Virus record (IMG/VR): IMGVR_UViG_3300043410_000417
Location: 1 to 61,976 of that record
DNA length: 61,976 nt
Origin: a virus
Taxonomy: Duplodnaviria > Caudoviricetes
Reading direction: 5' to 3' (one strand)
The position numbers were made by a program, and so were the translations under genes. Under the pieces are notes generated by a model. It was not told the origin of the DNA. It did not search any database and saw nothing but the letters and a program-made list of their open reading frames with translations. Every line of letters starts with the position of its first letter. Position 1 is the first letter of the stretch. Shown here piece after piece: positions 1 through 61,976 of this stretch.

Positions 1-13
1 TAACAAGACCATA

Positions 14-42
14 ATTCTACATCAAGTAGAGTTACAAGTCAA
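14..42 (-). promoter_or_regulatory. sigma70-type early promoter
   Basis: Minus strand TTGACT-17 nt-TAGAAT; same pattern recurs many times in the window. Confidence 0.75.
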
Positions 43-53
43 CAAAAATCAAC

Positions 54-331
54 GGGATGAGCGGGTGGATCGAGTAGTTTTCTTAAAAACATCGTGTCCC
101 TGTCAAGGTGAACCCCACGAAAAATCAACCAGAACTTCTCACTGGCTTATCCTGTGCGACAGGAACTTTGGTGTGCATTCGGGCACAGTTCTCTGACTCC
201 TACTAGGGGTCACAAGGCAAAAGAGTATGCAAGAACCTATCCAACCTAGCCCCCGATTGACGCCTTACGACGTTTCCTCCATGGTGGGGCTACTCTTTAG
301 TGCAGTATTTTAGATATGCTGCATTCATCCC
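54..331 (-). ncRNA. candidate structured non-coding RNA (~280 nt)
   Basis: No listed ORF; starts just downstream of the promoter at 345-373; ends pair (GGGAUGA/UCAUCCC) with a nested GAGUAG/CUACUC pairing. Confidence 0.4.
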
Positions 332-344
332 AATTCATACATAA

Positions 345-373
345 ATTATACATCAAAGATCCTTGCAAGTCAA
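345..373 (-). promoter_or_regulatory. sigma70-type early promoter
   Basis: TTGACT-17 nt-TATAAT on minus strand. Confidence 0.8.
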
Positions 374-450
374 CAAGTATTTTGATGATTTTTAGAAAAA
401 ATGAGCAGCGACTAGCGCTGCTCCAAACACCTTTCGGTGGAGTTCCCAAC

Positions 451-702
451 TTACTGTCGGGTAGATGTATATAGGAGGCTTGTATTCACAAAACTCAAAT
501 AATTACCTTTTATCCGTTGTAATTCTGATAAAAAGTTTTCTCTAGCGTTTATGAAACTAGAGTACCCCTGCCCCTGCATATTAGAGGCGCATTCCGCCAT
601 ATTATCAGCTAGAGTTTGTAACGTCTGAGTGTCGTTCTCTATCTGATCCACGATTTTAGCATGGAGCGTATTTTGTTGTTTAATTAAATCTTGTAAAAAC
701 AT
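451..702 (-). CDS. hypothetical helical protein
   Basis: 83-aa ORF, AGGA upstream, co-oriented with neighbours. Confidence 0.6.
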   Translation of the reverse strand: MFLQDLIKQQNTLHAKIVDQIENDTQTLQTLADNMAECASNMQGQGYSSFINARENFLSELQRIKGNYLSFVNTSLLYTSTRQ

Positions 703-808
703 ATTATTCCTAGTTACATAATCATACCCTTTAACTTCGCGACAGGATCATCGGTCTAATTCCAATGAATATGGTTATTATATCGATGAGTATCTCAGAA
801 GTCAAATA

Positions 809-1384
809 TTACATCGAGATGATATGCCATCCACCACCACGGAATAGAACCGTTACAGATTCGTAAGAAACAGAGATTATATAATCACTATACCCATCGA
901 TAAGTGCTCCACTTTGCCCAACGATTGTAATTTTTCTATTTCCTAATGGTGGCTTCATTTCGGCTTTGACGATAATGACTCTACCATCTTCTGGATTTGC
1001 AGGGAGATGTACTGTTGTTGGTTCTTTACTTTCGACTCCAATGTAGCAGTCAGTCTCTGTTGCATAGTAGTCGGATCCCGTAAGAACTGTATCAACGGTA
1101 AGGTCTGGAGACGGGGGTCCAGGAGGTCCAGGAGGTCCAGGTTCACCTTGTGGTCCAGTTGTTCCTGCTGGTCCAGGTTCACCGATTGGTCCCTGACTGC
1201 CTGTCGCTCCTTGAGCACCCGTCTCTCCCTTTTCCCCTTGCGCACCTTGTTCTCCTTGTGATCCCTGTGGTCCAGCTGGTCCTTGCGGTCCAGGAGGTCC
1301 AGAGTTTCCATTAACGATAATTGCTAAATCATTGTCACTCGGTAACAATGGTGGTACCCAGAATGGGGCGAGTGTCTGTATCAT
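809..1384 (-). CDS. collagen-like protein
   Basis: About 21 consecutive G-X-Y triplets followed by a beta-rich C-terminal domain. Confidence 0.85.
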
Positions 1385-1400
1385 CTATCACCCCAGTCAA

Positions 1401-2162
1401 TTAACGAATGTTTGTGTTTGTGTTTGTTGGGCTAGCAGTTAGTGTACCAGAGCCAACGTTGATCGCTTCGTTGTTTGAACGAATAGATTGACCAAGACCC
1501 CAAATGAGGTTAGCCAATTGACCAAATTGAGCTTGCTGTTGTTGCTGTTGTTGCATCTGGTTGATGTTGTTAGTTGTAGTAACTTCAACACCGCGAGTTG
1601 CAACGCCATTGTCAAGTTTAGCTTGAAGAGCGATAACTGCTGCATTAGCATCAGACAACTGACGGTTTAGAGATGCTTCATACTGAGCAGTGATCAATGC
1701 ACGAGTCTTGTCACCGTCGTTTGTGACGACCTTCTGAGTCTCGTTAGCAGTTGCCATCAAGTTAGTGTTGATCTGGTTTAGTTGCTGAGCAAGAACCATA
1801 GTACCTGCGTTAACAGCTTCTTTAGTGCCGTCAATACGAGTAACTAAAGAAGAAGCAACGCTGTTTAGAGAAGCATTAAGCGCAGCTGATTGTGCAGCTT
1901 GGCTGGCTTCCATAGAAGCAGTGCTGACTGCCACACCCTTATCGATCGCACCAAGCGATTGCATAATGGACATGTTAGCCTGAACTTGCTCTGGAGGAGA
2001 GCGTAGCATAGCGCCAGCAGCGCCAGCACCATCTGCTCCACCTAAGAAACCTCCGTTGTTGCGAAGAAGTGCGCCCAAGATTAGACCGCCGATTAGACCG
2101 CCCCCACCTAGACCACCGCCTAAGAAATCACCGCCACCTGTAGTGAATGTTGAATCTGCCAT
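1401..2162 (-). CDS. Gly-rich N-terminus / coiled-coil hypothetical protein
   Basis: 253-aa ORF with GAGGA RBS; Gly-rich hydrophobic start, helical middle, poly-Q near C-terminus. Confidence 0.8.
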   Translation of the reverse strand: MADSTFTTGGGDFLGGGLGGGGLIGGLILGALLRNNGGFLGGADGAGAAGAMLRSPPEQVQANMSIMQSLGAIDKGVAVSTASMEASQAAQSAALNASLNSVASSLVTRIDGTKEAVNAGTMVLAQQLNQINTNLMATANETQKVVTNDGDKTRALITAQYEASLNRQLSDANAAVIALQAKLDNGVATRGVEVTTTNNINQMQQQQQQQAQFGQLANLIWGLGQSIRSNNEAINVGSGTLTASPTNTNTNIR

Positions 2163-2255
2163 TTGTTTTTCCTCTTTCTTATTTTTGTTATTGGGAAATT
2201 TTAAGTGATGTACGCCATCACCAAGCGAATTGGTGTTTTACCAAATTTTTGAGTT

Positions 2256-2516
2256 TTACTTAGAAGCAGCTTCAGCGAGTGCTGGAGTGGCTGGTTGCCC
2301 CTCAGTAATCGCCTTCAGATGTTCTTCAGTTGTAAGAGTATCTCCATCTTCCTCTTCGGAAATTTTAGTAGTCTTCTCGATGATCATATCAATGTGCTTG
2401 TCTGTCACAGTGCTATGACTAGCGTGATCTAGTAAAGTTTCGTAAAGGGGGATTTCCAGAGAGACTGTCCCATGTTCATGGGTTACTTCTGTAATAGTTT
2501 TGACGCGCTTGCGCAT
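2256..2516 (-). CDS. hypothetical protein
   Basis: 86-aa ORF with GAGGA RBS. Confidence 0.7.
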   Translation of the reverse strand: MRKRVKTITEVTHEHGTVSLEIPLYETLLDHASHSTVTDKHIDMIIEKTTKISEEEDGDTLTTEEHLKAITEGQPATPALAEAASK

Positions 2517-2585
2517 AGTTGAATTCCTCTTTGTTATTATTATTATCGGAACGGCTCCTCTGCGGGAACCTAATTGTATTTAGGC

Positions 2586-2619
2586 AAAAAAATACCCCAG
2601 AACCGAAATTCTGGGGTAT
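2586..2619 (-). terminator. intrinsic terminator
   Basis: ATACCCCAGAA-TTTCGG-TTCTGGGGTAT hairpin followed by T7 on minus strand. Confidence 0.75.
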
Positions 2620-2642
2620 ATCGTCATTTATTTTTTTTCTTT

Positions 2643-3128
2643 CTATGCAGCCTTCTTTTGATGGCTCATAATGTGCTTCAGACGGTCAGCACAGTAAGAT
2701 GCAGCGAATGCTTGTGGCTTAACCATAGGCACTACGTTACACATACCACGAATGTAGCCAGTTGCTTCTTGGATAACGCAGCTAGACCCGTACTTTTCGT
2801 TAGGGTTGATGTCCAAGTGGATTTCCACATCTCTGTGTTCCAGAACATCGTGTAGCTTTTGATACAATTCTGCAATCTTGTATACTTCGTTCATTAGACG
2901 CATACGTGGACGGTTCTTCTTTTGATCCCAGTCACGTTCGCGTTGTACCTCACCAAAGATCTTACATCCATGCTTACCATCGATGTGAACTACAATAGCG
3001 AGGGTGTAATCTGCGTACCAGTCATTACCGATAGGGAATCGTTCAGAGTCCGCTCCGATATAAATTTTAGTTTCGGGAGATTGAGATTCAATGAAAGCCT
3101 TAACTTCATCGATGTCAATACGCTTCAT
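2643..3128 (-). CDS. ribonuclease H-like YkuK family protein
   Basis: IYIGADSE, EIHLDIN and AASYCAD motifs typical of YkuK/DUF458. Confidence 0.85.
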   Translation of the reverse strand: MKRIDIDEVKAFIESQSPETKIYIGADSERFPIGNDWYADYTLAIVVHIDGKHGCKIFGEVQRERDWDQKKNRPRMRLMNEVYKIAELYQKLHDVLEHRDVEIHLDINPNEKYGSSCVIQEATGYIRGMCNVVPMVKPQAFAASYCADRLKHIMSHQKKAA

Positions 3129-3198
3129 AATGCACCTTCGCTTTCTTGGTTAGTAATGATAAATATAGCTGATAAACAACTACATCTTTGGGTTAAAA

Positions 3199-3876
3199 AT
3201 GTACATCCTTGAACTTATTAAAATAAACAAAAAAGAGGATCTCTTCTTTGAGGATTCAGATTACTATAAGAACTTTGCTGACGAGATCAATGCGTTCCAT
3301 AAACAATTCGATGAGGAACATAAAGACCTTTTTTATAAAAAAGAAGTTCAACAGTCTTATAAACGAGAGAAACTGGTTGATGGATCATACAGAAACATCA
3401 AATACTTAAAGTTCTTTAAAACCAAAGACGATGTTAAGAAATATATGTACGATCTGTTCGAACACACGCAACCGATCAACTGGACACCAGATGGCGTCAA
3501 GTACTATACCCCTGCAACATCAGAGGAACATAAAAGAACGATTGAGTTTCATGCAGGAAGACAGTTCTGGACTATGTCTCATGAGATCTACAATGAGATG
3601 AACATCTTAGACACAAACTACAAATTTGTAGAGTGTATCACTTCATGCTCTCAGAACATCTGCATTAAGTATGGTGGATGTAAACCTGGAATTTCTTGCG
3701 AGTCGCAAGAGCCAGATAATCCAATCTTTAAGAAGGAAAACATTTCATACCATCACATCTCTGTAGATTCGATCATCAAGAAACGATCTAAACCTGCAGG
3801 TAATGGGAATGTTAATGAAGAGGATATCAATAAGTACGTTGTCAGACAGACAACCAATCACAGATATCCAGAATAA
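3199..3876 (+). CDS. Cys-cluster hypothetical protein, paralog 1
   Basis: Shares MY(I/L)xE..FFE start, DG(S/T), C-terminal Cys cluster and HHIxV with ORFs at 11423 and 11995. Confidence 0.8.
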   Translation: MYILELIKINKKEDLFFEDSDYYKNFADEINAFHKQFDEEHKDLFYKKEVQQSYKREKLVDGSYRNIKYLKFFKTKDDVKKYMYDLFEHTQPINWTPDGVKYYTPATSEEHKRTIEFHAGRQFWTMSHEIYNEMNILDTNYKFVECITSCSQNICIKYGGCKPGISCESQEPDNPIFKKENISYHHISVDSIIKKRSKPAGNGNVNEEDINKYVVRQTTNHRYPE

Positions 3877-3877
3877 T

Positions 3878-3955
3878 TGGAGCGGGTAGGGAGATTCGAA
3901 CTCCTCACTTGAGGTTTGGAAGACCGCCGTGCTAGCCGTTAAACACTATACCCGC
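3878..3955 (-). tRNA. tRNA-Gly(TCC)
   Basis: Cloverleaf, loop CTTCCAA, encoded CCA. Confidence 0.9.
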
Positions 3956-3960
3956 ATAAT

Positions 3961-4036
3961 TGGTGCTGAATGTCGGAATCGAACTGACGACCTTCGGATT
4001 ACTAAACCGATGCTCTACCAACTGAGCTAATTCAGC
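3961..4036 (-). tRNA. tRNA-Thr(AGT)
   Basis: Cloverleaf, loop TTAGTAA, G1-C72/C2-G71, encoded CCA. Confidence 0.85.
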
Positions 4037-4044
4037 ATTATTCT

Positions 4045-4308
4045 TTAATCAAATACCGCTACAATATTATCTTCGTCGACGATGGCGCGTTGTGCATCAC
4101 CGACTTTAACAACAGAGGCTTTGTTCCATTCTAGAAGAATGACATCGCCAACTTTAACAGTAGTCACTTCTGGACCAACTGCAAGGACTGTTGCTCGCTT
4201 AGATTCACGAACAGAGTTGGCTCCTTCAAGGATAATACCAGACTCAGTGGTCAATTCACTTTTGTTCTCAGCAACAAGAACCTTTTTATGTAGAGGTTTT
4301 ACGTTCAT
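4045..4308 (-). CDS. groES: co-chaperonin GroES (gp31-like)
   Basis: VKPLHKKVLV...TESGIIL...VLAVGP...VKVGD pattern. Confidence 0.9.
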   Translation of the reverse strand: MNVKPLHKKVLVAENKSELTTESGIILEGANSVRESKRATVLAVGPEVTTVKVGDVILLEWNKASVVKVGDAQRAIVDEDNIVAVFD

Positions 4309-4323
4309 AATTTCTCATTTAAT

Positions 4324-4398
4324 TGGTGGAGGATAACGGAATCGAACCGTTGACTCAAGCGTGCAAGGCTAGTGTTTTCCCAATTAGACTAATCCCCC
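4324..4398 (-). tRNA. tRNA-Ala(TGC)
   Basis: Cloverleaf, loop CTTGCAC, G3-U70, CCA. Confidence 0.9.
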
Positions 4399-4583
4399 AT
4401 TGGTTTTTTGCGTTTGATACCATGATCATCGTAGTACCAATCGCGCTCATTTGGATCTGGAGAGTTTACCACGAATTCTTCTTTCGGTAAATCTCTCTGA
4501 AAGATCGCATCCCATCGTTTAGAATATTCGTCATGCGCTACACTTAATGGGCGTGGCGCTGAACCTTTACCACCGTCACTCAT
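4389..4583 (-). CDS. small hypothetical protein (MSDGGKGSAPRP...)
   Basis: Start ATG overlaps stop of upstream ORF; N-terminus resembles a common small phage protein (from memory). Confidence 0.6.
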   Translation of the reverse strand: MSDGGKGSAPRPLSVAHDEYSKRWDAIFQRDLPKEEFVVNSPDPNERDWYYDDHGIKRKKPMGD

Positions 4584-4699
4584 CGACCTTGCCCTCGATA
4601 CTTCTTGTGACCTTTGCGGCATTTATTCTGAGTGCTAGTCTTGCTACCGTTCTGGCAAGTCTTCTTGTGCACTCTCTGATGTTTTGCATTACCTTTCAT
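4580..4699 (-). CDS. small basic protein ending KKYRGQGR
   Basis: 39-aa ORF below track cutoff, GAGGA RBS, MKGNAKHQRVHKKTCQNGSKTSTQNKCRKGHKKYRGQGR. Confidence 0.65.
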   Translation of the reverse strand: MKGNAKHQRVHKKTCQNGSKTSTQNKCRKGHKKYRGQGR

Positions 4700-4715
4700 G
4701 GTATCCTCTAAAATT

Positions 4716-4792
4716 TGGCTCCCCGACGTGGGCTCGAACCACGGACATCTTGATTAACAGTCAAGCGCAACTACCAACTGTGCTATCGAGGA
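4716..4792 (-). tRNA. tRNA-Asn(GTT)
   Basis: Cloverleaf, loop CTGTTAA, CCA. Confidence 0.9.
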
Positions 4793-4801
4793 ATATATTA
4801 A

Positions 4802-4885
4802 TGGTGCCCCCAGCGAGACTCGAACTCGCACGCCTCTCGGCACTGGCTTCTAAGACCAGCGTGTCTGCCATTCCACCACAAGGGC
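4802..4885 (-). tRNA. tRNA-Leu(TAG)
   Basis: Cloverleaf with long variable arm, loop CTTAGAA, CCA. Confidence 0.9.
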
Positions 4886-4907
4886 ATATTTCTACTTATA
4901 ATAACTT

Positions 4908-4984
<77 letters not shown>

Positions 4985-4996
4985 ATAATTCTTCTC

Positions 4997-5071
4997 TGGT
5001 GGTGATAGGTGGTATCGATCCACCCTCGTCGGCTTATGAAACCGCTACGCATCCATCTACGTCATATCACC
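4997..5071 (-). tRNA. tRNA with CAT anticodon (Met or Ile2)
   Basis: Loop TTCATAA, atypical T-loop ATCGATA, CCA. Confidence 0.7.
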
Positions 5072-5077
5072 ATAATT

Positions 5078-5152
5078 TGGTGCCCCAGTACGGAATTGAA
5101 CCGCATTTTGATGCTTACAAGGCAACTGTAATAGCCATTATACTACAAGGGC
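5078..5152 (-). tRNA. tRNA-Thr(TGT)
   Basis: Cloverleaf, loop CTTGTAA, CCA. Confidence 0.88.
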
Positions 5153-5158
5153 AATAAT

Positions 5159-5218
5159 CAACAGGCTTCGCTTTCTTTTCATAGACAGTGAAATTTTATT
5201 GTTGCTGAAAGAAGCCTA
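5159..5218 (-). ncRNA. CAGCAA-handle RNA 1 (isolated Asp GUC anticodon arm)
   Basis: AGGCUUC-UUUCAGCAA...UUUCA-CUGUCUA-UGAAA...GAAGCCU-GUUG. Confidence 0.65.
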
Positions 5219-5222
5219 AAAC

Positions 5223-5299
5223 TGGTTGCGGAGTGCTGGAATCGAACCAACTACCTTCAGCTTATGAGACTGACGGGATAACCATTTCCCTAACCCGCA
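5223..5299 (-). tRNA. tRNA-Met(CAT), initiator-like acceptor stem
   Basis: Loop CTCATAA; 5' TGCGGG and 3' CCGCAACCA; lacks the three G-C anticodon pairs of canonical fMet tRNA. Confidence 0.75.
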
Positions 5300-5306
5300 A
5301 TAACCT

Positions 5307-5672
5307 TTACAACTTGGACCACTCAACGATTGTGTCGCGAGTAATCTTTCGTTGTTCACCGCGACCATACTTTGTCACCATAGCGACAATGCGTGGCACG
5401 ATATACAATCTAAACATCACGTCATCATTACGCTTCTTTTCTACTGAAGTGTAAGACTTTCCTGCAAGATACGCTCTTGCTAGTTCAGTGGCGCGTGATT
5501 CGTTTCGTACGTTCCAACGGCGATGAGCAACTAGGCTGTCCAACTTGACAATCAGGTTTGCGTCAGTACCTTTGGTGTACTTGATTTGACCCTTCAGCTT
5601 ACGTTCTTCATGTTTGATAACTTTAGGCTCAAGAGCGAGATGTTTTGCTTTAATTTTTAATTCGATACACAT
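5307..5672 (-). CDS. basic hypothetical protein (MCIELKIKAKHLA...)
   Basis: Internal ATG with AAGGA RBS within the listed 153-aa ORF. Confidence 0.75.
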   Translation of the reverse strand: MCIELKIKAKHLALEPKVIKHEERKLKGQIKYTKGTDANLIVKLDSLVAHRRWNVRNESRATELARAYLAGKSYTSVEKKRNDDVMFRLYIVPRIVAMVTKYGRGEQRKITRDTIVEWSKL

Positions 5673-5783
5673 TTTAGTTTCCTTTGTTTTTAAGATTGAT
5701 TGACATGATATAGAAAACAAAAGAACCTTACGGTGGTCGAATCTATGCTGAGAATTTCTCCATAGCATTTCCTTTCATAAATT

Positions 5784-5859
5784 TGGTGCTTCTAGCGGGA
5801 TTTGAACCCACCTTCATCCGTTTTAGAGACGGTCGCATAAGCCACTCTGCCATAGAAGC
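5784..5859 (-). tRNA. amber suppressor tRNA (CTA)
   Basis: Cloverleaf GCTTCTA/TAGAAGC, anticodon arm ACCGT-CTCTAAA-ACGGA, T-arm GTGGG-TTCAAAT-CCCGC, CCA. Confidence 0.85.
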
Positions 5860-5962
5860 ATAACTGTATTTAGTCATCAAAATTCGTGAAAGTTCCGATA
5901 GCACCCATCGTCACTTACAACCGTTGAGAAGCCATGCATCAAAACAAGACTTCTGTTTGCTC

Positions 5963-6037
5963 TGGCGGTTCCAGGGGGTAACGATCCCCCTCTTTAGCAG
6001 TGACAGTGCTACGTGCGTCCATGAACACTTTGAAACC
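5963..6037 (-). tRNA. tRNA-Asp(GTC)
   Basis: Loop CTGTCAC, G73, atypical T-loop, CCA. Confidence 0.8.
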
Positions 6038-6045
6038 AAAAATAT

Positions 6046-6262
6046 GTGGCATTACGAACTTTAGCCGTACTTCTATCGCGAGTACCGAAAAGAGCAACTG
6101 GCGTTACCCCGAACATGTTACGCGCCCAACCCTATGTTGGGATTGTCATCACTGCGAGGCGTGACGATTACTTTTGCCGACAGGACTCTCACCTGTAATA
6201 TGCTAGATACGTTAAATCTAACCTTCCTAATGAAACGTGCTTTCTTCACACGAATGACGACA
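6046..6262 (-). ncRNA. candidate multi-stem ncRNA between tRNAs
   Basis: Ends pair imperfectly; several internal hairpins including T-loop-like CAGG-UGAGAGU-CCUG. Confidence 0.5.
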
Positions 6263-6266
6263 AACT

Positions 6267-6351
6267 TGGTGGAGACGGTGTGAGTCGAACACACAGTGCC
6301 AGAGGCGGCGGATTTACAGTCCACTGGGGTTACCAATTTTCCTACATCTCC
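6267..6351 (-). tRNA. tRNA-Tyr(GTA)
   Basis: Long variable arm, loop CTGTAAA, CCA. Confidence 0.9.
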
Positions 6352-6353
6352 AT

Positions 6354-6554
6354 AAACTTTATACAACTGACAACTTGCTAGTCACGCCACCTTCATTCAT
6401 GACCATTTTACCGATGATATAAAGCAGCTGCTCGGTTAGTGGTACGTAGTGCTAGTCGATACTTGTCTTCTCGGTTAATTAGACCAGACTCATAGGAATT
6501 TCGAGGCTCCTACTTTCTCGACATCTACAGCAAATTATCATGTGTATAAAGTTT
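6354..6554 (-). ncRNA. candidate ~200-nt ncRNA closed by a long terminal stem
   Basis: AAACTTTATACA / TGTATAAAGTTT inverted repeat extended by TGACAACTTGCT / AGCAAATTATCA. Confidence 0.5.
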
Positions 6555-6628
6555 GGTACTCCGTATGGGAATCGAACCCATCTTACCAACGTGAAAGGCT
6601 GGTGTCCTAGCCGATAGACGAACGGAGC
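6554..6628 (-). tRNA. tRNA-Glu(TTC)
   Basis: Cloverleaf, loop CTTTCAC, CCA. Confidence 0.9.
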
Positions 6629-6648
6629 ATTTTCAACACAATAACATA

Positions 6649-6677
6649 AGTATACATCAACTTCTTGAAGAAGTCAA
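6649..6677 (-). promoter_or_regulatory. internal sigma70-type promoter in tRNA array
   Basis: TTGACT-17 nt-TATACT. Confidence 0.7.
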
Positions 6678-6685
6678 CAACTTTC

Positions 6686-6772
6686 TGGAATCTGGGGTCG
6701 GATTTAAACCGACGGTGCCCTTTCGGATACGGATTTGCAATCCGTCGCATTCGATCACTCTGCCACCCAGAC
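6686..6772 (-). tRNA. tRNA-Cys(GCA) with long variable arm
   Basis: Loop TTGCAAA, U73, extra arm ATCCGAAAGGGCAC, CCA. Confidence 0.8.
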
Positions 6773-6781
6773 ATAAAACTT

Positions 6782-6857
6782 TGGCGTCGCTGGAGGGATT
6801 CGAACCCCCATCGTACGGTGTAGAAGACCGTTGCCTTATCCATTAGACCACAGCGAC
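6782..6857 (-). tRNA. tRNA-Arg(TCT)
   Basis: Cloverleaf, loop CTTCTAC, CCA. Confidence 0.9.
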
Positions 6858-6862
6858 AAAAC

Positions 6863-6939
6863 TGGTGCGGATGGTGAGACTCGAACTCACAAAATTTGGC
6901 TTCTAAGACCAACACGTATACCAATTCCATCACATCCGC
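6863..6939 (-). tRNA. tRNA-Leu(TAG), short variable loop
   Basis: Loop CTTAGAA, no long extra arm, CCA. Confidence 0.85.
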
Positions 6940-6946
6940 ATTATCT

Positions 6947-7031
6947 TGGTGCGAGTGGCGGGACTCGAACCCGCATACCCGAAGGCGGCAGATTTTAAGT
7001 CTGCTGTGAATACCAATTCCACCACACTCGC
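6947..7031 (-). tRNA. tRNA-Leu(TAA)
   Basis: Long variable arm, loop CTTAAAA, CCA. Confidence 0.92.
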
Positions 7032-7036
7032 ATATT

Positions 7037-7113
7037 TGGTGCCCCCAGCGGGACTCGAACCCGCAGAATCCTGCTTTTGAGACAGGCACGTATACCAATT
7101 CCATCACAGGGGC
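7037..7113 (-). tRNA. tRNA-Leu(CAA), short variable loop
   Basis: Loop CTCAAAA, no long extra arm, CCA. Confidence 0.85.
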
Positions 7114-7119
7114 ATAATT

Positions 7120-7194
7120 TGGTGGGTCAGGAGAGAATCGAACTCTCACTCGACCGATTATGAGTCGGCTGCTTTTCCATTAAGCTACTGACCC
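7120..7194 (-). tRNA. tRNA with CAT anticodon, probably Ile2
   Basis: Loop CTCATAA, GGG start as in Ile tRNAs, CCA. Confidence 0.8.
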
Positions 7195-7272
7195 GTTATT
7201 TGGCTCGGGTCTCTCCTCGACTGTCACGCATGTCGCTAACGTTTGCGGTAGGGAGCGACCCTACATTACAAC

Positions 7273-7363
7273 TGGCAGTGGGTAAGGGACTCGAACCCTT
7301 GGACCAACTTACGTCAGTCTACAGTTTAGCAAACTGCTGCAATCGCCGCTCTGCCAACCCACT
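7273..7363 (-). tRNA. tRNA-Ser(GCT)
   Basis: Long variable arm, loop TTGCTAA, G73, CCA. Confidence 0.88.
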
Positions 7364-7366
7364 ATA

Positions 7367-7951
7367 TTAGTCTATACTACCGTTTCCATGCTTGAAACCC
7401 ACGGTACCACCCTGTTCTTGAATTCTCTTCAAGACGTCCTCAAACAAGATGGGTCTGAAGTCTGTTTGCTCGACGCAGACAGAGAAGTACCGTGGATCAA
7501 TCGCATCTAACTTCTTACCTCCAAAGCCACTCATCATAACTCTGTTGCTATGTAAGTGTCCGTGGATGTTGCAGCCGAAACGATATAACTGATCAGGATG
7601 AACAGGGATATGAGTCAAGATCAATCCATTCATCACGTGACTACCTCGAATGTCTCTGAAGAAAGGAGTATATTCTTCCATTCTAAAGATGTCGTGGTTA
7701 CCCTTGATCAAAACCTTATCACCGTTCAAACGATGTAAAATCTTCAAAGCCTTTCTGTTAATGACTACGTCACCTAAGTGGTAGACCTTATCAGTAGGCT
7801 TGACGGTTTCGTTCCACATCTTGACCATAGCCTCGTCCATTTCTTCAGGAGAGTCCCATGGTCTCAATTTTGTAACACCGTCTTCACGCATAAATCGGCA
7901 AACACCCATGTGTCCGAAGTGCGTGTCACTTGTTAAAAACACACTTGGCAT
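7367..7951 (-). CDS. calcineurin-like metallophosphoesterase
   Basis: SDTHFGH, HLGD, KGNHD, TH, HGHLH motifs; GGAGG RBS before MPSVF. Confidence 0.92.
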   Translation of the reverse strand: MPSVFLTSDTHFGHMGVCRFMREDGVTKLRPWDSPEEMDEAMVKMWNETVKPTDKVYHLGDVVINRKALKILHRLNGDKVLIKGNHDIFRMEEYTPFFRDIRGSHVMNGLILTHIPVHPDQLYRFGCNIHGHLHSNRVMMSGFGGKKLDAIDPRYFSVCVEQTDFRPILFEDVLKRIQEQGGTVGFKHGNGSID

Positions 7952-7975
7952 AATTGCCTCCATTCTATAGTTAAA

Positions 7976-8072
7976 CAACAGGATGTCTTGTTGCGCCCTT
8001 TGCGCACTCTGCCGAGTTTTGGTGGCAAAATAAGGAATCGAACCTTAAAGTTTGTTTGCTGCAAACATCCTA
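7976..8072 (-). ncRNA. CAGCAA-handle RNA 2 (circularly permuted tRNA body)
   Basis: AGGAUGU-UUGCAGCAA, T-arm UAAGG-UUCGAUU-CCUUA, UUUUGCC-ACCA, linker, GGCAGAG, D-like GCGC-AAAGG-GCGC, ACAUCCU-GUUG. Confidence 0.7.
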
Positions 8073-8076
8073 GAAC

Positions 8077-8166
8077 TGGCGGAAGTAGTAGGATTTGAAC
8101 CCACGAACCCTTTCGGGTTGCCTGTTTTCTAGACAGGTGCCATAAACCAGACTCGACCATACTTCC
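8077..8166 (-). tRNA. tRNA-Ser(AGA)
   Basis: Long variable arm, arm CCTGT-CTAGAAA-ACAGG, G73, CCA. Confidence 0.88.
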
Positions 8167-8171
8167 ATATA

Positions 8172-8285
8172 CAACAGGTTACTTCTTTCGTTTGCTCTAC
8201 CAGATGAGCTAATCTCGCGATGCGCGAAATGTTGGGATCGAACCAACTACATAACGTTGAGTTATGATTTGCTGTAAGTAACCTA
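8172..8285 (-). ncRNA. CAGCAA-handle RNA 3 (circularly permuted tRNA body)
   Basis: AGGUUAC-UUACAGCAA, T-arm GUUGG-UUCGAUC-CCAAC, capped acceptor AUUUCGCG-CAU-CGCGAGAU, D-arm GCUC-AUCUGGUA-GAGC, GUAACCU-GUUG. Confidence 0.75.
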
Positions 8286-8289
8286 AAAC

Positions 8290-8375
8290 TGGTGGATGTG
8301 GTAGGGATCGAACCTACCTGACCCGAAGGTCCATGGGGTTACAGCCCACTAGAACGCCATTGTTCCATCACATCC
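8290..8375 (-). tRNA. tRNA-Tyr(GTA), atypical long D-stem
   Basis: Loop CTGTAAC, long variable arm, D-stem TGGAAC/GTTCTA, CCA. Confidence 0.75.
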
Positions 8376-8381
8376 ATATCT

Positions 8382-8473
8382 TGGCGGAGAGCAGAGGAGT
8401 CGAACCCCATCCCATTTCTGAGAACCGTGTTTTCAAGGCACGTCGCAGGACCAACCCCGCTGCATTACTCTCC
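8382..8473 (-). tRNA. tRNA-Ser(TGA), possible 8/4 fold
   Basis: Loop CTTGAAA, long variable arm, acceptor GGAGAGTA/TGCTCTCC, CCA. Confidence 0.8.
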
Positions 8474-8483
8474 ATTATTCTTT

Positions 8484-8559
8484 TGGTGCTCACGTCGAGC
8501 CTCGAACTCGATCCTCTGCGTTACTAGGGCAGCATACCACCAACTAATACTTCGCGAGC
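8484..8559 (-). tRNA. tRNA-Thr(AGT), second divergent copy
   Basis: Arm CTGCC-CTAGTAA-CGCAG, G1-C72/C2-G71, CCA. Confidence 0.8.
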
Positions 8560-8563
8560 AATT

Positions 8564-8639
8564 TGGTACCCCTGGAGAGAATCGAACTCCCGTCTCAGCG
8601 TTCGTAGCACCGTATTCTTATCCGTTGAACTACAGGGGC
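8564..8639 (-). tRNA. tRNA-Arg(ACG)
   Basis: Cloverleaf, loop CTACGAA, CCA. Confidence 0.9.
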
Positions 8640-8645
8640 ATTATA

Positions 8646-8748
8646 CAACAGGTTAGTTGTTTTGCATGGGGAATTGAACCCCAACGGTTTTCGTAGAAAG
8701 AAAATTGCCGACCATCGGCGTTGCGTTGTTTTTGCTGTAACTAACCTA
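8646..8748 (-). ncRNA. CAGCAA-handle RNA 4 (D, anticodon and T arms without a real acceptor end)
   Basis: AGGUUAG-UUACAGCAA, GCCG-AUGGU-CGGC, UUUUC-UUUCUAC-GAAAA, UGGGG-UUCAAUU-CCCCA, CUAACCU-GUUG. Confidence 0.7.
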
Positions 8749-8752
8749 AAAC

Positions 8753-8826
8753 TGGTGCGGGTGGAGAGAATCGAACTCTCAACTAAACGTTGGCAACGTC
8801 TGATTTTACCATTAAACTACACACGC
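8753..8826 (-). tRNA. tRNA-Gly(GCC)
   Basis: Cloverleaf, loop TTGCCAA, CCA. Confidence 0.88.
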
Positions 8827-8831
8827 ATATT

Positions 8832-8906
8832 TGGTGGATGGTACAAGGTTCGAACTTGTGACCTTCTCCATGTCACGGAGATATTCTACCGCTGAAATAA
8901 CCATCC
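8832..8906 (-). tRNA. tRNA-Val(GAC)
   Basis: Cloverleaf, loop GTGACAT, CCA. Confidence 0.88.
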
Positions 8907-8914
8907 ATTAAACT

Positions 8915-8988
8915 TGGTACCTCGTGACAGAATCGAACTGCCGTAACCGCCGTGTAAAGACGGAGTTCTACCATTGAACTAACGAGGC
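8915..8988 (-). tRNA. tRNA-Val(TAC)
   Basis: Cloverleaf, loop TTTACAC, CCA. Confidence 0.9.
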
Positions 8989-8996
8989 ATAAAACT

Positions 8997-9125
8997 TGGT
9001 GGAGTCGGCGGGATTCGAACCACGCACAAGAACTTTTACAGAGTTAGAGCTATAGTGTTGCTGGAACAATTCTTCAGACAGAATTGGTTTTTTGCTATGC
9101 TATGCTACCATTACATCACGACTCC
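8997..9125 (-). ncRNA. tRNA-like RNA (GTA loop) with an internal permuted CAGCAA handle (RNA 5)
   Basis: Acceptor GGAGUCG/CGACUCC-ACCA, T-loop UUCGAAU, AACU-CUGUAAA-AGUU, plus ~50-nt insert containing CAAUUCU-GUCUGA-AGAAUUG-UUCCAGCAA. Confidence 0.7.
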
Positions 9126-9128
9126 AAA

Positions 9129-9254
9129 TTTTAATGAAACATACTCTCGACGTCAGGGGTCTTTTCATCGCGCTGGCTAGGCATGCTTCGCTACCGTGCT
9201 CAGATTAGCGGTCTGAACGTCACAGTAACCAATGATGAATATGCTTCATTAAAA
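9129..9254 (-). ncRNA. candidate ~125-nt ncRNA closed by a long terminal stem
   Basis: TTTTAATGAAACATACTC / GAATATGCTTCATTAAAA terminal inverted repeat with GC-richer interior. Confidence 0.5.
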
Positions 9255-9301
9255 TGACTTACTACTTGTCTCATTATACGCCATAAGTCAAGGCGAGGCT
9301 C

Positions 9302-9377
9302 TGGCACCGTAGACGGGAATCAAACCCGCCGCATTCCGATAGACAGTCGGTTATCACCATCAGGTGGACTCTACGGT
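9302..9377 (-). tRNA. tRNA-Asp(GTC)
   Basis: Loop CTGTCTA, G73, atypical D-arm, CCA. Confidence 0.78.
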
Positions 9378-9383
9378 ATAAAT

Positions 9384-9462
9384 TGGCTCCGTGTATGAGA
9401 ATCGAACTCATCTAACCATTGATTAACAGTCAAGCCCCTGCACCTTGCTTGGGTTTCACGGA
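9384..9462 (-). tRNA. tRNA-Asn(GTT)
   Basis: Loop CTGTTAA, atypical D-arm, CCA. Confidence 0.8.
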
Positions 9463-9564
9463 ATAAAATTCTGAGTCGCATTTGATTACACGGTTGATAC
9501 GCCCTTCCGTGATGTTACGGTTACACACTTACCTGCAGGACGCATGTGCAACTATCTTACATTA

Positions 9565-9639
9565 TGGTGGAAGCCGAGGAAATCGAATCCTTCTAGACAG
9601 CGACCTTGCAAGGGTCACCCGTAGCCCACTACTGCCCCC
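9565..9639 (-). tRNA. tRNA-Ala(TGC), reduced D-arm
   Basis: Loop CTTGCAA, G3-U70, very small D-loop, CCA. Confidence 0.7.
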
Positions 9640-9645
9640 ATTATA

Positions 9646-9713
9646 CAACAGAATCGTTTTTTGCGTTTTTCAATTACAAGTTGAATGCATTTTTGTTTGC
9701 TGAACCGATTCTA
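9646..9713 (-). ncRNA. CAGCAA-handle RNA 6 (isolated Thr UGU anticodon arm)
   Basis: AGAAUCG-GUUCAGCAA...UUCAA-CUUGUAA-UUGAA...CGAUUCU-GUUG. Confidence 0.65.
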
Positions 9714-9719
9714 AAACTT

Positions 9720-9795
9720 TGGTCTCCCTAGAGGGATTTGAACCCCCACCACATGACCCCAAATCACGGACGCTCCCAGATTACGCCATAGAGAG
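9720..9795 (-). tRNA. tRNA-Pro(TGG)
   Basis: Cloverleaf, loop TTTGGGG, CCA. Confidence 0.87.
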
Positions 9796-9802
9796 ATAAA
9801 AG

Positions 9803-9876
9803 TGGCATCCCGCTAGGGACTCGAACCCCAACCAACGGTTTTGGAGACCGCTATGCTGCCATTACACCAGCGAGAT
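9803..9876 (-). tRNA. tRNA-Trp(CCA)
   Basis: Cloverleaf, loop CTCCAAA, G73, CCA. Confidence 0.9.
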
Positions 9877-9883
9877 ATAAACT

Positions 9884-9958
9884 TGGTATTGCGTACGGGG
9901 ATCGAACCCGCCTACATAGGTTGAAAGCCTATTGACCTCACCAAAAGTCGAACGCAAT
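9884..9958 (-). tRNA. tRNA-Glu(TTC)
   Basis: Cloverleaf, loop CTTTCAA, CCA. Confidence 0.87.
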
Positions 9959-9964
9959 ATAAAA

Positions 9965-10032
9965 CAACAGGAAGGTTTTTGTCGCTAGACAACCAAAAAG
10001 TTTAGCTAATTGAATTTGCTGAACCCTTCCTA
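9965..10032 (-). ncRNA. CAGCAA-handle RNA 7
   Basis: AGGAAGG-GUUCAGCAA...CCUUCCU-GUUG; interior hairpin ambiguous. Confidence 0.6.
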
Positions 10033-10036
10033 AAAA

Positions 10037-10111
10037 TGGTTCCCACGAAAGGAATCGAACCTTAGATCTATCGGTTATCAGCCGATTGCTTGACCATTAA
10101 GCTACATGGGA
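10037..10111 (-). tRNA. tRNA-Ile(GAT)
   Basis: Cloverleaf, loop CTGATAA, CCA. Confidence 0.88.
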
Positions 10112-10119
10112 ATAAATTC

Positions 10120-10195
10120 TGGTGCCGAAGACTGGAGTCGAACCAGTGACACATGGATTTTCAATCCACTGCTCTACCACCTGAGCTACATCGGC
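10120..10195 (-). tRNA. tRNA-Phe(GAA)
   Basis: Cloverleaf, loop TTGAAAA, CCA. Confidence 0.93.
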
Positions 10196-10208
10196 ATACA
10201 ATTTTCTT

Positions 10209-10283
10209 TGGGGAGTCATACGAGAATCGAACTCGTGATAACGGAATCACAACCCGTGGTTTTGCCACTAAACTAATGACTCC
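10209..10283 (-). tRNA. tRNA-His(GTG)
   Basis: Loop TTGTGAT, G-1/C73 pair, CCA. Confidence 0.88.
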
Positions 10284-10294
10284 CCAAAGAAAAC

Positions 10295-10369
10295 TGGTAG
10301 GGGCACAGAGAATCGAACTCTGATTAACTGGTTAAAAGCCAGCTACTTTAGCCGTTAAGTTATACCCCC
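10295..10369 (-). tRNA. tRNA-Lys(TTT)
   Basis: Cloverleaf, loop CTTTTAA, CCA. Confidence 0.9.
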
Positions 10370-10372
10370 ATA

Positions 10373-10448
10373 TGGTCCACCCTCTGGGATTCGAACCCAG
10401 ACCTCATAGATTAAGAGTCTAGAATGCTGCCAATAACACCTAGAGTGG
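10373..10448 (-). tRNA. tRNA-Lys(CTT)
   Basis: Cloverleaf, loop CTCTTAA, CCA. Confidence 0.87.
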
Positions 10449-10558
10449 TTGTACGTATTATTTTGATTTTACGTGCCAACTCAGACCATACGGGGGATCT
10501 GAGCGACACTAACGTTTAGCACGTTTCATATCGTCCTCTCTTTTCAAAAATGTTGTTA

Positions 10559-10667
10559 CCAAACAAAAACACATTACGCCATGCGAGCCCATCTGCATGC
10601 TTAGGCTTTTTGTCTTCTCGTTCCAGCTGGCTCTTACGACAGTGGCGTCACGCAATGTGTTTATGTT
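10559..10667 (-). ncRNA. candidate ~110-nt ncRNA closed by a long terminal stem
   Basis: CCAAACAAAAACACATTACG / CGCAATGTGTTTATGTTTGG inverted repeat directly after tRNA-Gln. Confidence 0.45.
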
Positions 10668-10741
10668 TGGCACCCGAGGTAGGAATCGAACCTACAATAA
10701 CAGAGTCAAAGTCTGGTGTGTTACCACTACACTACTCGGGA
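10668..10741 (-). tRNA. tRNA-Gln(TTG)
   Basis: Cloverleaf, loop CTTTGAC, U1-A72, G73, CCA; first tRNA of the array. Confidence 0.9.
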
Positions 10742-10800
10742 ACAAAAGAGTCACTAGCTACCAGCGAACCTTCGCTAGTGACTCATTAAAACTGGTACGC

Positions 10801-10815
10801 AGATTGTTAAAGATC
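10801..10815 (-). promoter_or_regulatory. boxA-like Nus antitermination site
   Basis: GATCTTTAACAATCT versus rrn boxA GCTCTTTAACAA, between promoters and first tRNA. Confidence 0.6.
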
Positions 10816-10854
10816 TGAAGTTGACAGCTAAAGAGCCAATCAACCGAGTCGTTA

Positions 10855-10883
10855 ATTATACATCAATTAAGATTGTAAGTCAA
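10855..10883 (-). promoter_or_regulatory. sigma70-type promoter of tRNA array (proximal)
   Basis: TTGACT-17 nt-TATAAT. Confidence 0.8.
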
Positions 10884-10933
10884 CAACTTTCTTTTCGCAT
10901 CTCAGGAATCGCTTCCCGATCAACTAAGACATA

Positions 10934-10962
10934 ATTCTACATCATGTCAGCGTTACTGTCAA
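10934..10962 (-). promoter_or_regulatory. sigma70-type promoter of tRNA array (middle)
   Basis: TTGACA-17 nt-TAGAAT. Confidence 0.78.
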
Positions 10963-11030
10963 CAACTTTCTGAAAAGACCCTCAACTTTGTAAGGGATTC
11001 TCAGAACCGTCTTCAGTAACAGAGCATTGA

Positions 11031-11058
11031 ATTCTACCACATTCGCGATAAAAGTCAA
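11031..11058 (-). promoter_or_regulatory. sigma70-type promoter of tRNA array (distal)
   Basis: TTGACT-16 nt-TAGAAT. Confidence 0.65.
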
Positions 11059-11064
11059 CACCCT

Positions 11065-11104
11065 AAAACAAAAAACCCTCGAGATTTTCATCTTCGAGGG
11101 TTTT
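11065..11104 (-). terminator. intrinsic terminator of putative attenuator
   Basis: AAAACCCUCGA(A)GAU-GAAA-AUCUCGAGGGUUUU followed by UUGUUUU. Confidence 0.85.
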
Positions 11105-11127
11105 GGTAAGTAAACTAAAGTGTTACT

Positions 11128-11250
11128 TCACTTGCCAAAACCCCCAGTATCCTCAATCGCGTATCCACGGACAAATGATGGGCGTGTGCTTGTCCAGCCG
11201 TTATTCAACGGTAGCTGCTTATGCATTCTGGAACAAACTAAAGATTTCAT
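11128..11250 (-). CDS. 40-aa leader peptide containing all 20 amino acids
   Basis: MKSLVCSRMHKQLPLNNGWTSTRPSFVRGYAIEDTGGFGK*; ATG 7 nt after a -10 box (leaderless); 3' end overlaps antiterminator strand. Confidence 0.75.
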   Translation of the reverse strand: MKSLVCSRMHKQLPLNNGWTSTRPSFVRGYAIEDTGGFGK

Positions 11251-11257
11251 AGATTGA

Positions 11258-11286
11258 ATTCTACAGTAACTTTCGGGTTTCGTCAA
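11258..11286 (-). promoter_or_regulatory. sigma70-type promoter of leader peptide
   Basis: TTGACG-17 nt-TAGAAT. Confidence 0.8.
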
Positions 11287-11397
11287 GCGATTCCCCTACA
11301 ACACGTAGGGTCTTTACACTAGACTCTAGATTTATTTAGGACAAATTTTAGCTCAAAATGAACTTTTTGTCAAGTATTTTCAGAAATTTTTTTGGAG

Positions 11398-11405
11398 TAT
11401 AAATA
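11398..11405 (+). promoter_or_regulatory. T4-type late promoter
   Basis: TATAAATA upstream of AGGAG RBS and ORF at 11423. Confidence 0.7.
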
Positions 11406-11422
11406 CATGGATAGGAGAGCGA

Positions 11423-11995
11423 ATGTACATCTTAGAAATTGTAAACGTCAACACCAAGGAGAACAAGTTCTTCGAGGACACTGACACCTTTGAACGCTAC
11501 AAGGACTTCTACGCAGACTACATCGAGCAATTCGATAACAGATTCGCAAAGGACATCTACAAACAACAGCTGAAGATGCAAGTGAAACGCGATACTCTGG
11601 TAGATGGAACCTTTCGCAAGACCATCAGAAAATCCTTCTTCAAGAACCAGAAGGCTGCAGAACAGTACATCAAAGACTTCGTATCAGAAGGACTTCGTTG
11701 GGACTGGGATGAAACGTTACAAGAGCGAGTCTGGAAACCAGAAGCCAGAGAAGAAGCGAACCTTGCAAGAACCCGTTGGATCATTGAGAACGGTATCATC
11801 TTCGAGTACAACATCCTAGACTCTCAGGGCAACTTCATCAAGTGTATCAATTCCTGCGCTAGAAAAATCTGTATGGTCTTTGGAGAGTGTGATCCAAAGA
11901 ACACCTGTGAGAATCTGTGGCAACAACAGGGATCATTCGTTAAACAAGATGTATCCCTACATCACATCTCAGTATCATCTATAAAGAGGAAGTAA
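11423..11995 (+). CDS. Cys-cluster hypothetical protein, paralog 2
   Basis: AGGAG RBS; CINSCARKICMVFGECDPKNTC...HHISV. Confidence 0.85.
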   Translation: MYILEIVNVNTKENKFFEDTDTFERYKDFYADYIEQFDNRFAKDIYKQQLKMQVKRDTLVDGTFRKTIRKSFFKNQKAAEQYIKDFVSEGLRWDWDETLQERVWKPEAREEANLARTRWIIENGIIFEYNILDSQGNFIKCINSCARKICMVFGECDPKNTCENLWQQQGSFVKQDVSLHHISVSSIKRK

Positions 11996-12576
11996 TGTAC
12001 TTATTCGAAAACATCACAATCAATCGTAGAGAAGATAGATTCTTCGACGAGGTTTCTACATTCCCAGAGGATCTCAGCGAGAAGTTTGTAGAGTTCAGAA
12101 AAGAAGTAGAACTCAAGTGTGAGCGTCACATCTACAATAAACGCATCACAATCACTCAAGAGAAGCTAATGCTTGACGATGGCTCATGGGCACTTAGAAT
12201 GCGCGTTGGCCACTTCAAGTCTATCGAAGGTGTAGAAGAATTCTGGAATACTTTCTTTGACGAGTACAGCCGAGTAGATAACGAACTACATGCGGTCACC
12301 AAGTTCAGAAAAGAATGGTCTAAGGATAACGACTCTCGTTCTCAGTCTAACGTTGTAGACGTCAACGGTAAGTTCGTTAAGACTCTAAACTCTTGTACAC
12401 AGGGTATCTGTTCTAGAAACAGAGACAGCAACGATGGTGGTTGCTGGAAGGATGCTCAGTGCTGGGAACAGCACACAGAAAAGACGTACGAGTCTTTCCA
12501 CCATATCCCAGTCTCGAAGATTATTTCAAAATCCAAATTTTCCCACAAGGTCGGAGAAATTAAGATCGAAAAGTAA
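11995..12576 (+). CDS. Cys-cluster hypothetical protein, paralog 3
   Basis: TAATG coupling to previous gene; NSCTQGIC...GGCWKDAQC...HHIPV. Confidence 0.85.
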   Translation: MYLFENITINRREDRFFDEVSTFPEDLSEKFVEFRKEVELKCERHIYNKRITITQEKLMLDDGSWALRMRVGHFKSIEGVEEFWNTFFDEYSRVDNELHAVTKFRKEWSKDNDSRSQSNVVDVNGKFVKTLNSCTQGICSRNRDSNDGGCWKDAQCWEQHTEKTYESFHHIPVSKIISKSKFSHKVGEIKIEK

Positions 12577-12604
12577 AAAAACCGCCTTTCGGCGGTTTTG
12601 TTTT
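12575..12604. terminator. bidirectional terminator
   Basis: AAAAAAACCGCC-TTTC-GGCGGTTTTGTTTT between convergent genes. Confidence 0.85.
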
Positions 12605-12905
12605 ATACAGAGAAGGAACTTCCACACCCACATGTGGTCTGGGCATTCGGGTTGTTGATCACAAACTGATCACCCATTAGATCTTCCTTATAGTCGAGAG
12701 TTGCTTCCTGCATGTACTGGATGCTCATTGAGTCAACGATCACGTTCTCGAAAGTGAAGTCGTCATCGGCTAAGTCATCGAACGCGAACGAGTAAGAGAA
12801 GCCAGCACAACCACCACCTTGAACAGAGATTCGTAGATACGTCTCTTCGTTCTCTTTCAATAGAGCATCAATCTTATTCTTAGCATTTTCTGTTACTGTA
12901 ATCAT
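12603..12905 (-). CDS. erpA: A-type Fe-S carrier ErpA-like
   Basis: GGGCAGFSY and NPNAQTTCGCGSSFSV. Confidence 0.9.
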   Translation of the reverse strand: MITVTENAKNKIDALLKENEETYLRISVQGGGCAGFSYSFAFDDLADDDFTFENVIVDSMSIQYMQEATLDYKEDLMGDQFVINNPNAQTTCGCGSSFSV

Positions 12906-13228
12906 ACTCGGAAACTTTCTCCGCAACCACAACGGTCGCGTTCATTCGGGTTACTAAATTGGAAGCCTTCGTTAAGACCATTTCTTTCCCAAGAAACAGT
13001 CATACCATCTATGTATGCCAGAGACTTAGCGTCCACTAGAACGACAAGATCTGCATGAGCAAAGTTAGTTACACCAACCTCAGCTTCGTAGGTATCAACA
13101 TATTCTAGAGTATAGGATAGACCGCTACATCCAGTTGTCTTGACTCCAAGACGGATGCCAACACCCTTGCCTCTTTTCTCAAGCAGCTTCTTTATTTTCT
13201 TTTGCGCTTGCTCTGTTACGGTAATCAT
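12902..13228 (-). CDS. iscA: Fe-S cluster assembly protein IscA
   Basis: TTGCSGLSY and NPNERDRCGCGESF. Confidence 0.93.
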   Translation of the reverse strand: MITVTEQAQKKIKKLLEKRGKGVGIRLGVKTTGCSGLSYTLEYVDTYEAEVGVTNFAHADLVVLVDAKSLAYIDGMTVSWERNGLNEGFQFSNPNERDRCGCGESFRV

Positions 13229-13583
13229 TTACAGCTGCCTTAATCGCATCTTCTGCTAGAATGGAACAGTGAATCTTAACTGGAGGAAGTGCTAGTTCTT
13301 CTGCAATCTCAGAGTTCTTAAGTTTCGCAGCATCATCGATGTGCATACCCTTAACCCATTCTGTGACTAAAGAAGAACTAGCGATGGCTGAACCACAACC
13401 ATATGTCTTAAACTTAGCATCTCGGATAATACCGTCACTATCGACTTTGATCTGAAGTTTCATAACGTCACCACATGCTGGTGCCCCCACCATGCCAGTG
13501 CCGATGCCTTCTTCGTCTTTAGAGAAAGAACCCACATTGCGCGGGTTCTCATAGTGATCTACAACTTTATCTGAGTATGCCAT
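13179..13583 (-). CDS. iscU: Fe-S scaffold IscU
   Basis: MAYSDKVVDHYENPRNVG, APACGDVMKLQ, GCGSAIASSS, LPPVKIHCS. Confidence 0.96.
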   Translation of the reverse strand: MAYSDKVVDHYENPRNVGSFSKDEEGIGTGMVGAPACGDVMKLQIKVDSDGIIRDAKFKTYGCGSAIASSSLVTEWVKGMHIDDAAKLKNSEIAEELALPPVKIHCSILAEDAIKAAVNDYRNRASAKENKEAA

Positions 13584-13592
13584 AAGACATAT

Positions 13593-13808
13593 TTATAAAA
13601 CTTCTTTACCCGCAGCGATTCTGTTCCAAGCGCGTTCGTGGAAGTAATAAAGGATACTATTCACAACTAATGCGAAAGAGACAACACCAAGACCAACAGC
13701 CCAAGAGCCTGATGCCAACCAACCACCAACGAAGTTAGTAATCGTCACAAGAATTCTCCAAGTAACAACTTTACCTAGAGAGCGCATCGCTTTTTCATAA
13801 AATTTCAT
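13593..13808 (-). CDS. DUF2061-like small membrane protein
   Basis: RSLGKVVTWR...YYFHERAW pattern. Confidence 0.75.
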   Translation of the reverse strand: MKFYEKAMRSLGKVVTWRILVTITNFVGGWLASGSWAVGLGVVSFALVVNSILYYFHERAWNRIAAGKEVL

Positions 13809-13816
13809 ATATTTCC

Positions 13817-14365
13817 TTAAGCAAAAATTAAATTAGATGAGATGCTTACTCTCACCTGACTAGACTTGTTTTCTTCTACTGAATGAAGTAGGAATCCAGG
13901 AAAGAAAACAAGAGAACTTTCTTTTGGAGTAAAGCGTTTGTGCTTCACACCACCGATCTGACCTTCAACTTCCCACCCCCAATTGGATCCACCACGCGGA
14001 TCAATCAGAAGTAAGTCACCACACCCCTTCGGCGCTTTGGCGTAGTAGGTACAGGCAATAATGGTGTTGCCATGGTTATGTGTGACAAGAGAAGTTCCAG
14101 GTCTATGGTGATTGACCCATCCGCGTGTTAGAACCATCTTACCATTGGGGATGTCTTCCTTAACCGCTTCACCGATCTCCTTGAGAATTGTTTCTCGTAA
14201 CTTACTTATACACTCGGTATTGTCGGCGTAGTTCCACAGATTGAAGTTAGATCCAGGGACTGCCTGAATTTTAGAGATCTCTGCTAGAAGTTGATTATTA
14301 AATTTCGCGTCAAAGCCAGTTGGGACTTCCCACACTGGCGTTGCCCATAGATCATGTCTTATCAT
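13817..14365 (-). CDS. 2OG-Fe(II) oxygenase (TIGR02466-like)
   Basis: WVN..HNH..DPR..FFPGFLLHSV..RVSISSN. Confidence 0.85.
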   Translation of the reverse strand: MIRHDLWATPVWEVPTGFDAKFNNQLLAEISKIQAVPGSNFNLWNYADNTECISKLRETILKEIGEAVKEDIPNGKMVLTRGWVNHHRPGTSLVTHNHGNTIIACTYYAKAPKGCGDLLLIDPRGGSNWGWEVEGQIGGVKHKRFTPKESSLVFFPGFLLHSVEENKSSQVRVSISSNLIFA

Positions 14366-14798
14366 TAGTCGCTTTACCTGTTTTAACATCACACTTCTGT
14401 AAGAACTGCAACCCATCATCGTTTCTATACGAGTTTCGATACCAGACGTTCTTAATCCCTGCACCGTAGATCATCTTGGCACAATCAATGCATGGAGCAT
14501 GGGTGATGAAGATGTCTGCGCCTTGACCAGACTCATTAGATTTAGCCAGCTTAGCGATAGCGTTCGCTTCGGCATGGATCACTTCTGGTTTGGTTTTTGT
14601 TCCGAGTGGATCACCATTGTCATCATACTCTATGTATTCACATTCGTTGTCCCAACCAGAAGGTGTTCCATTGTAACCGATAGAGATGATACGGTTGTCC
14701 TTAACGACAACAGCACCAACCTTTAGACGTTTAGCAGACGACAACTGAGCAAAACGTTCAGCCGTATCCATGAAGGCATCAATCCATTTTTGTTTCAT
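14352..14798 (-). CDS. cd: dCMP deaminase
   Basis: GYNG, HAEANA and PCIDC zinc motifs. Confidence 0.93.
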   Translation of the reverse strand: MKQKWIDAFMDTAERFAQLSSAKRLKVGAVVVKDNRIISIGYNGTPSGWDNECEYIEYDDNGDPLGTKTKPEVIHAEANAIAKLAKSNESGQGADIFITHAPCIDCAKMIYGAGIKNVWYRNSYRNDDGLQFLQKCDVKTGKATNDKT

Positions 14799-15465
14799 AA
14801 TCTTTGAATATATCATACGATTGAGCGTAACTCAATCCATCAAGTTGAATAACGAATGTCTTTCGTGTAGGCTTCGGTATTCCTACAATTTTGTGAACCG
14901 AATGGTGGGAGTAGTTATTGAACAGATACCAAGAACCACGTTGAAGAATCTCGCTGTGAGCCAGCTTTAGATTTTCTGGTGGAGCGTACTTCAACCTACG
15001 CTCTTCAAAGTCTCCGACGAGGTCATACCACCTAGTCTCAAATTCAGGAGGAGACATGACGAAATAAAGACCGCTTGTTCGGTCATGGTCTCTATGAGGT
15101 AACATGTAGTCACCGTCAGTAAATTTCTGCGCTCTAAACGAAACATTCAGGGAGTTAAACACATCAGGTAGTGACTGAATAATCTTGGTGTGTAGTGGGT
15201 CTTTTACATTATATTGGGTTTCAATGTAGCGTCGACCCTGATAAATTTTACCATATGTCTCATAGATGTTACGCACCCACTCAACTTCTTCGCCATCACC
15301 CTCGAAACCGTCCACCTCTACGTTCTTAAATGCAGCGATCTGCATTTTCTTCCAGTGAGGGAATGCTTCCTCGAAGTGAGTATTGGTATTGACGAACCCG
15401 TTACGAATAAGCCTCTCAGTTTCGGGCATCGAAAGAGATAACTTGGTCACATATGGGTTCATCAC
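14779..15465 (-). CDS. putative 2OG-Fe(II) oxygenase-fold protein
   Basis: PHRD ... HHSV ... R spacing. Confidence 0.55.
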   Translation of the reverse strand: MMNPYVTKLSLSMPETERLIRNGFVNTNTHFEEAFPHWKKMQIAAFKNVEVDGFEGDGEEVEWVRNIYETYGKIYQGRRYIETQYNVKDPLHTKIIQSLPDVFNSLNVSFRAQKFTDGDYMLPHRDHDRTSGLYFVMSPPEFETRWYDLVGDFEERRLKYAPPENLKLAHSEILQRGSWYLFNNYSHHSVHKIVGIPKPTRKTFVIQLDGLSYAQSYDIFKDYETKMD

Positions 15466-15716
15466 ATCACTCGCTTCAGTGCCTCTAAAGCATCTGGCAC
15501 ACCGTTCTCTTCAATCCACTGGTCGAAGATTTCATCTTTTGCCTGCTGAATCATAACTAAAACACGCATGGCGTCTTCATCAGTCATCGCATTTAACATC
15601 ATCTGAAATTCATCTTCTTCTAGGCTCAATAAGAAATGTAAGAAGTCTCTGTCTTCGTCTTCAAGATGCTGCACTTTCTTTGGCTTTCTTCTCAACAGGT
15701 GGGAGAATGCCAGCAT
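15462..15716 (-). CDS. acidic hypothetical protein
   Basis: ORF in operon context; true start uncertain. Confidence 0.55.
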   Translation of the reverse strand: MLAFSHLLRRKPKKVQHLEDEDRDFLHFLLSLEEDEFQMMLNAMTDEDAMRVLVMIQQAKDEIFDQWIEENGVPDALEALKRVM

Positions 15717-16107
15717 CAGTGATCAACTTACGAGTAATCTTAGGGTACAGCTTATGAAGTGTCTGGTCTTTCACAGCACATAGGAGTTTAGCTTCTTCGG
15801 GATGTACGCCTTCGAGCAATGAGATGAATAGTTGCTCACGTTTGACTGGCTTTAGATCCGCACGATTGAATACGTAGAAGCGACGAAGTTCGCCGTAAAG
15901 ATTGGTAGGAGTCATACCCATAGGTTCAGCCGTTGCCTTAAATGGAGGTTCTCCTTCTGGAAGAATCCATTTCTTATCAGGGTCAAACGCATACTCTAAA
16001 ATAGTCTTAAGCAAGACATTGTAGAGCGGATCCTTAACATACTGTTCGATCAACTTAGGGTTGGAGTTAATATCCTCAAACACCTGTGTAACATATTTTC
16101 TCATCAA
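15661..16107 (-). CDS. conserved T4-like hypothetical protein
   Basis: LPEGEPPF..KREQLFISLLEGVHPEEAKLL..KD motif seen next to rnh in T4-like phages. Confidence 0.8.
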   Translation of the reverse strand: MMRKYVTQVFEDINSNPKLIEQYVKDPLYNVLLKTILEYAFDPDKKWILPEGEPPFKATAEPMGMTPTNLYGELRRFYVFNRADLKPVKREQLFISLLEGVHPEEAKLLCAVKDQTLHKLYPKITRKLITDAGILPPVEKKAKESAAS

Positions 16108-17009
16108 AATTCCTCAATCTCATCTAGTAGCAGACGGCACTTGTTTTGAATCAAGTAGTTCATAATTGCCATCTTATCGTTCGTGGGTTTAGTATTTAGG
16201 TATGCCTGAGTGATCTCTTCTTTAACATCCTTTGGAATATTATCAAAGGCGACCAATCTCACATTACGATCCCAGTTGCGTTTCTCTTCATCGGTACGAC
16301 AGGCATCACGACCCTTCTCGATAAACTCAGCGAGACGTTTCGCACTAACTGGCTTCTGGCGTTCACCCTTAACAAAGACATCATCAGCAGAAAGAATGTT
16401 TGGGATACCGTCACCAGTATCACCCTTTGCGATGTGCTCAATGGTGAAGTCCAGAATCTCCTGCTTCGATGCAGTGACATACTTCTTCTGCATCGGTGAC
16501 CACTGGCGCACGTTGTTGCTCGAGAAGGGAGCCAATTGCAGTTGCTTGAAGTCCTTGTCAGAAGAAAGGATCAGAACTTGTTGTGGCTCTTCCATCAATC
16601 CGTCTTGGATCAATGCATTGGTCTGACACCACTCAGTCAGAACAGCAATGATGTCATCAGCTTCGGCACGATCCACATGGATGACACGGTAAGGGAAATA
16701 CTTGGACAAGTCCTCTCGCATTTCTGTGAGAGTGTCAAAGATCAAAGTCCAGTCGAGGTCACTGGCTTCGCGGTTCTTCTTTCGGCTGGCTTTGTAGTGT
16801 TGGAAGATATCTCTGCGCCAGTACTTACGACCGTCGCAGGCAATAACAATCTCTCCATATTCCTTACCATACTTCTTCTTGTATGACTTGATTGTGGATA
16901 GGGTTACGTGTCGAATCAGATTCTTCACTTCACTTTCAGTACCCTTCAACTCGCGTTGGAAGGTAAGGATGGCACTGAGTGCCACCTGACTATAATCGAC
17001 TAGAATCAT
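16104..17009 (-). CDS. rnh: T4-like RNase H (5'-3' exonuclease)
   Basis: YWRR..YKASR, EADDII, SSDKDFKQL, GDTGDGIPN. Confidence 0.93.
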   Translation of the reverse strand: MILVDYSQVALSAILTFQRELKGTESEVKNLIRHVTLSTIKSYKKKYGKEYGEIVIACDGRKYWRRDIFQHYKASRKKNREASDLDWTLIFDTLTEMREDLSKYFPYRVIHVDRAEADDIIAVLTEWCQTNALIQDGLMEEPQQVLILSSDKDFKQLQLAPFSSNNVRQWSPMQKKYVTASKQEILDFTIEHIAKGDTGDGIPNILSADDVFVKGERQKPVSAKRLAEFIEKGRDACRTDEEKRNWDRNVRLVAFDNIPKDVKEEITQAYLNTKPTNDKMAIMNYLIQNKCRLLLDEIEEF

Positions 17010-18109
17010 TAAAATGCTCCGAGCAAAATACACTCTTCATTGATTCGACCATTCGGAGTGGTTGGTTTAGTGGTAAGTTTCTTCAGAGCACCGTTCAATG
17101 CTCGCTTACCGATGGACAGACCCTTGAAGAATTCTTCGGGTTTACGTAGGGTCATTGACTTAGACTCTTTCACATCAAAGCCCAGTACAGTAGTACCCTT
17201 AACGGACAGAGAACCTTCAGCCTTATAGACCTGCACCTTACGGTACTTCGTGTTATAGACCCACAACTCAGTGGCACCGATAATGTCTTCGGCTTTACAC
17301 GACTTCAACTTGAGTTCGGCAAACTCTTTCATATACTTCATCTTAGAGACTTGCTTGGTAGGAGAAGCAGTCTTACGAGCACGAGGCGCACGAGTAGCCT
17401 TCGCGGTCTGAACCATCTGAGTACAATCAACGATGATACCTTCGATGAATGCCAGCAGCTTCTTCAGTTCTCGCTTGGTGAAGTTTGAGTATCCTTCGAC
17501 GAGATACTTGTCGTCTCCTTCGATGGCGTCACCGATCTCTCCGATTCGATTAACGAACAGGTCACCGATTCGCTTTGCGATCGGCGCAGAGACATTGTTT
17601 GCCAGAAGATAATTCTTCGCCGAGAAACTAGATTCCTTGTTGATGATGAAATCATCGATGGCTCCTTCGATCTCGCCAGCAAGTTCGTGGGCTTTCTCAT
17701 CCATACGTTCTTGGATGGAAGGTTGTGGTGCAGTGTCTTTCTGTTCTGCAGGTTTGGTTCTAGATGGCTTACCTACTTTAGTCATAATGTCGCTGACCAT
17801 GGACTGAATCTTCTCCACATGCTCGGCACGCAGAGTATTTCCATTGGTGACTAGACGACAGAGAATGCCGAGTTGGCGCACATCAAAGTCAGACGCCTTA
17901 CTGATAGCGATGACTTCGGCTTTCTTACCGAGTTTCGCAAAATACTCTAGTGCGTATTTGCGGTGGCGTTTCTCATCAACATTGAGCGAGTACCATTGCA
18001 GTGCTTGCGTGATAGAAACAACGTAGTTATCTTGATCCAGCATCGGCTCATCCACGGTACGGTTGAGTGCAGCGTGAGCCTTTGCGCGTTTTTTAGCAGT
18101 AGTTGCCAT
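17009..18109 (-). CDS. conserved T4-like hypothetical protein
   Basis: 366 aa with LWVYNTKYRK..SVKGTT..TLRKP..PNGRIN C-terminal domain; GGAGG RBS. Confidence 0.85.
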   Translation of the reverse strand: MATTAKKRAKAHAALNRTVDEPMLDQDNYVVSITQALQWYSLNVDEKRHRKYALEYFAKLGKKAEVIAISKASDFDVRQLGILCRLVTNGNTLRAEHVEKIQSMVSDIMTKVGKPSRTKPAEQKDTAPQPSIQERMDEKAHELAGEIEGAIDDFIINKESSFSAKNYLLANNVSAPIAKRIGDLFVNRIGEIGDAIEGDDKYLVEGYSNFTKRELKKLLAFIEGIIVDCTQMVQTAKATRAPRARKTASPTKQVSKMKYMKEFAELKLKSCKAEDIIGATELWVYNTKYRKVQVYKAEGSLSVKGTTVLGFDVKESKSMTLRKPEEFFKGLSIGKRALNGALKKLTTKPTTPNGRINEECILLGAF

Positions 18110-18137
18110 AGGTAAATTACCTCCATTTCAAGTATCT

Positions 18138-18166
18138 ATTATACCCTAATATGCAGGATTTGTCAA
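18138..18166 (-). promoter_or_regulatory. sigma70-type early promoter
   Basis: TTGACA-17 nt-TATAAT. Confidence 0.85.
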
Positions 18167-18981
18167 GTCCCCTTCGCGTAATCCCTTACAGCTTGTAGGG
18201 TTATTTTATACTCATTTTCCCACATAGAGAAGTGGGTGGAATTAGGAATGATGACTTCTTTAGTCTCAGTGAAATACTTTTTGAATAAATCATAACCACC
18301 AGTGGTTACTTCATAATCATATTGACCGACAATACATAATATTGGTGGAACGAAATCAACATTAAATCCATTCCTGCTATTCTTTGGATAATAATTACCC
18401 ACATCATAAACAACTTTGGCAGGAACTTTCCATTCTGTTTTACCGATAACAGAGAGAATCTTTTCCTTCCAATTATCAACCCTATTTGGTTTTGGAATTA
18501 GTTTATCACTAATATTAGCGATTCTATTTGTAATTAGTTTATCAATTGAAACATCAAGAACTTCTCCATGAGGAACAAAGTATTTCGGGTCTTGACGCAG
18601 AACAGGGCTATGAATAATAACCTTATTAAAGAAATGTGATGAAGCGATTAATGCTGGAGCAGTTGAAGTGGAGAATCCGAATATAGTTTTGTTACGATAT
18701 TTCTTCGGTAGAGATCTCGCTGCTTCTAAAATCTGCTGAGCATAACCAAGCCGATCATATGGATAAAAAGCCTTACTATTACCATATCCAACTGGATCAA
18801 ATAATGCTACATCTATCCCCTGAGAGAGAAACCACTGCGCATGTGTTCCCTCTTCAGTAGGATAATCCCAGAAAACTCTGGGAGATAAACTCTGTCCAGG
18901 TAATAAGAATAATAGGTCTTTATTACCTTCGGCAGAATAATACTTAATATAAGTTTCTTTTAGAAATAACTCTGAATACAT
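18163..18981 (-). CDS. alpha/beta hydrolase
   Basis: DPVGYGNS, GFSTS nucleophile elbow, GQYD, STHF. Confidence 0.8.
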   Translation of the reverse strand: MYSELFLKETYIKYYSAEGNKDLLFLLPGQSLSPRVFWDYPTEEGTHAQWFLSQGIDVALFDPVGYGNSKAFYPYDRLGYAQQILEAARSLPKKYRNKTIFGFSTSTAPALIASSHFFNKVIIHSPVLRQDPKYFVPHGEVLDVSIDKLITNRIANISDKLIPKPNRVDNWKEKILSVIGKTEWKVPAKVVYDVGNYYPKNSRNGFNVDFVPPILCIVGQYDYEVTTGGYDLFKKYFTETKEVIIPNSTHFSMWENEYKITLQAVRDYAKGT

Positions 18982-19784
18982 TTCAATAAATCATTTGGCA
19001 TGTATACACGACCCTCAAACATTTCTACTTCAATAACATTACCTGCAGTAGAAGTCAGAAACATCGCATCAGCATAATGTATAAATGATTCTGGTTTAAG
19101 ATCAGTATACTTAAAAGTAATACCGTTCTGGTCGCAATACTCTTTCACCTTATCCATAACCGTGCCTTGCAGACGATTGAATTTCGGAGCATAAACAACC
19201 CCACCTTGAATCATCCCGACATTGAATCCTGGACCTTCAGTGACGTAACCTCTACGGTCTGTCAGAATCGCAGTATCATAATGACGGTCAATGGCTTCCC
19301 ACTGAGCAAGCGTCAGGTCATTCCAAGCAAAGTTCTTCATTGTCTGATCAATGGCTTCGTTGCGCTTTTGTTTAGCGAGACAGACATTGGCAGTGTTAGA
19401 CTTATTAAAACCGAAATAAGGTTTAATGTATGCGTAGAAGTTAGGTGTGCAAGAAACTAAGTCGCGAGGATTACCAGAGGATGGAATTCCACGAGTGACA
19501 GCGATCCACACTAAACAATCCTTCTGGTCAAGTGGAGCCTTAACGTGAAGGACTTTCAGGATTGCTTCTAGATCTTTGGCAGTGTATCCCAAAGGAATAC
19601 GCCATCCTTCGCAACTTCTAATGAAACGATTTAGGTGCGCTTCAAGATTAACGAATTCACCATCTTTGATGGCGATTACGTCGTAGGTTGCGTCAGAATG
19701 AATAAAGCCGAGATCTAGGATGGATACCTGTAGATCTCGGACTTTACAGAAACTGCCGTTGTGGTAGGCAGGAAAATCTAGCAT
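18960..19784 (-). CDS. class IV PLP aminotransferase
   Basis: HLNRF, MKNFAWND, TEGPGFN, LQGT, FLTSTAG. Confidence 0.88.
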   Translation of the reverse strand: MLDFPAYHNGSFCKVRDLQVSILDLGFIHSDATYDVIAIKDGEFVNLEAHLNRFIRSCEGWRIPLGYTAKDLEAILKVLHVKAPLDQKDCLVWIAVTRGIPSSGNPRDLVSCTPNFYAYIKPYFGFNKSNTANVCLAKQKRNEAIDQTMKNFAWNDLTLAQWEAIDRHYDTAILTDRRGYVTEGPGFNVGMIQGGVVYAPKFNRLQGTVMDKVKEYCDQNGITFKYTDLKPESFIHYADAMFLTSTAGNVIEVEMFEGRVYMPNDLLKCIQSYF

Positions 19785-19969
19785 CAGCTTCGGTTGAAAC
19801 GTAGACCAGAACCACCAACAGCACCACTCAACAGCAGAGAAGCCAGCCAAGTATCAAAAGTGTATGGGATTGCCAGTACAGGGAACAAAGTGTTCAATGC
19901 CCAGATTGAACAGAAGGGTGCCATCACTACGATGAACAGAGCGAGGAAAACGTAAAAAAGAATTTTCAT
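19784..19969 (-). CDS. small membrane protein
   Basis: Hydrophobic ORF, IWALNTLFPVLAIPYTFDTWLA. Confidence 0.7.
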   Translation of the reverse strand: MKILFYVFLALFIVVMAPFCSIWALNTLFPVLAIPYTFDTWLASLLLSGAVGGSGLRFNRS

Positions 19970-19974
19970 AATAA

Positions 19975-20238
19975 TCACTTGTAAGAAATTAGGGATTCGA
20001 GACGGAAACTGCGCCATTCACTTTTGTCGAGATCGAATACGCGGATAGCGGATCCAGCAGTGCTGCTAGATTGGCTCGTCTTTGGGTGTTTGTCGGTTGG
20101 GATGTGGACGTCTGAGAGCGTGCATCGCATTTCGCGTTCGCTCCCATCAACTTTTGTAAATCGGACAGTGGTCTCACCAGCGCGCAAAGTTTTGAGGACA
20201 TCTTCTTTCAGAGGCTCCAGATTAGTTTCCATTATCAA
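19975..20238 (-). CDS. SH3-like / WYL_2 (DUF2693) protein
   Basis: FTKVDGSEREMRCTL..VFDLDKSEWRSFR. Confidence 0.8.
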   Translation of the reverse strand: MIMETNLEPLKEDVLKTLRAGETTVRFTKVDGSEREMRCTLSDVHIPTDKHPKTSQSSSTAGSAIRVFDLDKSEWRSFRLESLISYK

Positions 20239-20449
20239 TTTCCTTTTTAAGGGTGTTCACGATTGGTTCAAAAAACTCTACAAACTCTTTACGAGAGTAG
20301 AACGTTTGGATCTTGTTAGCGATCTCACCCTTTAGGGTAGGATCCTCAAGACGGTAACCATAAGTTACCTCGATGTTGTCGTAAGCGACTTCCTTCACTG
20401 AAAACAGTGTAGTAAATCCATTACGGCAAATTTCCCATTCATAATTCAT
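20222..20449 (-). CDS. hypothetical protein
   Basis: 75-aa ORF in operon context. Confidence 0.6.
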   Translation of the reverse strand: MNYEWEICRNGFTTLFSVKEVAYDNIEVTYGYRLEDPTLKGEIANKIQTFYSRKEFVEFFEPIVNTLKKEIDNGN

Positions 20450-20576
20450 CAGTTGCCTTTCGGTGCTTTGGGTTGCGAGTGTACTTGACCTTCGACTCTA
20501 CCACACGCATGCGGTACTTCGGGGTGCGCAAGTCTTTTGCGACCAAGTTTTTCGGTTTCGAAGGTTTATTATACAT
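20439..20576 (-). CDS. small basic protein
   Basis: 45-aa ORF below track cutoff, GAGGA RBS, MYNKPSKPKNLVAKDLRTPKYRMRVVESKVKYTRNPKHRKATDEL. Confidence 0.65.
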   Translation of the reverse strand: MYNKPSKPKNLVAKDLRTPKYRMRVVESKVKYTRNPKHRKATDEL

Positions 20577-20585
20577 CACATCCTC

Positions 20586-20807
20586 TTACAAAGCAAATTT
20601 AGAAAGCAACGATTTTGCCTCTTTGAATTCTCCTAGATCTTCTTCCAAAGCCTCTGCAATAAGCATTTGTTGCAGGGCATCCGCCAGAATTTGGTCTTCA
20701 CGACCAAGACTCTGCCACCACTGGTTATACTCATCAAAGGTATCCAGTGACCACATCATATCAAGCATTTCTACCTGATATTGCGAAAGTCCGTTAAGCT
20801 GAATCAT
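20586..20807 (-). CDS. hypothetical protein
   Basis: 73-aa ORF translationally coupled to upstream gene. Confidence 0.65.
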   Translation of the reverse strand: MIQLNGLSQYQVEMLDMMWSLDTFDEYNQWWQSLGREDQILADALQQMLIAEALEEDLGEFKEAKSLLSKFAL

Positions 20808-21076
20808 TATTTAGCTCCAATGTTAGACCATTTTGCAAGTTTCTCTTTCTTATTTACACCAGCCTTTGCAACTTCTACAGCGTCAATAAGTTTGTGCTCG
20901 ATCATTAGTTCGATCATACAAACCAAATCACCAACTTCTTCGGTTAGTCGAGCACGATTAGTCGCACCATTGTGTTCACCGTCAATACCGAATCGGAATA
21001 CCTTACTGATAGCCTGTGTTACTTCAGCGCATTCTTCCTGTGCAATTCGCAAAATCTCTTGTTCAGCCGAGTTCAT
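20807..21076 (-). CDS. MazG-like nucleotide pyrophosphohydrolase
   Basis: EECAE..AISK..EEVGDL. Confidence 0.8.
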   Translation of the reverse strand: MNSAEQEILRIAQEECAEVTQAISKVFRFGIDGEHNGATNRARLTEEVGDLVCMIELMIEHKLIDAVEVAKAGVNKKEKLAKWSNIGAK

Positions 21077-21224
21077 TATACAATTCCATTTCTAGTTCCC
21101 ACTCATCACACTGGAAGATGTAATACATCTCTTCCAGAAAGTCTTCATATTGCAGATCGATCACCTCTTGACGAATCTCGTCAGAAGCCTCTTGCAATTC
21201 CAGATTAATCTCATTAAGTTCCAT
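21063..21224 (-). CDS. very acidic 53-aa protein
   Basis: ORF below track cutoff, GAGGA RBS, first gene after early promoter. Confidence 0.65.
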   Translation of the reverse strand: MELNEINLELQEASDEIRQEVIDLQYEDFLEEMYYIFQCDEWELEMELYNELG

Positions 21225-21253
21225 GATAATTCCTCATCAACCCTAACACCGTT

Positions 21254-21282
21254 AGTATACCCTCAAGTCAAATGCAAGACAA
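21254..21282 (-). promoter_or_regulatory. sigma70-type early promoter
   Basis: TTGTCT-17 nt-TATACT with conserved upstream palindrome. Confidence 0.65.
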
Positions 21283-21379
21283 GCCCTAAATTGCAAAACC
21301 CCACACTTGGTGGGGTTTCTTTGTAACACTTAGGTTTACTTCTTTGGGTGTTTACCACCGCAAACTGGACATTCTTCGA

Positions 21380-21919
21380 TTAGACCCATAGGAAAACTCC
21401 TTGCAATAATAGGATGATACCAAGAGCACCAACACCCCAAGAGGCGTAGTACATACGCATGTCAACTGCAATAATAGAAGCAGATAGCAACACGATTGCA
21501 AGTTGGAACAACATACCAGAGAAAGTCAACCATGGGCTGTGAACACGAGCCTCATCACGAGCAGCTTCTTGGGCACGAGCCTTGTCAAGCAACTCTTTCT
21601 TTCCTTCTCCAGATTTTGGATCAGATTCATAGCGGTCAATTTTAGATTGTAGCTTTTCAACACGAGCCTTGTCGCCCATCTTCTTAGCTTCTTCAAGTTG
21701 ACCTTCAGCGATAGATTGCTTGATAGACTTAGACTGATAGAATCCGTATGTGTTGGATGCTTTCAGTAGGTTAGTCATCGCTGCACCGCTGAAACTATTG
21801 GAGAAGTAAGTATTGATTGCTAGCAACAATGCCATTACAACAATTACCAATCCTGCTTTGTCTTTAATCGCAGCTTCGCGTTCGCTACGAGTTGGGGCTT
21901 TCTTTACTTCTTCTGCCAT
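21380..21919 (-). CDS. DUF4337-like membrane protein
   Basis: TM - YQSKSIKQ coiled coil - two TM segments. Confidence 0.75.
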   Translation of the reverse strand: MAEEVKKAPTRSEREAAIKDKAGLVIVVMALLLAINTYFSNSFSGAAMTNLLKASNTYGFYQSKSIKQSIAEGQLEEAKKMGDKARVEKLQSKIDRYESDPKSGEGKKELLDKARAQEAARDEARVHSPWLTFSGMLFQLAIVLLSASIIAVDMRMYYASWGVGALGIILLLQGVFLWV

Positions 21920-21928
21920 TTTACTTCC

Positions 21929-22438
21929 TTACTTTGCTAATGGATTGTCAAGAGCCTTCTGGATCTTGGAATCGACTTCTTTCTTGATCTCTTTGATCTC
22001 ACGCTCTGTAGACTGACGGACTGAACGTAGTTCTTGATCAGTTTCGCGCTGTGACTGTTTAGTCGAACGCTCAACGTTATCAACAACAGTCTCTAGACGA
22101 CGGATGTCACCCTTAAGATCGTTCTTGATGTCCTGTGTATACTGAACAGACTTTTCGCTGTTCTGCATAGTGATTTCCATCTTTTTATTTAGTTCAGAAA
22201 GATCTGGAGCAACATACTCAGTGATACGCTTCTTCATACTTTGATAGTCTTTGTAGACTTCGAAAGCACCGTACAAGCCACCAAGAGTAGAAGAGACGAT
22301 AGTGAACGCTACCATTAGTTTGGCAGGTGTGAACTCATACCCACCGATACTAATAACAGTGTCCTTGCTAGCGTACTTCTTCGCTGCTTCTTCTAACTGG
22401 TCAACCTTAGCGTTGACGTCTTTAATTTCTTCTCCCAT
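21929..22438 (-). CDS. membrane-anchored coiled-coil protein
   Basis: One TM segment then heptad repeats ending IQKALDNPLAK. Confidence 0.8.
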   Translation of the reverse strand: MGEEIKDVNAKVDQLEEAAKKYASKDTVISIGGYEFTPAKLMVAFTIVSSTLGGLYGAFEVYKDYQSMKKRITEYVAPDLSELNKKMEITMQNSEKSVQYTQDIKNDLKGDIRRLETVVDNVERSTKQSQRETDQELRSVRQSTEREIKEIKKEVDSKIQKALDNPLAK

Positions 22439-22439
22439 T

Positions 22440-24134
22440 TTAGTTTCCTTTGTATTGAGATTCTACCAATTCATTGTGTAGTGTATCGGTCGGACCAAAC
22501 AACCCACGACCGAGTCTTCTATTGTCTACGTTTACTTGATTATTGTAGACCGTGAATGGTTTATACCCGATTCCATCGGGCATGAAAGTTTTACCGTAGT
22601 TGTCAAAGCCTGGAGTGAAACCCATTGCTTGAATAACTACATTTTGTACCTGCTTCTGTGCTTCTAGATCGGTAGCTTTACCCATCTCTTTAGCTAGATT
22701 CTTACCCTTCTCAACAGCATCGCGCTTAGCAGCTTCTTGTCTGCGTTCAGCTAGAGCCTGACGAGCAGTTGGTTGTGGCTTCTCACCACCCTGTGGTCCA
22801 CCTTGTGGCGGTTGTCCCTGCGGACCACCTTCTGGTTTTGGACCTTCAGGTTTCTTGTCCTGCTGACCCTGTTGTGGAGCACTAGGTGGTGGAGGTGGTT
22901 GAACCAACTGTACTGGAGCAGCTGGCGCTGCAGCAGAGTTAGCGGATGTTGCTGGTGGAGGAAGAGCCTTATCAACTACAGCAGAACCAGTTGTTGATGT
23001 GCTAACTGTTCCAGAAGAGTCAACAGTGGCAGTAGTTGTTGGAGCAGTCTGAGCGATTACACCTGCAGTTGCTACTGTTCCAGCAATCCCCTGCTGCTCA
23101 AGAACCATCTTCTTGGCATATGCTACAGCGTAGTCTGGACACTTCGAATCGTACAGAGCATTCAGTCTACATTGTTGATCAAAGTAGGCGCTAGCATAAC
23201 CAGAACAAGTTGTTGATGAAAGTGGATTAATAGTGCATTGTTGTGTTGCATACGCTTCAGCATATCCTGTACAACGAGTGTTGTAGAGTGGATTCGCTGT
23301 GCATTGCTGATTGAAGTACGCTTGTTCATATCCCTCACATGTGGTAGAATAGAGTGGGTTGGTAGAGCACTGATAGTTTAGATACGCATTAGCGTATCCT
23401 GGACAGTCAGGAGAGTAAAGCGGATTGATCGTGCACTGTTGAGTTTGATATGCTGCTGCATACCCAGAACACTGAGTAGAGTATAGAGGGTTAGCAGTAC
23501 ACTGTTGAGTCAGGTAAGCTGCAGCGTATCCTGGGCAGTTAGGACTAGACAGAGGATTAGCTGAGCACTGGTCAAATGTATAGTTTAGAGTCAGAGAAGG
23601 GTTTCTAACCTGTGGACCATAGTAACCAGCCCAGTAACGGCTATCCTTACCACTAAACTTAAGAGAGAAGTTAGCGATGTCTGCTGCTAGAAGACCTGGA
23701 CTAGTGAAGGTTTCTGTTCCACTGAATGTTGTCCAGTCAGTAGTTGTACCAAGAGCCCAAGACTTATAGTGTAGAGATGACCCATTATTAGCAGAGAAGT
23801 TTACTGCTGCTGTTAGGTTACCACTTGTCATTCCCTGATTCAAGTACTGCCAAGAGTAGTTATACCCAAGGATAGTCATACCACTATTCTGTAGCGCTGT
23901 ACTGAAGGCGTATGTATACGCCACGCTTGCCTGCGTATAACCGAACATAATCGTGTTCGTGGATGAGTTGTATCCAGGAGGTGAACCACCAGTAAGACCA
24001 CCACCAGTTGAGGTGGTGGCTACTGTACCTGTTAGGTTATTTGGTCCGATTAGGTTAGGAGAAACAGATTGCGCGTGTGCGTTGCAGATCAATCCTGCAA
24101 CCAATGCAGAAAGGATTACTGCTACTAACTTCAT
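22440..24134 (-). CDS. secreted Cys-repeat protein
   Basis: Signal peptide (AHA-Q), beta-rich domain, seven 22-aa repeats, Pro/Gln linker. Confidence 0.85.
   Translation of the reverse strand: MKLVAVILSALVAGLICNAHAQSVSPNLIGPNNLTGTVATTSTGGGLTGGSPPGYNSSTNTIMFGYTQASVAYTYAFSTALQNSGMTILGYNYSWQYLNQGMTSGNLTAAVNFSANNGSSLHYKSWALGTTTDWTTFSGTETFTSPGLLAADIANFSLKFSGKDSRYWAGYYGPQVRNPSLTLNYTFDQCSANPLSSPNCPGYAAAYLTQQCTANPLYSTQCSGYAAAYQTQQCTINPLYSPDCPGYANAYLNYQCSTNPLYSTTCEGYEQAYFNQQCTANPLYNTRCTGYAEAYATQQCTINPLSSTTCSGYASAYFDQQCRLNALYDSKCPDYAVAYAKKMVLEQQGIAGTVATAGVIAQTAPTTTATVDSSGTVSTSTTGSAVVDKALPPPATSANSAAAPAAPVQLVQPPPPPSAPQQGQQDKKPEGPKPEGGPQGQPPQGGPQGGEKPQPTARQALAERRQEAAKRDAVEKGKNLAKEMGKATDLEAQKQVQNVVIQAMGFTPGFDNYGKTFMPDGIGYKPFTVYNNQVNVDNRRLGRGLFGPTDTLHNELVESQYKGN
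23115..23567 (-). repeat. seven tandem 66-nt coding repeats
   Basis: CxxNPL(Y/S)xxxCxGYxxAYxxQQ repeated seven times. Confidence 0.85.
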
Positions 24135-24610
24135 TAGTCAGCACTCTTGACTTTTTGTGGCTTACGGTCTGGATTTTCTTCCCAGATTGCCTTAGCTTGT
24201 TCGCCGATCTTACCATCGACTGGACATGGAGTTCCTGCGTTCATCATAGCAGTAAATACACGTTCGTCTTGGCACATGATCGCGACTGCGGCAACCTTCA
24301 TACCCATGTCATAAACACCACGAGCTAACTTCAAGCGTTCGCAGTTTTTATCGGTGGTAGTACCACCCATGGAAATACCTAGAATTTGCGTTTGGACAGC
24401 AGCTGATGCTCCGACTGCACAAACATCGGAGTTAATAACTGTAATTGCTGGAGCCACCGCTGTTGGTGGAGGAGACTTCACTGTAGTAGTGCTGTCTGTT
24501 TTAGAATAAGATGTGCTATTAGAAGTCGAGTCAGTAACGATGGGGTCAATAGCCATCGCTGAAGATGTAAACATGACAAAAAGCAGCATCGTGCCGAACT
24601 TTTTGTTCAT
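24134..24610 (-). CDS. secreted hypothetical protein
   Basis: Signal peptide, four Cys, SPPPTAVAP..AGTPCP. Confidence 0.8.
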   Translation of the reverse strand: MNKKFGTMLLFVMFTSSAMAIDPIVTDSTSNSTSYSKTDSTTTVKSPPPTAVAPAITVINSDVCAVGASAAVQTQILGISMGGTTTDKNCERLKLARGVYDMGMKVAAVAIMCQDERVFTAMMNAGTPCPVDGKIGEQAKAIWEENPDRKPQKVKSAD

Positions 24611-24664
24611 TTGGTTCCCTTTGTAAAAGTATTAAGAACACTTTTATTTAGGGGTTGCAAATTC

Positions 24665-25747
24665 TTACGGGGTTACTCGACGCCCCGCTGAATCATACTC
24701 AACGACCTTACCCTTATCGTTGACTTGAATCTCTTCGACTTCTTGTTCGATTGACTTAACGCCGATAGATTCGTTTACTTTACTTAGGAATGATCTAGCC
24801 TTGTCAGACTCTGGAATTTGACGATCTCTGAGGTATAGTTCTGAAGACCACTCAGTCGGGACTGGTTCTTCCTCTACTTGAATATCCTCTTCAAGTTCTT
24901 CTGGTGTAGGTGGTTCACCGACATCTGCTACCCAAGCATCAGGTTTAATGCTTTCTTCTTCCTCGGGCTTCTTATTGAAGAACTCTGTCCAGTTTGGTTG
25001 GGCGTTTCTCTTCATATTCCAGTTAGCAGCGATAAGCAATAGAACTGCCAATGGGTCGAAAACAGAAACGATCATCATAGTGACGAAACGAACAGCCTTC
25101 TCTAAGACGTCTGCGTTAGCGTTGTCTTCGTAGATTACAGCTGCGATGTACTTGATTGGTCCAACTTCGGCTTCAACCTTACGAGCCTCAGCGCGAATCG
25201 GTGCTGACTCTTCCATAAGTTTACTAACTGTCGCCTGTTCGGTTTGGATCTCACCCAAGAGACGGGTGCGCTCTTTAGCCTGAGATCTTCTGATAGCAAC
25301 TGCTTTATCGGCACCCTTTTCATCTGCGCTGCGTGCCATGACCTGATCCACCGACTCATCAAGTTGTTTAAGAGCTTTGCGGTTCGCATCGATATTATCC
25401 TTTGCTATCTTAACTTTCTCATCATATAGACTAACTTTAGCTGCGATGTCACCAGTTGGAATAGCCTGATCCAAGTGGGCTTTACTCAAGAAGCCGAAGA
25501 TACCCATCGATGTCAAGAACATCAGGATGATCAAAGCTGCTGTGAAGTAAGTTTTAAGAAGGATTGGAATCTCTTTCCAGTTTCGGTATAACCAAGAAGC
25601 CACGACTAGCTTAGCCGCACCCAGCAGAATCCCCATGACCATGATAGGTGTAGAGGCTGCAGCGAAGATAGCCATCAAACCGACGATGGCATACCACTCA
25701 GCTACGGCTGAAAGAGATAGGGCGATGACTAAGAGTAAGTATGTCAT
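24665..25747 (-). CDS. multi-pass membrane coiled-coil protein
   Basis: TSMGIFGFLSKAH, EAEVGPIKYIA and VFDPLAV motifs. Confidence 0.8.
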   Translation of the reverse strand: MTYLLLVIALSLSAVAEWYAIVGLMAIFAAASTPIMVMGILLGAAKLVVASWLYRNWKEIPILLKTYFTAALIILMFLTSMGIFGFLSKAHLDQAIPTGDIAAKVSLYDEKVKIAKDNIDANRKALKQLDESVDQVMARSADEKGADKAVAIRRSQAKERTRLLGEIQTEQATVSKLMEESAPIRAEARKVEAEVGPIKYIAAVIYEDNANADVLEKAVRFVTMMIVSVFDPLAVLLLIAANWNMKRNAQPNWTEFFNKKPEEEESIKPDAWVADVGEPPTPEELEEDIQVEEEPVPTEWSSELYLRDRQIPESDKARSFLSKVNESIGVKSIEQEVEEIQVNDKGKVVEYDSAGRRVTP

Positions 25748-26172
25748 AACTTGTTTTTGATATGGGATCCGTGGACTCGAACAGAGATCTGCCCGTTGTA
25801 GTAGTCGTCAGATTCCAGAACCTTTCTAGAAAATTGTTCCCTCGCTTCGATATAAGAACACTCTGCTTTTGATTTGCAGAAGAACAAAATCTCTCGTGTA
25901 AAGTTACCCTTACCGAGAGATGCTACATCTTTATTTAGTTCTATGGAAGACCCATAGTAGTCTAGCCAATCGGAGTCGATCTTGCCTTTGATCTTTTTTC
26001 TCTTCTTAGTGCCATTCTTTAAGGTAACCATCTTGTAGGTCGTCTTTGAGAACTTGGCGAGTTTCTTACCGATATATTTACGTTGATTGGTCAGGTTTGT
26101 AATTAGATATACAAACCCGACACAATCTTCAGTTAGTTCTAGTACTGGTTGATTTTTGTAATACCAAGTCAT
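25744..26172 (-). CDS. GIY-YIG (Seg-like) endonuclease
   Basis: GFVYLITN..KYIGKK..YYGSS..F.REIL..YYN. Confidence 0.85.
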   Translation of the reverse strand: MTWYYKNQPVLELTEDCVGFVYLITNLTNQRKYIGKKLAKFSKTTYKMVTLKNGTKKRKKIKGKIDSDWLDYYGSSIELNKDVASLGKGNFTREILFFCKSKAECSYIEAREQFSRKVLESDDYYNGQISVRVHGSHIKNKL

Positions 26173-26321
26173 TCTTGTTCATCTAGATCTTCCTCCTCAT
26201 AGATGTCAGCCGAACAGACTGGACAGTATACTAAATCTTCCGTTCCGTGGTCGTCTCCTTTGAGGGTGATCTTGCCTCTTGCTCCGCATTCATCACACTC
26301 AAAGTATTTAGTTGTTGCCAT
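26169..26321 (-). CDS. small zinc-ribbon protein
   Basis: 50-aa ORF below track cutoff with CDEC..CPVC, coupled to nrdB stop. Confidence 0.7.
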   Translation of the reverse strand: MATTKYFECDECGARGKITLKGDDHGTEDLVYCPVCSADIYEEEDLDEQE

Positions 26322-27310
26322 TACGCTGCTTTCCCCCATACGTCGTCCCAGCTACCAGATAGAGCACCTTTAGCGTAGTCAGTGACTCGGTTCTCAAAGA
26401 AGTTACCGTGTACTGGCGCGTTGATCATTTCTTCTACCCATGGTAGTGGGTTCTTTTTAACTTTGAAAATACCCTTCATACCCATAGAAATCAAACGGCG
26501 GTCTGCAATGTAGCGGATGTATTGTTTGACGTCTTCTGGTTTAAGATCACGCATTTCATTACCAGCGAAAGACAAGTCAATAAATTTGTCTTCCAACTCC
26601 ACCATCTTTTCAGCGATGGTGTAGATTTTGCTCTTGAGTTCGTCGTTCCAGATCTCTGGGTTTTCTTTGACGTACTCTTTGAATAGCTTAATCATGGACT
26701 CGGCATGCATCGTTTCGTCAACGATAGACCAAGTAACGATCTGACCCATACCCTTCATCAAGCCATGACGAGGGAAGTTCAAGAGCATGATGAACGAAGA
26801 GAACAACTGCATACCTTCAGTGAAGGCAGAGAACACAGCGATGTGTTCTGCAGTTGAAGCAACTGTACCGTTACGAGAAGATAGATCCATGACGTAGTCA
26901 TGCTTATCTTTCATCTCTTGGTACTCCAAGAACTCATTGTATGTAGACTCAGGCATACCTAGAGTCTCGATCAGGTGAGAGTATGCAGCGATGTGTAGGG
27001 CTTCGCGAGCAGCAAAGCCAGACAACATCATCCGAATTTCAGGCTGAGGAAAATAAGGAAGATAATTGCGTACATAACCACCAGCCACGTCAATATCACC
27101 CTGTGTGAAGAAGCGGAATATATTTGTAAGAAACTTCTTTTCATCTTTGCTTAACTTCTTTTTCCAATCTTTAACGTCTTCCATCATAGGCACTTCGGTG
27201 TGTAACCAATGCGCCTGTTCGTGTTTTAACCATGCCTCATAAGCCCATGGGTAGTTGAACGGCTTAAAGTAGGTGCGTTCATCTGTTAGTTTACCGTGTT
27301 TCTTAACCAT
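26321..27310 (-). CDS. nrdB: ribonucleotide reductase class Ia beta subunit
   Basis: EALHIAAYS, TEGMQLFSSF, DETMH. Confidence 0.95.
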   Translation of the reverse strand: MVKKHGKLTDERTYFKPFNYPWAYEAWLKHEQAHWLHTEVPMMEDVKDWKKKLSKDEKKFLTNIFRFFTQGDIDVAGGYVRNYLPYFPQPEIRMMLSGFAAREALHIAAYSHLIETLGMPESTYNEFLEYQEMKDKHDYVMDLSSRNGTVASTAEHIAVFSAFTEGMQLFSSFIMLLNFPRHGLMKGMGQIVTWSIVDETMHAESMIKLFKEYVKENPEIWNDELKSKIYTIAEKMVELEDKFIDLSFAGNEMRDLKPEDVKQYIRYIADRRLISMGMKGIFKVKKNPLPWVEEMINAPVHGNFFENRVTDYAKGALSGSWDDVWGKAA

Positions 27311-27313
27311 TTA

Positions 27314-29113
27314 TTATCCTTCACATGCCAAGCATTCGTTACCTTGTGCGAGATCGTGTAGGTTGATCTCCTTGATAACTTCACGCTCAATTTTCTTAGC
27401 GACCTTATCAGCCTTAGCGATCTTGTCAGAACGGCAGTAGTACATAGTCTTCAATCCCTGCTTCCATGCTTGGAAGTGGACTGCGTGGATGTACTTGATA
27501 TGACTGTCTGGTCTGAAGAACACATTCAAAGACTGTGCTTGGTCTACATGTACTTGCCTGTCTGCGGCGTGTTGTACGACCCAGCGCTGGTCAATTTCCA
27601 TAGACGTCTTGAAAACATCTTTTGTCCAGTCGTCCATCCAATCGATGTGCTGAACCGAACCATCGTTCGCAATAATGCTACGCCACACTTCATCTGCCCA
27701 TCCCTCTGGATGCTGTTCAGCTTCCTTCTGAATTACTTTATCTAGATAACGATTCTTGTTTAGGTGAGAACCCGATAGAGTGTCTTGGCGATAAGCGTTG
27801 GCACGATAAGGTTCAATACTAGGAGAAGTATTCCCCATGAGAATGGAAGAAGAAGCATTGGGAGCGATAGCCATAAGATGACTAAAACGATTCCCAGTAC
27901 CAGCTGCATCAGGAGCCTCACCTCGCTCGGCACCCAATTCTTTATTAGCGACATCTAATTTACCTCTGACTAATGCGAAGATTGCTTTGTTGAGTCCGAC
28001 TGCCATTGACGATTCCCATGGCACGTTCTTTCGTTGTAGAAGAGCATGGAAGCCCAAAGCACCGATACCAATGCTGCGCTCACGAACGGCAGAATACCGT
28101 GCACGCTCAATGGCGGAAGGAGCATTATCGATAAAATACTGAAGAACATTGTCAAGCATTTCAGCAATATCACGAAGAAATAGAGGATCATCTTTCCACT
28201 CATCATAGTACTCCAAATTCAAAGAGGACAAACAACAAACCGCAGTACGCTCTTCATTTGTTGGGAGAATAATCTCAGAGCAGAGATTAGACTGGTGAAC
28301 CTTTAACCCTCTGTCCTTCAACCAATGTGGTAGCTTACGATTAGATTCATCAATGAAGTGTAGGTATGGCTCGCCTGTCTGCATGCGCATCTCGAGAATC
28401 TTCTGCCAGAGTTCCTTGGCAGAAACAACTTCACGGACTTCACCGCTGTGTGGGTCTTTTAATTCCCAAGAGTCGTCGGCTTCGTTATCAACCATACAAC
28501 GCTCGATGATTTCCATGAAGGCGTCAGGGATGTTGATACCGTGATGTAGGTTCAGACAACGCATGTTCTGGTCGCCTGTTGGCTTACGCATCTCAAGGAA
28601 GATCAGAACATCAGGGTGAGAAATGTCAAGATAAGCAGCATAAGATCCACGACGAGTGCGACCCTGACGGTAAGCCAGAGAGGACGCATCATACATCTTA
28701 AGGTGGGGCATAACACCAGTAGATTTGTCATCAGCGCTACGAATACCAAAACCAATCCCAACGCCACCCCCAAGCATAGAAAGCCAGTTAGTTTCGCTAA
28801 GGTTATCAACTAGACCCTCCGCTGTATCTTCGATGTAGTTTAGAAAGCAACTGATAGGCAAACCTCTTTTAGATCTGCCGAATGAGAGGATTGGGGTTGA
28901 GTATGACAACCAATGTTTTGACGAATAATCGTACAAGCGTTGAGCGTGAGCAGGATTAGAACCAAAAGCCTTGCTGACATAAGCGAATCTCTGTTGTGGG
29001 GATGTTTCTTCATCCCTCATATAACTTTCTTTTAATCGAATTTTACCAAGTTCGTCAAATAGATTATCACGGGAATAGTCAACCGTGATGCCATCGATGA
29101 CATCCATATACAC
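27314..29113 (-). CDS. nrdA: ribonucleotide reductase class Ia alpha subunit (no ATP cone)
   Basis: ISCFL, SNLCSEI, AIAPNASSS, TMYY, C-terminal CLACEG. Confidence 0.95.
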   Translation of the reverse strand: MYMDVIDGITVDYSRDNLFDELGKIRLKESYMRDEETSPQQRFAYVSKAFGSNPAHAQRLYDYSSKHWLSYSTPILSFGRSKRGLPISCFLNYIEDTAEGLVDNLSETNWLSMLGGGVGIGFGIRSADDKSTGVMPHLKMYDASSLAYRQGRTRRGSYAAYLDISHPDVLIFLEMRKPTGDQNMRCLNLHHGINIPDAFMEIIERCMVDNEADDSWELKDPHSGEVREVVSAKELWQKILEMRMQTGEPYLHFIDESNRKLPHWLKDRGLKVHQSNLCSEIILPTNEERTAVCCLSSLNLEYYDEWKDDPLFLRDIAEMLDNVLQYFIDNAPSAIERARYSAVRERSIGIGALGFHALLQRKNVPWESSMAVGLNKAIFALVRGKLDVANKELGAERGEAPDAAGTGNRFSHLMAIAPNASSSILMGNTSPSIEPYRANAYRQDTLSGSHLNKNRYLDKVIQKEAEQHPEGWADEVWRSIIANDGSVQHIDWMDDWTKDVFKTSMEIDQRWVVQHAADRQVHVDQAQSLNVFFRPDSHIKYIHAVHFQAWKQGLKTMYYCRSDKIAKADKVAKKIEREVIKEINLHDLAQGNECLACEG

Positions 29114-29123
29114 CTCTTATCTT

Positions 29124-29819
29124 TTAATTATTGAAAAGATCATCAGCCATTGGGAACGCTTCGGCGATAACCTTAGCGCATGCGACAGCGATGTCTCTGT
29201 GTTCTTCTTGTGTGCCGTTTTCTCTGCGCAGTTCAATATAATGAACCCAGCTGCGGAGTGTGCCGTTCATGTACATACGGCTAACAGTGTTACCTTCTGG
29301 CAAAACTGCTCGCGCTTGCTCTTTAGCAATACCATGCTCAACAGCCCATGCGTAGGTTTCACGTGCTTGGTTGATTAGGTTTTGCTGCAGATTTTCCCAT
29401 TGATACGCTAGTTGGCGATGATCATCTCGCGATAGGTCTAACTTTGTAGAGTTCTGGCGGTTCTTGCTATCTTGTAGTCGGGCTTCGCGCACGACAAAGG
29501 CAAGATCCTTAGTTGGGTCTGCGTAACGTTGGGAGAATTCTTGGAATGAAAAAGAGCGATGACGTAAAATCTGACGAGCGATATCACGTGTGGTTTCGAT
29601 TTCGAGACAAACGCTAACCATCTCGAGAGGAGACCAGTGCTTGTTCTTGATCAAGTAGCGAATTAGCTTGTCTGCTGTGTCGGTGTTGAACTGGTTGCTG
29701 GGATTGCTCACTCGGGCGCAGAACGCAACTAACTCCTGCGCATCCATCAAACCTTCATCGTACATTTCACGAGATGGTTTGCTATAACTAATCAATTTTA
29801 CTTTCATACTTTCTTCCAT
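29124..29819 (-). CDS. thyX: FAD-dependent thymidylate synthase
   Basis: RHRSFSFQEFSQRY. Confidence 0.96.
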   Translation of the reverse strand: MEESMKVKLISYSKPSREMYDEGLMDAQELVAFCARVSNPSNQFNTDTADKLIRYLIKNKHWSPLEMVSVCLEIETTRDIARQILRHRSFSFQEFSQRYADPTKDLAFVVREARLQDSKNRQNSTKLDLSRDDHRQLAYQWENLQQNLINQARETYAWAVEHGIAKEQARAVLPEGNTVSRMYMNGTLRSWVHYIELRRENGTQEEHRDIAVACAKVIAEAFPMADDLFNN

Positions 29820-30835
29820 GTGCTAAATCTTAATTCCGCTTCAATCCCTGAAAAGGTATTTGTATTTATCGTTTCCATTATCTGGTCCACCGACATTCCA
29901 CCGTCCCTAATCATATCATTGATATCTTTTTGTTCGATATGTTCAGGGAACATACAAACACTATAACCAGCCTTGATATTCTTGGCAAGCAATTTGGTTA
30001 TTTCTTTTGAGCGAGGCTCATTATCCATCACTAACGTAGCATTAGCAAGGATCCTACGAACACTAGGGGTATCAAAACTGCTTCCTGATACAGCCACGCA
30101 GTTCGGGAGGAACAAAGAGTCAATTGGTCCTTCCACCACGTAGATTCGTTTACTGAAGTCAACTCTGTCGAGTCCATATACTTTCTCCTCATTATCATCC
30201 ACTTTGATCATGTAATACTTCGGCTGTTCATCACCAAACGCTCTAGCCTGATAAGCGAAACACTTACCCGCTGCAGTAAAGTAAGGGATGATTAGTCGAG
30301 GGTGTTCACCTTCAATCGGCTCTTGAAACTTAGGAGTGACTGTGTTAGTGTACTGTTTAAATTTAGGAGCGAAGTAAAGTAGCTTCCACTTATCTCTAGG
30401 CAACTTACGATCAATCAGATACTTCAAAGCAGGATGGGTGAGTGGTAACTTATCCATTCTCGTTAGAGAGGAAAGGATATCATCCTCGAGCAATTCTTCT
30501 TTGGGAGATTCTAGAATGACGCTAGTTTCTTTAACGTCTTTGTGATCATTGTATCTTGTAGCGCCAGCTTTGTAGCGTTCAAGAACATACTCATCATAAA
30601 GTTTAGAGTCCACATACTTGATAAGGTTGCCTACGTTAGTACCCTTACCACAGTTATGGCATTTGTAGAGAAGATCTGCTTTGGAACGATAAAGGTATCC
30701 ACGCGCCTTCAATTTGTTGGTTGTGCTATCCCCACAAAATGGACACGAAAAGTTCCAATTGTAATCTTTCTTTTGTTTGAAATTTCGTAGGCGACTGCCT
30801 AGTAGTAGTGCATACTTTGCATCAATGTATAACAT
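29804..30835 (-). CDS. gp61: DNA primase
   Basis: CPFCGDS..CHNCG zinc finger, VEGPIDSLF, DNEPR, KDIND. Confidence 0.95.
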   Translation of the reverse strand: MLYIDAKYALLLGSRLRNFKQKKDYNWNFSCPFCGDSTTNKLKARGYLYRSKADLLYKCHNCGKGTNVGNLIKYVDSKLYDEYVLERYKAGATRYNDHKDVKETSVILESPKEELLEDDILSSLTRMDKLPLTHPALKYLIDRKLPRDKWKLLYFAPKFKQYTNTVTPKFQEPIEGEHPRLIIPYFTAAGKCFAYQARAFGDEQPKYYMIKVDDNEEKVYGLDRVDFSKRIYVVEGPIDSLFLPNCVAVSGSSFDTPSVRRILANATLVMDNEPRSKEITKLLAKNIKAGYSVCMFPEHIEQKDINDMIRDGGMSVDQIMETINTNTFSGIEAELRFSTWKKV

Positions 30836-30890
30836 TATAACTCCACGTGTAGAGAGTAATTATACCCTACACGTGGTTGCAAAGCAAAAT

Positions 30891-31247
30891 TTATTTTCCA
30901 AAGACCTTTGAGAATAGATCTAAGTGTCCGACTAGATAACCAGCTGCAATCGCGCCACCTACAATCATCCAGCGCCATCTTTCAAGAACGTCTACACGAT
31001 CTGTAACTTTCTTGACATCTTGCTTAATGTCTGCCTGAATCTCTGCATGTTGTTTCTTTGCAGCATCCGCGCTGGCATTCATTTTATTTTCTAGACGAGT
31101 TTCCAGTTGGTCAATCTTATCCACAATCTCACGGTTACCAGTAGTAATGCGAGAATGGATTTCCTTAACGTCACCCTTAAGTTCGGCAACGTCATCTTTC
31201 ATTGCTTCGACTTGTGCTTCCAATTTGGCGATTCTTTCTGTTTCCAT
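30891..31247 (-). CDS. coiled-coil protein with C-terminal TM segment
   Basis: Heptads then LERWRWMIVGGAIAAGYLVG. Confidence 0.75.
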   Translation of the reverse strand: METERIAKLEAQVEAMKDDVAELKGDVKEIHSRITTGNREIVDKIDQLETRLENKMNASADAAKKQHAEIQADIKQDVKKVTDRVDVLERWRWMIVGGAIAAGYLVGHLDLFSKVFGK

Positions 31248-31251
31248 GGCT

Positions 31252-31842
31252 TTACTTATTGTAGATCTGTTGTTGTTCTTTCACCCAATTCTGTAAAGCC
31301 TTTAGTTGTTCTGCGACTTTGTGGTAGGTGGTGTAGTTTTCTGTGACTGTTGTTGCGACCCCAGAGAGTTTAACATCGGAGGCTCCACCATCAACACTTC
31401 TGGTGGAGTCGGGAACTTCATTGCGACTGGCACTGTCGTGGAGCAGGACGAAACCATTAGGGATAACGCACTGAGTGTCATCAGCTTTAGTAATATATTT
31501 TGGCACTTCTTTGATGATTGCATCACCCTTCTCCTTAACGACTTCAACTTTGGTTACATACTTTGTTACAACTTTTGTGGTTGCTTCAGCTGAAGCAGTA
31601 TCCTTCTTGGCCATTTCTAATTTAGCGTCAGCAACCTTAGCTTCCCAACGCTCTTGATTAGAGATTCCACCTTCCATCCATAGTCCACAGATAATGACGA
31701 AGATGGAAATTATCTTCATCGGCAGGACATACTTGGAAACAAATGGGACATTGCCAAATAAAAAAGCTAGTGCTGCACCCGCAACACCAGCAAATAAAAT
31801 TAGGTGAAATATCCAGAAGGGTAAAAGATCAAGAATCCACAT
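31252..31842 (-). CDS. putative i-spanin (Rz-like)
   Basis: N-terminal TM segments, periplasmic helix, C.IP.GF..LHD, embedded lipoprotein gene. Confidence 0.7.
   Translation of the reverse strand: MWILDLLPFWIFHLILFAGVAGAALAFLFGNVPFVSKYVLPMKIISIFVIICGLWMEGGISNQERWEAKVADAKLEMAKKDTASAEATTKVVTKYVTKVEVVKEKGDAIIKEVPKYITKADDTQCVIPNGFVLLHDSASRNEVPDSTRSVDGGASDVKLSGVATTVTENYTTYHKVAEQLKALQNWVKEQQQIYNK
31302..31523 (-). CDS. putative o-spanin lipoprotein (Rz1-like), fully embedded
   Basis: Hydrophobic signal, lipobox VSS-C, Pro-rich mature part in an alternative frame. Confidence 0.7.
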   Translation of the reverse strand: MQSSKKCQNILLKLMTLSALSLMVSSCSTTVPVAMKFPTPPEVLMVEPPMLNSLGSQQQSQKTTPPTTKSQNN

Positions 31843-31844
31843 GA

Positions 31845-32384
31845 TTATTTATTCACTGGCGCTGGACGGCGAGCCATCACTTGATACTTCTTGATGTCTT
31901 TCTTACCGATCTTTGGTTCTTGTGTAGCAACTGGACCGCTAGTATTATTTGTTGGTGCACCACCAACAGCACCAGCGCCCATACCTTCCTCAGCTAGAAC
32001 CTTAGATACAACAAGTTGTTCTTCAGCTAGGACGACATTGCTATTAACGATACGCATGACTTCTTTGTATCGTTCTTCCATAAGAGATGTGGTTCTTGAA
32101 CCACTCTCATAGTATTCTTTGACTAACCATAATGCACTGACTAGACTCTTTAGAGTGCTCTCACCACCTGGAAGACGGTTGATGATCTTCTTCATATTGA
32201 AGACTAGACGATCTAGATACGTGAAGGCTTCCTTCTCTTCTGCAGTGCGAAGAGTGCTTGCTGGCTTAAGAGTGTTACCGTGAGCATCAATGATACCTAG
32301 TTTGAACGCCTTCGTGTCACTGAAGTTAGTGACAAGCATTCGAACAATTTTCATCGCTACTACGTTATCTACGATACGACTCAT
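31845..32384 (-). CDS. conserved T4-like hypothetical protein
   Basis: AFKLGIIDAHG..AFTYLDRLVFNMKK. Confidence 0.8.
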   Translation of the reverse strand: MSRIVDNVVAMKIVRMLVTNFSDTKAFKLGIIDAHGNTLKPASTLRTAEEKEAFTYLDRLVFNMKKIINRLPGGESTLKSLVSALWLVKEYYESGSRTTSLMEERYKEVMRIVNSNVVLAEEQLVVSKVLAEEGMGAGAVGGAPTNNTSGPVATQEPKIGKKDIKKYQVMARRPAPVNK

Positions 32385-32761
32385 TAGATATTCCTTAACG
32401 TTGCTATCACTCTCTCATCCAATTGTACTTGAGAGAGTTGTATTCCATACTGCGGTATCGTCTCTGGCATTCTTTCTAAGTAAACCAAAAACGTAATCAG
32501 TACATCCCAATTAGACTTTTCAATTTTGTAGAAGAGCATGTTAGTTGCTGCTTCTCCAAAGATATTATAAAGTACGATAATATGATTGAGAATTAGACGT
32601 TCTCTCAACTCACCATTATTTTTGTAACGAGATAATAACTTCTTTAGATATAGGATCTTCTTCAGATCTTCTTCGAACTCATCTAGGCTATGACATTGTG
32701 GATTATCATAGTGATGCATCGCATAAACAAGGAAGTTATTTTCAGTCAGTTTCTCTAGCAT
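32384..32761 (-). CDS. conserved T4-like hypothetical protein
   Basis: YDNPQC..EFEEDL..ERLILNHIIVLYN. Confidence 0.85.
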   Translation of the reverse strand: MLEKLTENNFLVYAMHHYDNPQCHSLDEFEEDLKKILYLKKLLSRYKNNGELRERLILNHIIVLYNIFGEAATNMLFYKIEKSNWDVLITFLVYLERMPETIPQYGIQLSQVQLDERVIATLRNI

Positions 32762-32797
32762 AATGAAGTAGAGGGATTTTCACCCTCCAGATTCTAA

Positions 32798-33088
32798 TTA
32801 GGCATCAGCAACGACTGAGTCGTCGCCATTGTCACCAGTAATGGAACCCATAGCGACCAATGTTTCAGTCTTGTTACGGACGTTACCTTGAGCATCAGTA
32901 TAAGATAGGCGACGAACCCATCCTGCGTGTTGCATACCTTTAGCTTTGTTGGAAGCAACGTTTTCTTCTACAGCGTCAACGCCGTAAGTGATTGCTACAC
33001 CAGCAGTTCCACCGATAGAACCGTTAGCGTCTTGAGAGACGAACTTTGGCTTGCTGCCAGCGTTGTCAGTATTTCCCCATAGTGCCAT
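32798..33088 (-). CDS. probable small virion protein
   Basis: MALWG..HAGWV..ETLVAM. Confidence 0.7.
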   Translation of the reverse strand: MALWGNTDNAGSKPKFVSQDANGSIGGTAGVAITYGVDAVEENVASNKAKGMQHAGWVRRLSYTDAQGNVRNKTETLVAMGSITGDNGDDSVVADA

Positions 33089-33118
33089 TTTTAATCTCCT
33101 TGATTGTAAGGCTGTAAC

Positions 33119-34531
33119 TTATTTATTCTTCTTAGTCTCTGGCTTTGCATCGTCAGAGTCATTATCATTATCAGGCTTCTGTAGAGAACCGCCGTAACGA
33201 GATCCCTTCTTAACACCAGAGCCACCACCTTGCTTAGCTTGGTTCTCAAACTTAGCTTTGTACTCAGGAGTACCTGGCCACATACCTTCTTTCAACGCGA
33301 CTAGAAGTTGGTCGGCTGTGAAGGATTCTTTCTTGACAGCTGGCTTCTTAGCATTCTCCCACTTCTCTTCGTGTGGTGCCTGACCAGCAGCATTAACCTT
33401 GTCAACATTAACTGGCTTAGCTTCAGATAGAGTCTCGATAAATTCACGAAGGCTCTTAGTTCCTTCGTTGCGTAGTGCACGCCCGATAGCCTTGTTGTGT
33501 TGTTGAGCAGTCTTGTGTTCTGCGCCAGCTTCTGGAACTGGGTTGCCAGCAGCCTTATAACGCGCACCACGAGAAGCATCCATAGACTTACGCTTCAATG
33601 CGTTTTCTTGGTTACGTTCGTCGAGTTGGTTACCTTCTAGTTCAACGTGATCACGGACATGACCAACGCCACGTTTCTTTTCTTGATCTGCAAAATCTTG
33701 AGAAGCTCCATCAGTACTCATCGTATTACGCTTCAATGCACGGTTGGTGACTCTGTCCATACCTTGACGAACCTTCTTCGATCTCTTTGTGCGGTCAGGT
33801 TGCTGAGCATATCGTGCTTTGAAATAGCTGTGTTCAGTTTCTGCAGAAATCTCATCAATCTGTTCGACTTCTTCTTTAACTGCTGGCGGTGTAGCTGGTT
33901 TTGATGCAGCTGCTTCTGCGCGCTTCTTACGTTGAGCAGCTAGGTATGCTTGGAAGCCAGGAGAATCAGATTTAGAACGAGCAGCTGCTGCAGTTTTAGC
34001 TTTATCTACAACTGCAGCTTCGGCTGTCAATTCAACTTCTTCATTTCTCTTACCAAAGTTCTTTTCGTGCTCGTTCTTAACAATTCGCTTGTTAGCTCTA
34101 CGAACACCAACTTGGTGTTGAGGAGATGCCTGTGCTGCATCTCTAGTTTCTGGGTTAAGAAGTTTCTTGCCAACTCCGCCTTTATAGCGCATCAAAAGAC
34201 CAGTTGTCAACTCGTCGATTTGCACAACTTCTTTATCATTCATAGGTGTTCCTTCCTTGTTATCTTCTGTAGAGATATCTAAACCCTCTCTCATGCCTAG
34301 CTTACGTAGAAGGTTAGCTACCTTACCACGCTTGCGGTGCTTTCTGTTCTTAGCATCAGCAAGTTCTTGCTTTGCTAGAGCAGCAGAGTCGAATGTAAAA
34401 GATTCGTTTTGTTGGTCTTCCATCTCTTTTTCCGTTTTCTTCTTTGGTGCTACCTCAACACAAGCGGGATCGATTTTATCGGTTCCATTTGGCTGGATAG
34501 TACCTTCAGTAAATTGTTTATAGGATTTCAT
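33119..34531 (-). CDS. charged low-complexity protein, possible internal head protein
   Basis: MKSYKQFTE start, recurring EEVEQIDE-like motifs. Confidence 0.7.
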   Translation of the reverse strand: MKSYKQFTEGTIQPNGTDKIDPACVEVAPKKKTEKEMEDQQNESFTFDSAALAKQELADAKNRKHRKRGKVANLLRKLGMREGLDISTEDNKEGTPMNDKEVVQIDELTTGLLMRYKGGVGKKLLNPETRDAAQASPQHQVGVRRANKRIVKNEHEKNFGKRNEEVELTAEAAVVDKAKTAAAARSKSDSPGFQAYLAAQRKKRAEAAASKPATPPAVKEEVEQIDEISAETEHSYFKARYAQQPDRTKRSKKVRQGMDRVTNRALKRNTMSTDGASQDFADQEKKRGVGHVRDHVELEGNQLDERNQENALKRKSMDASRGARYKAAGNPVPEAGAEHKTAQQHNKAIGRALRNEGTKSLREFIETLSEAKPVNVDKVNAAGQAPHEEKWENAKKPAVKKESFTADQLLVALKEGMWPGTPEYKAKFENQAKQGGGSGVKKGSRYGGSLQKPDNDNDSDDAKPETKKNK

Positions 34532-35142
34532 TAGTCATGCCCCATATGCTTACGTAAATCGTGGAACAAAGCATCTCTGTGCTCTCCCTTCATTTTGGAC
34601 GGGAGATGTTTGTGGAATTCTTCTTTGTTTCCTGCTGCGGCATGTTCACGCATCTTAGTTCCAGAGACACCGCTTGTTCCTTCAGAGTCTGGATCGCGAT
34701 CTCCAGAAGAGTGCACTGTAATAGACTTAAAATTATAATGACCGTGAGCAGATTTTTGTCCATTATATTTATGTAGTAGTTCGTGCATTGCCTCGTGGCG
34801 ATCAGAACCAGCAACTACGTGTAGGTGCTTGATTCCAGCTTTGTGCATATCTGCAGCATGGTGCAGAATAGTCGGCTTCTCTTTTGAAGCAGCAGAGATG
34901 TTAGTTCCAGGGAAAGCATTCTTAGCATGCTCAACCTTACGATCTGCTGGTAGAGGATTCTTTTTCTTATCTTGAGAGTGAGAAAGAACCACATGGTGTT
35001 CACCACCATGCTCTTTAGCAACTTCGTGAACCTTATTGACTACCTGCTCATGACCAGCAGTAGGTGGGTTCATACGACCGAAAGCGAGAACGCCGTGTTT
35101 CTCGCTCGCGCTTTCTTTTAGGAATGAAAGGAATGATAACAT
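34531..35142 (-). CDS. cytidyltransferase-like nucleotidyltransferase
   Basis: FGRMNPPTAGH, AGSDR, RDPD, SGTKMR. Confidence 0.85.
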   Translation of the reverse strand: MLSFLSFLKESASEKHGVLAFGRMNPPTAGHEQVVNKVHEVAKEHGGEHHVVLSHSQDKKKNPLPADRKVEHAKNAFPGTNISAASKEKPTILHHAADMHKAGIKHLHVVAGSDRHEAMHELLHKYNGQKSAHGHYNFKSITVHSSGDRDPDSEGTSGVSGTKMREHAAAGNKEEFHKHLPSKMKGEHRDALFHDLRKHMGHD

Positions 35143-36320
35143 TACTTTTTAACCTTTAGTAAGTTAGCCTTAGCGAACTCAGATCGGTTTACCAACTTAG
35201 TTGGCTCATTCTTATGATTAACAACGAAACCTTCTGGCTTAGACTTAGTGTCATTAATGTGGTGTTCATAACCACCTTCGTGAGTTTCTAGGTGTTTAAC
35301 TAGAGTATTCTTTGCTTGTTGTAGGTGGTGGTGCATTGAGAACAGATTACCGTAGTGCTCTTTGTTGGCTTCTACGTGGGATACATGTTCTGCAGCTTCT
35401 GCGCGCTTTGCAGTTTGAGACTTCTCAGTCTTAACCTTAGCAGCAGCCTTCTCACCTTGAGACTTAATGTGTTCTTGGAAACCCTTAGCAGATGGAACCT
35501 GATCGTTCTTAACAGTGCTATTGATGTAAGTAGTCATGTGGGAATTTTCACCACGATGCTTTTCTGTAGCTGAATACATCTTTGCGCCATGAGTATCGTG
35601 GATATCTTTGGCAGCACTCATGTGCTTGTGGAATGTTTCCTGAGCCTTCTGTGGATAGCTAATCTTAGAAGTATCGTGTTCAGCAGTGTGGTGAGCAACG
35701 TCTTTGTGCTTGCTGAACTCAGAGTCGCTAACGTGAGGAGTAGCCTTCATAGAAGCCATGTCCTTACCTTCGTACTTGGTGTGAGTAACAACACCTAGCT
35801 TAGCTTCCTTGTGAGCCTTAGCCTGATCGCCCTTAGCTGTATAGGTAATAGTGTTTGGTTTGAAAGAGACGTTACCGCTCTTGTGGTGTTCAACATCACC
35901 GCTGTGCATGATGTCACCTTGATAAACACCCTTCTTAGGAGCAACCTTTGGTAGATGCTTTAGTGCAGCACCTAGCTTATCAACTAGACCTGGAGCATGT
36001 CCATGGTTCTTTTGAATGTCTTCGTGAGTATAGTTTAGCTTAGGGTTCTTGTTAAAGGCAGACTTAGATGCAACGAAGAACTTACCAGACTCTGGGTGGT
36101 GACCGTAAACAACAGATGGAGAACCATCGTACTTCATAGTCAGACCGCTGGACTTGTGACCAGCTTTCATGTGCTCATGGGCTTGAGTTAGCGCACCATG
36201 TGCATGCTCGAAACCTTCATGACCATGCATTAGAGGGCGATCCTCTGCATGGTGAATGTGCTTTAGCTTAGCACCTTCTGCTTCCGCTTCTTCTTTTAAG
36301 AAAGAGATAAATGTCTTCAT
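35142..36320 (-). CDS. conserved T4-like protein (DUF6267-like), His-rich
   Basis: KYDGSP..KSAFNKNPK..YQGD..PNTITY..PEGFV..KLVNR.EF. Confidence 0.8.
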   Translation of the reverse strand: MKTFISFLKEEAEAEGAKLKHIHHAEDRPLMHGHEGFEHAHGALTQAHEHMKAGHKSSGLTMKYDGSPSVVYGHHPESGKFFVASKSAFNKNPKLNYTHEDIQKNHGHAPGLVDKLGAALKHLPKVAPKKGVYQGDIMHSGDVEHHKSGNVSFKPNTITYTAKGDQAKAHKEAKLGVVTHTKYEGKDMASMKATPHVSDSEFSKHKDVAHHTAEHDTSKISYPQKAQETFHKHMSAAKDIHDTHGAKMYSATEKHRGENSHMTTYINSTVKNDQVPSAKGFQEHIKSQGEKAAAKVKTEKSQTAKRAEAAEHVSHVEANKEHYGNLFSMHHHLQQAKNTLVKHLETHEGGYEHHINDTKSKPEGFVVNHKNEPTKLVNRSEFAKANLLKVKK

Positions 36321-36769
36321 TTCATTGACGCCTTTAACATCCAGCTATGCTTTTCGTGGGTATCGATACGATCCGCCAAGAAGTTACATAGCCCGTAGGT
36401 TTTATTTTCCTCACCTAGATCGTAAGCCTTCTTCAGACTTGCGAGTACTTCTAGGTTAGCCTTTTGAATTTCATTTAGAATTCCTTGGATATCTTTAACA
36501 TCACCAGTTGTTTCTGGGATAGTCTTATGATTCCACATCTCTTCTAAAGTACGTGGAGCATATGCATCTAACTTACGAATGTTCTCCGCAAGAGGATCCA
36601 CTGCACCATACACATCTTCATACAGGTCTCCTAGGAAACCATGCCATTGTGGAAAGTCTGCGCCTTCCACATTCCAATGAAACTGATGCACTTTGAAATA
36701 CATTACGAATGTATTTGCCAGTGCAATTCTCAGGGACGTTACCAACTCATCCATTATTTTGTTCTCCAT
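36317..36769 (-). CDS. dps: Dps/ferritin-like protein
   Basis: HQFHWNVEGADF..H..YE..D.LAE..HEKHSWML. Confidence 0.9.
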   Translation of the reverse strand: MENKIMDELVTSLRIALANTFVMYFKVHQFHWNVEGADFPQWHGFLGDLYEDVYGAVDPLAENIRKLDAYAPRTLEEMWNHKTIPETTGDVKDIQGILNEIQKANLEVLASLKKAYDLGEENKTYGLCNFLADRIDTHEKHSWMLKASMK

Positions 36770-37602
36770 TCTTTGAAGGATTCCTTGAAGAACGGATCGA
36801 ATGGCTTACCGTTGAGTGGCACTGTACCATTCTCAGCTGGGATAGACTTCTCACCAGTCTTCATTTTAATTTGAGACTTTTTTACCTGCTTAACTTCCTG
36901 GAGCCACTTAGAGATAAGTTTACCCTCAGAGCACTTCAAAAGCAAATGATTTGAACCTCGCTTTACAATCTCATACTCTGTGCCTGCACATTCAACGATG
37001 TCGCCCACATTAAAGATCTCGCCTCTGAAGTATTGTTCTCTCAATTCGTTCTTCACCAAGTTAATCTGTTCTTTGATTGGCTCCATACCAGAACCAACTC
37101 GAATGTCGTTCATCAAACGACGACTATCCAATTCACGAATGGAAGTAGGAAGGTTCTTCTTGAACTCTTCATACAAACCCTTTGCAGCAAGACTTCTTGT
37201 AGAGTCTTCGCTGTCTGGATCCTTGTCGCCAATAACTACAGCCTCAACGTTCAACTTCTTTAGAGAGTTAACCTTGTCTGAGCTAGTGACTACAACGATG
37301 TTCTTATAATGTTCTCTTAGGCTCTTGACGATTTCCCCGATGTTATCACCAGACTCTTTGAAGTTGGTTTTCGGGAACACCAGATCAAGATACTGGAGTT
37401 TCTTTTCTACGACTAGAGGATTCTTTTTCGCATCGCTTACATTGGATGCATAGATTACGTGGTCTGCGTTCTTAGACTCAGCCAGTTTTTTGACAGTCTT
37501 GACTAGGAGTTCGTGACCTAGTGTTGGAGGGTTAAACTTCCCACAGGCTAGAACGACAGTCTTTGACGGTAATTGCTTCAGAAATTGTCTGTAATCTTTC
37601 AT
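36754..37602 (-). CDS. second, divergent cytidyltransferase-like protein
   Basis: GKFNPPTLGH, KDPD, C-terminal LREQYFRGEIFNVGD domain. Confidence 0.75.
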   Translation of the reverse strand: MKDYRQFLKQLPSKTVVLACGKFNPPTLGHELLVKTVKKLAESKNADHVIYASNVSDAKKNPLVVEKKLQYLDLVFPKTNFKESGDNIGEIVKSLREHYKNIVVVTSSDKVNSLKKLNVEAVVIGDKDPDSEDSTRSLAAKGLYEEFKKNLPTSIRELDSRRLMNDIRVGSGMEPIKEQINLVKNELREQYFRGEIFNVGDIVECAGTEYEIVKRGSNHLLLKCSEGKLISKWLQEVKQVKKSQIKMKTGEKSIPAENGTVPLNGKPFDPFFKESFKEWRTK

Positions 37603-37644
37603 TGTAATCCATCTATAAAGTAGTATACTTATTTATAATTCGTA

Positions 37645-38940
37645 TTATTTCGTGGCTTTCTTGTCCATCTTGAACGAGATTTTCTTCAGTCCAGGTTGTC
37701 CTGCATTAGCATTATACTCGAATTTGAAGGCTGAAGAACTAAACTCTTTAACGGTATAGCTGATCGTTCTCTGGCTCTTATTGATCTTAATATAGATCTG
37801 AGAGACTACGATGCTATTGGCTGCATCATTTAGGACGCTAAGGTAGGTCTCGTTTTCATTTAGGGTATCGACAAGAGAGTAACCTAGAGGGGATATGATA
37901 AGACCCCAGCGTTTAGCCTTCGTGTCGAAGATACGCTTGGCGATCATATCAGAACCTGCTCTACCGATTAGTTCGTAGAACGGTTGAAGTTCGGCGAGAC
38001 AGGCGGTATGGCTCTTATAGCCAGCTAGAACTGTCTCGCACTGAGCAGCAGTAAAGTCCTTGTTACCGAAGAGGTTCTTCTTCAACCATAGGTATCCAGG
38101 ATGCTTAAGATCCTTCGCTGCTTCGACGATACCATCTACCGTGCTGTTATCGCTAATGGCAATGATAGCCTTTCTAGCGTTTTCCTTAGCAACGACCTGA
38201 TAAGAGTTAGGTCTAAGGATGTCGGCGATAGCATTGATAGAAGGTGGTGCACCTTCGTTGGCTTTAGCTGAAACCGCGATCTTGTTTTTACCCACGTGAG
38301 CGTAATAGTCAACAAGGGCTGCGTTCGACTCGGTTGGGTAGCTGATAGCGTCAACCTTCTTATTAAACTGGTTCATAAACCAGACGGCACCAGAGAGTTC
38401 ACCGAAGTCTTTTGCGATGATGTTAATGTCTGGATCAGAGATAGTGCCGATGTACTTGTCGGAAACCTTCGGGTCTGCTGCAGCTGAAGCAGTTAGTAAT
38501 TCGTTTAGGAATCCCTTAATGTTCTCTGGGGCATCAGAGTTCTTGATACTTGTCTTGACGTTAGTGACGAAGGTAGTCTTAGTAATCTTCTTACCACCGA
38601 AACCTAATCTGTCAGGGGTTAACTGCTTAGTCTTTAGAACACCCTTAGAAGACACAGCGAGAATGAAGTAGATCTTATCACCCTTCTTCGCCCCATCAAT
38701 ACCCTTACCGATCGTTAGCTCTTGAGTTACGTATGTACCAGAGATAGAAACGTCTGTCTCTTTTAACGTGCAGGAAAGGATAGAGTTAAGCAGCTTAAGA
38801 ACGTCGCCAGCATAGCTAATACGTAGGTGTGGACCACCTCTGGATGGCTTCATAGGTTCCACTCCAGCTTTCTTCAAGCCGTCAGAGTAGAACTTAATAA
38901 TGGCACTTTGTGCCTGTTTGCTGGTAGTGATCGCTGCCAT
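37645..38940 (-). CDS. hypothetical protein, possible PD-(D/E)xK nuclease fold
   Basis: DFGE..LVD..AVSAK spacing; 431 aa. Confidence 0.55.
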   Translation of the reverse strand: MAAITTSKQAQSAIIKFYSDGLKKAGVEPMKPSRGGPHLRISYAGDVLKLLNSILSCTLKETDVSISGTYVTQELTIGKGIDGAKKGDKIYFILAVSSKGVLKTKQLTPDRLGFGGKKITKTTFVTNVKTSIKNSDAPENIKGFLNELLTASAAADPKVSDKYIGTISDPDINIIAKDFGELSGAVWFMNQFNKKVDAISYPTESNAALVDYYAHVGKNKIAVSAKANEGAPPSINAIADILRPNSYQVVAKENARKAIIAISDNSTVDGIVEAAKDLKHPGYLWLKKNLFGNKDFTAAQCETVLAGYKSHTACLAELQPFYELIGRAGSDMIAKRIFDTKAKRWGLIISPLGYSLVDTLNENETYLSVLNDAANSIVVSQIYIKINKSQRTISYTVKEFSSSAFKFEYNANAGQPGLKKISFKMDKKATK

Positions 38941-38968
38941 AGTTATTCAATTATACAAGAATAACTAT

Positions 38969-39661
38969 TTATGTCAAGCGTTTAGAATACTTTCTATCCC
39001 ACTTGGCGATCTGCTGGATGATCTTTTGAGGGGAGATGTTGTTTCTGAAGTCGTAGTTGAACGTCTTCAAGAAATAGTGGAGAGTGGATGAGTCGCGGTA
39101 GGTCTTACATCTCAATAGTAGGGTTTGTACTGGGATGTTAGGCTTCTTCATTTTGAAGTCTAGGTACACACAGTGGGCGTATGCCTGAATCTCATCAAAT
39201 TCAGAAAGGTATCTACGCTCGGCATCTTTGAGAGAATGACCGACTCTCTTATATGGTACGACATACTTACTGTCTTCGTCGTAGCGACGATCGTACTGCA
39301 TAAAGTGGATCATCTCGTGCATCAGAGTCTGGATGACACGATACTTAAACTTATCCCAAGTCTTCTGAGTAAACGTATATTTATCGAAGTTGGTTGTGTA
39401 GATGTGGATGGTGCACTGACGTTCGTCTGGAGCATACTCCCCACCGACAGCCACGTATTTAGACCAAGTCTTCTTCGGAGGATCTCTAAACTCTATTCTA
39501 GTTTTCCACTTCCTAAAATAGTTTGAGAGACCAGACGAGTCATTTTCATACTCGTCTAAGTCTCTCCAGATTTTTGCAGGGATGAGTTTAGCTCTAAATG
39601 GACGCTCATAGAAATTGAGCATATCCATCCAGTCGAAATTAGCTGTTTCTAGGAAATTCAT
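38969..39661 (-). CDS. HExxH-containing hypothetical protein
   Basis: HEMIHFMQ..YL..DEIQAYA. Confidence 0.7.
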   Translation of the reverse strand: MNFLETANFDWMDMLNFYERPFRAKLIPAKIWRDLDEYENDSSGLSNYFRKWKTRIEFRDPPKKTWSKYVAVGGEYAPDERQCTIHIYTTNFDKYTFTQKTWDKFKYRVIQTLMHEMIHFMQYDRRYDEDSKYVVPYKRVGHSLKDAERRYLSEFDEIQAYAHCVYLDFKMKKPNIPVQTLLLRCKTYRDSSTLHYFLKTFNYDFRNNISPQKIIQQIAKWDRKYSKRLT

Positions 39662-39683
39662 AGCTCCCTAGAAAGCCCCAACC

Positions 39684-40292
39684 TCAACCTAGATGTTGAT
39701 CAAAGAAGGCTAGGACTTTCGCTTGCTCCTGTAAGTTAGTGTTACTAAACTCAGTAATATAGGGCATCAAGTCAAAATTCGATAGTAGATTACTATATTT
39801 AGTCTCGCGCCCTCTTAGGAATTGCTCGGACTGATCGGAGCCTCGTTCCTTGTAGCGTTGTTCTAGGAGATCCTTCGGAGCCTTCAAATAGACCACCTGA
39901 AGGTCAGTGTTCGGGAGACTCATACAAAACTCTAGGAAAGACTGGTTGAAGACTCGGTCACCTTCGAAGAGGATGTTACAGTTATTTGAGGAGATCCACT
40001 CTTGAAGAGGAGGCTGGACTGCCATAGAAAGACGGTCGGTTCCAGCGAAGGTTTCACCTTCCTCGTACTTACCGAGAACATATAGGTCGCGTTCTGCATT
40101 GTAGGAAGCAGAAACCAGTTTGGCTGGCTCACCAACGATCCAGTCCTTACCTTCCATATACTTACGGAAGAGAGTAGTCTTGCCAGTTCCAGGCTGACCA
40201 CCAACCGCGATAATCTTACGGGTTTTCAAAGTATTCTTGATCAGCTTAACTTCGATCTGATCCTGTACGCCTAACTTATCTACAAATGACAT
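39684..40292 (-). CDS. P-loop kinase of DNA base-modification clusters
   Basis: GGQPGTGKTT, LGKY..FAGTDRLS, FEGDR; adjacent to aGPT-Pplase gene. Confidence 0.75.
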   Translation of the reverse strand: MSFVDKLGVQDQIEVKLIKNTLKTRKIIAVGGQPGTGKTTLFRKYMEGKDWIVGEPAKLVSASYNAERDLYVLGKYEEGETFAGTDRLSMAVQPPLQEWISSNNCNILFEGDRVFNQSFLEFCMSLPNTDLQVVYLKAPKDLLEQRYKERGSDQSEQFLRGRETKYSNLLSNFDLMPYITEFSNTNLQEQAKVLAFFDQHLG

Positions 40293-40301
40293 TTTATATC
40301 C

Positions 40302-41321
40302 TTAAGCAAATGCTTCCAAACCAACTAGAACTGGTTGCTCATCATTGAACATCCATTCCAGATTCTCTAACTTACCAGTATTGACAAAGGATGAGAATCT
40401 CTCCTTATCAATACCCTTCTTATTATCCAAACGCAGGTCGATGGTTTCGTTTCGGGCATCCCACATTACCTGCCATTCGATACCATACCACTCGTCGCCC
40501 TCGCACTTCATAATCTCTTCAGCCTGACGATCTAGGTAGTAACCCAGATAACGTCCATGGTGTTCACGGAAAATCTTCTTGAATGAACACAGGCAGGTTT
40601 CCATTGTGAAGAAGTCTACCTGATCACTTATTGTTGGGAATCTCGCTCTCGTTTCATCCAAGATGGACTTGGCTTCTTGCTCCAGATATACATACTCTGC
40701 TCCAGTAAGTTTCGCATCGTATTTGTCATCTTTTCCAAGGGCGAGAAGAAGCCCGTTACGATGGCTACGAGAGCCATCAAAATCATCAAGCATAAGTGAA
40801 GTAGGGCTAATCCGAATACCAGCGGTATGCTTAAGATGCTGAAGATAAAACCAAGTAGAGTAACGACCAAACTTGTGGAGGCTACCTTTAACGCCTTCCC
40901 AAAGATTGGTAAATGACTGTTCTTCTGTATCACCATAATATGACTCCAATACCTCGCGTTGTGTTTTGTTACCGATAAACTTATGATACGACTCGAACAT
41001 TGCAGGGAGATGCCCCTTGTTCCACTTTGTATCAGTCTGATAGCGCAGACGTTTGTAGTTGGCAGTGTTCCACTGCTCCATACGATCTACAGTGGCTAGT
41101 TCGTAGTCTGGAAATTCATTCATCAGAACCCAAGCAGTTGGCAGGTAGTAGGTGTTACCGTACAACCAGCAAAGCCATAGCTTCTGCTCAGTGTTATGTT
41201 CGTAGCGTTTGTTCAGGTAGTTGGTAGCCCAGACTGCTGGATCACAATCATCATACTTCAATGACCAAGCATACCAACGAATGAACGCCTCACGACGATT
41301 CTGTTTTTCTCTGTAATCCAT
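40302..41321 (-). CDS. amino acid:DNA transferase (aGPT-Pplase-like, HhH glycosylase fold)
   Basis: FGRYSTWFYLQHL, SHRNGL, METCLCSFKK, GRYLGYYLDR. Confidence 0.75.
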   Translation of the reverse strand: MDYREKQNRREAFIRWYAWSLKYDDCDPAVWATNYLNKRYEHNTEQKLWLCWLYGNTYYLPTAWVLMNEFPDYELATVDRMEQWNTANYKRLRYQTDTKWNKGHLPAMFESYHKFIGNKTQREVLESYYGDTEEQSFTNLWEGVKGSLHKFGRYSTWFYLQHLKHTAGIRISPTSLMLDDFDGSRSHRNGLLLALGKDDKYDAKLTGAEYVYLEQEAKSILDETRARFPTISDQVDFFTMETCLCSFKKIFREHHGRYLGYYLDRQAEEIMKCEGDEWYGIEWQVMWDARNETIDLRLDNKKGIDKERFSSFVNTGKLENLEWMFNDEQPVLVGLEAFA

Positions 41322-41962
41322 TATTTCAAAAAGTCTTCAAGTGACGGTTGTTCCATCAATGCTTCACGCAACCAAGCCTTACCGACATAGTCGATAGCTT
41401 CCTGAGTCTTGGCTTTCTTCTTATCACCCCACGTGTACGATTCTAATCCTTCGCGTCGGAATTGCTCTCGCGCTTTTTGTGGAGGTAAAGATTGTAGTGG
41501 GTAGACGATGGCTTTGTCCCGCCATGCGATCTGTTCTGCGCGTGTAGCGAATAGTGGTTGGTCGCTGCGGAGTGAACCAGTGGGGTCAACTGCCCAGAAC
41601 ACCAGACCATTCCGTAAGTGCCAAGTGACAGACGTTGGTGTGCATGATATTTTGAGGCGTTTGACGTTTCGTTCTTCGACTGCGTATTTGATCCACGCAT
41701 CCCAGCATTTCGACGCATAACCTTTTCCTTCTTTTCCTTCTACCGTAACAATCTCGTAAAGGTTAGCGTAGCCATCACGATTGAATGTAGCGAAGATCAA
41801 TGAGACGATCTCACCGTTGTCTTCAAGAGCCATCGGTAAGTTTTTCTCGTAGTTGTGAAATCTAGTCCACAATGAATGTGCAGCCGATAAGAACTTGGTG
41901 TTCCTACCAGCTGGACTTTCATCGATAATCTGTTGGACTTTTGTTGAGTTAATGAATAACAT
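41321..41962 (-). CDS. GNAT-fold acetyltransferase
   Basis: IVTVEGKEGKGYAS acetyl-CoA motif A. Confidence 0.7.
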   Translation of the reverse strand: MLFINSTKVQQIIDESPAGRNTKFLSAAHSLWTRFHNYEKNLPMALEDNGEIVSLIFATFNRDGYANLYEIVTVEGKEGKGYASKCWDAWIKYAVEERNVKRLKISCTPTSVTWHLRNGLVFWAVDPTGSLRSDQPLFATRAEQIAWRDKAIVYPLQSLPPQKAREQFRREGLESYTWGDKKKAKTQEAIDYVGKAWLREALMEQPSLEDFLK

Positions 41963-42665
41963 TTTGTAAGTCGACTGCGCCATCAATTTTTTCTTGTTCA
42001 ACCATCATACACAAATCAGAATCGAATCTGAAGTATGTATTCATTGCAATTAGAGTAGTTGGATCTTCAATACCTGCTCGTTTTACAACATCGGCAGTAG
42101 AGGTAATTATACACGCATTGGGTCTAGATGTCAAATATAACGGACGCTTGCCATTACGGAACACTGTAAGCGACTTGGTTCTTCCAAGCATACAGACTGC
42201 AAGGGAAGAATCCTTCCACTTCAACAGAGGAGATTCACCATGACCGAAGGTATGTAGCAAGAGTTCGGTATCGTTCTTACCCTCACACTTGTAACCGTAT
42301 AGCTTCTCCCAGTTCTCTGGAAGTTCTTGAGTGATAACACCGTTGTGAACCACGCTAATAAAAGAGTTGTAGATCGGTTGGTTATACTCGAGATCAGAAG
42401 TGCTGTAACGACAGTGACCGACTAGGTAAAGGTTACCATCTTCGTTGACCATATCGCGAAGGTTATCGTTGTGCATGAACTTCTCAATGAACTGATCAGC
42501 AGGGATAGGCTCTTTGATAGTTTCAATTCCTTTAGACCACTTAGGCAAAAAGGAGATGCCTGTCGCATGCATCCCACGAATACGAGACTCGTGGAAGACG
42601 CGCTTAAGCATCTCGAAATCATCAACAGTTGGCTTTTGAATAATCGCGCCAATTACAGAACACAT
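41949..42665 (-). CDS. class II (Ntn) glutamine amidotransferase
   Basis: N-terminal MC, RG.HATG, GHCRYSTS, NQP, HNG, ND(T)E. Confidence 0.9.
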   Translation of the reverse strand: MCSVIGAIIQKPTVDDFEMLKRVFHESRIRGMHATGISFLPKWSKGIETIKEPIPADQFIEKFMHNDNLRDMVNEDGNLYLVGHCRYSTSDLEYNQPIYNSFISVVHNGVITQELPENWEKLYGYKCEGKNDTELLLHTFGHGESPLLKWKDSSLAVCMLGRTKSLTVFRNGKRPLYLTSRPNACIITSTADVVKRAGIEDPTTLIAMNTYFRFDSDLCMMVEQEKIDGAVDLQNVIH

Positions 42666-43261
42666 TATAGAATCTCCAAGTGAGTTAGGTTTTTCTTGCT
42701 ACCCAAAACACCTTTATAAAAAGTATTGAACGCCAAAGAGATTCTAGTCTCTCTGGTGTTATTCACATTCACCCCATGGGGCGTTTGAGAAGGGAACAAA
42801 ATAATGTCTCCCTGCTCAACATCAATAGAACGCATCGGTGAATTGTAAGGTGTCATCTTACTTATCAGCGGACGCAACGGATAGTTGTCCTGCTTTCTAA
42901 ACACCATGAACGGTGCTGGATTTGGTGATAGGTAAATCACTCCACTCACAATGCTGTTTACGTGTATGTGTGTATGGTGAGAAGTATTATACTCATTGAA
43001 GTTCATCCACGATTGGGTGATCTCCAGTGAGACTCCAGAAGCACCCATCACCTTATCTAGATAAGTGTTCAGATGTTGCTGAACCTTTTCTCTTAGGGAA
43101 TCAACTCTATCTAAGACAGCGCTGTCGTTCGATGTAGTGTTTCCATACGTATTGCTATACTCACCACTGGCTCTGATAGAAGCCAGAGAAGATAACTCTT
43201 CATCGCTGAATGTTATCTTCCCCTTATACAAAGGCTCTGGAAAGATTTCCAGAACTTCCAT
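42665..43261 (-). CDS. 2OG-Fe(II) oxygenase (TIGR02466-like)
   Basis: SWMN..HIHVNS.VSGV.Y..FPS..PHGV..RISLAFN. Confidence 0.85.
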   Translation of the reverse strand: MEVLEIFPEPLYKGKITFSDEELSSLASIRASGEYSNTYGNTTSNDSAVLDRVDSLREKVQQHLNTYLDKVMGASGVSLEITQSWMNFNEYNTSHHTHIHVNSIVSGVIYLSPNPAPFMVFRKQDNYPLRPLISKMTPYNSPMRSIDVEQGDIILFPSQTPHGVNVNNTRETRISLAFNTFYKGVLGSKKNLTHLEIL

Positions 43262-44625
43262 CAGAAGAACCCTTCGAGGCTATTAGCCTTCTCAGCTTCT
43301 GGGTGATACTTCAATAGGTTTTCGCGACCTAGTTTAGACTCACAATATTCATACCACTCTTCAGACTCCCACATACCAGATGAAACACCGTTCCATAGAT
43401 GACGCTCAGAACCGTCTTCGTTCTTATGTCCTGGATGTTCCTTGTTCAAACGACGACCTTCAACGAATTCGTAACGGCAGTCTTCGTAGTCTTTGCTACC
43501 CAACTGTAGCATATTCTCACGGAAGTAGCAAACCAAAGAAACACGTTCTGCTTCTTCGTCCAACATTTCGATTGGAGTGTTACCGTGCATAACTTCGTGG
43601 TTGTTGATCAGCAGTAGGTCACCTGGACGAACGTTGACAGCAACACGGTACTCAGGAGCAACTAAGTAGCCACCTTTGTAGTTACCGTTGTTGGACAGAA
43701 CCAGAAGGTTAGACAAACCAGTGTCCAAGTCACCTGCGTCATAGTGAGCAGCAGTGCGGAAAGTCTTGTTCACAGTGATAGTAGTGAACGGAGTTCCAGG
43801 GACTAGGTAGCGAGAGTCCAACTTCTTCGCAGCTTCCATCTGGTTGTTGTATCTCCAAGGAAGAAGATCCTTGAAACCAGCAGCCAGAGTTTGTAGGAAT
43901 GGGAAAGCCATCGCAAACTTCTCTGGGTTCTTCTCAGTGTAAGAAGTCGCACGACCATAAGGGATACGTGGATAACGATCAAACCAACCAGCAATACCAG
44001 AGAACACACCGTTAGCGTAAGTAGTTGCGCAAACATACTTGTTTACGATACGCTTAGCTTCTGCACGTTGTTCATCAGGCATTAACTTACGAGTAGCCTC
44101 GACCCAATCTTCGAAGACGAAATTGTCTTTCTTAACAGCCTGAATACCCCAGACATTGTTCTTATTAGATGGCTGAGTTGCCTTACCAGCGTGAGCAGCT
44201 TTAATCTCTTCGACTGGATCAGTACCCATAATGTTGGCTTTAGGGTTTGAGAAGAAGTCGATGATATCATACTCATAGTCAGTAACCCACTCACGATTAC
44301 CTAGCTTCTCACCACGTGGACCAGCAGCAATACCGCGATTCTGAGTTTCAACTGCAGCTTCTCTCAGACCAAGATATGCAGCATCCTGTTCTTCTTTAGT
44401 GAAGTAGTTCTTGCGAAACTTAAAGATAATCTTGCGCTCATCCATACCCTTAGAGCAAGTGTTACAGTCGCTAGTGCAAACCGCCTGATCACCCAGATCG
44501 CAGTCTGGTGGTGCATATACATCACAATCTTCTTCAACAAGAACATCATAATGACGCTCGTCCACAAACTGACCTAGCAAGTGAGATGCGTCTAATTTTT
44601 CTTTGGCTACGATTACCTTAACCAT
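43261..44625 (-). CDS. TET/JBP-family 2OG-Fe(II) nucleobase dioxygenase
   Basis: PFTTITVN.TFRTAAHYDAGD, HGNT, RVSLVCYFRE; GGAGA RBS before MVKV. Confidence 0.85.
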   Translation of the reverse strand: MVKVIVAKEKLDASHLLGQFVDERHYDVLVEEDCDVYAPPDCDLGDQAVCTSDCNTCSKGMDERKIIFKFRKNYFTKEEQDAAYLGLREAAVETQNRGIAAGPRGEKLGNREWVTDYEYDIIDFFSNPKANIMGTDPVEEIKAAHAGKATQPSNKNNVWGIQAVKKDNFVFEDWVEATRKLMPDEQRAEAKRIVNKYVCATTYANGVFSGIAGWFDRYPRIPYGRATSYTEKNPEKFAMAFPFLQTLAAGFKDLLPWRYNNQMEAAKKLDSRYLVPGTPFTTITVNKTFRTAAHYDAGDLDTGLSNLLVLSNNGNYKGGYLVAPEYRVAVNVRPGDLLLINNHEVMHGNTPIEMLDEEAERVSLVCYFRENMLQLGSKDYEDCRYEFVEGRRLNKEHPGHKNEDGSERHLWNGVSSGMWESEEWYEYCESKLGRENLLKYHPEAEKANSLEGFF

Positions 44626-44635
44626 TTCTATCTCC

Positions 44636-46030
44636 TTAAAACTTCCAACCATCAAACTTGTTCTCGGAATTAACCCTCTTACCGAAGTCTCCCTTATCGA
44701 AGACTGGAGTATCATCCTGACCAGAGTCTGACAAACCTTCTTGCGCAGATGCTTCTACATCGTAGAGTTTCATCTTTGCTCTATCAATACCAACCACAAA
44801 ACGCTTGAAGTAACTAGGATCATTATATCGGTTTTTCAATTGCTTGACAATAATTTGATTCAATGCTTCCAGTTCTTCGTTGCTTACAAGCGCGAACATA
44901 AAGTCAGCTGTTGCAGGTAGACCAAAAGATTCTGAAGTGTCTTCAAGTCCTGGATCTGAGTTTGTATATCCAGATCGAGTTGTCTGAGTTGCGCTAACAA
45001 TTGGGACGTTATATTCAACGGCTAAACCTCTTAGTTCTTCTGCGATTGCCTTAACATATGTATAAGAGTTTACAGAGCCTCCCTGCTTCATACGCTGAGA
45101 AGCGCAGATGTTCAGGTAGTCAATGAAGATGATATCGGGAACAAAATCACGCTTCAACTTCAACTCTTCCAACAATGCTCGGAAATGACCAGAGTGTGCA
45201 CCAGCTGTTGGATATTCTTTAATGATCAGCTTGCCTTGAGTCTTTTTCGTAATCTTACTGATACGAGTCTCATAGATGTCGCGGTCGATCACCTTCAGTT
45301 CGTCCATCGTCAGGTTCAACAGATTAGCGTCGATACGTTCAGCGATACGTTCTTCTGCCATTTCCATTGTTATGTATAAGACGTTTTTACCCTGTGTTAG
45401 ACAACCTGCGGCAACGTGACACATAAACAACGACTTACCAACACCAGTACCTGCCAACGCGATGTTCAGAGTCTTCTTGGACAAACCACCCTTCGTGATC
45501 TTGTTGAACATCTCGAGATCGAAAGCGATCTTCTCTTCGACACGGTGGTAATACTCATAACGAGACTCATGGTCTTCCAAGTAGTCGTGACCCACATGGC
45601 TATCAAAAGAGACTGCTAGCGCATCAGACAGAATGGAAGGGATAGCGTCCTGCGTCAGAACCTTGTCGCGCCCATCGATGATCTTAATCGAATTAAGAAT
45701 TGCGTTATAGACTGCTCGGTCTTTACAGAACTTCTCAGTATGTTCCAACATCCAGTCTTCATTGACTGGAGCATCACTTAGACTATCGACAAAGGAATTG
45801 ACCTCAGCCAACTCTTTGTCAGTGAGGTCTTTTCGGTTTCCAAGTTCAATGGAAACAATGTCTTTCGTTGGAGGCTTGTTGTACTTGTTAAAGAACTCAG
45901 TTACAACGTTGGCTACGATAGCCTCTTTCTTGTCAACGAAATAATCGCGTTTGATGAATGGTACTACTTTTCGGCAATATTGCTCATCGTAAATCAGTCT
46001 GCTCAGAATCTGTTGTTCTATTCTCATCAA
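44636..46030 (-). CDS. gp41: replicative DNA helicase
   Basis: LAGTGVGKSL, IDYLNIC, SATQTTR, SESFGLPATAD, KQLKNRY. Confidence 0.96.
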   Translation of the reverse strand: MMRIEQQILSRLIYDEQYCRKVVPFIKRDYFVDKKEAIVANVVTEFFNKYNKPPTKDIVSIELGNRKDLTDKELAEVNSFVDSLSDAPVNEDWMLEHTEKFCKDRAVYNAILNSIKIIDGRDKVLTQDAIPSILSDALAVSFDSHVGHDYLEDHESRYEYYHRVEEKIAFDLEMFNKITKGGLSKKTLNIALAGTGVGKSLFMCHVAAGCLTQGKNVLYITMEMAEERIAERIDANLLNLTMDELKVIDRDIYETRISKITKKTQGKLIIKEYPTAGAHSGHFRALLEELKLKRDFVPDIIFIDYLNICASQRMKQGGSVNSYTYVKAIAEELRGLAVEYNVPIVSATQTTRSGYTNSDPGLEDTSESFGLPATADFMFALVSNEELEALNQIIVKQLKNRYNDPSYFKRFVVGIDRAKMKLYDVEASAQEGLSDSGQDDTPVFDKGDFGKRVNSENKFDGWKF

Positions 46031-46319
46031 CTCCGCCTGTATATGATACCATATTCTTCTGCAGCTGTTCTAAAATAATCAGCTGCAGCATATCTCCAAG
46101 GTACTGCTCAAGTTCTTCTTTGATGTAAGTGACACCTGCATCTTCGTGTACATCGTACTCGAAACTCATTTTGCAGCTATCACCACTCTCATCAAAAGCA
46201 ACCTTACCGTAAGAAAAGATTATACCCGCATATGGCGGTTCTGTCAACTTTAGTCGATAAGCGCCAGTTGTGGCGCTCTCCAGAACCACGAATGGTGGTT
46301 TAGCTAGATGATCACTCAT
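45984..46319 (-). CDS. hypothetical protein (between uvsX and gp41)
   Basis: 111-aa ORF at conserved T4-like position. Confidence 0.7.
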   Translation of the reverse strand: MSDHLAKPPFVVLESATTGAYRLKLTEPPYAGIIFSYGKVAFDESGDSCKMSFEYDVHEDAGVTYIKEELEQYLGDMLQLIILEQLQKNMVSYTGGVDENRTTDSEQTDLR

Positions 46320-47379
46320 GCTCTAATTCTTCCAACGCTTTATCAAGATCGTCAGACTGAACCATTGAAACATTACCAACAGAGTACTTGTTCTTTACGA
46401 ATTCGTAGAACGACTTGCTTGTAACAATAGACAACCAGAAGTCCTTAGTTTCAGTATCCTTAATACGATACTTCTTCTCATCAACTTCACCAGTTTCTTT
46501 GTCTACCTTTTGATACCAACCATTAGAAGGTTTGATGACATGTCCTGATTCGAGTGCGAGATCCAATAGACCAGACCACTTGCTAATGCCGCCGTCAAAA
46601 GATACGCTGACAGGAATTTTAGATTTTTCTTTGACATAACGAGATTTTTCTACGTTGATAATAAAGTTGTAGCCGACAACCTCAGTACCGTCTTTCTCTT
46701 GCTGACGACCCAAGATGAAGATGTTATCAGCTGAGTAATAAGAACCAGTACCACCACCAACGATGTCCTTCGGATACAAACCGATCTCTTTGTAGGTGTG
46801 GTTAACAACAACCATAGGGATGTCCTTGATTGTAAGGTGAGGAGTGACCATACGGAATAGAGACTTCATCTGCTTAGCGCGAGTCATATCGGCAGCAGAC
46901 TTACCTTCCAATGCGTCCTCAACTTCTTTCTTAGAAGCCAAGTTACCGATGGAGTCAACAACGATGATAACACGATCTCCACGATCGATATTATTCAGCT
47001 GTTGCATAATGTCAAACTTCAGTTGTTCAACATCGGTGATAGGAGTATGTACAACACGCTCAGTATCGATACCGAAAGCATCAAAGTAAGACTGAGGAGT
47101 ACCAAACTCAGAATCATAAAAGAGAACAACAGCGTCATCATACTTGTCCTGATAGGCTTTAGCCATTAGCAGACTGAACGCAGTCTTAAAGTGTTTGGAT
47201 GGACCAGCCCACATAGTTAGACCTGGAGTTAGACCGCCATCAAGACGACCACTCAACGCTACGTTGATGACAGGAATGCTAGTCGGAACCATATCCTTCT
47301 TGGTGAAGAATTTAGACGCTGACAGAATAGCAGTGTCTTTGATCGTGCTGTTCTTTTTAATCTTTTCAAGAATGCTCAT
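46312..47379 (-). CDS. uvsX: RecA-like recombinase UvsX
   Basis: AGPSKHFKT, FYDSEFG, DSIGNLASKKE. Confidence 0.96.
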   Translation of the reverse strand: MSILEKIKKNSTIKDTAILSASKFFTKKDMVPTSIPVINVALSGRLDGGLTPGLTMWAGPSKHFKTAFSLLMAKAYQDKYDDAVVLFYDSEFGTPQSYFDAFGIDTERVVHTPITDVEQLKFDIMQQLNNIDRGDRVIIVVDSIGNLASKKEVEDALEGKSAADMTRAKQMKSLFRMVTPHLTIKDIPMVVVNHTYKEIGLYPKDIVGGGTGSYYSADNIFILGRQQEKDGTEVVGYNFIINVEKSRYVKEKSKIPVSVSFDGGISKWSGLLDLALESGHVIKPSNGWYQKVDKETGEVDEKKYRIKDTETKDFWLSIVTSKSFYEFVKNKYSVGNVSMVQSDDLDKALEELEHE

Positions 47380-47380
47380 A

Positions 47381-47632
47381 TTAAACCTTTAAGAAGTCGA
47401 GTAGTTGCTGCTCGTTTACCAAACCAGACTGGCGCTTGATTTCCTTACCATCGTCATCGACAAGAACTAGCGTTGGAACACCGCGAACACCATAGTTAAT
47501 CGCAGTCATCATTTCTTGATCGATATCGAAAGAAACGATCTCAGTAGTGATCTTGTCCTTAGCGTCCTCAATGACTTTACCTAGCATCTTGCAAGGTTGG
47601 CACCATTCGGCTTGAAATTTGTATAGTTTCAT
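47381..47632 (-). CDS. thioredoxin
   Basis: WCQPC, VRGVPTL. Confidence 0.9.
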   Translation of the reverse strand: MKLYKFQAEWCQPCKMLGKVIEDAKDKITTEIVSFDIDQEMMTAINYGVRGVPTLVLVDDDGKEIKRQSGLVNEQQLLDFLKV

Positions 47633-47662
47633 TATTATCTCCTATAAAGTATTGCAGGACAA

Positions 47663-48211
47663 TTATGGATTATTCTTCGAATGCGGTACATCGAAAACGA
47701 ATGTAACGCGAACGTTGTCACCAATGTTTTTAGTCCCATGTGGTAATTTATTGTTGAACCAAAGTAGAGTTCCAGGCTCCACTGTAACAGATTCATCTCC
47801 TACAGTGTATATGTATCTGCCTTGTATGGACAGATGATAGCGATCCCTAGTTTGGTAGTAAGTTCCAATGTCGATATGAGTTCCAACCTCTCCACCAACT
47901 GGGAGTGAAAGGAAACCACAACGACTGACTTTCTTGAAGTGACGTTTGACGAAACTAATCACTTCGTTATGTCTATTATAGGCTGCAGTTGGTACACAGA
48001 TTTCTGAGTCACCAACATACTGTCCGACCTCAGAGATTGCACCCATGACCAGCTGGAGAACACCAGCCTGAACTTCAGGGAATCCGTAGGTGAGCATGGA
48101 TTTTACTCCATCCTCTCTAGTCTGAACTCCCCAATCTTCTGGATGTTTCTCCAACTGCCTTAGAATCTTCGATACGTTAAGACCAGTCTTAATGATACGA
48201 ATATTATCCAA
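47663..48211 (-). CDS. aspartyl/asparaginyl beta-hydroxylase-like 2OG oxygenase
   Basis: HIDIGTYY..RYHL..WFNNKLPH..RVTFVFD. Confidence 0.8.
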   Translation of the reverse strand: MDNIRIIKTGLNVSKILRQLEKHPEDWGVQTREDGVKSMLTYGFPEVQAGVLQLVMGAISEVGQYVGDSEICVPTAAYNRHNEVISFVKRHFKKVSRCGFLSLPVGGEVGTHIDIGTYYQTRDRYHLSIQGRYIYTVGDESVTVEPGTLLWFNNKLPHGTKNIGDNVRVTFVFDVPHSKNNP

Positions 48212-50690
48212 AGAAATCCTCCAATGAACTTTCTTCTTGAGTCTTCCATCCTAACGGTTCGATAACGATCTGGAGCGCATCCAAGAAAACCTTTTCGAAC
48301 TGCAGGTCATAATCTATGTATGCGTTCAATCCTAGCTCCTCTGGCAACTCCTGACTGAACGCAATCACATTCTCGTGAATCGGGTTCGGAGTTCTCAGAT
48401 AAACAAACTTGATCTTGTCGCCATCTCGAATCGCCTGATACTTCTTATCAACTCCATGGCGTTTGCAGTGGTGGTTAAACAACAACGCAGCGCGCACTTG
48501 GATAGGAGTACCCTTCTGATAGATCGGAGAACCAGCATACTGCTTCACACCGTTACAGCTTCGAGGGAATGCGATATCTTGAATAGGCATTCTATCAAAC
48601 TTCTTCTTGAAGTCAGCGACGAACTTGTGGAGTTCTTTCTCGTCGTCTTCCAGAATAACGTCAATCGAACTACGCAACGTATCACGAATAACAGCAGGAG
48701 TCGAGGACTTAACCATCTCAAGACCCATGACTTTGATCTTAGGCTTCGCGAATTGAACACCCTCAGAGTTATGAACACGGAGAATGTAACGCTTCTTGGC
48801 AGTCCAGATACCCTTGTCGGCGAGAACTTCTCGCTTCATAACCATCTTCTGAGCATACGCATTCATATACTGAGCCAGTTCTTTGTATCCTGAATCAATG
48901 AATGGTTGGAAAACGTCTTCGCAGATCTTGTCCATAAACTTGATCTTACCAGCGGTATCTTTATCACCAGCAACCTTCTCGACCAAAGTCTCAAGAGACA
49001 GGTAGATCGAGTCAGTGTCAATCGCGATAACGTAGTCAACATCCTTAGTCTTCAGAGTGTTATTCATAAAGACGTTCAGTTTGTTCGCCATCCAACGAAT
49101 GGACAACTGACCAGAAGTGGTAATACCTTCAGCCATACGGATATCGAAGTAACGGAAGTACTGGTTACCCATCGCACCGTAAGCAGAGTTCAACGCAATC
49201 TTCATCGCCATCTGCAGGTTGTTGAGGCGAGAGATCTCTTTCAATAGGTGCTTCTGAGACTTATCATTCTGATACTGTTGCTCAACACCAAGCATTTGCT
49301 TCTTGAACTTGGAACGATCCTTGTACATCTTCTCCATCAACTCGGGCATGAACCCTTTGATGTCTTTACGATAACACCAACCGTTCGCAGTTACAGTTAG
49401 GTCGCGTTGGTGAGCGTACGATGTATCAATCTCTTGACCAAGCAGACGGTCAACACTAACACTCAGCTTCTCGGAAGTCAGAGTCTCAGGGCTGATGTTG
49501 TACTGCATAATCAGGTGAGGATACAGACTGTTCAAGTCGAACGAGGCAACCCACTTGTGACCACCGATGATTGGATCTTTAACGAATGCGCCTTCGAATT
49601 GAGCATCCTTACCACTAACAGTCTTCTGAGGAATCACGATTCCCTTTTGACGCAGGTGGTTATAGATGATCGTATCCCACATACGAACCTGTGAGTAAAC
49701 GTCTTCAGGATTGATCTTCGCGTTGTACGCCATGGTCAGATGCAGTTCGATCAAACGCATCTTGTCTTCCATCTTGTCAACCAACTCTACGTCGTGAATG
49801 TTATATTCAACAAAGTGTTGCCAGTAGTTAGTGTAGAAATCCTTGAAGTCAGTTCCAGGGTTTTCCTTCTTCTTGTCACCGAGTTCTTGCTCAGCGATAT
49901 AATCAAGTCGGTACGATTCTTGCTTAGTGTAGGTATACTTCTTGTAGAGTTCCAGATAGTCAAGCTGGCTGATACCGAGAATGTCGTAGTGAATCTCTTC
50001 GTTACCCTTGATGAAGGTCTTACGTTCGTTGATGTAACGCCATGGGCTGATACGTTCAGCTTCCTTGTCGCCCAACTCCCGAGCAATACGACGAATCAGA
50101 TAAGGTACGTCGAAGAAGTCGGTGTTCCAGCCAGTGATGGCATCGGGATAACTCTTCTCCCAGAACGCCAGAAACTGACGCAGTAGATCGTGTTCGTTGG
50201 TCGCATGGACGTAAACGAGATCGTCACGGTTGTGCAGGAATGCTCGAGTACCAAACGTGATGATACGCTTGGACGCCAGATCCTTAACTGTGATTAGAAG
50301 AACCTCTTCGTTCGCAGTTTTGATATCGGGGAATCCGTTTTCAGTAGTGGTTTCAATATCAACTGTAAAAACTTTAAAGAGATCCATATCCCAATGAATA
50401 TCATCAGGATACATATCGCTAATATATTGGTAAGAGTAATTAGTGTTGCCATAAACTGAGAACCCTTCTACGCCATCATAGCGTTTGACAAAGTCGCGAG
50501 TCTCTTTGATTGATCCAGGTTTTACCTCATCAACGTAAGTTCCTTCGAGAGTTTGCCATTTAGTTTGCTTCTTAGAAGTGACATACAGCGTAGGGTAGAA
50601 ATCCACCTTACGCTGATATGCTCTTCCCTTGTCGTATCCACGGACGAGCATTTTGTCGCCCATAGGATGCACACTGGTATAAAATTCCAT
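48204..50690 (-). CDS. gp43: family B DNA polymerase
   Basis: DIET, SFDLNSLYP, KIALNSAYG, IDTDSIY; uninterrupted. Confidence 0.97.
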   Translation of the reverse strand: MEFYTSVHPMGDKMLVRGYDKGRAYQRKVDFYPTLYVTSKKQTKWQTLEGTYVDEVKPGSIKETRDFVKRYDGVEGFSVYGNTNYSYQYISDMYPDDIHWDMDLFKVFTVDIETTTENGFPDIKTANEEVLLITVKDLASKRIITFGTRAFLHNRDDLVYVHATNEHDLLRQFLAFWEKSYPDAITGWNTDFFDVPYLIRRIARELGDKEAERISPWRYINERKTFIKGNEEIHYDILGISQLDYLELYKKYTYTKQESYRLDYIAEQELGDKKKENPGTDFKDFYTNYWQHFVEYNIHDVELVDKMEDKMRLIELHLTMAYNAKINPEDVYSQVRMWDTIIYNHLRQKGIVIPQKTVSGKDAQFEGAFVKDPIIGGHKWVASFDLNSLYPHLIMQYNISPETLTSEKLSVSVDRLLGQEIDTSYAHQRDLTVTANGWCYRKDIKGFMPELMEKMYKDRSKFKKQMLGVEQQYQNDKSQKHLLKEISRLNNLQMAMKIALNSAYGAMGNQYFRYFDIRMAEGITTSGQLSIRWMANKLNVFMNNTLKTKDVDYVIAIDTDSIYLSLETLVEKVAGDKDTAGKIKFMDKICEDVFQPFIDSGYKELAQYMNAYAQKMVMKREVLADKGIWTAKKRYILRVHNSEGVQFAKPKIKVMGLEMVKSSTPAVIRDTLRSSIDVILEDDEKELHKFVADFKKKFDRMPIQDIAFPRSCNGVKQYAGSPIYQKGTPIQVRAALLFNHHCKRHGVDKKYQAIRDGDKIKFVYLRTPNPIHENVIAFSQELPEELGLNAYIDYDLQFEKVFLDALQIVIEPLGWKTQEESSLEDFFG

Positions 50691-51262
50691 TAAACTTGTT
50701 TTCCGTACATTAACATCATAGCATCCAACGCACAGTCGTGGACAGGGTGGTGCTTGATAACATTATGCCTCTGAAATAGCGGATGGTCAACTTCACAGTA
50801 TCCATTGGAAGTGCCATACATAATATCGACTGCGGTGCGGACATCTCGCCATTGCGCGTAGTCTGTAATCTCTACTGCTCCGATCTTTACGGCAAGCGAG
50901 TCGATTACTAGCTGATCAAGTGAGCCTCGTGCCCACATAGTTTGTTTCCTTGCGTTTGGAAACTTATTCATATAGTTATGAAGGATGGTTAAACCTTCTT
51001 CGGCAGTCACATCTTCGCTAGAAGGTTCAAGAGAAACCTTCTTGACGTACTCGTGTTGATTCTGCCACCACTCAAGAGTGGATTGAGAAACAGTTCGACC
51101 ATACACAGTCGCCTGTTCCTTTGCTTTGAACTTAACGAAACACGCCTGATCAAGTAGGTCTTGATAGGTTGGTTCTTTGTTTGGATCGAAATGGATCAAA
51201 CCTGCCGAAAGAACGACAGCGTTCGATTCAACACCCAAACTTTCTACGTCAAAAATAAACAT
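50690..51262 (-). CDS. dexA: DexA-like 3'-5' exonuclease
   Basis: FDVESLG, WARG..D, WRDVRT, HDCALD. Confidence 0.85.
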   Translation of the reverse strand: MFIFDVESLGVESNAVVLSAGLIHFDPNKEPTYQDLLDQACFVKFKAKEQATVYGRTVSQSTLEWWQNQHEYVKKVSLEPSSEDVTAEEGLTILHNYMNKFPNARKQTMWARGSLDQLVIDSLAVKIGAVEITDYAQWRDVRTAVDIMYGTSNGYCEVDHPLFQRHNVIKHHPVHDCALDAMMLMYGKQV

Positions 51263-51789
51263 TAGGAATTCTTTCTCTTTTGATATTCGGCTTCGTGTTC
51301 GTCACAGAGAGTACGAACCCATCCACCACCACGTTGGTGTCCTTTTGCGCCACAAGTCTCGCAGGTACGACTCGCCCATGACTCAGCCATTGTGACCATA
51401 CCATACACAACATCATCGCCACCATCGTAGTAGAAACGCAGCCCACCGAACTTCTCTTTGATCTGCGCTACCTTAACTCGAGGAACATATTCTTGGATGG
51501 CGTGAGGGGTCTTCATAATAATTTCTGCGTCTTCGTAGTGCCAATCTCGAACTGGTTTACCACCAGCAAGAAAGTGAACCACGTAGTCCAAGCCTCGATC
51601 TCGAGCACGATCAAGAAGAAGATCCCGAGCGCGACGGTGGCGCACTTGCTTGATATGGTGTTCAATATTCGCGCAAAGACTTTCAATAATAGGATACCAC
51701 CCCTCACCTACAGCGAAACCGCCATAGCGACCACTGAACATATGGGGATGCTTCTCCTCCATACGCTTTTGGAATTCATCATGTGTCAT
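51262..51789 (-). CDS. conserved phage hypothetical protein
   Basis: GEGW..QIKEKFGGLRFY..CETCG..W.RTLC..H. Confidence 0.8.
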   Translation of the reverse strand: MTHDEFQKRMEEKHPHMFSGRYGGFAVGEGWYPIIESLCANIEHHIKQVRHRRARDLLLDRARDRGLDYVVHFLAGGKPVRDWHYEDAEIIMKTPHAIQEYVPRVKVAQIKEKFGGLRFYYDGGDDVVYGMVTMAESWASRTCETCGAKGHQRGGGWVRTLCDEHEAEYQKRKNS

Positions 51790-53075
51790 TTAATAACCTC
51801 ACTAGAGTCTGCGACTTCTTTATCATCGCGAATTTCGAGAACGATCGGTAGGAACAAAGACTCTTCTCCAGCTTTGTTCTTGATTCTCATATTATACTTG
51901 ATCGCAGCGATTTTGTCAATTATTTCTTTACCGTAGGTCTTACGTTGGTCATCGGTAAAACCCGAGCCGACAGAGACTTTGATAACACCATCGGCAGATT
52001 CGCAAAGGATAGCGCCGAGCATTCCTGCATACTTGCCAGTACCTTCTTCGATACCAACAATCTTCAGGTCACACTCCATCTCACCTTTGAATTTAATCTG
52101 ACCTTTGGAACGTTTGTCTTCCCAGACACCGTTCATGTCTTTCAAGATGATGCCTTCTTCGCCACGTTGCAGCATTTCTTCGAATAGTGCCTTTGCAGTT
52201 TCGTAGTTCTCGACTTCCCAACTCTTAACCAGAGAAACCTTCTTCGGCATCTTCATTTCCTTCAAGACAGTGAAGCGAGATTTGTAGGTGAAGACACCCA
52301 CACCCTTCACAAAATCTTTATAAGGAATAACGTCCCAGATGGTTGCGTGGACTTTACGAGCCTCATCAATCTTGATCGTACCCTTGTTGGCTTTATTCAG
52401 GATACCGTTACCAGTTTGACGATCGAGGATGATACCCTTGTCAACAACAAGCAACTCACCATCAAACACATAGTTTGTGCCATCGGCTAGCTTGATAAAC
52501 TCTTCCTCGAGATTACCGAGTAGCTGAATCTCTTTACCGTTTCGGCTACGGAATTCGCACTTACCGTCCTTAACGATGGCGTTGAAACGCATACCATCCA
52601 TCTTCAGTTGGACGTAGGCGGGGAATGTGATTTTGTCCACCAGCTTCTGCTCGAAAGGAGAACAGAGCATGACAGGATATTCGTGGACAAGGTTATCCCA
52701 GACTGCGTTTGCGGTTGAGACTTGGACACCACACTTGAGGTCTTTCTGGATAACACGCTCAACGACCTTCGCGTTATCAGCAGTCACGTTTTCGAGGACA
52801 TATTGTAGATGTTCGATGGCAGCATTGCCAGTGACCTTTCGAGAAGCGAGCATGGTCACCAGTTGGTCCAGCGCCCAATCCAGATTGTCTCCGAGAGGGT
52901 TTTGGTTCGGGGTGTACGTAGGAATCTTGCGCTGATAGAATTGCGTGAAAGGATCGAGAGCCAGCCGAACAACTTCTTTTAGGTTTTCGTTGTCACTGTT
53001 TTTCTTCAGCTGTTCGATTTTGTAATTGCGGGATGCGTTGCTGGCTAGGTTCTCGAAAAATTCATTTAGATTCAT
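51786..53075 (-). CDS. gp30: ATP-dependent DNA ligase
   Basis: KMDGMR, FDGEL, EGIILK, LFLP. Confidence 0.95.
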   Translation of the reverse strand: MNLNEFFENLASNASRNYKIEQLKKNSDNENLKEVVRLALDPFTQFYQRKIPTYTPNQNPLGDNLDWALDQLVTMLASRKVTGNAAIEHLQYVLENVTADNAKVVERVIQKDLKCGVQVSTANAVWDNLVHEYPVMLCSPFEQKLVDKITFPAYVQLKMDGMRFNAIVKDGKCEFRSRNGKEIQLLGNLEEEFIKLADGTNYVFDGELLVVDKGIILDRQTGNGILNKANKGTIKIDEARKVHATIWDVIPYKDFVKGVGVFTYKSRFTVLKEMKMPKKVSLVKSWEVENYETAKALFEEMLQRGEEGIILKDMNGVWEDKRSKGQIKFKGEMECDLKIVGIEEGTGKYAGMLGAILCESADGVIKVSVGSGFTDDQRKTYGKEIIDKIAAIKYNMRIKNKAGEESLFLPIVLEIRDDKEVADSSEVIK

Positions 53076-53274
53076 TTTGTTTTACCAATTGTTTTAGAAA
53101 ATCTACGTTCTTTTCTGTTTCAGTTTTTGGAGTATACCTGCGTAGTAGGTCTTGTTCTTTTTGATCAAGTTCTTTTAGATGACGATCAAGTTCTTTGAAA
53201 GACTTAGTATCCCAGAGATGATATGCTTCGCTGTTATACGCGAGGAAAGTATCTTTATACTTAACACCCTTCAT
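53062..53274 (-). CDS. hypothetical protein
   Basis: 70-aa ORF in coupled run. Confidence 0.6.
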   Translation of the reverse strand: MKGVKYKDTFLAYNSEAYHLWDTKSFKELDRHLKELDQKEQDLLRRYTPKTETEKNVDFLKQLVKQNESK

Positions 53275-53453
53275 TTCAATTCCTTAAAGGTTCTGTATCG
53301 AGTATCGAAACCGATGGGCTTCTTAAACTTCTTGATTGTTTTGGTGTTTACGTTATAGAATGCGACCATCTTCATTTTATCGTCAGTGACGTAGTAGATG
53401 TGATTCGTGACTGTGCCAACCCAGTCTTTAGTGGTTTCTTGGAGGACTCTCAT
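53271..53453 (-). CDS. hypothetical protein
   Basis: 60-aa ORF in coupled run. Confidence 0.6.
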   Translation of the reverse strand: MRVLQETTKDWVGTVTNHIYYVTDDKMKMVAFYNVNTKTIKKFKKPIGFDTRYRTFKELK

Positions 53454-53710
53454 GCGATCACCTGAATACGAGGAGAGGCGTCAGTGTCCATGAACGCATT
53501 ACCTTGGACTGCAGCAGTGAAGAAATCAGTCTTGAACTTTTTATCTTCAACACCTTGCCAAACACGCTTGATGAACTTGGCACGGAAATCACCGTACATC
53601 TCGCTGATGGAAACCACCTGACCGACCATATAGCAATTGTCGATACCGTTAAAATCAAGACTCTTCACAATGTCGCCGACTTTCATAATAACTCCTTCTC
53701 GATTCATCAT
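53450..53710 (-). CDS. hypothetical protein
   Basis: First ORF after early promoter; likely start MKVGD at 53686. Confidence 0.65.
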   Translation of the reverse strand: MMNREGVIMKVGDIVKSLDFNGIDNCYMVGQVVSISEMYGDFRAKFIKRVWQGVEDKKFKTDFFTAAVQGNAFMDTDASPRIQVIA

Positions 53711-53717
53711 AAGAGTT

Positions 53718-53746
53718 ATTATACATCAATCCTGCAACTTTGTCAA
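53718..53746 (-). promoter_or_regulatory. sigma70-type early promoter
   Basis: TTGACA-17 nt-TATAAT. Confidence 0.85.
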
Positions 53747-53809
53747 GCCCTAAATGACAAAACCCCACACTTGGTGGGGTTATTAAAAGTAATACTTTAG
53801 GTTTACTTT

Positions 53810-54106
53810 TTAGATCGTTCCTGCGGGGACGATCTGAATACCAGAACCGAATACACGGCGATATTCATTTTCCATTTTAGGGTCTGCATCGGCTACTGCT
53901 GCAACAGCCGAATTATTAAGAGTAATATTACCGACCGCATATGGCATGTATGGAGCAACTCCAACACCCATTCCACGTTCAGTTTGCTGCATCATAATAG
54001 ATGCAGGAGATTCTAAAGTATAAGTTCCATCGGAATTAGATTTAACTTCAGAAATTAACTCTTCACCATTAATCAATTTAAACACTTTAATCATATTATT
54101 CCTCAA
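53810..54106 (-). CDS. Sm-like conserved phage protein
   Basis: KLINGEELI..PYMPY..Y...FGSGI. Confidence 0.75.
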   Translation of the reverse strand: MRNNMIKVFKLINGEELISEVKSNSDGTYTLESPASIMMQQTERGMGVGVAPYMPYAVGNITLNNSAVAAVADADPKMENEYRRVFGSGIQIVPAGTI

Positions 54107-54296
54107 CTAGGGTTTCAATAAAATCTGCTGCTTTATTTTGATCTAAAAAGAACTTAATAATAGTTTTATCAGAATCAAATGTATGCTGCGCCACGACCAT
54201 TATGTATTTGTTTTTATATACGGATACTTTAAGAAACCATTCTCCCCTGCGCACCAACACGAAGGATATTAGATTGGGGGAGAGTTTGGCTTTCAT
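54096..54296 (-). CDS. hypothetical protein
   Basis: 66-aa ORF. Confidence 0.55.
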   Translation of the reverse strand: MKAKLSPNLISFVLVRRGEWFLKVSVYKNKYIMVVAQHTFDSDKTIIKFFLDQNKAADFIETLVEE

Positions 54297-54305
54297 ATAA
54301 CATAT

Positions 54306-54863
54306 TTAGATGTTACGTCTCCAGTAAAAATCAAATGCGTTATAATTTTGTTTATACAACATATCGTATAAAGCGATTCTATCCATGTATGCATCACGCA
54401 TGTGGGTGGCAGGGGTAGGAGGTTCAACCTTAACTTCTGCGTCGGTTTCTCCATATTCGCTAACAACGACCATATCGTTCTTAGAAGCGATATGACGCAT
54501 GGCGCGATTCTCTGTCAGACAGTGCATGAACACTGTTGTGATATCTTTGGTGCGTAGCCAAGTCACTGCGCGATCGAACATTGATTGTGCTAGACCTTGA
54601 TTGCGGTAATCTGGATTAACAGAACATCCAAGTTCTGCCTGTCCGTTATAGATTGCAGCATGGCATGCGGCAATTAGGTTACCACCAATATGATCTACGC
54701 CAAACCATTTCGAATCGTCTTCGAATGACTTTTCCACATATTCCTGAATATATGTATCAGAAACAGTTCCACCAAAGCGTAGGCGTCGGTCTTCACCCTG
54801 TAGGGATTGAAGATGATAAACAATCTTCTGTTTATCCAGTACTGTTAGTTTACGTGCTACCAT
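54306..54863 (-). CDS. GNAT acetyltransferase
   Basis: DRRLRFG, SVNPDYRNQGLA, CLTENRAM. Confidence 0.85.
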   Translation of the reverse strand: MVARKLTVLDKQKIVYHLQSLQGEDRRLRFGGTVSDTYIQEYVEKSFEDDSKWFGVDHIGGNLIAACHAAIYNGQAELGCSVNPDYRNQGLAQSMFDRAVTWLRTKDITTVFMHCLTENRAMRHIASKNDMVVVSEYGETDAEVKVEPPTPATHMRDAYMDRIALYDMLYKQNYNAFDFYWRRNI

Positions 54864-54958
54864 ATTAGAAGGGGCTTGCGCCCCTGTCCTTTACTTAACC
54901 TTACCTGTTTTGTATCTTCTAAAAGATTCTAGGAAGGATTGTAGTTTAGCAAGTAGTC

Positions 54959-55441
54959 TCATGCTGCTTCATTTAGAAGAGTCTTTTCAGACTTTGCACG
55001 GACTGGTACTTTCTTAGACTTTTGTGTCTCAGGAATCAACTTTTCCAGAGCGATCTTCAACATACCGTTGAACAACTCAGCGTCCTTAACTTCAACTTGA
55101 TCGTTGAGAGCGAAAGAGCGAGTGAACGCACGAGAAGCGATACCCTTGAACAAGAAGTCGTTTGTTTCGTCAGTAGTGACGTTACCCTTAACGATCAACT
55201 TACCACCGTCGATCTCGATGTCAAGTTCGTTCTGACCGAAGCCAGCGACAGCCATCTCGATGACGTAGTGAGTGTCATCAACCTTGCGGATGTTGTATGG
55301 AGGGTAGTTTGGGACGTTCTTAGTCAAGTCGTCGTGCAGTTGCTGCATCTTGCGGAATTGTTCATCGAAGCCGACAAAGAACTTGTCGATATCTTTGAAA
55401 GTGTCTTGACTAAAGAAAGCAGGTACGAATTGCTTATTCAT
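54959..55441 (-). CDS. small heat shock protein Hsp20
   Basis: YPPYNI, AVAGF, GIASRAFTRSF, NGML. Confidence 0.95.
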   Translation of the reverse strand: MNKQFVPAFFSQDTFKDIDKFFVGFDEQFRKMQQLHDDLTKNVPNYPPYNIRKVDDTHYVIEMAVAGFGQNELDIEIDGGKLIVKGNVTTDETNDFLFKGIASRAFTRSFALNDQVEVKDAELFNGMLKIALEKLIPETQKSKKVPVRAKSEKTLLNEAA

Positions 55442-55601
55442 GGTTTTCTCCTATTAAGCGAGTTAAAATAAAATGCGACTACCCAATTTGGCGTAGTCAA
55501 TCCTGCTTACTGTGGTACAGGGACACCTTTTCGTAGTGCCAGCCTTAGACGCTCCTAAGGTAGTAGAGTCTTTACGTTCCCATCCCGAGGGATAAAATTA
55601 T

Positions 55602-55769
55602 TTAGGCAGCTGTTTGTTCAGCTTGCTCTGCTGCCATCAATGCAGCAACTTGAGAGTCACCTTGTTGCTTAATCTTAACGATCAAGTTAGCGACTTCATC
55701 GAATGGGTGCTTACCCAATACACGAAGAATAGTGTTTACTTCATTCACATCAAGTTCAAGTTTAATCAT
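55602..55769 (-). CDS. small hypothetical protein
   Basis: 55-aa ORF below track cutoff (MIKLELDVNEVNTILRVLGKHPFDEV...), ATGA-coupled to regA. Confidence 0.6.
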   Translation of the reverse strand: MIKLELDVNEVNTILRVLGKHPFDEVANLIVKIKQQGDSQVAALMAAEQAEQTAA

Positions 55770-56185
55770 TTTGTTTTCTTTCCAATGTTATATTTCGGTA
55801 CAAGTTCCCATTGGTCTTTGTCCTTATAAGACACGACCTTAATTTGAGACAGAGAAGCCTTTTGCTCTGACTGCGTAGTATTTAGTATCTTTAACAGATC
55901 CCAATCAGCTAGCAGACCAGCGATAGCGTTTCGTCTCTCGATATCACCACTGGTGATGTTCGATTCTTTGCCGTCCAATGCAAACAGTTCTTTGAAATGG
56001 ACAATGAAGTATCTACCTTGCTTATGTAGGATGTGGCAAGATTGATACAACTTGTTTTCTTTTCTGGATGCGATGCCGATGCGAGTAAGAGTCTCTCGAA
56101 CCTTTAAGAAGTTATCAGGTTCTGGCAGTGTCACTTCAAGCATAGACTCGGGAGTCCAGTCGTAGTAAATCATCTCTACAGACAT
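55766..56185 (-). CDS. regA: translational repressor RegA
   Basis: FLKVRETLTRIGIAS..LYQSCHILHKQG.Y.IVHFKELF.LDG. Confidence 0.96.
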   Translation of the reverse strand: MSVEMIYYDWTPESMLEVTLPEPDNFLKVRETLTRIGIASRKENKLYQSCHILHKQGRYFIVHFKELFALDGKESNITSGDIERRNAIAGLLADWDLLKILNTTQSEQKASLSQIKVVSYKDKDQWELVPKYNIGKKTK

Positions 56186-56571
56186 TATTTTCCACCTTTG
56201 AATAGTTTTTCTTTTATCATCATCAAGTCTTCGTCTGAAAGAACCGTCAACGCTTCTCTCGCCTTCTCACTTGAATAGCCAAAATACTCTTTTACGAGTT
56301 GTAACGATTCAGTTTTGGGTTCTTTCTCAACCCACTTGCTAAATCGCTTCTTCTTAGAAATAGTATTTAGGAAAAACTGGAATTGCCACTTCGCTGGAAT
56401 ATCTGAATGCATATTCATTGCATTCGCAGGAAGGACAGTGTCGGGGAAATAACCTAATGCTCTGTTTACGATAAATTTAGTCTTGTTGTATTCCTTTTCG
56501 TTCTGAGGATCTTCTGCGAGCAAATCTTTCTTTGTAAGGTTGATCGCATTAACAAAATCAAATGGGCTCAT
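56185..56571 (-). CDS. gp62: clamp loader small subunit
   Basis: FIVNRAL..KKRFSKW..KEYFGYS; synteny. Confidence 0.9.
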   Translation of the reverse strand: MSPFDFVNAINLTKKDLLAEDPQNEKEYNKTKFIVNRALGYFPDTVLPANAMNMHSDIPAKWQFQFFLNTISKKKRFSKWVEKEPKTESLQLVKEYFGYSSEKAREALTVLSDEDLMMIKEKLFKGGK

Positions 56572-56888
56572 TTGAAACCAACTTCTTTCAGATTGTCTGA
56601 CGTAGCGAAGAATCTTTTTCCAGGAAATTTCTCTCCAAGAACCTTCTCAAGATCCATTCTGTTTGTAGCCTGACCCATGAACGCATCAGTATTGCTATCG
56701 AACACATAAAGGAAATCGCCGTTACGCTCAATCTTGATATTGATACCGTTCTGCTTTTCCTTATCTAGTTCATCTTCCATCTGATCGAGTAAACGCTCAA
56801 CAGTCTTCTTAGCCGCACGTTCACGCGACTCCCAACCGAAGATAAACCCTGCTACAAAAATCAAAAAGATAATAACGAATTGTTCCAT
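56568..56888 (-). CDS. hypothetical protein with N-terminal TM
   Basis: 106-aa ORF. Confidence 0.65.
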   Translation of the reverse strand: MEQFVIIFLIFVAGFIFGWESRERAAKKTVERLLDQMEDELDKEKQNGINIKIERNGDFLYVFDSNTDAFMGQATNRMDLEKVLGEKFPGKRFFATSDNLKEVGFK

Positions 56889-56895
56889 AGCATCC

Positions 56896-57852
56896 TCACT
56901 TGAATTTACATTGGACCATAATTTCTGTTAGAGCAGCCATGATGTTCAGTTCGTGGTCTGCCACAAAAGCAGCTTTGTACTGATAGTCTGCAAGAATCAG
57001 AACCAGATTAGGGATTGTAGATGCGTCGATAGTTTCGGTGGCAGTATCGTACAGATCTCGGAACAAAGCAGTCGTATCGACATCAGTGTTCTTTCCAACC
57101 CACTTACGAACTTCAGGATAGTCCTTAGTCTTCATCATTCGGATCAAAGACTTCAGAGACTCTTCTGACATATTCACAAGAAGACCGCTATCAATCTTAC
57201 CAGAAACAGAGTAACGCTGAAGTTCGTTCAGAACTCGACGCCAGTCTGGGAAGTGTTTAGTGATCAGTTCTGCTACAACCTTAGAATCGAATTCAATCTT
57301 TTCTGCAGTTAGAATGTCCACGGCACGACGATAGAACGAAGCTGCAATCTTAGCCTTATCTGCAGCGTCAATCTTAAACTCGATAACAGCGCATCGGCTA
57401 TGGAGAGGTTCGATGATCTTCTGTTTGTAGTTACAGGTGAAGATGAATCGGCAGTTCGCAGAAAACTCTTCCATATAGTTACGCAAAGCTGGTTGCGTAG
57501 AGTTTGCCTGCATATAGTCAGCCTCATCCATAATGATGACTTTCTTGGCGTCAGTCAACGAAACAGAGGTAGCGAAACCTTTAACGAGGTCACGAAGTGT
57601 GTCGATATGACCACCAGTGTCAGAGCCGTTAAGAACGATATACTCTGCGCCGATCTCATTACATAGAGCCTTAGCGATTGTGGTCTTACCCACACCAGCG
57701 GTACCACACAAAATCATATGAGGCAGTTCACCCTGTGCCACATAGTCCTTAAAAGTCTTTTTCAGAGACTCGGGAAGAATACAATCATCAATCTTCTGTG
57801 GACGGTACTTCTCAACCCACAGAAACTGGTCATTACGAATATCCATTAGCAA
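56896..57852 (-). CDS. gp44: clamp loader large subunit
   Basis: LWVEKYRP, GVGKTT, DEAD, SRC. Confidence 0.96.
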   Translation of the reverse strand: MLMDIRNDQFLWVEKYRPQKIDDCILPESLKKTFKDYVAQGELPHMILCGTAGVGKTTIAKALCNEIGAEYIVLNGSDTGGHIDTLRDLVKGFATSVSLTDAKKVIIMDEADYMQANSTQPALRNYMEEFSANCRFIFTCNYKQKIIEPLHSRCAVIEFKIDAADKAKIAASFYRRAVDILTAEKIEFDSKVVAELITKHFPDWRRVLNELQRYSVSGKIDSGLLVNMSEESLKSLIRMMKTKDYPEVRKWVGKNTDVDTTALFRDLYDTATETIDASTIPNLVLILADYQYKAAFVADHELNIMAALTEIMVQCKFK

Positions 57853-57897
57853 TCCTTCATAACAAATAAGAAGAGGGAGATTATACTCCCTCTCGTT

Positions 57898-58554
57898 TTA
57901 GAAATCAAATGTAGAGTCAGCCTCAACTGCGACGTAGTAAACCAAGTCGCCAGCACCCTTGAAACGGGAGATTTTCTTGCTAGAGATACTCACAGTGTAA
58001 TCGCCTGGAAGCATTTTTAGGTTTTCGACCTTCAGGTTAACACGGAAAGTCTTGTCGGTAGTTCCAACAGGTTCGCTGAAAGAGTTACCAGTCGCGTTCT
58101 TCTTGTCGCCGACGACTGCAGTGATAGTCTCGCCATCACCGACAATGGATAGGTCAGTCGCGCGAAGGACAGACGCAGTACGATGAACCATATTCAACAT
58201 CGCTGCAGTCATATTGAATTCGATCTCTGCCTGAGGGAAAGTGATGCTCTTCTGTGGAGCAGTCAAAACAGATGCATCAGCAGCGAAATACTTGATGCTC
58301 ATATTACCTTGCTTGATGGTAACATACTTGGTGTCGAAGTCCAACTCTGGATCCTCGAACAAAGACATCGCACCCAAGAACTCATTCAAGTCATAGATAC
58401 CGAAGTCTGGGAAAGTCTCAGTGACAGTTGCGTCTGCCATAACGTTTTTCTGTGCGCTGATGGTAGCCAGCTTATTACCGCTCTTCAAAAGAAGGTTGCT
58501 GTTGATACCAGCGAAGTTCTTGATCAGACCGACGGTCTCTTTACTTAGTTTCAT
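57898..58554 (-). CDS. gp45: sliding clamp
   Basis: MKLSKET..KNFAGIN..FGIYDLNEFL; synteny. Confidence 0.93.
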   Translation of the reverse strand: MKLSKETVGLIKNFAGINSNLLLKSGNKLATISAQKNVMADATVTETFPDFGIYDLNEFLGAMSLFEDPELDFDTKYVTIKQGNMSIKYFAADASVLTAPQKSITFPQAEIEFNMTAAMLNMVHRTASVLRATDLSIVGDGETITAVVGDKKNATGNSFSEPVGTTDKTFRVNLKVENLKMLPGDYTVSISSKKISRFKGAGDLVYYVAVEADSTFDF

Positions 58555-58624
58555 ATTTTCTCCAATCAATAGTTACATTACTATGTATAAAGTATTTTAC
58601 CCCAAAGAGGGGTAAATGACAAAT

Positions 58625-58873
58625 TTATTTTGTGATCTTTTCGTAGATCTCTTCGAACTCTTCGTTCTCTTGCTGAGCCTGTTGGAAGTTTTGTTTGTGG
58701 TAAGTCTTGGCAATCTTACTTACAGTCTTCTTAGGGATCTGGTATTTGTCGGACAATTCCTTGACAGCCTCTTTGACGTAGTCGCGCTCACCTTCAGTGC
58801 GAGTCATTGAGTTGCTAATCTCCACGATAACTTTGTGGAAGTCTTTCTTGTCTTGATCTGAAATAATGGTCAT
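58625..58873 (-). CDS. dsbA: DsbA-like dsDNA-binding protein
   Basis: EISNSMTR.E.ERD..K..KTYHKQNF. Confidence 0.75.
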   Translation of the reverse strand: MTIISDQDKKDFHKVIVEISNSMTRTEGERDYVKEAVKELSDKYQIPKKTVSKIAKTYHKQNFQQAQQENEEFEEIYEKITK

Positions 58874-59260
58874 TTAGATACTCTTGTAAAGTGCGCCAGC
58901 TGCAACGAATTGTTGTTTCCAACCCCATTCGTCGAGGACGAGTTGATTAAAAATATGTTCTTCGATTTCGATAACACTCTCAACAGACAACTCAAGCATA
59001 CGAATTGCACGGCTGTAGTTATCTTCGTAGGACATTGGAACAGAAGGAAACTTCTTGAAATCGAATTTGCTTAGGTCAGCAGTCTTCGCCATTTTTAGGT
59101 TCGCAGAAGCGATCTTAATAACAGCAACCTTATAGTCTTCGACAGACTCTTTGTAAGCAGCAATGTGCTTTTCTTTGTTCTCGCGAACAATATTCAGCAA
59201 CTCATCGCGTTGCATCTTAACTGAATTCATAACATTCCTTTTAATATCTAACATAATCAA
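58874..59260 (-). CDS. hypothetical protein
   Basis: 128-aa ORF. Confidence 0.7.
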   Translation of the reverse strand: MIMLDIKRNVMNSVKMQRDELLNIVRENKEKHIAAYKESVEDYKVAVIKIASANLKMAKTADLSKFDFKKFPSVPMSYEDNYSRAIRMLELSVESVIEIEEHIFNQLVLDEWGWKQQFVAAGALYKSI

Positions 59261-59766
59261 TCGCAGCCTGAACTGCTGCTCCCAGAATCAGAAGAGCTAT
59301 AGCTCGAAGAACTATCAGAAGAAGAGTAAGACGAGTAGCTGGAAGAAGAACTGCTCTCATAACTACTACGCGAACAACTGTCATCGGATGATGAAGAACT
59401 GTACGAATAGGATGGAGTAGTATCCATCGCTGCAACCATATTGTTCATCATAATCATATTCGCCACTTCATCAGAGTCGGTGGCAACGCTACGAGAATAT
59501 GTCGGTTCAGATCTACGGGTGGTAGTCTTAGACGTAACAGTAGGAGCCTTTTGGACTGGTGTTGAAATGCGCTCATATGTCATACGCTCTGCTCGAGCAG
59601 CACGACGAGCCGCATCAGCACGTTCTTCCATCAGACGATAGGAAGCGATGGCACGTTCCATTTCTTTCTTCTTCAGAAGGTAGGACTTACGTGCAGAGTA
59701 TGCAGCAGCGAGTACAATGAGACCGCCGACTGCAAAAACAACTAACCAAAGGATATCAATTTGCAT
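59257..59766 (-). CDS. membrane-anchored protein with Ser-rich tail
   Basis: N-terminal TM, C-terminal S/D/Y low-complexity tract ending GCD. Confidence 0.7.
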   Translation of the reverse strand: MQIDILWLVVFAVGGLIVLAAAYSARKSYLLKKKEMERAIASYRLMEERADAARRAARAERMTYERISTPVQKAPTVTSKTTTRRSEPTYSRSVATDSDEVANMIMMNNMVAAMDTTPSYSYSSSSSDDSCSRSSYESSSSSSYSSYSSSDSSSSYSSSDSGSSSSGCD

Positions 59767-60142
59767 ACTTGTCCTTCTTGTATTGTTCGAATTGTTTCAC
59801 CAGACGTTGGTGTTCTTCGTGTGAGCAGTAGAGAGTCCACTCGCGGACGATGTCCTTGTAGGTAACATTATCGCTGTCAGTAGAAACAACTGGCTCTGTC
59901 AAGATATAACCAATGACAGTCTTGGGGATGTTGTTCTCTTTCATACGCTCGATGGAGAAAGCATTCATCTCTTTCCAGTCAATGGCGTATGTAGCTTTAG
60001 AGTATTCGTCATCAAGACGGTCAGTGAGTTCCTTGATACGAGCAACGAGGTTGGCATTCTCGCTGACTAGGCTATCAAGTTCTCGCTTAGTCTTTTCGAT
60101 CTCACGATCGAGTTGTTTATCGAGTTTATTACCGAAAAACAT
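59756..60142 (-). CDS. hypothetical protein
   Basis: 128-aa ORF with GGAG RBS. Confidence 0.7.
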   Translation of the reverse strand: MFFGNKLDKQLDREIEKTKRELDSLVSENANLVARIKELTDRLDDEYSKATYAIDWKEMNAFSIERMKENNIPKTVIGYILTEPVVSTDSDNVTYKDIVREWTLYCSHEEHQRLVKQFEQYKKDKYAN

Positions 60143-60143
60143 A

Positions 60144-60476
60144 TCACTCCTTACTATATTTCACATCGTGTTCATAAAGAAACATCAGGCAACACATTGC
60201 GTGAGCCAGATGGTGGATGCCAGATTCTGGATCCATTTCCTCACCTGCTTTATAAGCCCACAGGTGACGTTGCATCGCATCGAAGTAACGACGTTTGGAA
60301 TCAGGTACTTGTTTCCAATTGTCTGGCTCATACTTCTCTGCTCCAAAGGTCAGAACCTTAACGGTCTCTGCCAATGCTAGGGGTGGTAGTAGACCATATT
60401 GTAGTTTACCGCCATCGAATTTTCTACCGCCAGTGGTAGCTTTTTGGGATGCTTTAACTTCTTCTAAAGTTGCCAT
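60144..60476 (-). CDS. dATP/dGTP diphosphohydrolase-like (DUF5664)
   Basis: KFDGGK..LLP..FGAEKY..NW..RHL..DPESG.HHLAHA.C. Confidence 0.85.
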   Translation of the reverse strand: MATLEEVKASQKATTGGRKFDGGKLQYGLLPPLALAETVKVLTFGAEKYEPDNWKQVPDSKRRYFDAMQRHLWAYKAGEEMDPESGIHHLAHAMCCLMFLYEHDVKYSKE

Positions 60477-60537
60477 TATTCCTCCAGTGAAAATGGTAAT
60501 GGGCACTCAGCCCGAATACCCATTAACGTTTCACTGC

Positions 60538-60801
60538 TTAGCGTTGTGCAGTGAAAGCCTGTGCGCCGAGAACAGCGTTGGCAAGTTGGACCATGCGCTT
60601 GCTTGGCTTACCAATACGGTACTTAGTAGTTGCAGTACCATCAGCAAGTTTTGCGCGGTTAGAATAGATGCAATGACCCTGTGAACGCAATTGGTGGATC
60701 GCATCGTGGGGATTCTTCAAACCGAAAGAACCGTGGATTTGGCGTGCAGTAACTTCAGCGCCAGATTGCAGGTGGGAAAGTAATTTAGCTTGTCGAGACA
60801 T
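60538..60801 (-). CDS. winged helix-turn-helix protein
   Basis: VTARQI..FGLKNP..I..LR..GH.IY.N..YRIG.P. Confidence 0.7.
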   Translation of the reverse strand: MSRQAKLLSHLQSGAEVTARQIHGSFGLKNPHDAIHQLRSQGHCIYSNRAKLADGTATTKYRIGKPSKRMVQLANAVLGAQAFTAQR

Positions 60802-60887
60802 AGTTTCTCCATTATAAAACCATCATACAAAAAAGAGCCGTTGAGGGGATGGCACCCTCAACAGCCCAGAAAAATAATTATTCTCTA

Positions 60888-61379
60888 TTAGACTTCAATG
60901 CCATTGTCGCGAAGGATCTGGTTGAAGTCTTCGACTTCGTCATCGACAGGAGTGGAGTCATCGATAATCTTTTGCAGACGCGATTCTTCCATCTTCTCTT
61001 TAGAGACGACAGCCTTAGTAGCTTTGGCAGGAGCCTTAGCCTTAACGTTCACAACCTTAGTCTTGGTTGCCTTTACTGCCTTAGCAGTAGCCTTAGGTGC
61101 TTGCTTTGCAGCAACTTCCTTGGCGAAGGCAGACAATTCAGTTGCGTTAGGAACAGGGAGTTGGTACACGCCACGCTCAACCTTGTTCTTGTTGAAGAGC
61201 CAGTTAGGATAACCGATCTTCTCACCTTTAGCACCAGTACGCTGGTCACGCATCTCGTAATAGAATGCAGCGCATTCCTTCAGAGTGATTTGAGGAGTCT
61301 TCTTGTAGCTAGGATTAGCTTCCAAGAGAGCCACAACAAAACGCTTTTGAGACAGGGACAGGTCAGCGAATTTCAACAT
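60888..61379 (-). CDS. hypothetical early protein with Lys/Ala-rich tract
   Basis: First ORF after promoter, AAGGA RBS, KATAKAVKATK histone-like segment. Confidence 0.75.
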   Translation of the reverse strand: MLKFADLSLSQKRFVVALLEANPSYKKTPQITLKECAAFYYEMRDQRTGAKGEKIGYPNWLFNKNKVERGVYQLPVPNATELSAFAKEVAAKQAPKATAKAVKATKTKVVNVKAKAPAKATKAVVSKEKMEESRLQKIIDDSTPVDDEVEDFNQILRDNGIEV

Positions 61380-61420
61380 AATAAATTTCCTTTCAAGGGT
61401 TTTTCGAACTAACAGACTAT

Positions 61421-61449
61421 ATTATACAGCAGGTTGCACCAAATGTCAA
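61421..61449 (-). promoter_or_regulatory. sigma70-type early promoter
   Basis: TTGACA-17 nt-TATAAT. Confidence 0.85.
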
Positions 61450-61533
61450 CAACTTTTTGTAATAACCCTACGGGTTGTAGGGGATTAAAAAGTCCTGTAA
61501 AATCAACAACTTACGAAAAGTAATACCTTCGTT

Positions 61534-61976
61534 TTAGAAGGGGATTTCACCTTCGGGGTCGGCGATTGTTGGTGGCACTGGCTTAACTGGTGCAGGAGGG
61601 TTTGCGATGTTGTCGTACAGCTTCAGGAAGGCGTCTTTCGTAGAAGAATCGAAACGATTGCAACAGAGTTCTACAGCCTTCTGACGATCTTTGAAAATCG
61701 CAAAAGCCCGAACAATGTGGATCATACGACGAGTCGTGATCGTTTCGTCAACACCACCATCAGCGAACGTGCGACGAATTGCGTCTGCCCACTTCACCAG
61801 CGTATCTGCGAATTCCTCATCTTCACATTGAAAGGAAGTCATCAGATTAGATACAATCTTGGCTTCGATTTTCGCGTTGGGGTAATCCTGTTCAAAGGTC
61901 ACCGCGAAACGTTCCAAGAATGCTTCGTTCAAAATGTTCGTACCAATATAGCGACCATCGTCTGAGCCTTTACCCT
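61534..61976 (-). CDS. CobS/MoxR-like AAA+ ATPase (5' truncated by window)
   Basis: GKGSDDGRYIGTNILNEAFLERF..WADAIR.TF.DGGVDE.ITTRR. Confidence 0.88.
   Translation of the reverse strand, partial: GKGSDDGRYIGTNILNEAFLERFAVTFEQDYPNAKIEAKIVSNLMTSFQCEDEEFADTLVKWADAIRRTFADGGVDETITTRRMIHIVRAFAIFKDRQKAVELCCNRFDSSTKDAFLKLYDNIANPPAPVKPVPPTIADPEGEIPF

What the first reader, a model, noticed from the sequence alone, without database searches (positions are those of the whole stretch)
39684..44625. TET/JBP-initiated DNA hypermodification cluster with amidotransferase and acetyltransferase
Seen: directly behind gp41, a tightly packed run of TET/JBP dioxygenase, a second 2OG oxygenase, class II glutamine amidotransferase, GNAT, aGPT-Pplase-like amino acid:DNA transferase and P-loop kinase. 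Established: in ViI, M6, phiW-14 and SP10, 5-hmdU is made at nucleotide level, phosphorylated on DNA by a kinase and substituted by an amino acid:DNA transferase. Here thyX supplies ordinary dTMP and no dUMP hydroxymethylase is visible in the window. Inference: T (or 5mC) is oxidised on DNA, phosphorylated, substituted with glutamine-derived ammonia or an amino acid and then N-acetylated, giving something like 5-acetylaminomethyl-dU by a different route, or a new base.
Basis: partly seen in the sequence, partly recalled or inferred. Interest (0 to 1): 0.78.

Follow-up and report, generated by a model that had tools for sequence, protein, structure and literature searches.

The report
Phage thymine hypermodification cassette with amidotransferase
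A T4-like phage from a metagenome carries a compact gene set that probably oxidises thymine in its own DNA and then swaps the new hydroxyl for a glutamine-derived, acetylated amino group; gene sets of this kind are already in print, but the amidotransferase step has not been explained.

Summary
Directly behind gp41, on the minus strand, lie six tightly coupled genes. They encode a TET/JBP dioxygenase, a 2OG-FeII_Oxy_5 oxygenase, a class II glutamine amidotransferase (GATase), a GNAT, an amino acid:DNA transferase (ADDT, PF18724) and a P-loop kinase.

TET-GATase-GNAT-ADDT-kinase is a conserved cassette: 39 of the 43 related IMG/VR loci that span it carry all five genes. The second oxygenase is a scattered multi-copy gene and not a core member.

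The window and four (near-)complete relatives have ThyX. None has a ThyA-family hydroxymethylase, a C5-methyltransferase or ParB. Thymine is therefore the likely TET substrate.

New evidence concerns the amidotransferase:
- 8 of 150 representative ADDT homologues carry an N-terminal homologue of this GATase, which is the classic amidotransferase architecture.
- A predicted GATase:ADDT complex scores 0.88 against 0.00 for the best of 3 controls.

Best reading: T -> 5hmU -> 5-phosphomethyl-U -> glutamine-dependent amination to 5-aminomethyl-U -> N-acylation, probably giving 5-acetylaminomethyl-dU.

TET-initiated thymidine hypermodification clusters containing GATases are already described (PMC8989533, PMC13229309), but the GATase function is stated there to be unknown. 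This is a new variant of a known kind, and nothing here is shown experimentally.

The parts
43261..44625 (-). TET/JBP-family 5-methylpyrimidine dioxygenase (454 aa), the likely thymine dioxygenase that makes 5hmU on DNA
   Evidence: PF12851, 1.7e-27; phrog_24024, 6.8e-163. H294-x-D296, H347 and R361 are invariant in 28 clade sequences. The core is 47% identical to the 304-aa TET of the ParB-linked cassette L089, with extra segments at about 103-200 and at the C-terminus.
42665..43261 (-). 2OG-FeII_Oxy_5 oxygenase (198 aa); an accessory insertion, probably not a core pathway member
   Evidence: PF13759, 4e-18. It sits between TET and GATase in only 2 of the 43 spanning loci, plus L008 and L050, which do not reach the flank. 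The family is scattered at 0-4 copies per genome, and G003 has the cassette with no copy at all.
41949..42665 (-). Stand-alone class II (Ntn) glutamine amidotransferase domain (238 aa); proposed glutaminase subunit that feeds NH3 to the ADDT
   Evidence: PF13522 and PF13537. It starts with MC. C2, R30-G31, H84-C-R86-Y-S-T89, H107-N108-G109 and N131-D132-x-E134 are invariant in 30 sequences and align with the glutaminase domain of E. coli GlmS. Homologous domains are fused N-terminally to ADDT in 8 of 150 representatives. Predicted complex with ADDT: 0.88 against controls at 0.00.
41321..41962 (-). GNAT-fold acyltransferase (213 aa); proposed N-acylation of the aminomethyl group
   Evidence: PF00583, 1.8e-5 and above the cut-off. 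The EGKEGKGYA motif is conserved. It is 51% identical to the GNAT at the same position in L089. It shows no similarity to PaMx11 gp48. In L013 and L046 an Amidoligase_2 protein takes its place.
40302..41321 (-). Amino acid:DNA transferase family protein (ADDT, formerly aGPT-Pplase; 339 aa); proposed acceptor subunit that replaces the phosphate of 5-phosphomethyl-U with nitrogen
   Evidence: PF18724, 4.5e-22. E241, T242 and C245 align with the catalytic Glu243, Thr244 and Cys247 of PaMx11 gp46, and are conserved in 107-108 of 110 sequences (residue roles from PMC11472151 sections 14 and 22). The glycine-binding Trp146 and Lys150 of gp46 are Tyr154 and Phe158 here.
39684..40292 (-). P-loop kinase (202 aa), the likely 5-hmdU DNA kinase
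   Evidence: PF18751, 2.8e-8 and above the cut-off. Walker A motif GQPGTGKT. 25% identical to PaMx11 gp49, E 6e-7.
42106..42134 (-). Perfect sigma-70 consensus promoter inside the GATase gene, 144 nt upstream of the GNAT start
   Evidence: It is one of 7 perfect TTGACA-N16-18-TATAAT matches, all on the gene strand, against 0.03 expected. It is perfect at the same place in 44 of 68 related GATase genes, and has at most 1 mismatch in 56 of 68.
38969..39661 (-). Conserved flanking gene (230 aa, HExxH motif). It follows the cassette in every variant, and its link to the pathway is unproven.
   Evidence: Present downstream of the cassette in 43 of the 80 related loci, and used there to define which loci span the cassette, the glycosyltransferase variants included; L013 extends past the kinase but lacks it. 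No Pfam or PHROG match at standard thresholds. Weak SprT-like and DUF3920 hints. AF2 pLDDT 91.8. Only weak fold matches, TM at most 0.37, to HExxH proteins.
29124..29819 (-). ThyX, which supplies ordinary dTMP (context for the substrate argument)
   Evidence: PF02511, 1.1e-44. Present in 5 of 5 genomes searched.

Best explanation
This is a post-replicative thymine hypermodification cassette of an uncultured T4-like phage. It is expressed together with the replication genes.

Proposed steps:
1. The TET/JBP-family dioxygenase hydroxylates the methyl group of thymine in DNA, giving 5-hydroxymethyluracil. This is inferred from family membership, intact catalytic residues and the absence of any other 5-methyl- or 5-hydroxymethyl-pyrimidine source.
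2. The P-loop kinase phosphorylates 5hmU on DNA to 5-phosphomethyl-U. This is inferred from homology to characterised 5-hmdU DNA kinases.
3. The stand-alone class II glutaminase docks on the ADDT and forms a two-subunit amidotransferase. Ammonia released from free glutamine attacks the exocyclic methylene that the ADDT generates through its catalytic Cys. The phosphate is displaced and 5-aminomethyl-dU results in one step. This would be the PurF logic applied to a DNA base. It is inferred from the fusions, the predicted complex and the conserved glutamine-binding residues.
4. The GNAT acylates the new primary amine, most simply giving 5-acetylaminomethyl-dU. That is the base reconstituted for Pseudomonas phage PaMx11, reached here without the glycine and FAD-lyase detour. 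This step is inferred.

The 2OG-FeII_Oxy_5 gene is an accessory passenger or an optional tailoring enzyme. By analogy with other hypermodified phages, the purpose is probably protection of phage DNA from host nucleases.
For: **Membership and residues**
- The domain calls are above curated cut-offs.
- TET has invariant HxD...H and R residues.
- The ADDT aligns at E241, T242 and C245 with the catalytic triad of PaMx11 gp46 (PMC11472151 sections 14 and 22).
- The kinase matches PaMx11 gp49 with E 6e-7.

**Substrate**
- ThyA family: 0 of 5 genomes. C5-methyltransferase: 0 of 5. ThyX: 5 of 5. This covers the window plus four relatives that are 96-100% complete.

**Modular logic**
- Of 43 related loci that span the cassette, 39 carry GATase, GNAT, ADDT and kinase.
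- One locus replaces GNAT with an amidoligase-like protein plus a ParB-domain protein.
- Three loci keep TET but replace everything else with a cytidylyltransferase-like protein and a GT1 glycosyltransferase.
- TET is therefore the constant supplier of a common precursor. GATase travels with ADDT and kinase, not with TET.

**GATase-ADDT coupling**
- 6 of 10 long ADDT homologues scanned are GATase(N-terminal)-ADDT(C-terminal) fusions.
- A profile of the window-clade GATase finds such a domain in 8 of 150 representatives, and 6 of these begin with MCG.
- One fusion (P0141, locus L088) sits beside a 5-hmdU DNA kinase (PF18748) and a ThyA-family enzyme.
- The predicted complex scores 0.88, with the best of 3 controls at 0.00. 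That mark was reached by 58 of 80 solved complexes and 2 of 110 mismatched pairs. The runs agree in at least 97% of contacts, and partner pLDDT is at least 89.
- The interface holds the glutaminase active-site loops (residues 1, 28-33, 87-89, 109-110) and ADDT residues 279-285. The latter align with the gp46 pocket wall Lys261/Asp262 next to the C5 substituent.

**Glutaminase residues**
- The residues matching GlmS Cys1, Arg73, Thr76, Asn98-Gly99 and Asp123 are invariant. Their roles are recalled from the GlmS literature.

**Independent occurrence**
- An independent cassette, L089, has ParB-TET-GATase-GNAT-ADDT-kinase in the same order. Its GNAT is 51% identical and its TET 47% identical to the window's.
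Against: - Nothing here is biochemical. No modified base has been measured for this phage clade.
- The complex prediction used my own alignments, and these include the natural fusion proteins. That may itself drive the high score. It shows compatibility, not binding.
- In the ADDT tree the GATase-fused sequences fall in two places, and the backbone that joins them to the window's clade is weak (support 60-88, FastTree only).
- The replacement of gp46 Trp146/Lys150 is shared with the ViI-like serine-transferase type (Leu/Asn), so it does not single out ammonia.
- The GNAT's acyl donor is unknown, and it is unrelated to PaMx11 gp48.
- A fused glutaminase could in principle act on a DNA-bound glutaminyl group instead of supplying ammonia.
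- The published ParB-dependent subclass that carries the same partner genes needs ParB on dsDNA (PMC13229309). No ParB is found here, in 0 of 5 genomes. Whether this longer TET is active on its own is therefore untested.
- The AF2 model of the TET was unusable, with pLDDT 53.
Confidence: 0.5

Rival explanations
1. This is the same DNA pathway, but the ADDT transfers a free amino acid (for example glycine, serine, glutamate or glutamine), as in M6, PaMx11 and ViI. The GATase and the GNAT then tailor the appended amino acid, for example by amidating a carboxylate, deamidating a glutaminyl group or acetylating it. The result would be a new base rather than 5-AcNmdU.
For: All ADDTs characterised so far use amino acids or putrescine (PMC8989533, table in section 16). 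In L013 and L046 the GATase sits next to an Amidoligase_2 protein, a pairing that could amidate a carboxylate. The ADDT tree does not cleanly separate GATase-linked from other ADDTs.
Against: The GATase is fused to the ADDT itself, not to the amidoligase or GNAT, in 8 of 150 representatives, and in the N-terminal position typical of ammonia-channelling enzymes. The predicted interface puts the glutaminase active site against the ADDT. The residues that bind the free alpha-amino and alpha-carboxylate groups of glutamine in GlmS are conserved. The Trp and Lys that hold glycine in gp46 are absent.
Confidence: 0.22
2. The TET acts on 5-methylcytosine, made by a host enzyme or an unrecognised methyltransferase. 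The cassette would then hypermodify cytosine (5hmC -> 5-phosphomethyl-C -> aminomethyl-C derivatives).
For: Phage TETs of clades A and B oxidise 5mC, and P-loop kinases occur in some C5-MT/TET contigs (PMC8256090, passages read). Characterised phage T-dioxygenases can also oxidise 5mC (PMC13229309, abstract).
Against: No PF00145 methyltransferase is found in the window or in 4 (near-)complete relatives, 0 of 5, while the control genomes ring. Published T-dioxygenase clusters are the ones linked to GATase, kinase and AADT (PMC13229309 section 5). The GATase-ADDT fusion in L088 sits beside a ThyA-family enzyme and a 5-hmdU DNA kinase.
Confidence: 0.05
3. The genes are not one pathway acting on DNA. 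They are co-located auxiliary genes, or they act on RNA, on free nucleotides or on a small molecule.
For: T4-like marine and freshwater phages carry many scattered 2OG oxygenases and metabolic genes. One of the six genes does look like such a passenger.
Against: Five genes keep their order and their translational coupling in 39 of 43 spanning loci, and also in an unrelated ParB-linked contig. Three of the families (TET/JBP, ADDT and the 5-hmdU DNA kinase type) are known only from DNA base modification (PMC8989533, PMC13229309). Fusions link GATase, kinase, a phosphatase and PLP enzymes to ADDT.
Confidence: 0.05

Closest known systems
Metavirome thymidine-hypermodification clusters in which TET_JBP replaces dUMP hydroxymethylase (Lee et al. 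2021, NAR, PMC8989533, section 21 and the Fig. 2 legend, sequences 22-25)
   Same: A TET_JBP gene lies next to a 5-hmdU DNA kinase and an AADT (ADDT) without a nearby 5mC source. The authors likewise infer T -> 5hmU on DNA as the starting point. Amidotransferase and amidoligase genes are noted as co-associated.
   Different: That paper states that the functions of the amidoligase and glutaminotransferase genes are not known. It describes no GATase-ADDT fusion or complex. I could not see the figure or the supplements, so I cannot tell whether this T4-like clade is among their contigs.
ParB-dependent phage T-dioxygenases (5mYOX clade C1) linked to GATase, P-loop kinase and AADT (O'Toole et al. 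2026, PNAS, PMC13229309, sections 5, 11-13)
   Same: The partner gene set is the same. The independent contig L089 has ParB-TET-GATase-GNAT-ADDT-kinase with proteins 47-51% identical to the window's. T oxidation by relatives has been shown in vivo and in vitro.
   Different: No ParB is found in the window or in 4 (near-)complete relatives; only variant L046 has a ParB-domain gene. The TET here has 454 aa, against about 300 in L089. It has an extra segment of about 70 aa where the paper's 'variable insertion' domain would lie, and a longer C-terminus. The backbone is a T4-like myovirus. The downstream chemistry was not studied in that paper.
PaMx11 5-acetylaminomethyl-dU pathway (gp46 glycine:DNA transferase, gp47 FAD lyase, gp48 acetyltransferase, gp49 kinase; PMC8989533, PMC11472151)
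   Same: Both have a kinase, an ADDT and an acetyltransferase-fold enzyme. The predicted end product is the same. The ADDT catalytic residues Glu, Thr and Cys are conserved. The kinase is homologous.
   Different: 5hmU comes from a ThyA-family hydroxymethylase in PaMx11 (annotated) but from TET here. There is no FAD oxidoreductase here. A GATase takes the place of the glycine plus lyase route. The GNAT is not detectably related to gp48. The ADDT belongs to a distant subclade: hhalign found no match, and my profile misses gp46.
Class II (Ntn) glutamine amidotransferases such as PurF and GlmS
   Same: An N-terminal Cys nucleophile and conserved glutamine-binding and oxyanion residues. The glutaminase lies N-terminal to the acceptor domain in the fused forms. 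As in PurF, ammonia would displace a phosphoryl leaving group.
   Different: The acceptor domain is an ADDT acting on a base in polymeric DNA. In the window the two halves are separate polypeptides. No ammonia tunnel has been demonstrated.
Base J pathway (JBP1/2 plus a glucosyltransferase) and the phage TET-glycosyltransferase clusters
   Same: A TET/JBP enzyme makes 5hmU on DNA as the handle for a second enzyme. Sister contigs L063, L066 and L077 carry TET plus a GT1 glycosyltransferase at the same locus.
   Different: The window's variant uses phosphorylation and nitrogen substitution, not glycosylation.

Membership tests
Post-replicative thymidine hypermodification pathway (5-HMUDK + AADT type, Lee 2018/2021) | A source of 5-hmdU in phage DNA (a dUMP hydroxymethylase, or TET/JBP acting on T) | tested here: met
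   TET_JBP domain at 96 bits against a cut-off of 34.9. HxD...H and R are invariant. ThyA family found in 0 of 5 genomes. The activity itself was not tested.
Post-replicative thymidine hypermodification pathway (5-HMUDK + AADT type, Lee 2018/2021) | 5-hmdU DNA kinase (P-loop) | tested here: met
   PF18751 at 34 bits against a cut-off of 27. BLASTP against PaMx11 gp49 gives E 6e-7 and 25% identity. A Walker A motif is present.
Post-replicative thymidine hypermodification pathway (5-HMUDK + AADT type, Lee 2018/2021) | AADT/ADDT (PF18724) with the catalytic Cys and the metal-binding Glu and Thr | tested here: met
   PF18724 at 79 bits against a cut-off of 26.2. E241, T242 and C245 align with gp46 E243, T244 and C247.
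Post-replicative thymidine hypermodification pathway (5-HMUDK + AADT type, Lee 2018/2021) | A hypermodified thymidine detected in virion DNA | not testable with these tools
   The contig is an uncultured metagenomic sequence. LC-MS of nucleosides is needed.
ParB-dependent phage T-dioxygenase clusters (O'Toole 2026) | A ParB homologue encoded beside the 5mYOX | tested here: not met
   PF02195 found in 0 of 5 genomes at E <= 0.1, while the control rang in 11 of 14 genomes. ParB is present in the orthologous cassette L089 and in variant L046.
ParB-dependent phage T-dioxygenase clusters (O'Toole 2026) | Association with GATase, P-loop kinase and AADT | tested here: met
Class II (Ntn) glutamine amidotransferase | N-terminal Cys nucleophile plus the conserved Arg, Asn-Gly and Asp of the glutamine site | tested here: met
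   The protein starts with MC. C2, R86, N108-G109 and D132 are invariant in 30 sequences. The profile aligns with the E. coli GlmS glutaminase domain, E 1.3e-3.
Class II (Ntn) glutamine amidotransferase | Physical coupling to an acceptor (synthase) domain | tested here: inconclusive
   Fusions to ADDT in 8 of 150 representatives. Predicted complex at 0.88 against controls at 0.00. This is computational only, and my alignments contained the fusions.
PaMx11-type 5-AcNmdU pathway | An FAD-dependent glycinylthymine lyase (gp47 type) | tested here: not met
   No FAD-oxidoreductase domain occurs in any of the six cassette genes or the two downstream ORFs.
PaMx11-type 5-AcNmdU pathway | An acetyltransferase homologous to gp48 | tested here: not met
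   BLASTP E 3.4. Both proteins are GNAT-like by annotation only.
C5-MT/TET 5hmC hypermodification clusters (Burke 2021) | A DNA cytosine-C5 methyltransferase paired with the TET | tested here: not met
   PF00145 found in 0 of 5 genomes, while the control rang in 9 of 14.

The most novel reading that the evidence does not exclude
The stand-alone glutaminase and the ADDT together form a class II amidotransferase whose acceptor is a nucleobase in polymeric DNA. Glutamine-derived ammonia displaces phosphate from 5-phosphomethyluracil and makes 5-aminomethyl-dU in one step. This would be an enzyme activity not described so far. It would give a second, convergent route to 5-(acyl)aminomethyl-dU, and it appears widespread in an abundant clade of uncultured T4-like phages. 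The primary amine would be a shared intermediate that different clade members decorate with a GNAT, an amidoligase or radical-SAM enzymes.
Probability: 0.5. Interest if true: 0.7.

Novelty: new variant of a known kind. Interest (0 to 1): 0.55.

Why it matters
Thymidine hypermodification protects phage DNA from restriction enzymes and other nucleases, and it supplies enzymes for DNA labelling and sequencing chemistry.

The published surveys list GATases and amidoligases in these clusters as enzymes of unknown function. If the GATase:ADDT pair aminates DNA directly, four things follow:
- An open point in those pathway maps is filled.
- A DNA base joins the list of amidotransferase acceptors.
- The shared intermediate, 5-aminomethyl-dU, explains why GNAT, amidoligase and radical-SAM genes swap at one position in related phages.
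- A short enzymatic route becomes available for installing a reactive primary amine on DNA.

The cassette also shows a ParB-less, enlarged TET in a T4-like background. This bears on the recent question of what makes phage T-dioxygenases dependent on ParB or independent of it.

The clade is abundant: 503 confirmed IMG/VR stretches for the TET, and 1423 ADDT proteins at E <= 1e-5 in the 90%-clustered collection. The modification could therefore be common in nature.

Tried and rejected
**Searches and folds that led nowhere**
- Megablast of the cassette against cultured phages: no match.
- PDB sequence searches with the single GATase and the single ADDT: no hits. The ADDT clade profile against PDB gave only chance hits.
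- hhalign of the ADDT clade profile against PaMx11 gp46 failed, with probability 0.3. The equivalences in this report come from a 110-sequence MAFFT L-INS-i alignment instead.
- My first guess, that W141 and K145 correspond to gp46 W146 and K150, was wrong by that alignment. The correct residues are Y154 and F158.
- AF2 of the TET with a 28-sequence clade alignment gave pLDDT 53. I judged it unusable and did not fold-search it.
- The TET N-terminal 220 residues have no Pfam hit at E <= 5. ESM Atlas features point only to Tet_JBP clusters at 0.81-0.83, which is a lead only. hhalign against the ParB-domain protein of L046 found no likeness.
- The search for homologous proteins for the ADDT returned only near-identical clade members among the 120 listed, so it did not help alignment depth.

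**unk230**
- No homologue in cultured phages.
- The fold search gave only weak HExxH matches with TM at most 0.37, so I assign no function.

**The 2OG-FeII_Oxy_5 gene**
- I considered it as a core pathway member and rejected this.
- It is not similar to the 2OG oxygenase beside the L088 fusion.

**Literature**
- A search for Cr30 DNA modification found nothing relevant.
- Searches for a characterised GATase role, plus passages read in PMC8989533, PMC13229309, 10.1101/2025.08.14.668559 and PMC13458397, found no such characterisation.

- Figures and supplements of the papers were not available.

Full report
**What is there**

The window is an entire IMG/VR viral record of 61,976 bp, estimated to be 38% complete. 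It carries the replication module of a T4-like phage:
- gp41 helicase, UvsX, gp43 polymerase, ligase and primase;
- RNase H, ribonucleotide reductase, ThyX and the clamp loader.

The polymerase is at best 54.7% identical to those of cyanomyoviruses, so this is an uncultured lineage.

On the minus strand, 10 nt after the gp41 stop codon, six genes follow each other. Neighbours overlap by 1-14 nt or are 9 nt apart.

| Gene | Coordinates |
|---|---|
| TET/JBP | 43261-44625 |
| 2OG-FeII_Oxy_5 | 42665-43261 |
| Class II GATase | 41949-42665 |
| GNAT | 41321-41962 |
| ADDT | 40302-41321 |
| P-loop kinase | 39684-40292 |

The real TET start is the ATG at 44625, which follows AAGGAG. All six families are recovered by Pfam: the ADDT, the kinase, the TET, the oxygenase and the GATase above the curated cut-offs, and the GNAT above the cut-off for PF00583. 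PHROGs agrees.

**Conservation and modularity**

A scan of IMG/VR with the TET confirmed 503 of 509 candidate stretches, and the best 80 (71-90% identity) were kept. gp41 lies directly upstream in 64 of the 65 loci that have enough upstream sequence.

Forty-three of the 80 loci reach from the TET to the conserved flanking gene that I call unk230. They divide as follows:
- 37 carry GATase-GNAT-ADDT-kinase.
- 2 carry these four genes plus the extra oxygenase, as the window does.
- 1 (L046) replaces the GNAT with an Amidoligase_2-like protein and a ParB_N-domain protein.
- 3 (L063, L066, L077) keep the TET but replace the other four genes with a cytidylyltransferase-like protein and a GT1 glycosyltransferase.

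Other variants also exist:
- L007 and L022 add one or two radical-SAM enzymes between ADDT and kinase.
- L013 has GATase-Amidoligase_2-LMW phosphatase-ADDT-kinase.

The TET is therefore the constant element, and the tailoring genes swap. The GATase goes with ADDT and kinase and is lost together with them.

The 2OG-FeII_Oxy_5 gene is not a core member. The family is scattered at 0-4 copies per genome, with a second copy in the window at 13817-14464. Genome G003 has the full cassette and no copy of this family at all.

**Substrate**

I searched the window and four relatives that are 96-100% complete.

| Family | Genomes with a match |
|---|---|
| ThyA family (would include dUMP or dCMP hydroxymethylases) | 0 of 5 |
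| ThyX | 5 of 5 |
| C5-cytosine methyltransferase | 0 of 5 |
| ParB_N | 0 of 5 |
| TET_JBP | 5 of 5, one copy each |

Each negative search rang in control genomes. Thymine is thus the only 5-methylpyrimidine the phage itself provides. The TET keeps H294-x-D296, H347 and R361 in all 28 aligned clade members.

**What is already known**

- Lee et al. 2021 (PMC8989533; I read section 21 and further passages) describe metavirome contigs in which TET_JBP takes the place of dUMP hydroxymethylase next to the 5-hmdU DNA kinase and the AADT. They infer T -> 5hmU on DNA. [quoted passage not shown]
- O'Toole et al. 2026 (PMC13229309; I read the abstract and sections 5, 11, 12 and 13) show that phage 5mYOX enzymes oxidise T in vivo and in vitro. 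They define a ParB-dependent subclass 'consistently linked with' GATases, P-loop kinases and AADTs.
- The PaMx11 pathway was reconstituted in PMC8989533: kinase gp49, glycine:DNA transferase gp46, FAD lyase gp47 and acetyltransferase gp48, giving 5-acetylaminomethyl-dU. The gp46 mechanism is given in PMC11472151 (sections 14 and 22): Cys247 attacks C6, Glu243 and Thr244 hold the metal, and Trp146 and Lys150 hold glycine.

Three literature searches and the passages I read found no characterisation of the GATase step. Figures and supplements were not available to me.

**New evidence on the GATase**

1. *Glutaminase residues.* The protein begins with MC. Across 30 clade sequences C2, R30-G31, H84-C-R86-Y-S-T89, H107-N108-G109 and N131-D132-x-E134 are invariant. 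The profile aligns these with the E. coli GlmS glutaminase domain. By my recollection of the GlmS literature they correspond to the nucleophile, the oxyanion hole and the residues that bind the alpha-carboxylate and alpha-amino groups of free glutamine.

2. *Natural fusions.* A full HMMER search of 1.84 billion representative proteins with the ADDT gave 362 hits at E <= 1e-3.
   - Of ten long hits scanned with Pfam, six are GATase(N-terminal)-ADDT(C-terminal) fusions. The others are LMW phosphatase-ADDT, ADDT-kinase, HMUD2 kinase...ADDT and PLP enzyme-ADDT.
   - A profile of the window-clade GATase finds a homologous N-terminal domain in 8 of the 150 listed representatives, E 4e-50 to 3e-20. 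Six of these start with MCG.
   - This is the domain order of classical class II amidotransferases.

3. *Context of a fusion.* The fusion P0141 lies in contig L088 beside a PF18748 5-hmdU DNA kinase and a ThyA-family enzyme. The fused enzyme therefore works in a 5hmU context.

4. *Predicted complex.* The window's ADDT and GATase score 0.88 as a pair, with the best of 3 controls at 0.00.
   - That mark was reached by 58 of 80 solved complexes and 2 of 110 mismatched pairs.
   - The runs agree in at least 97% of contacts, and partner pLDDT is at least 89.
   - The GATase side of the interface holds residue 1 and the loops 28-33, 87-89 and 109-110, which are the active-site elements.
   - The ADDT side holds residues 38-46, 67-83 and 279-285.
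   - In a 110-sequence alignment, ADDT residues 284-285 align with gp46 Lys261/Asp262, part of the pocket towards which the C5 substituent points (PMC11472151 section 14).
   - Caveats: my own alignments were used, and they include the fusions. No like complex has been solved, so the pass is not from memory, but it shows compatibility only.

5. *ADDT active site.* The ADDT keeps the catalytic residues: E241, T242 and C245 align with gp46 E243, T244 and C247, conserved in 107-108 of 110 sequences. It has Tyr154 and Phe158 where the glycine transferases gp46 and M6 gp51 have Trp and Lys. All eight fused ADDTs also lack the Trp/Lys pair. However, the ViI-like serine type lacks it too. This says 'not a glycine pocket' and no more.

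**Independent cassette**

Contig L089 encodes, in the same order, ParB_N, TET (304 aa), GATase, a GNAT-like protein, ADDT and a P-loop kinase. Its GNAT is 51% identical (E 1e-68) and its TET core 47% identical (E 5e-49) to the window's.

Relative to that TET, the window's enzyme has extra segments at about residues 37-61 (Cys-rich) and about 103-200, and a C-terminus that is about 60 aa longer. The 103-200 segment lies where O'Toole et al. place the 'variable insertion' domain, whose exchange made a ParB-dependent enzyme independent (PMC13229309 section 11). That this enlargement replaces ParB here is my inference only.

**Best explanation and its weak points**

The proposed sequence is:
1. 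T -> 5hmU, by the TET.
2. 5hmU -> 5-phosphomethyl-U, by the kinase.
3. 5-phosphomethyl-U -> 5-aminomethyl-U, by the GATase:ADDT pair using glutamine.
4. 5-aminomethyl-U -> N-acyl, probably N-acetyl, aminomethyl-U, by the GNAT.

I put about 0.85 on 'DNA thymine hypermodification cassette', about 0.55 on ammonia as the nucleophile and about 0.45 on acetyl as the final group. For the whole chain I give 0.5.

Points against:
- There is no biochemistry.
- The ADDT tree (FastTree) places the fused sequences in two groups, with weak backbone support.
- The GNAT is unrelated to gp48, and its donor is unknown.
- The pairing of GATase with an amidoligase in L013 and L046 would also fit amidation of an appended amino acid.
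- Whether this TET works without ParB is untested.
- The TET model was unusable.

**Surroundings**

- unk230 (38969-39661) follows the cassette in all 43 loci that I counted as spanning it, because I used it to define that set. It carries an invariant HExxH motif. It folds confidently, with pLDDT 91.8. It matches only weakly to HExxH proteins: an alpha-ketoglutarate oxygenase HExxH domain, ArdC and SPRTN, all with TM at most 0.37. I leave its function open.
- Seven perfect sigma-70 consensus promoters lie in the window, all on the gene strand, against 0.03 expected.
- One of them sits inside the GATase gene, 144 nt before the GNAT start. It is perfect at the same place in 44 of 68 related GATase genes. 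This suggests a separate transcript for GNAT-ADDT-kinase.

**Verdict**

The finding is real and correctly read. The kind of system is known from metagenomic surveys and from recent enzymology of the TET step. The window represents a ParB-less variant borne by a T4-like phage. The amidotransferase step, so far unexplained in print, now has a specific and testable mechanism supported by fusions and by a predicted complex.

Noticed in passing
window 18138-18166, 38950-38977, 42106-42134, 46219-46247, 51891-51919, 53718-53746, 61421-61449 (all minus strand): Seven perfect TTGACA-N16-18-TATAAT promoters, all on the gene strand, against 0.03 expected by chance. The one inside the GATase gene is perfect at the same position in 44 of 68 related loci, and has at most 1 mismatch in 56 of 68. 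Its hexamers are written in the Leu-Thr and Cys-Ile-Ile codons.
   Followed up: partly
window 38969-39661 (-): A 230-aa protein with an invariant HExxH motif follows the cassette in all 43 loci counted as spanning it, and it is what defines that set. It has no homologue in cultured phages. The AF2 model has pLDDT 91.8. Fold matches are weak only: the HExxH domain of an alpha-ketoglutarate oxygenase (8s5f, TM 0.37), ArdC and SPRTN. It could be a DNA-protein-crosslink protease, an anti-restriction protein or an oxygenase. This is unresolved.
   Followed up: partly
L007:11725-13155; L022:11689-15173; L013:10043-11433; L046:7681-10422; L066:8025-9792: Sister contigs swap tailoring genes at the same locus. 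The swaps are one or two radical-SAM enzymes (one with a B12-binding domain), Amidoligase_2 plus an LMW phosphatase, an Amidoligase_2-like protein plus a ParB_N protein, or a cytidylyltransferase-like protein plus a GT1 glycosyltransferase in place of GATase, GNAT, ADDT and kinase.
   Followed up: partly
P0122, P0125, P0167, P0190 (ADDT homologues): Further ADDT fusions exist: LMW phosphotyrosine-phosphatase-ADDT, ADDT-Ploopntkinase3, HMUD2 kinase...ADDT (1278 aa) and PLP-dependent enzyme-ADDT. P0168, P0199 and P0217 have N-terminal extensions of 235-315 aa that do not match the GATase profile and were not identified.
   Followed up: partly
L001 (Caulobacter phage Cr30) 8001-16894; L003 (phage C48C1) 7962-11409: The cultured phage Cr30 carries a TET 48% identical to the window's. 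It also has a 409-aa ADDT (PF18724, 1.3e-52), a weak TET-associated glycosyltransferase match and a kinase-like protein 39% identical to the window's kinase. Phage C48C1 has a TET followed by an unknown 344-aa protein and a UDP-galactopyranose mutase. A literature search found no report of modified DNA in Cr30.
   Followed up: partly
window 33119-38940 (-): Downstream of unk230 lie an unknown 431-aa protein, two cytidylyltransferase-like proteins (36754-37602 and 34531-35142), a ferritin/Dps-like protein (36317-36769), DUF6267 (35142-36320) and an unknown 470-aa protein. Cytidylyltransferase and DUF6267 occur fused in phrog_455. Any link to the cassette was not tested.
   Followed up: no
window 13817-14464 (-) and 47663-48211 (-): There is a second 2OG-FeII_Oxy_5 copy. 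A cupin / Asp-Arg-hydroxylase-like protein lies between gp43 and UvsX, and this second gene is conserved at that place in many relatives.
   Followed up: no
window 18960-19850 (-): A class IV aminotransferase (PF01063, 1.1e-31) sits in the replication region. It is an unusual auxiliary gene.
   Followed up: no
L085 (Mycobacterium phage Fortunato) 1-2826: Gene 2 encodes 522 aa, with the ADDT in the C-terminal two thirds and an unidentified N-terminal part of about 120-170 aa. It is preceded by a ParB-like gene 1 and followed by a gene annotated 'terminase small subunit', which is probably the kinase.
   Followed up: no
L088:4123-4920: A 265-aa TauD/2OG-FeII_Oxy_3-like oxygenase lies beside the GATase-ADDT fusion, the 5-hmdU DNA kinase and the ThyA-family gene. 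It is not similar to the window's 2OG-FeII_Oxy_5.
   Followed up: partly
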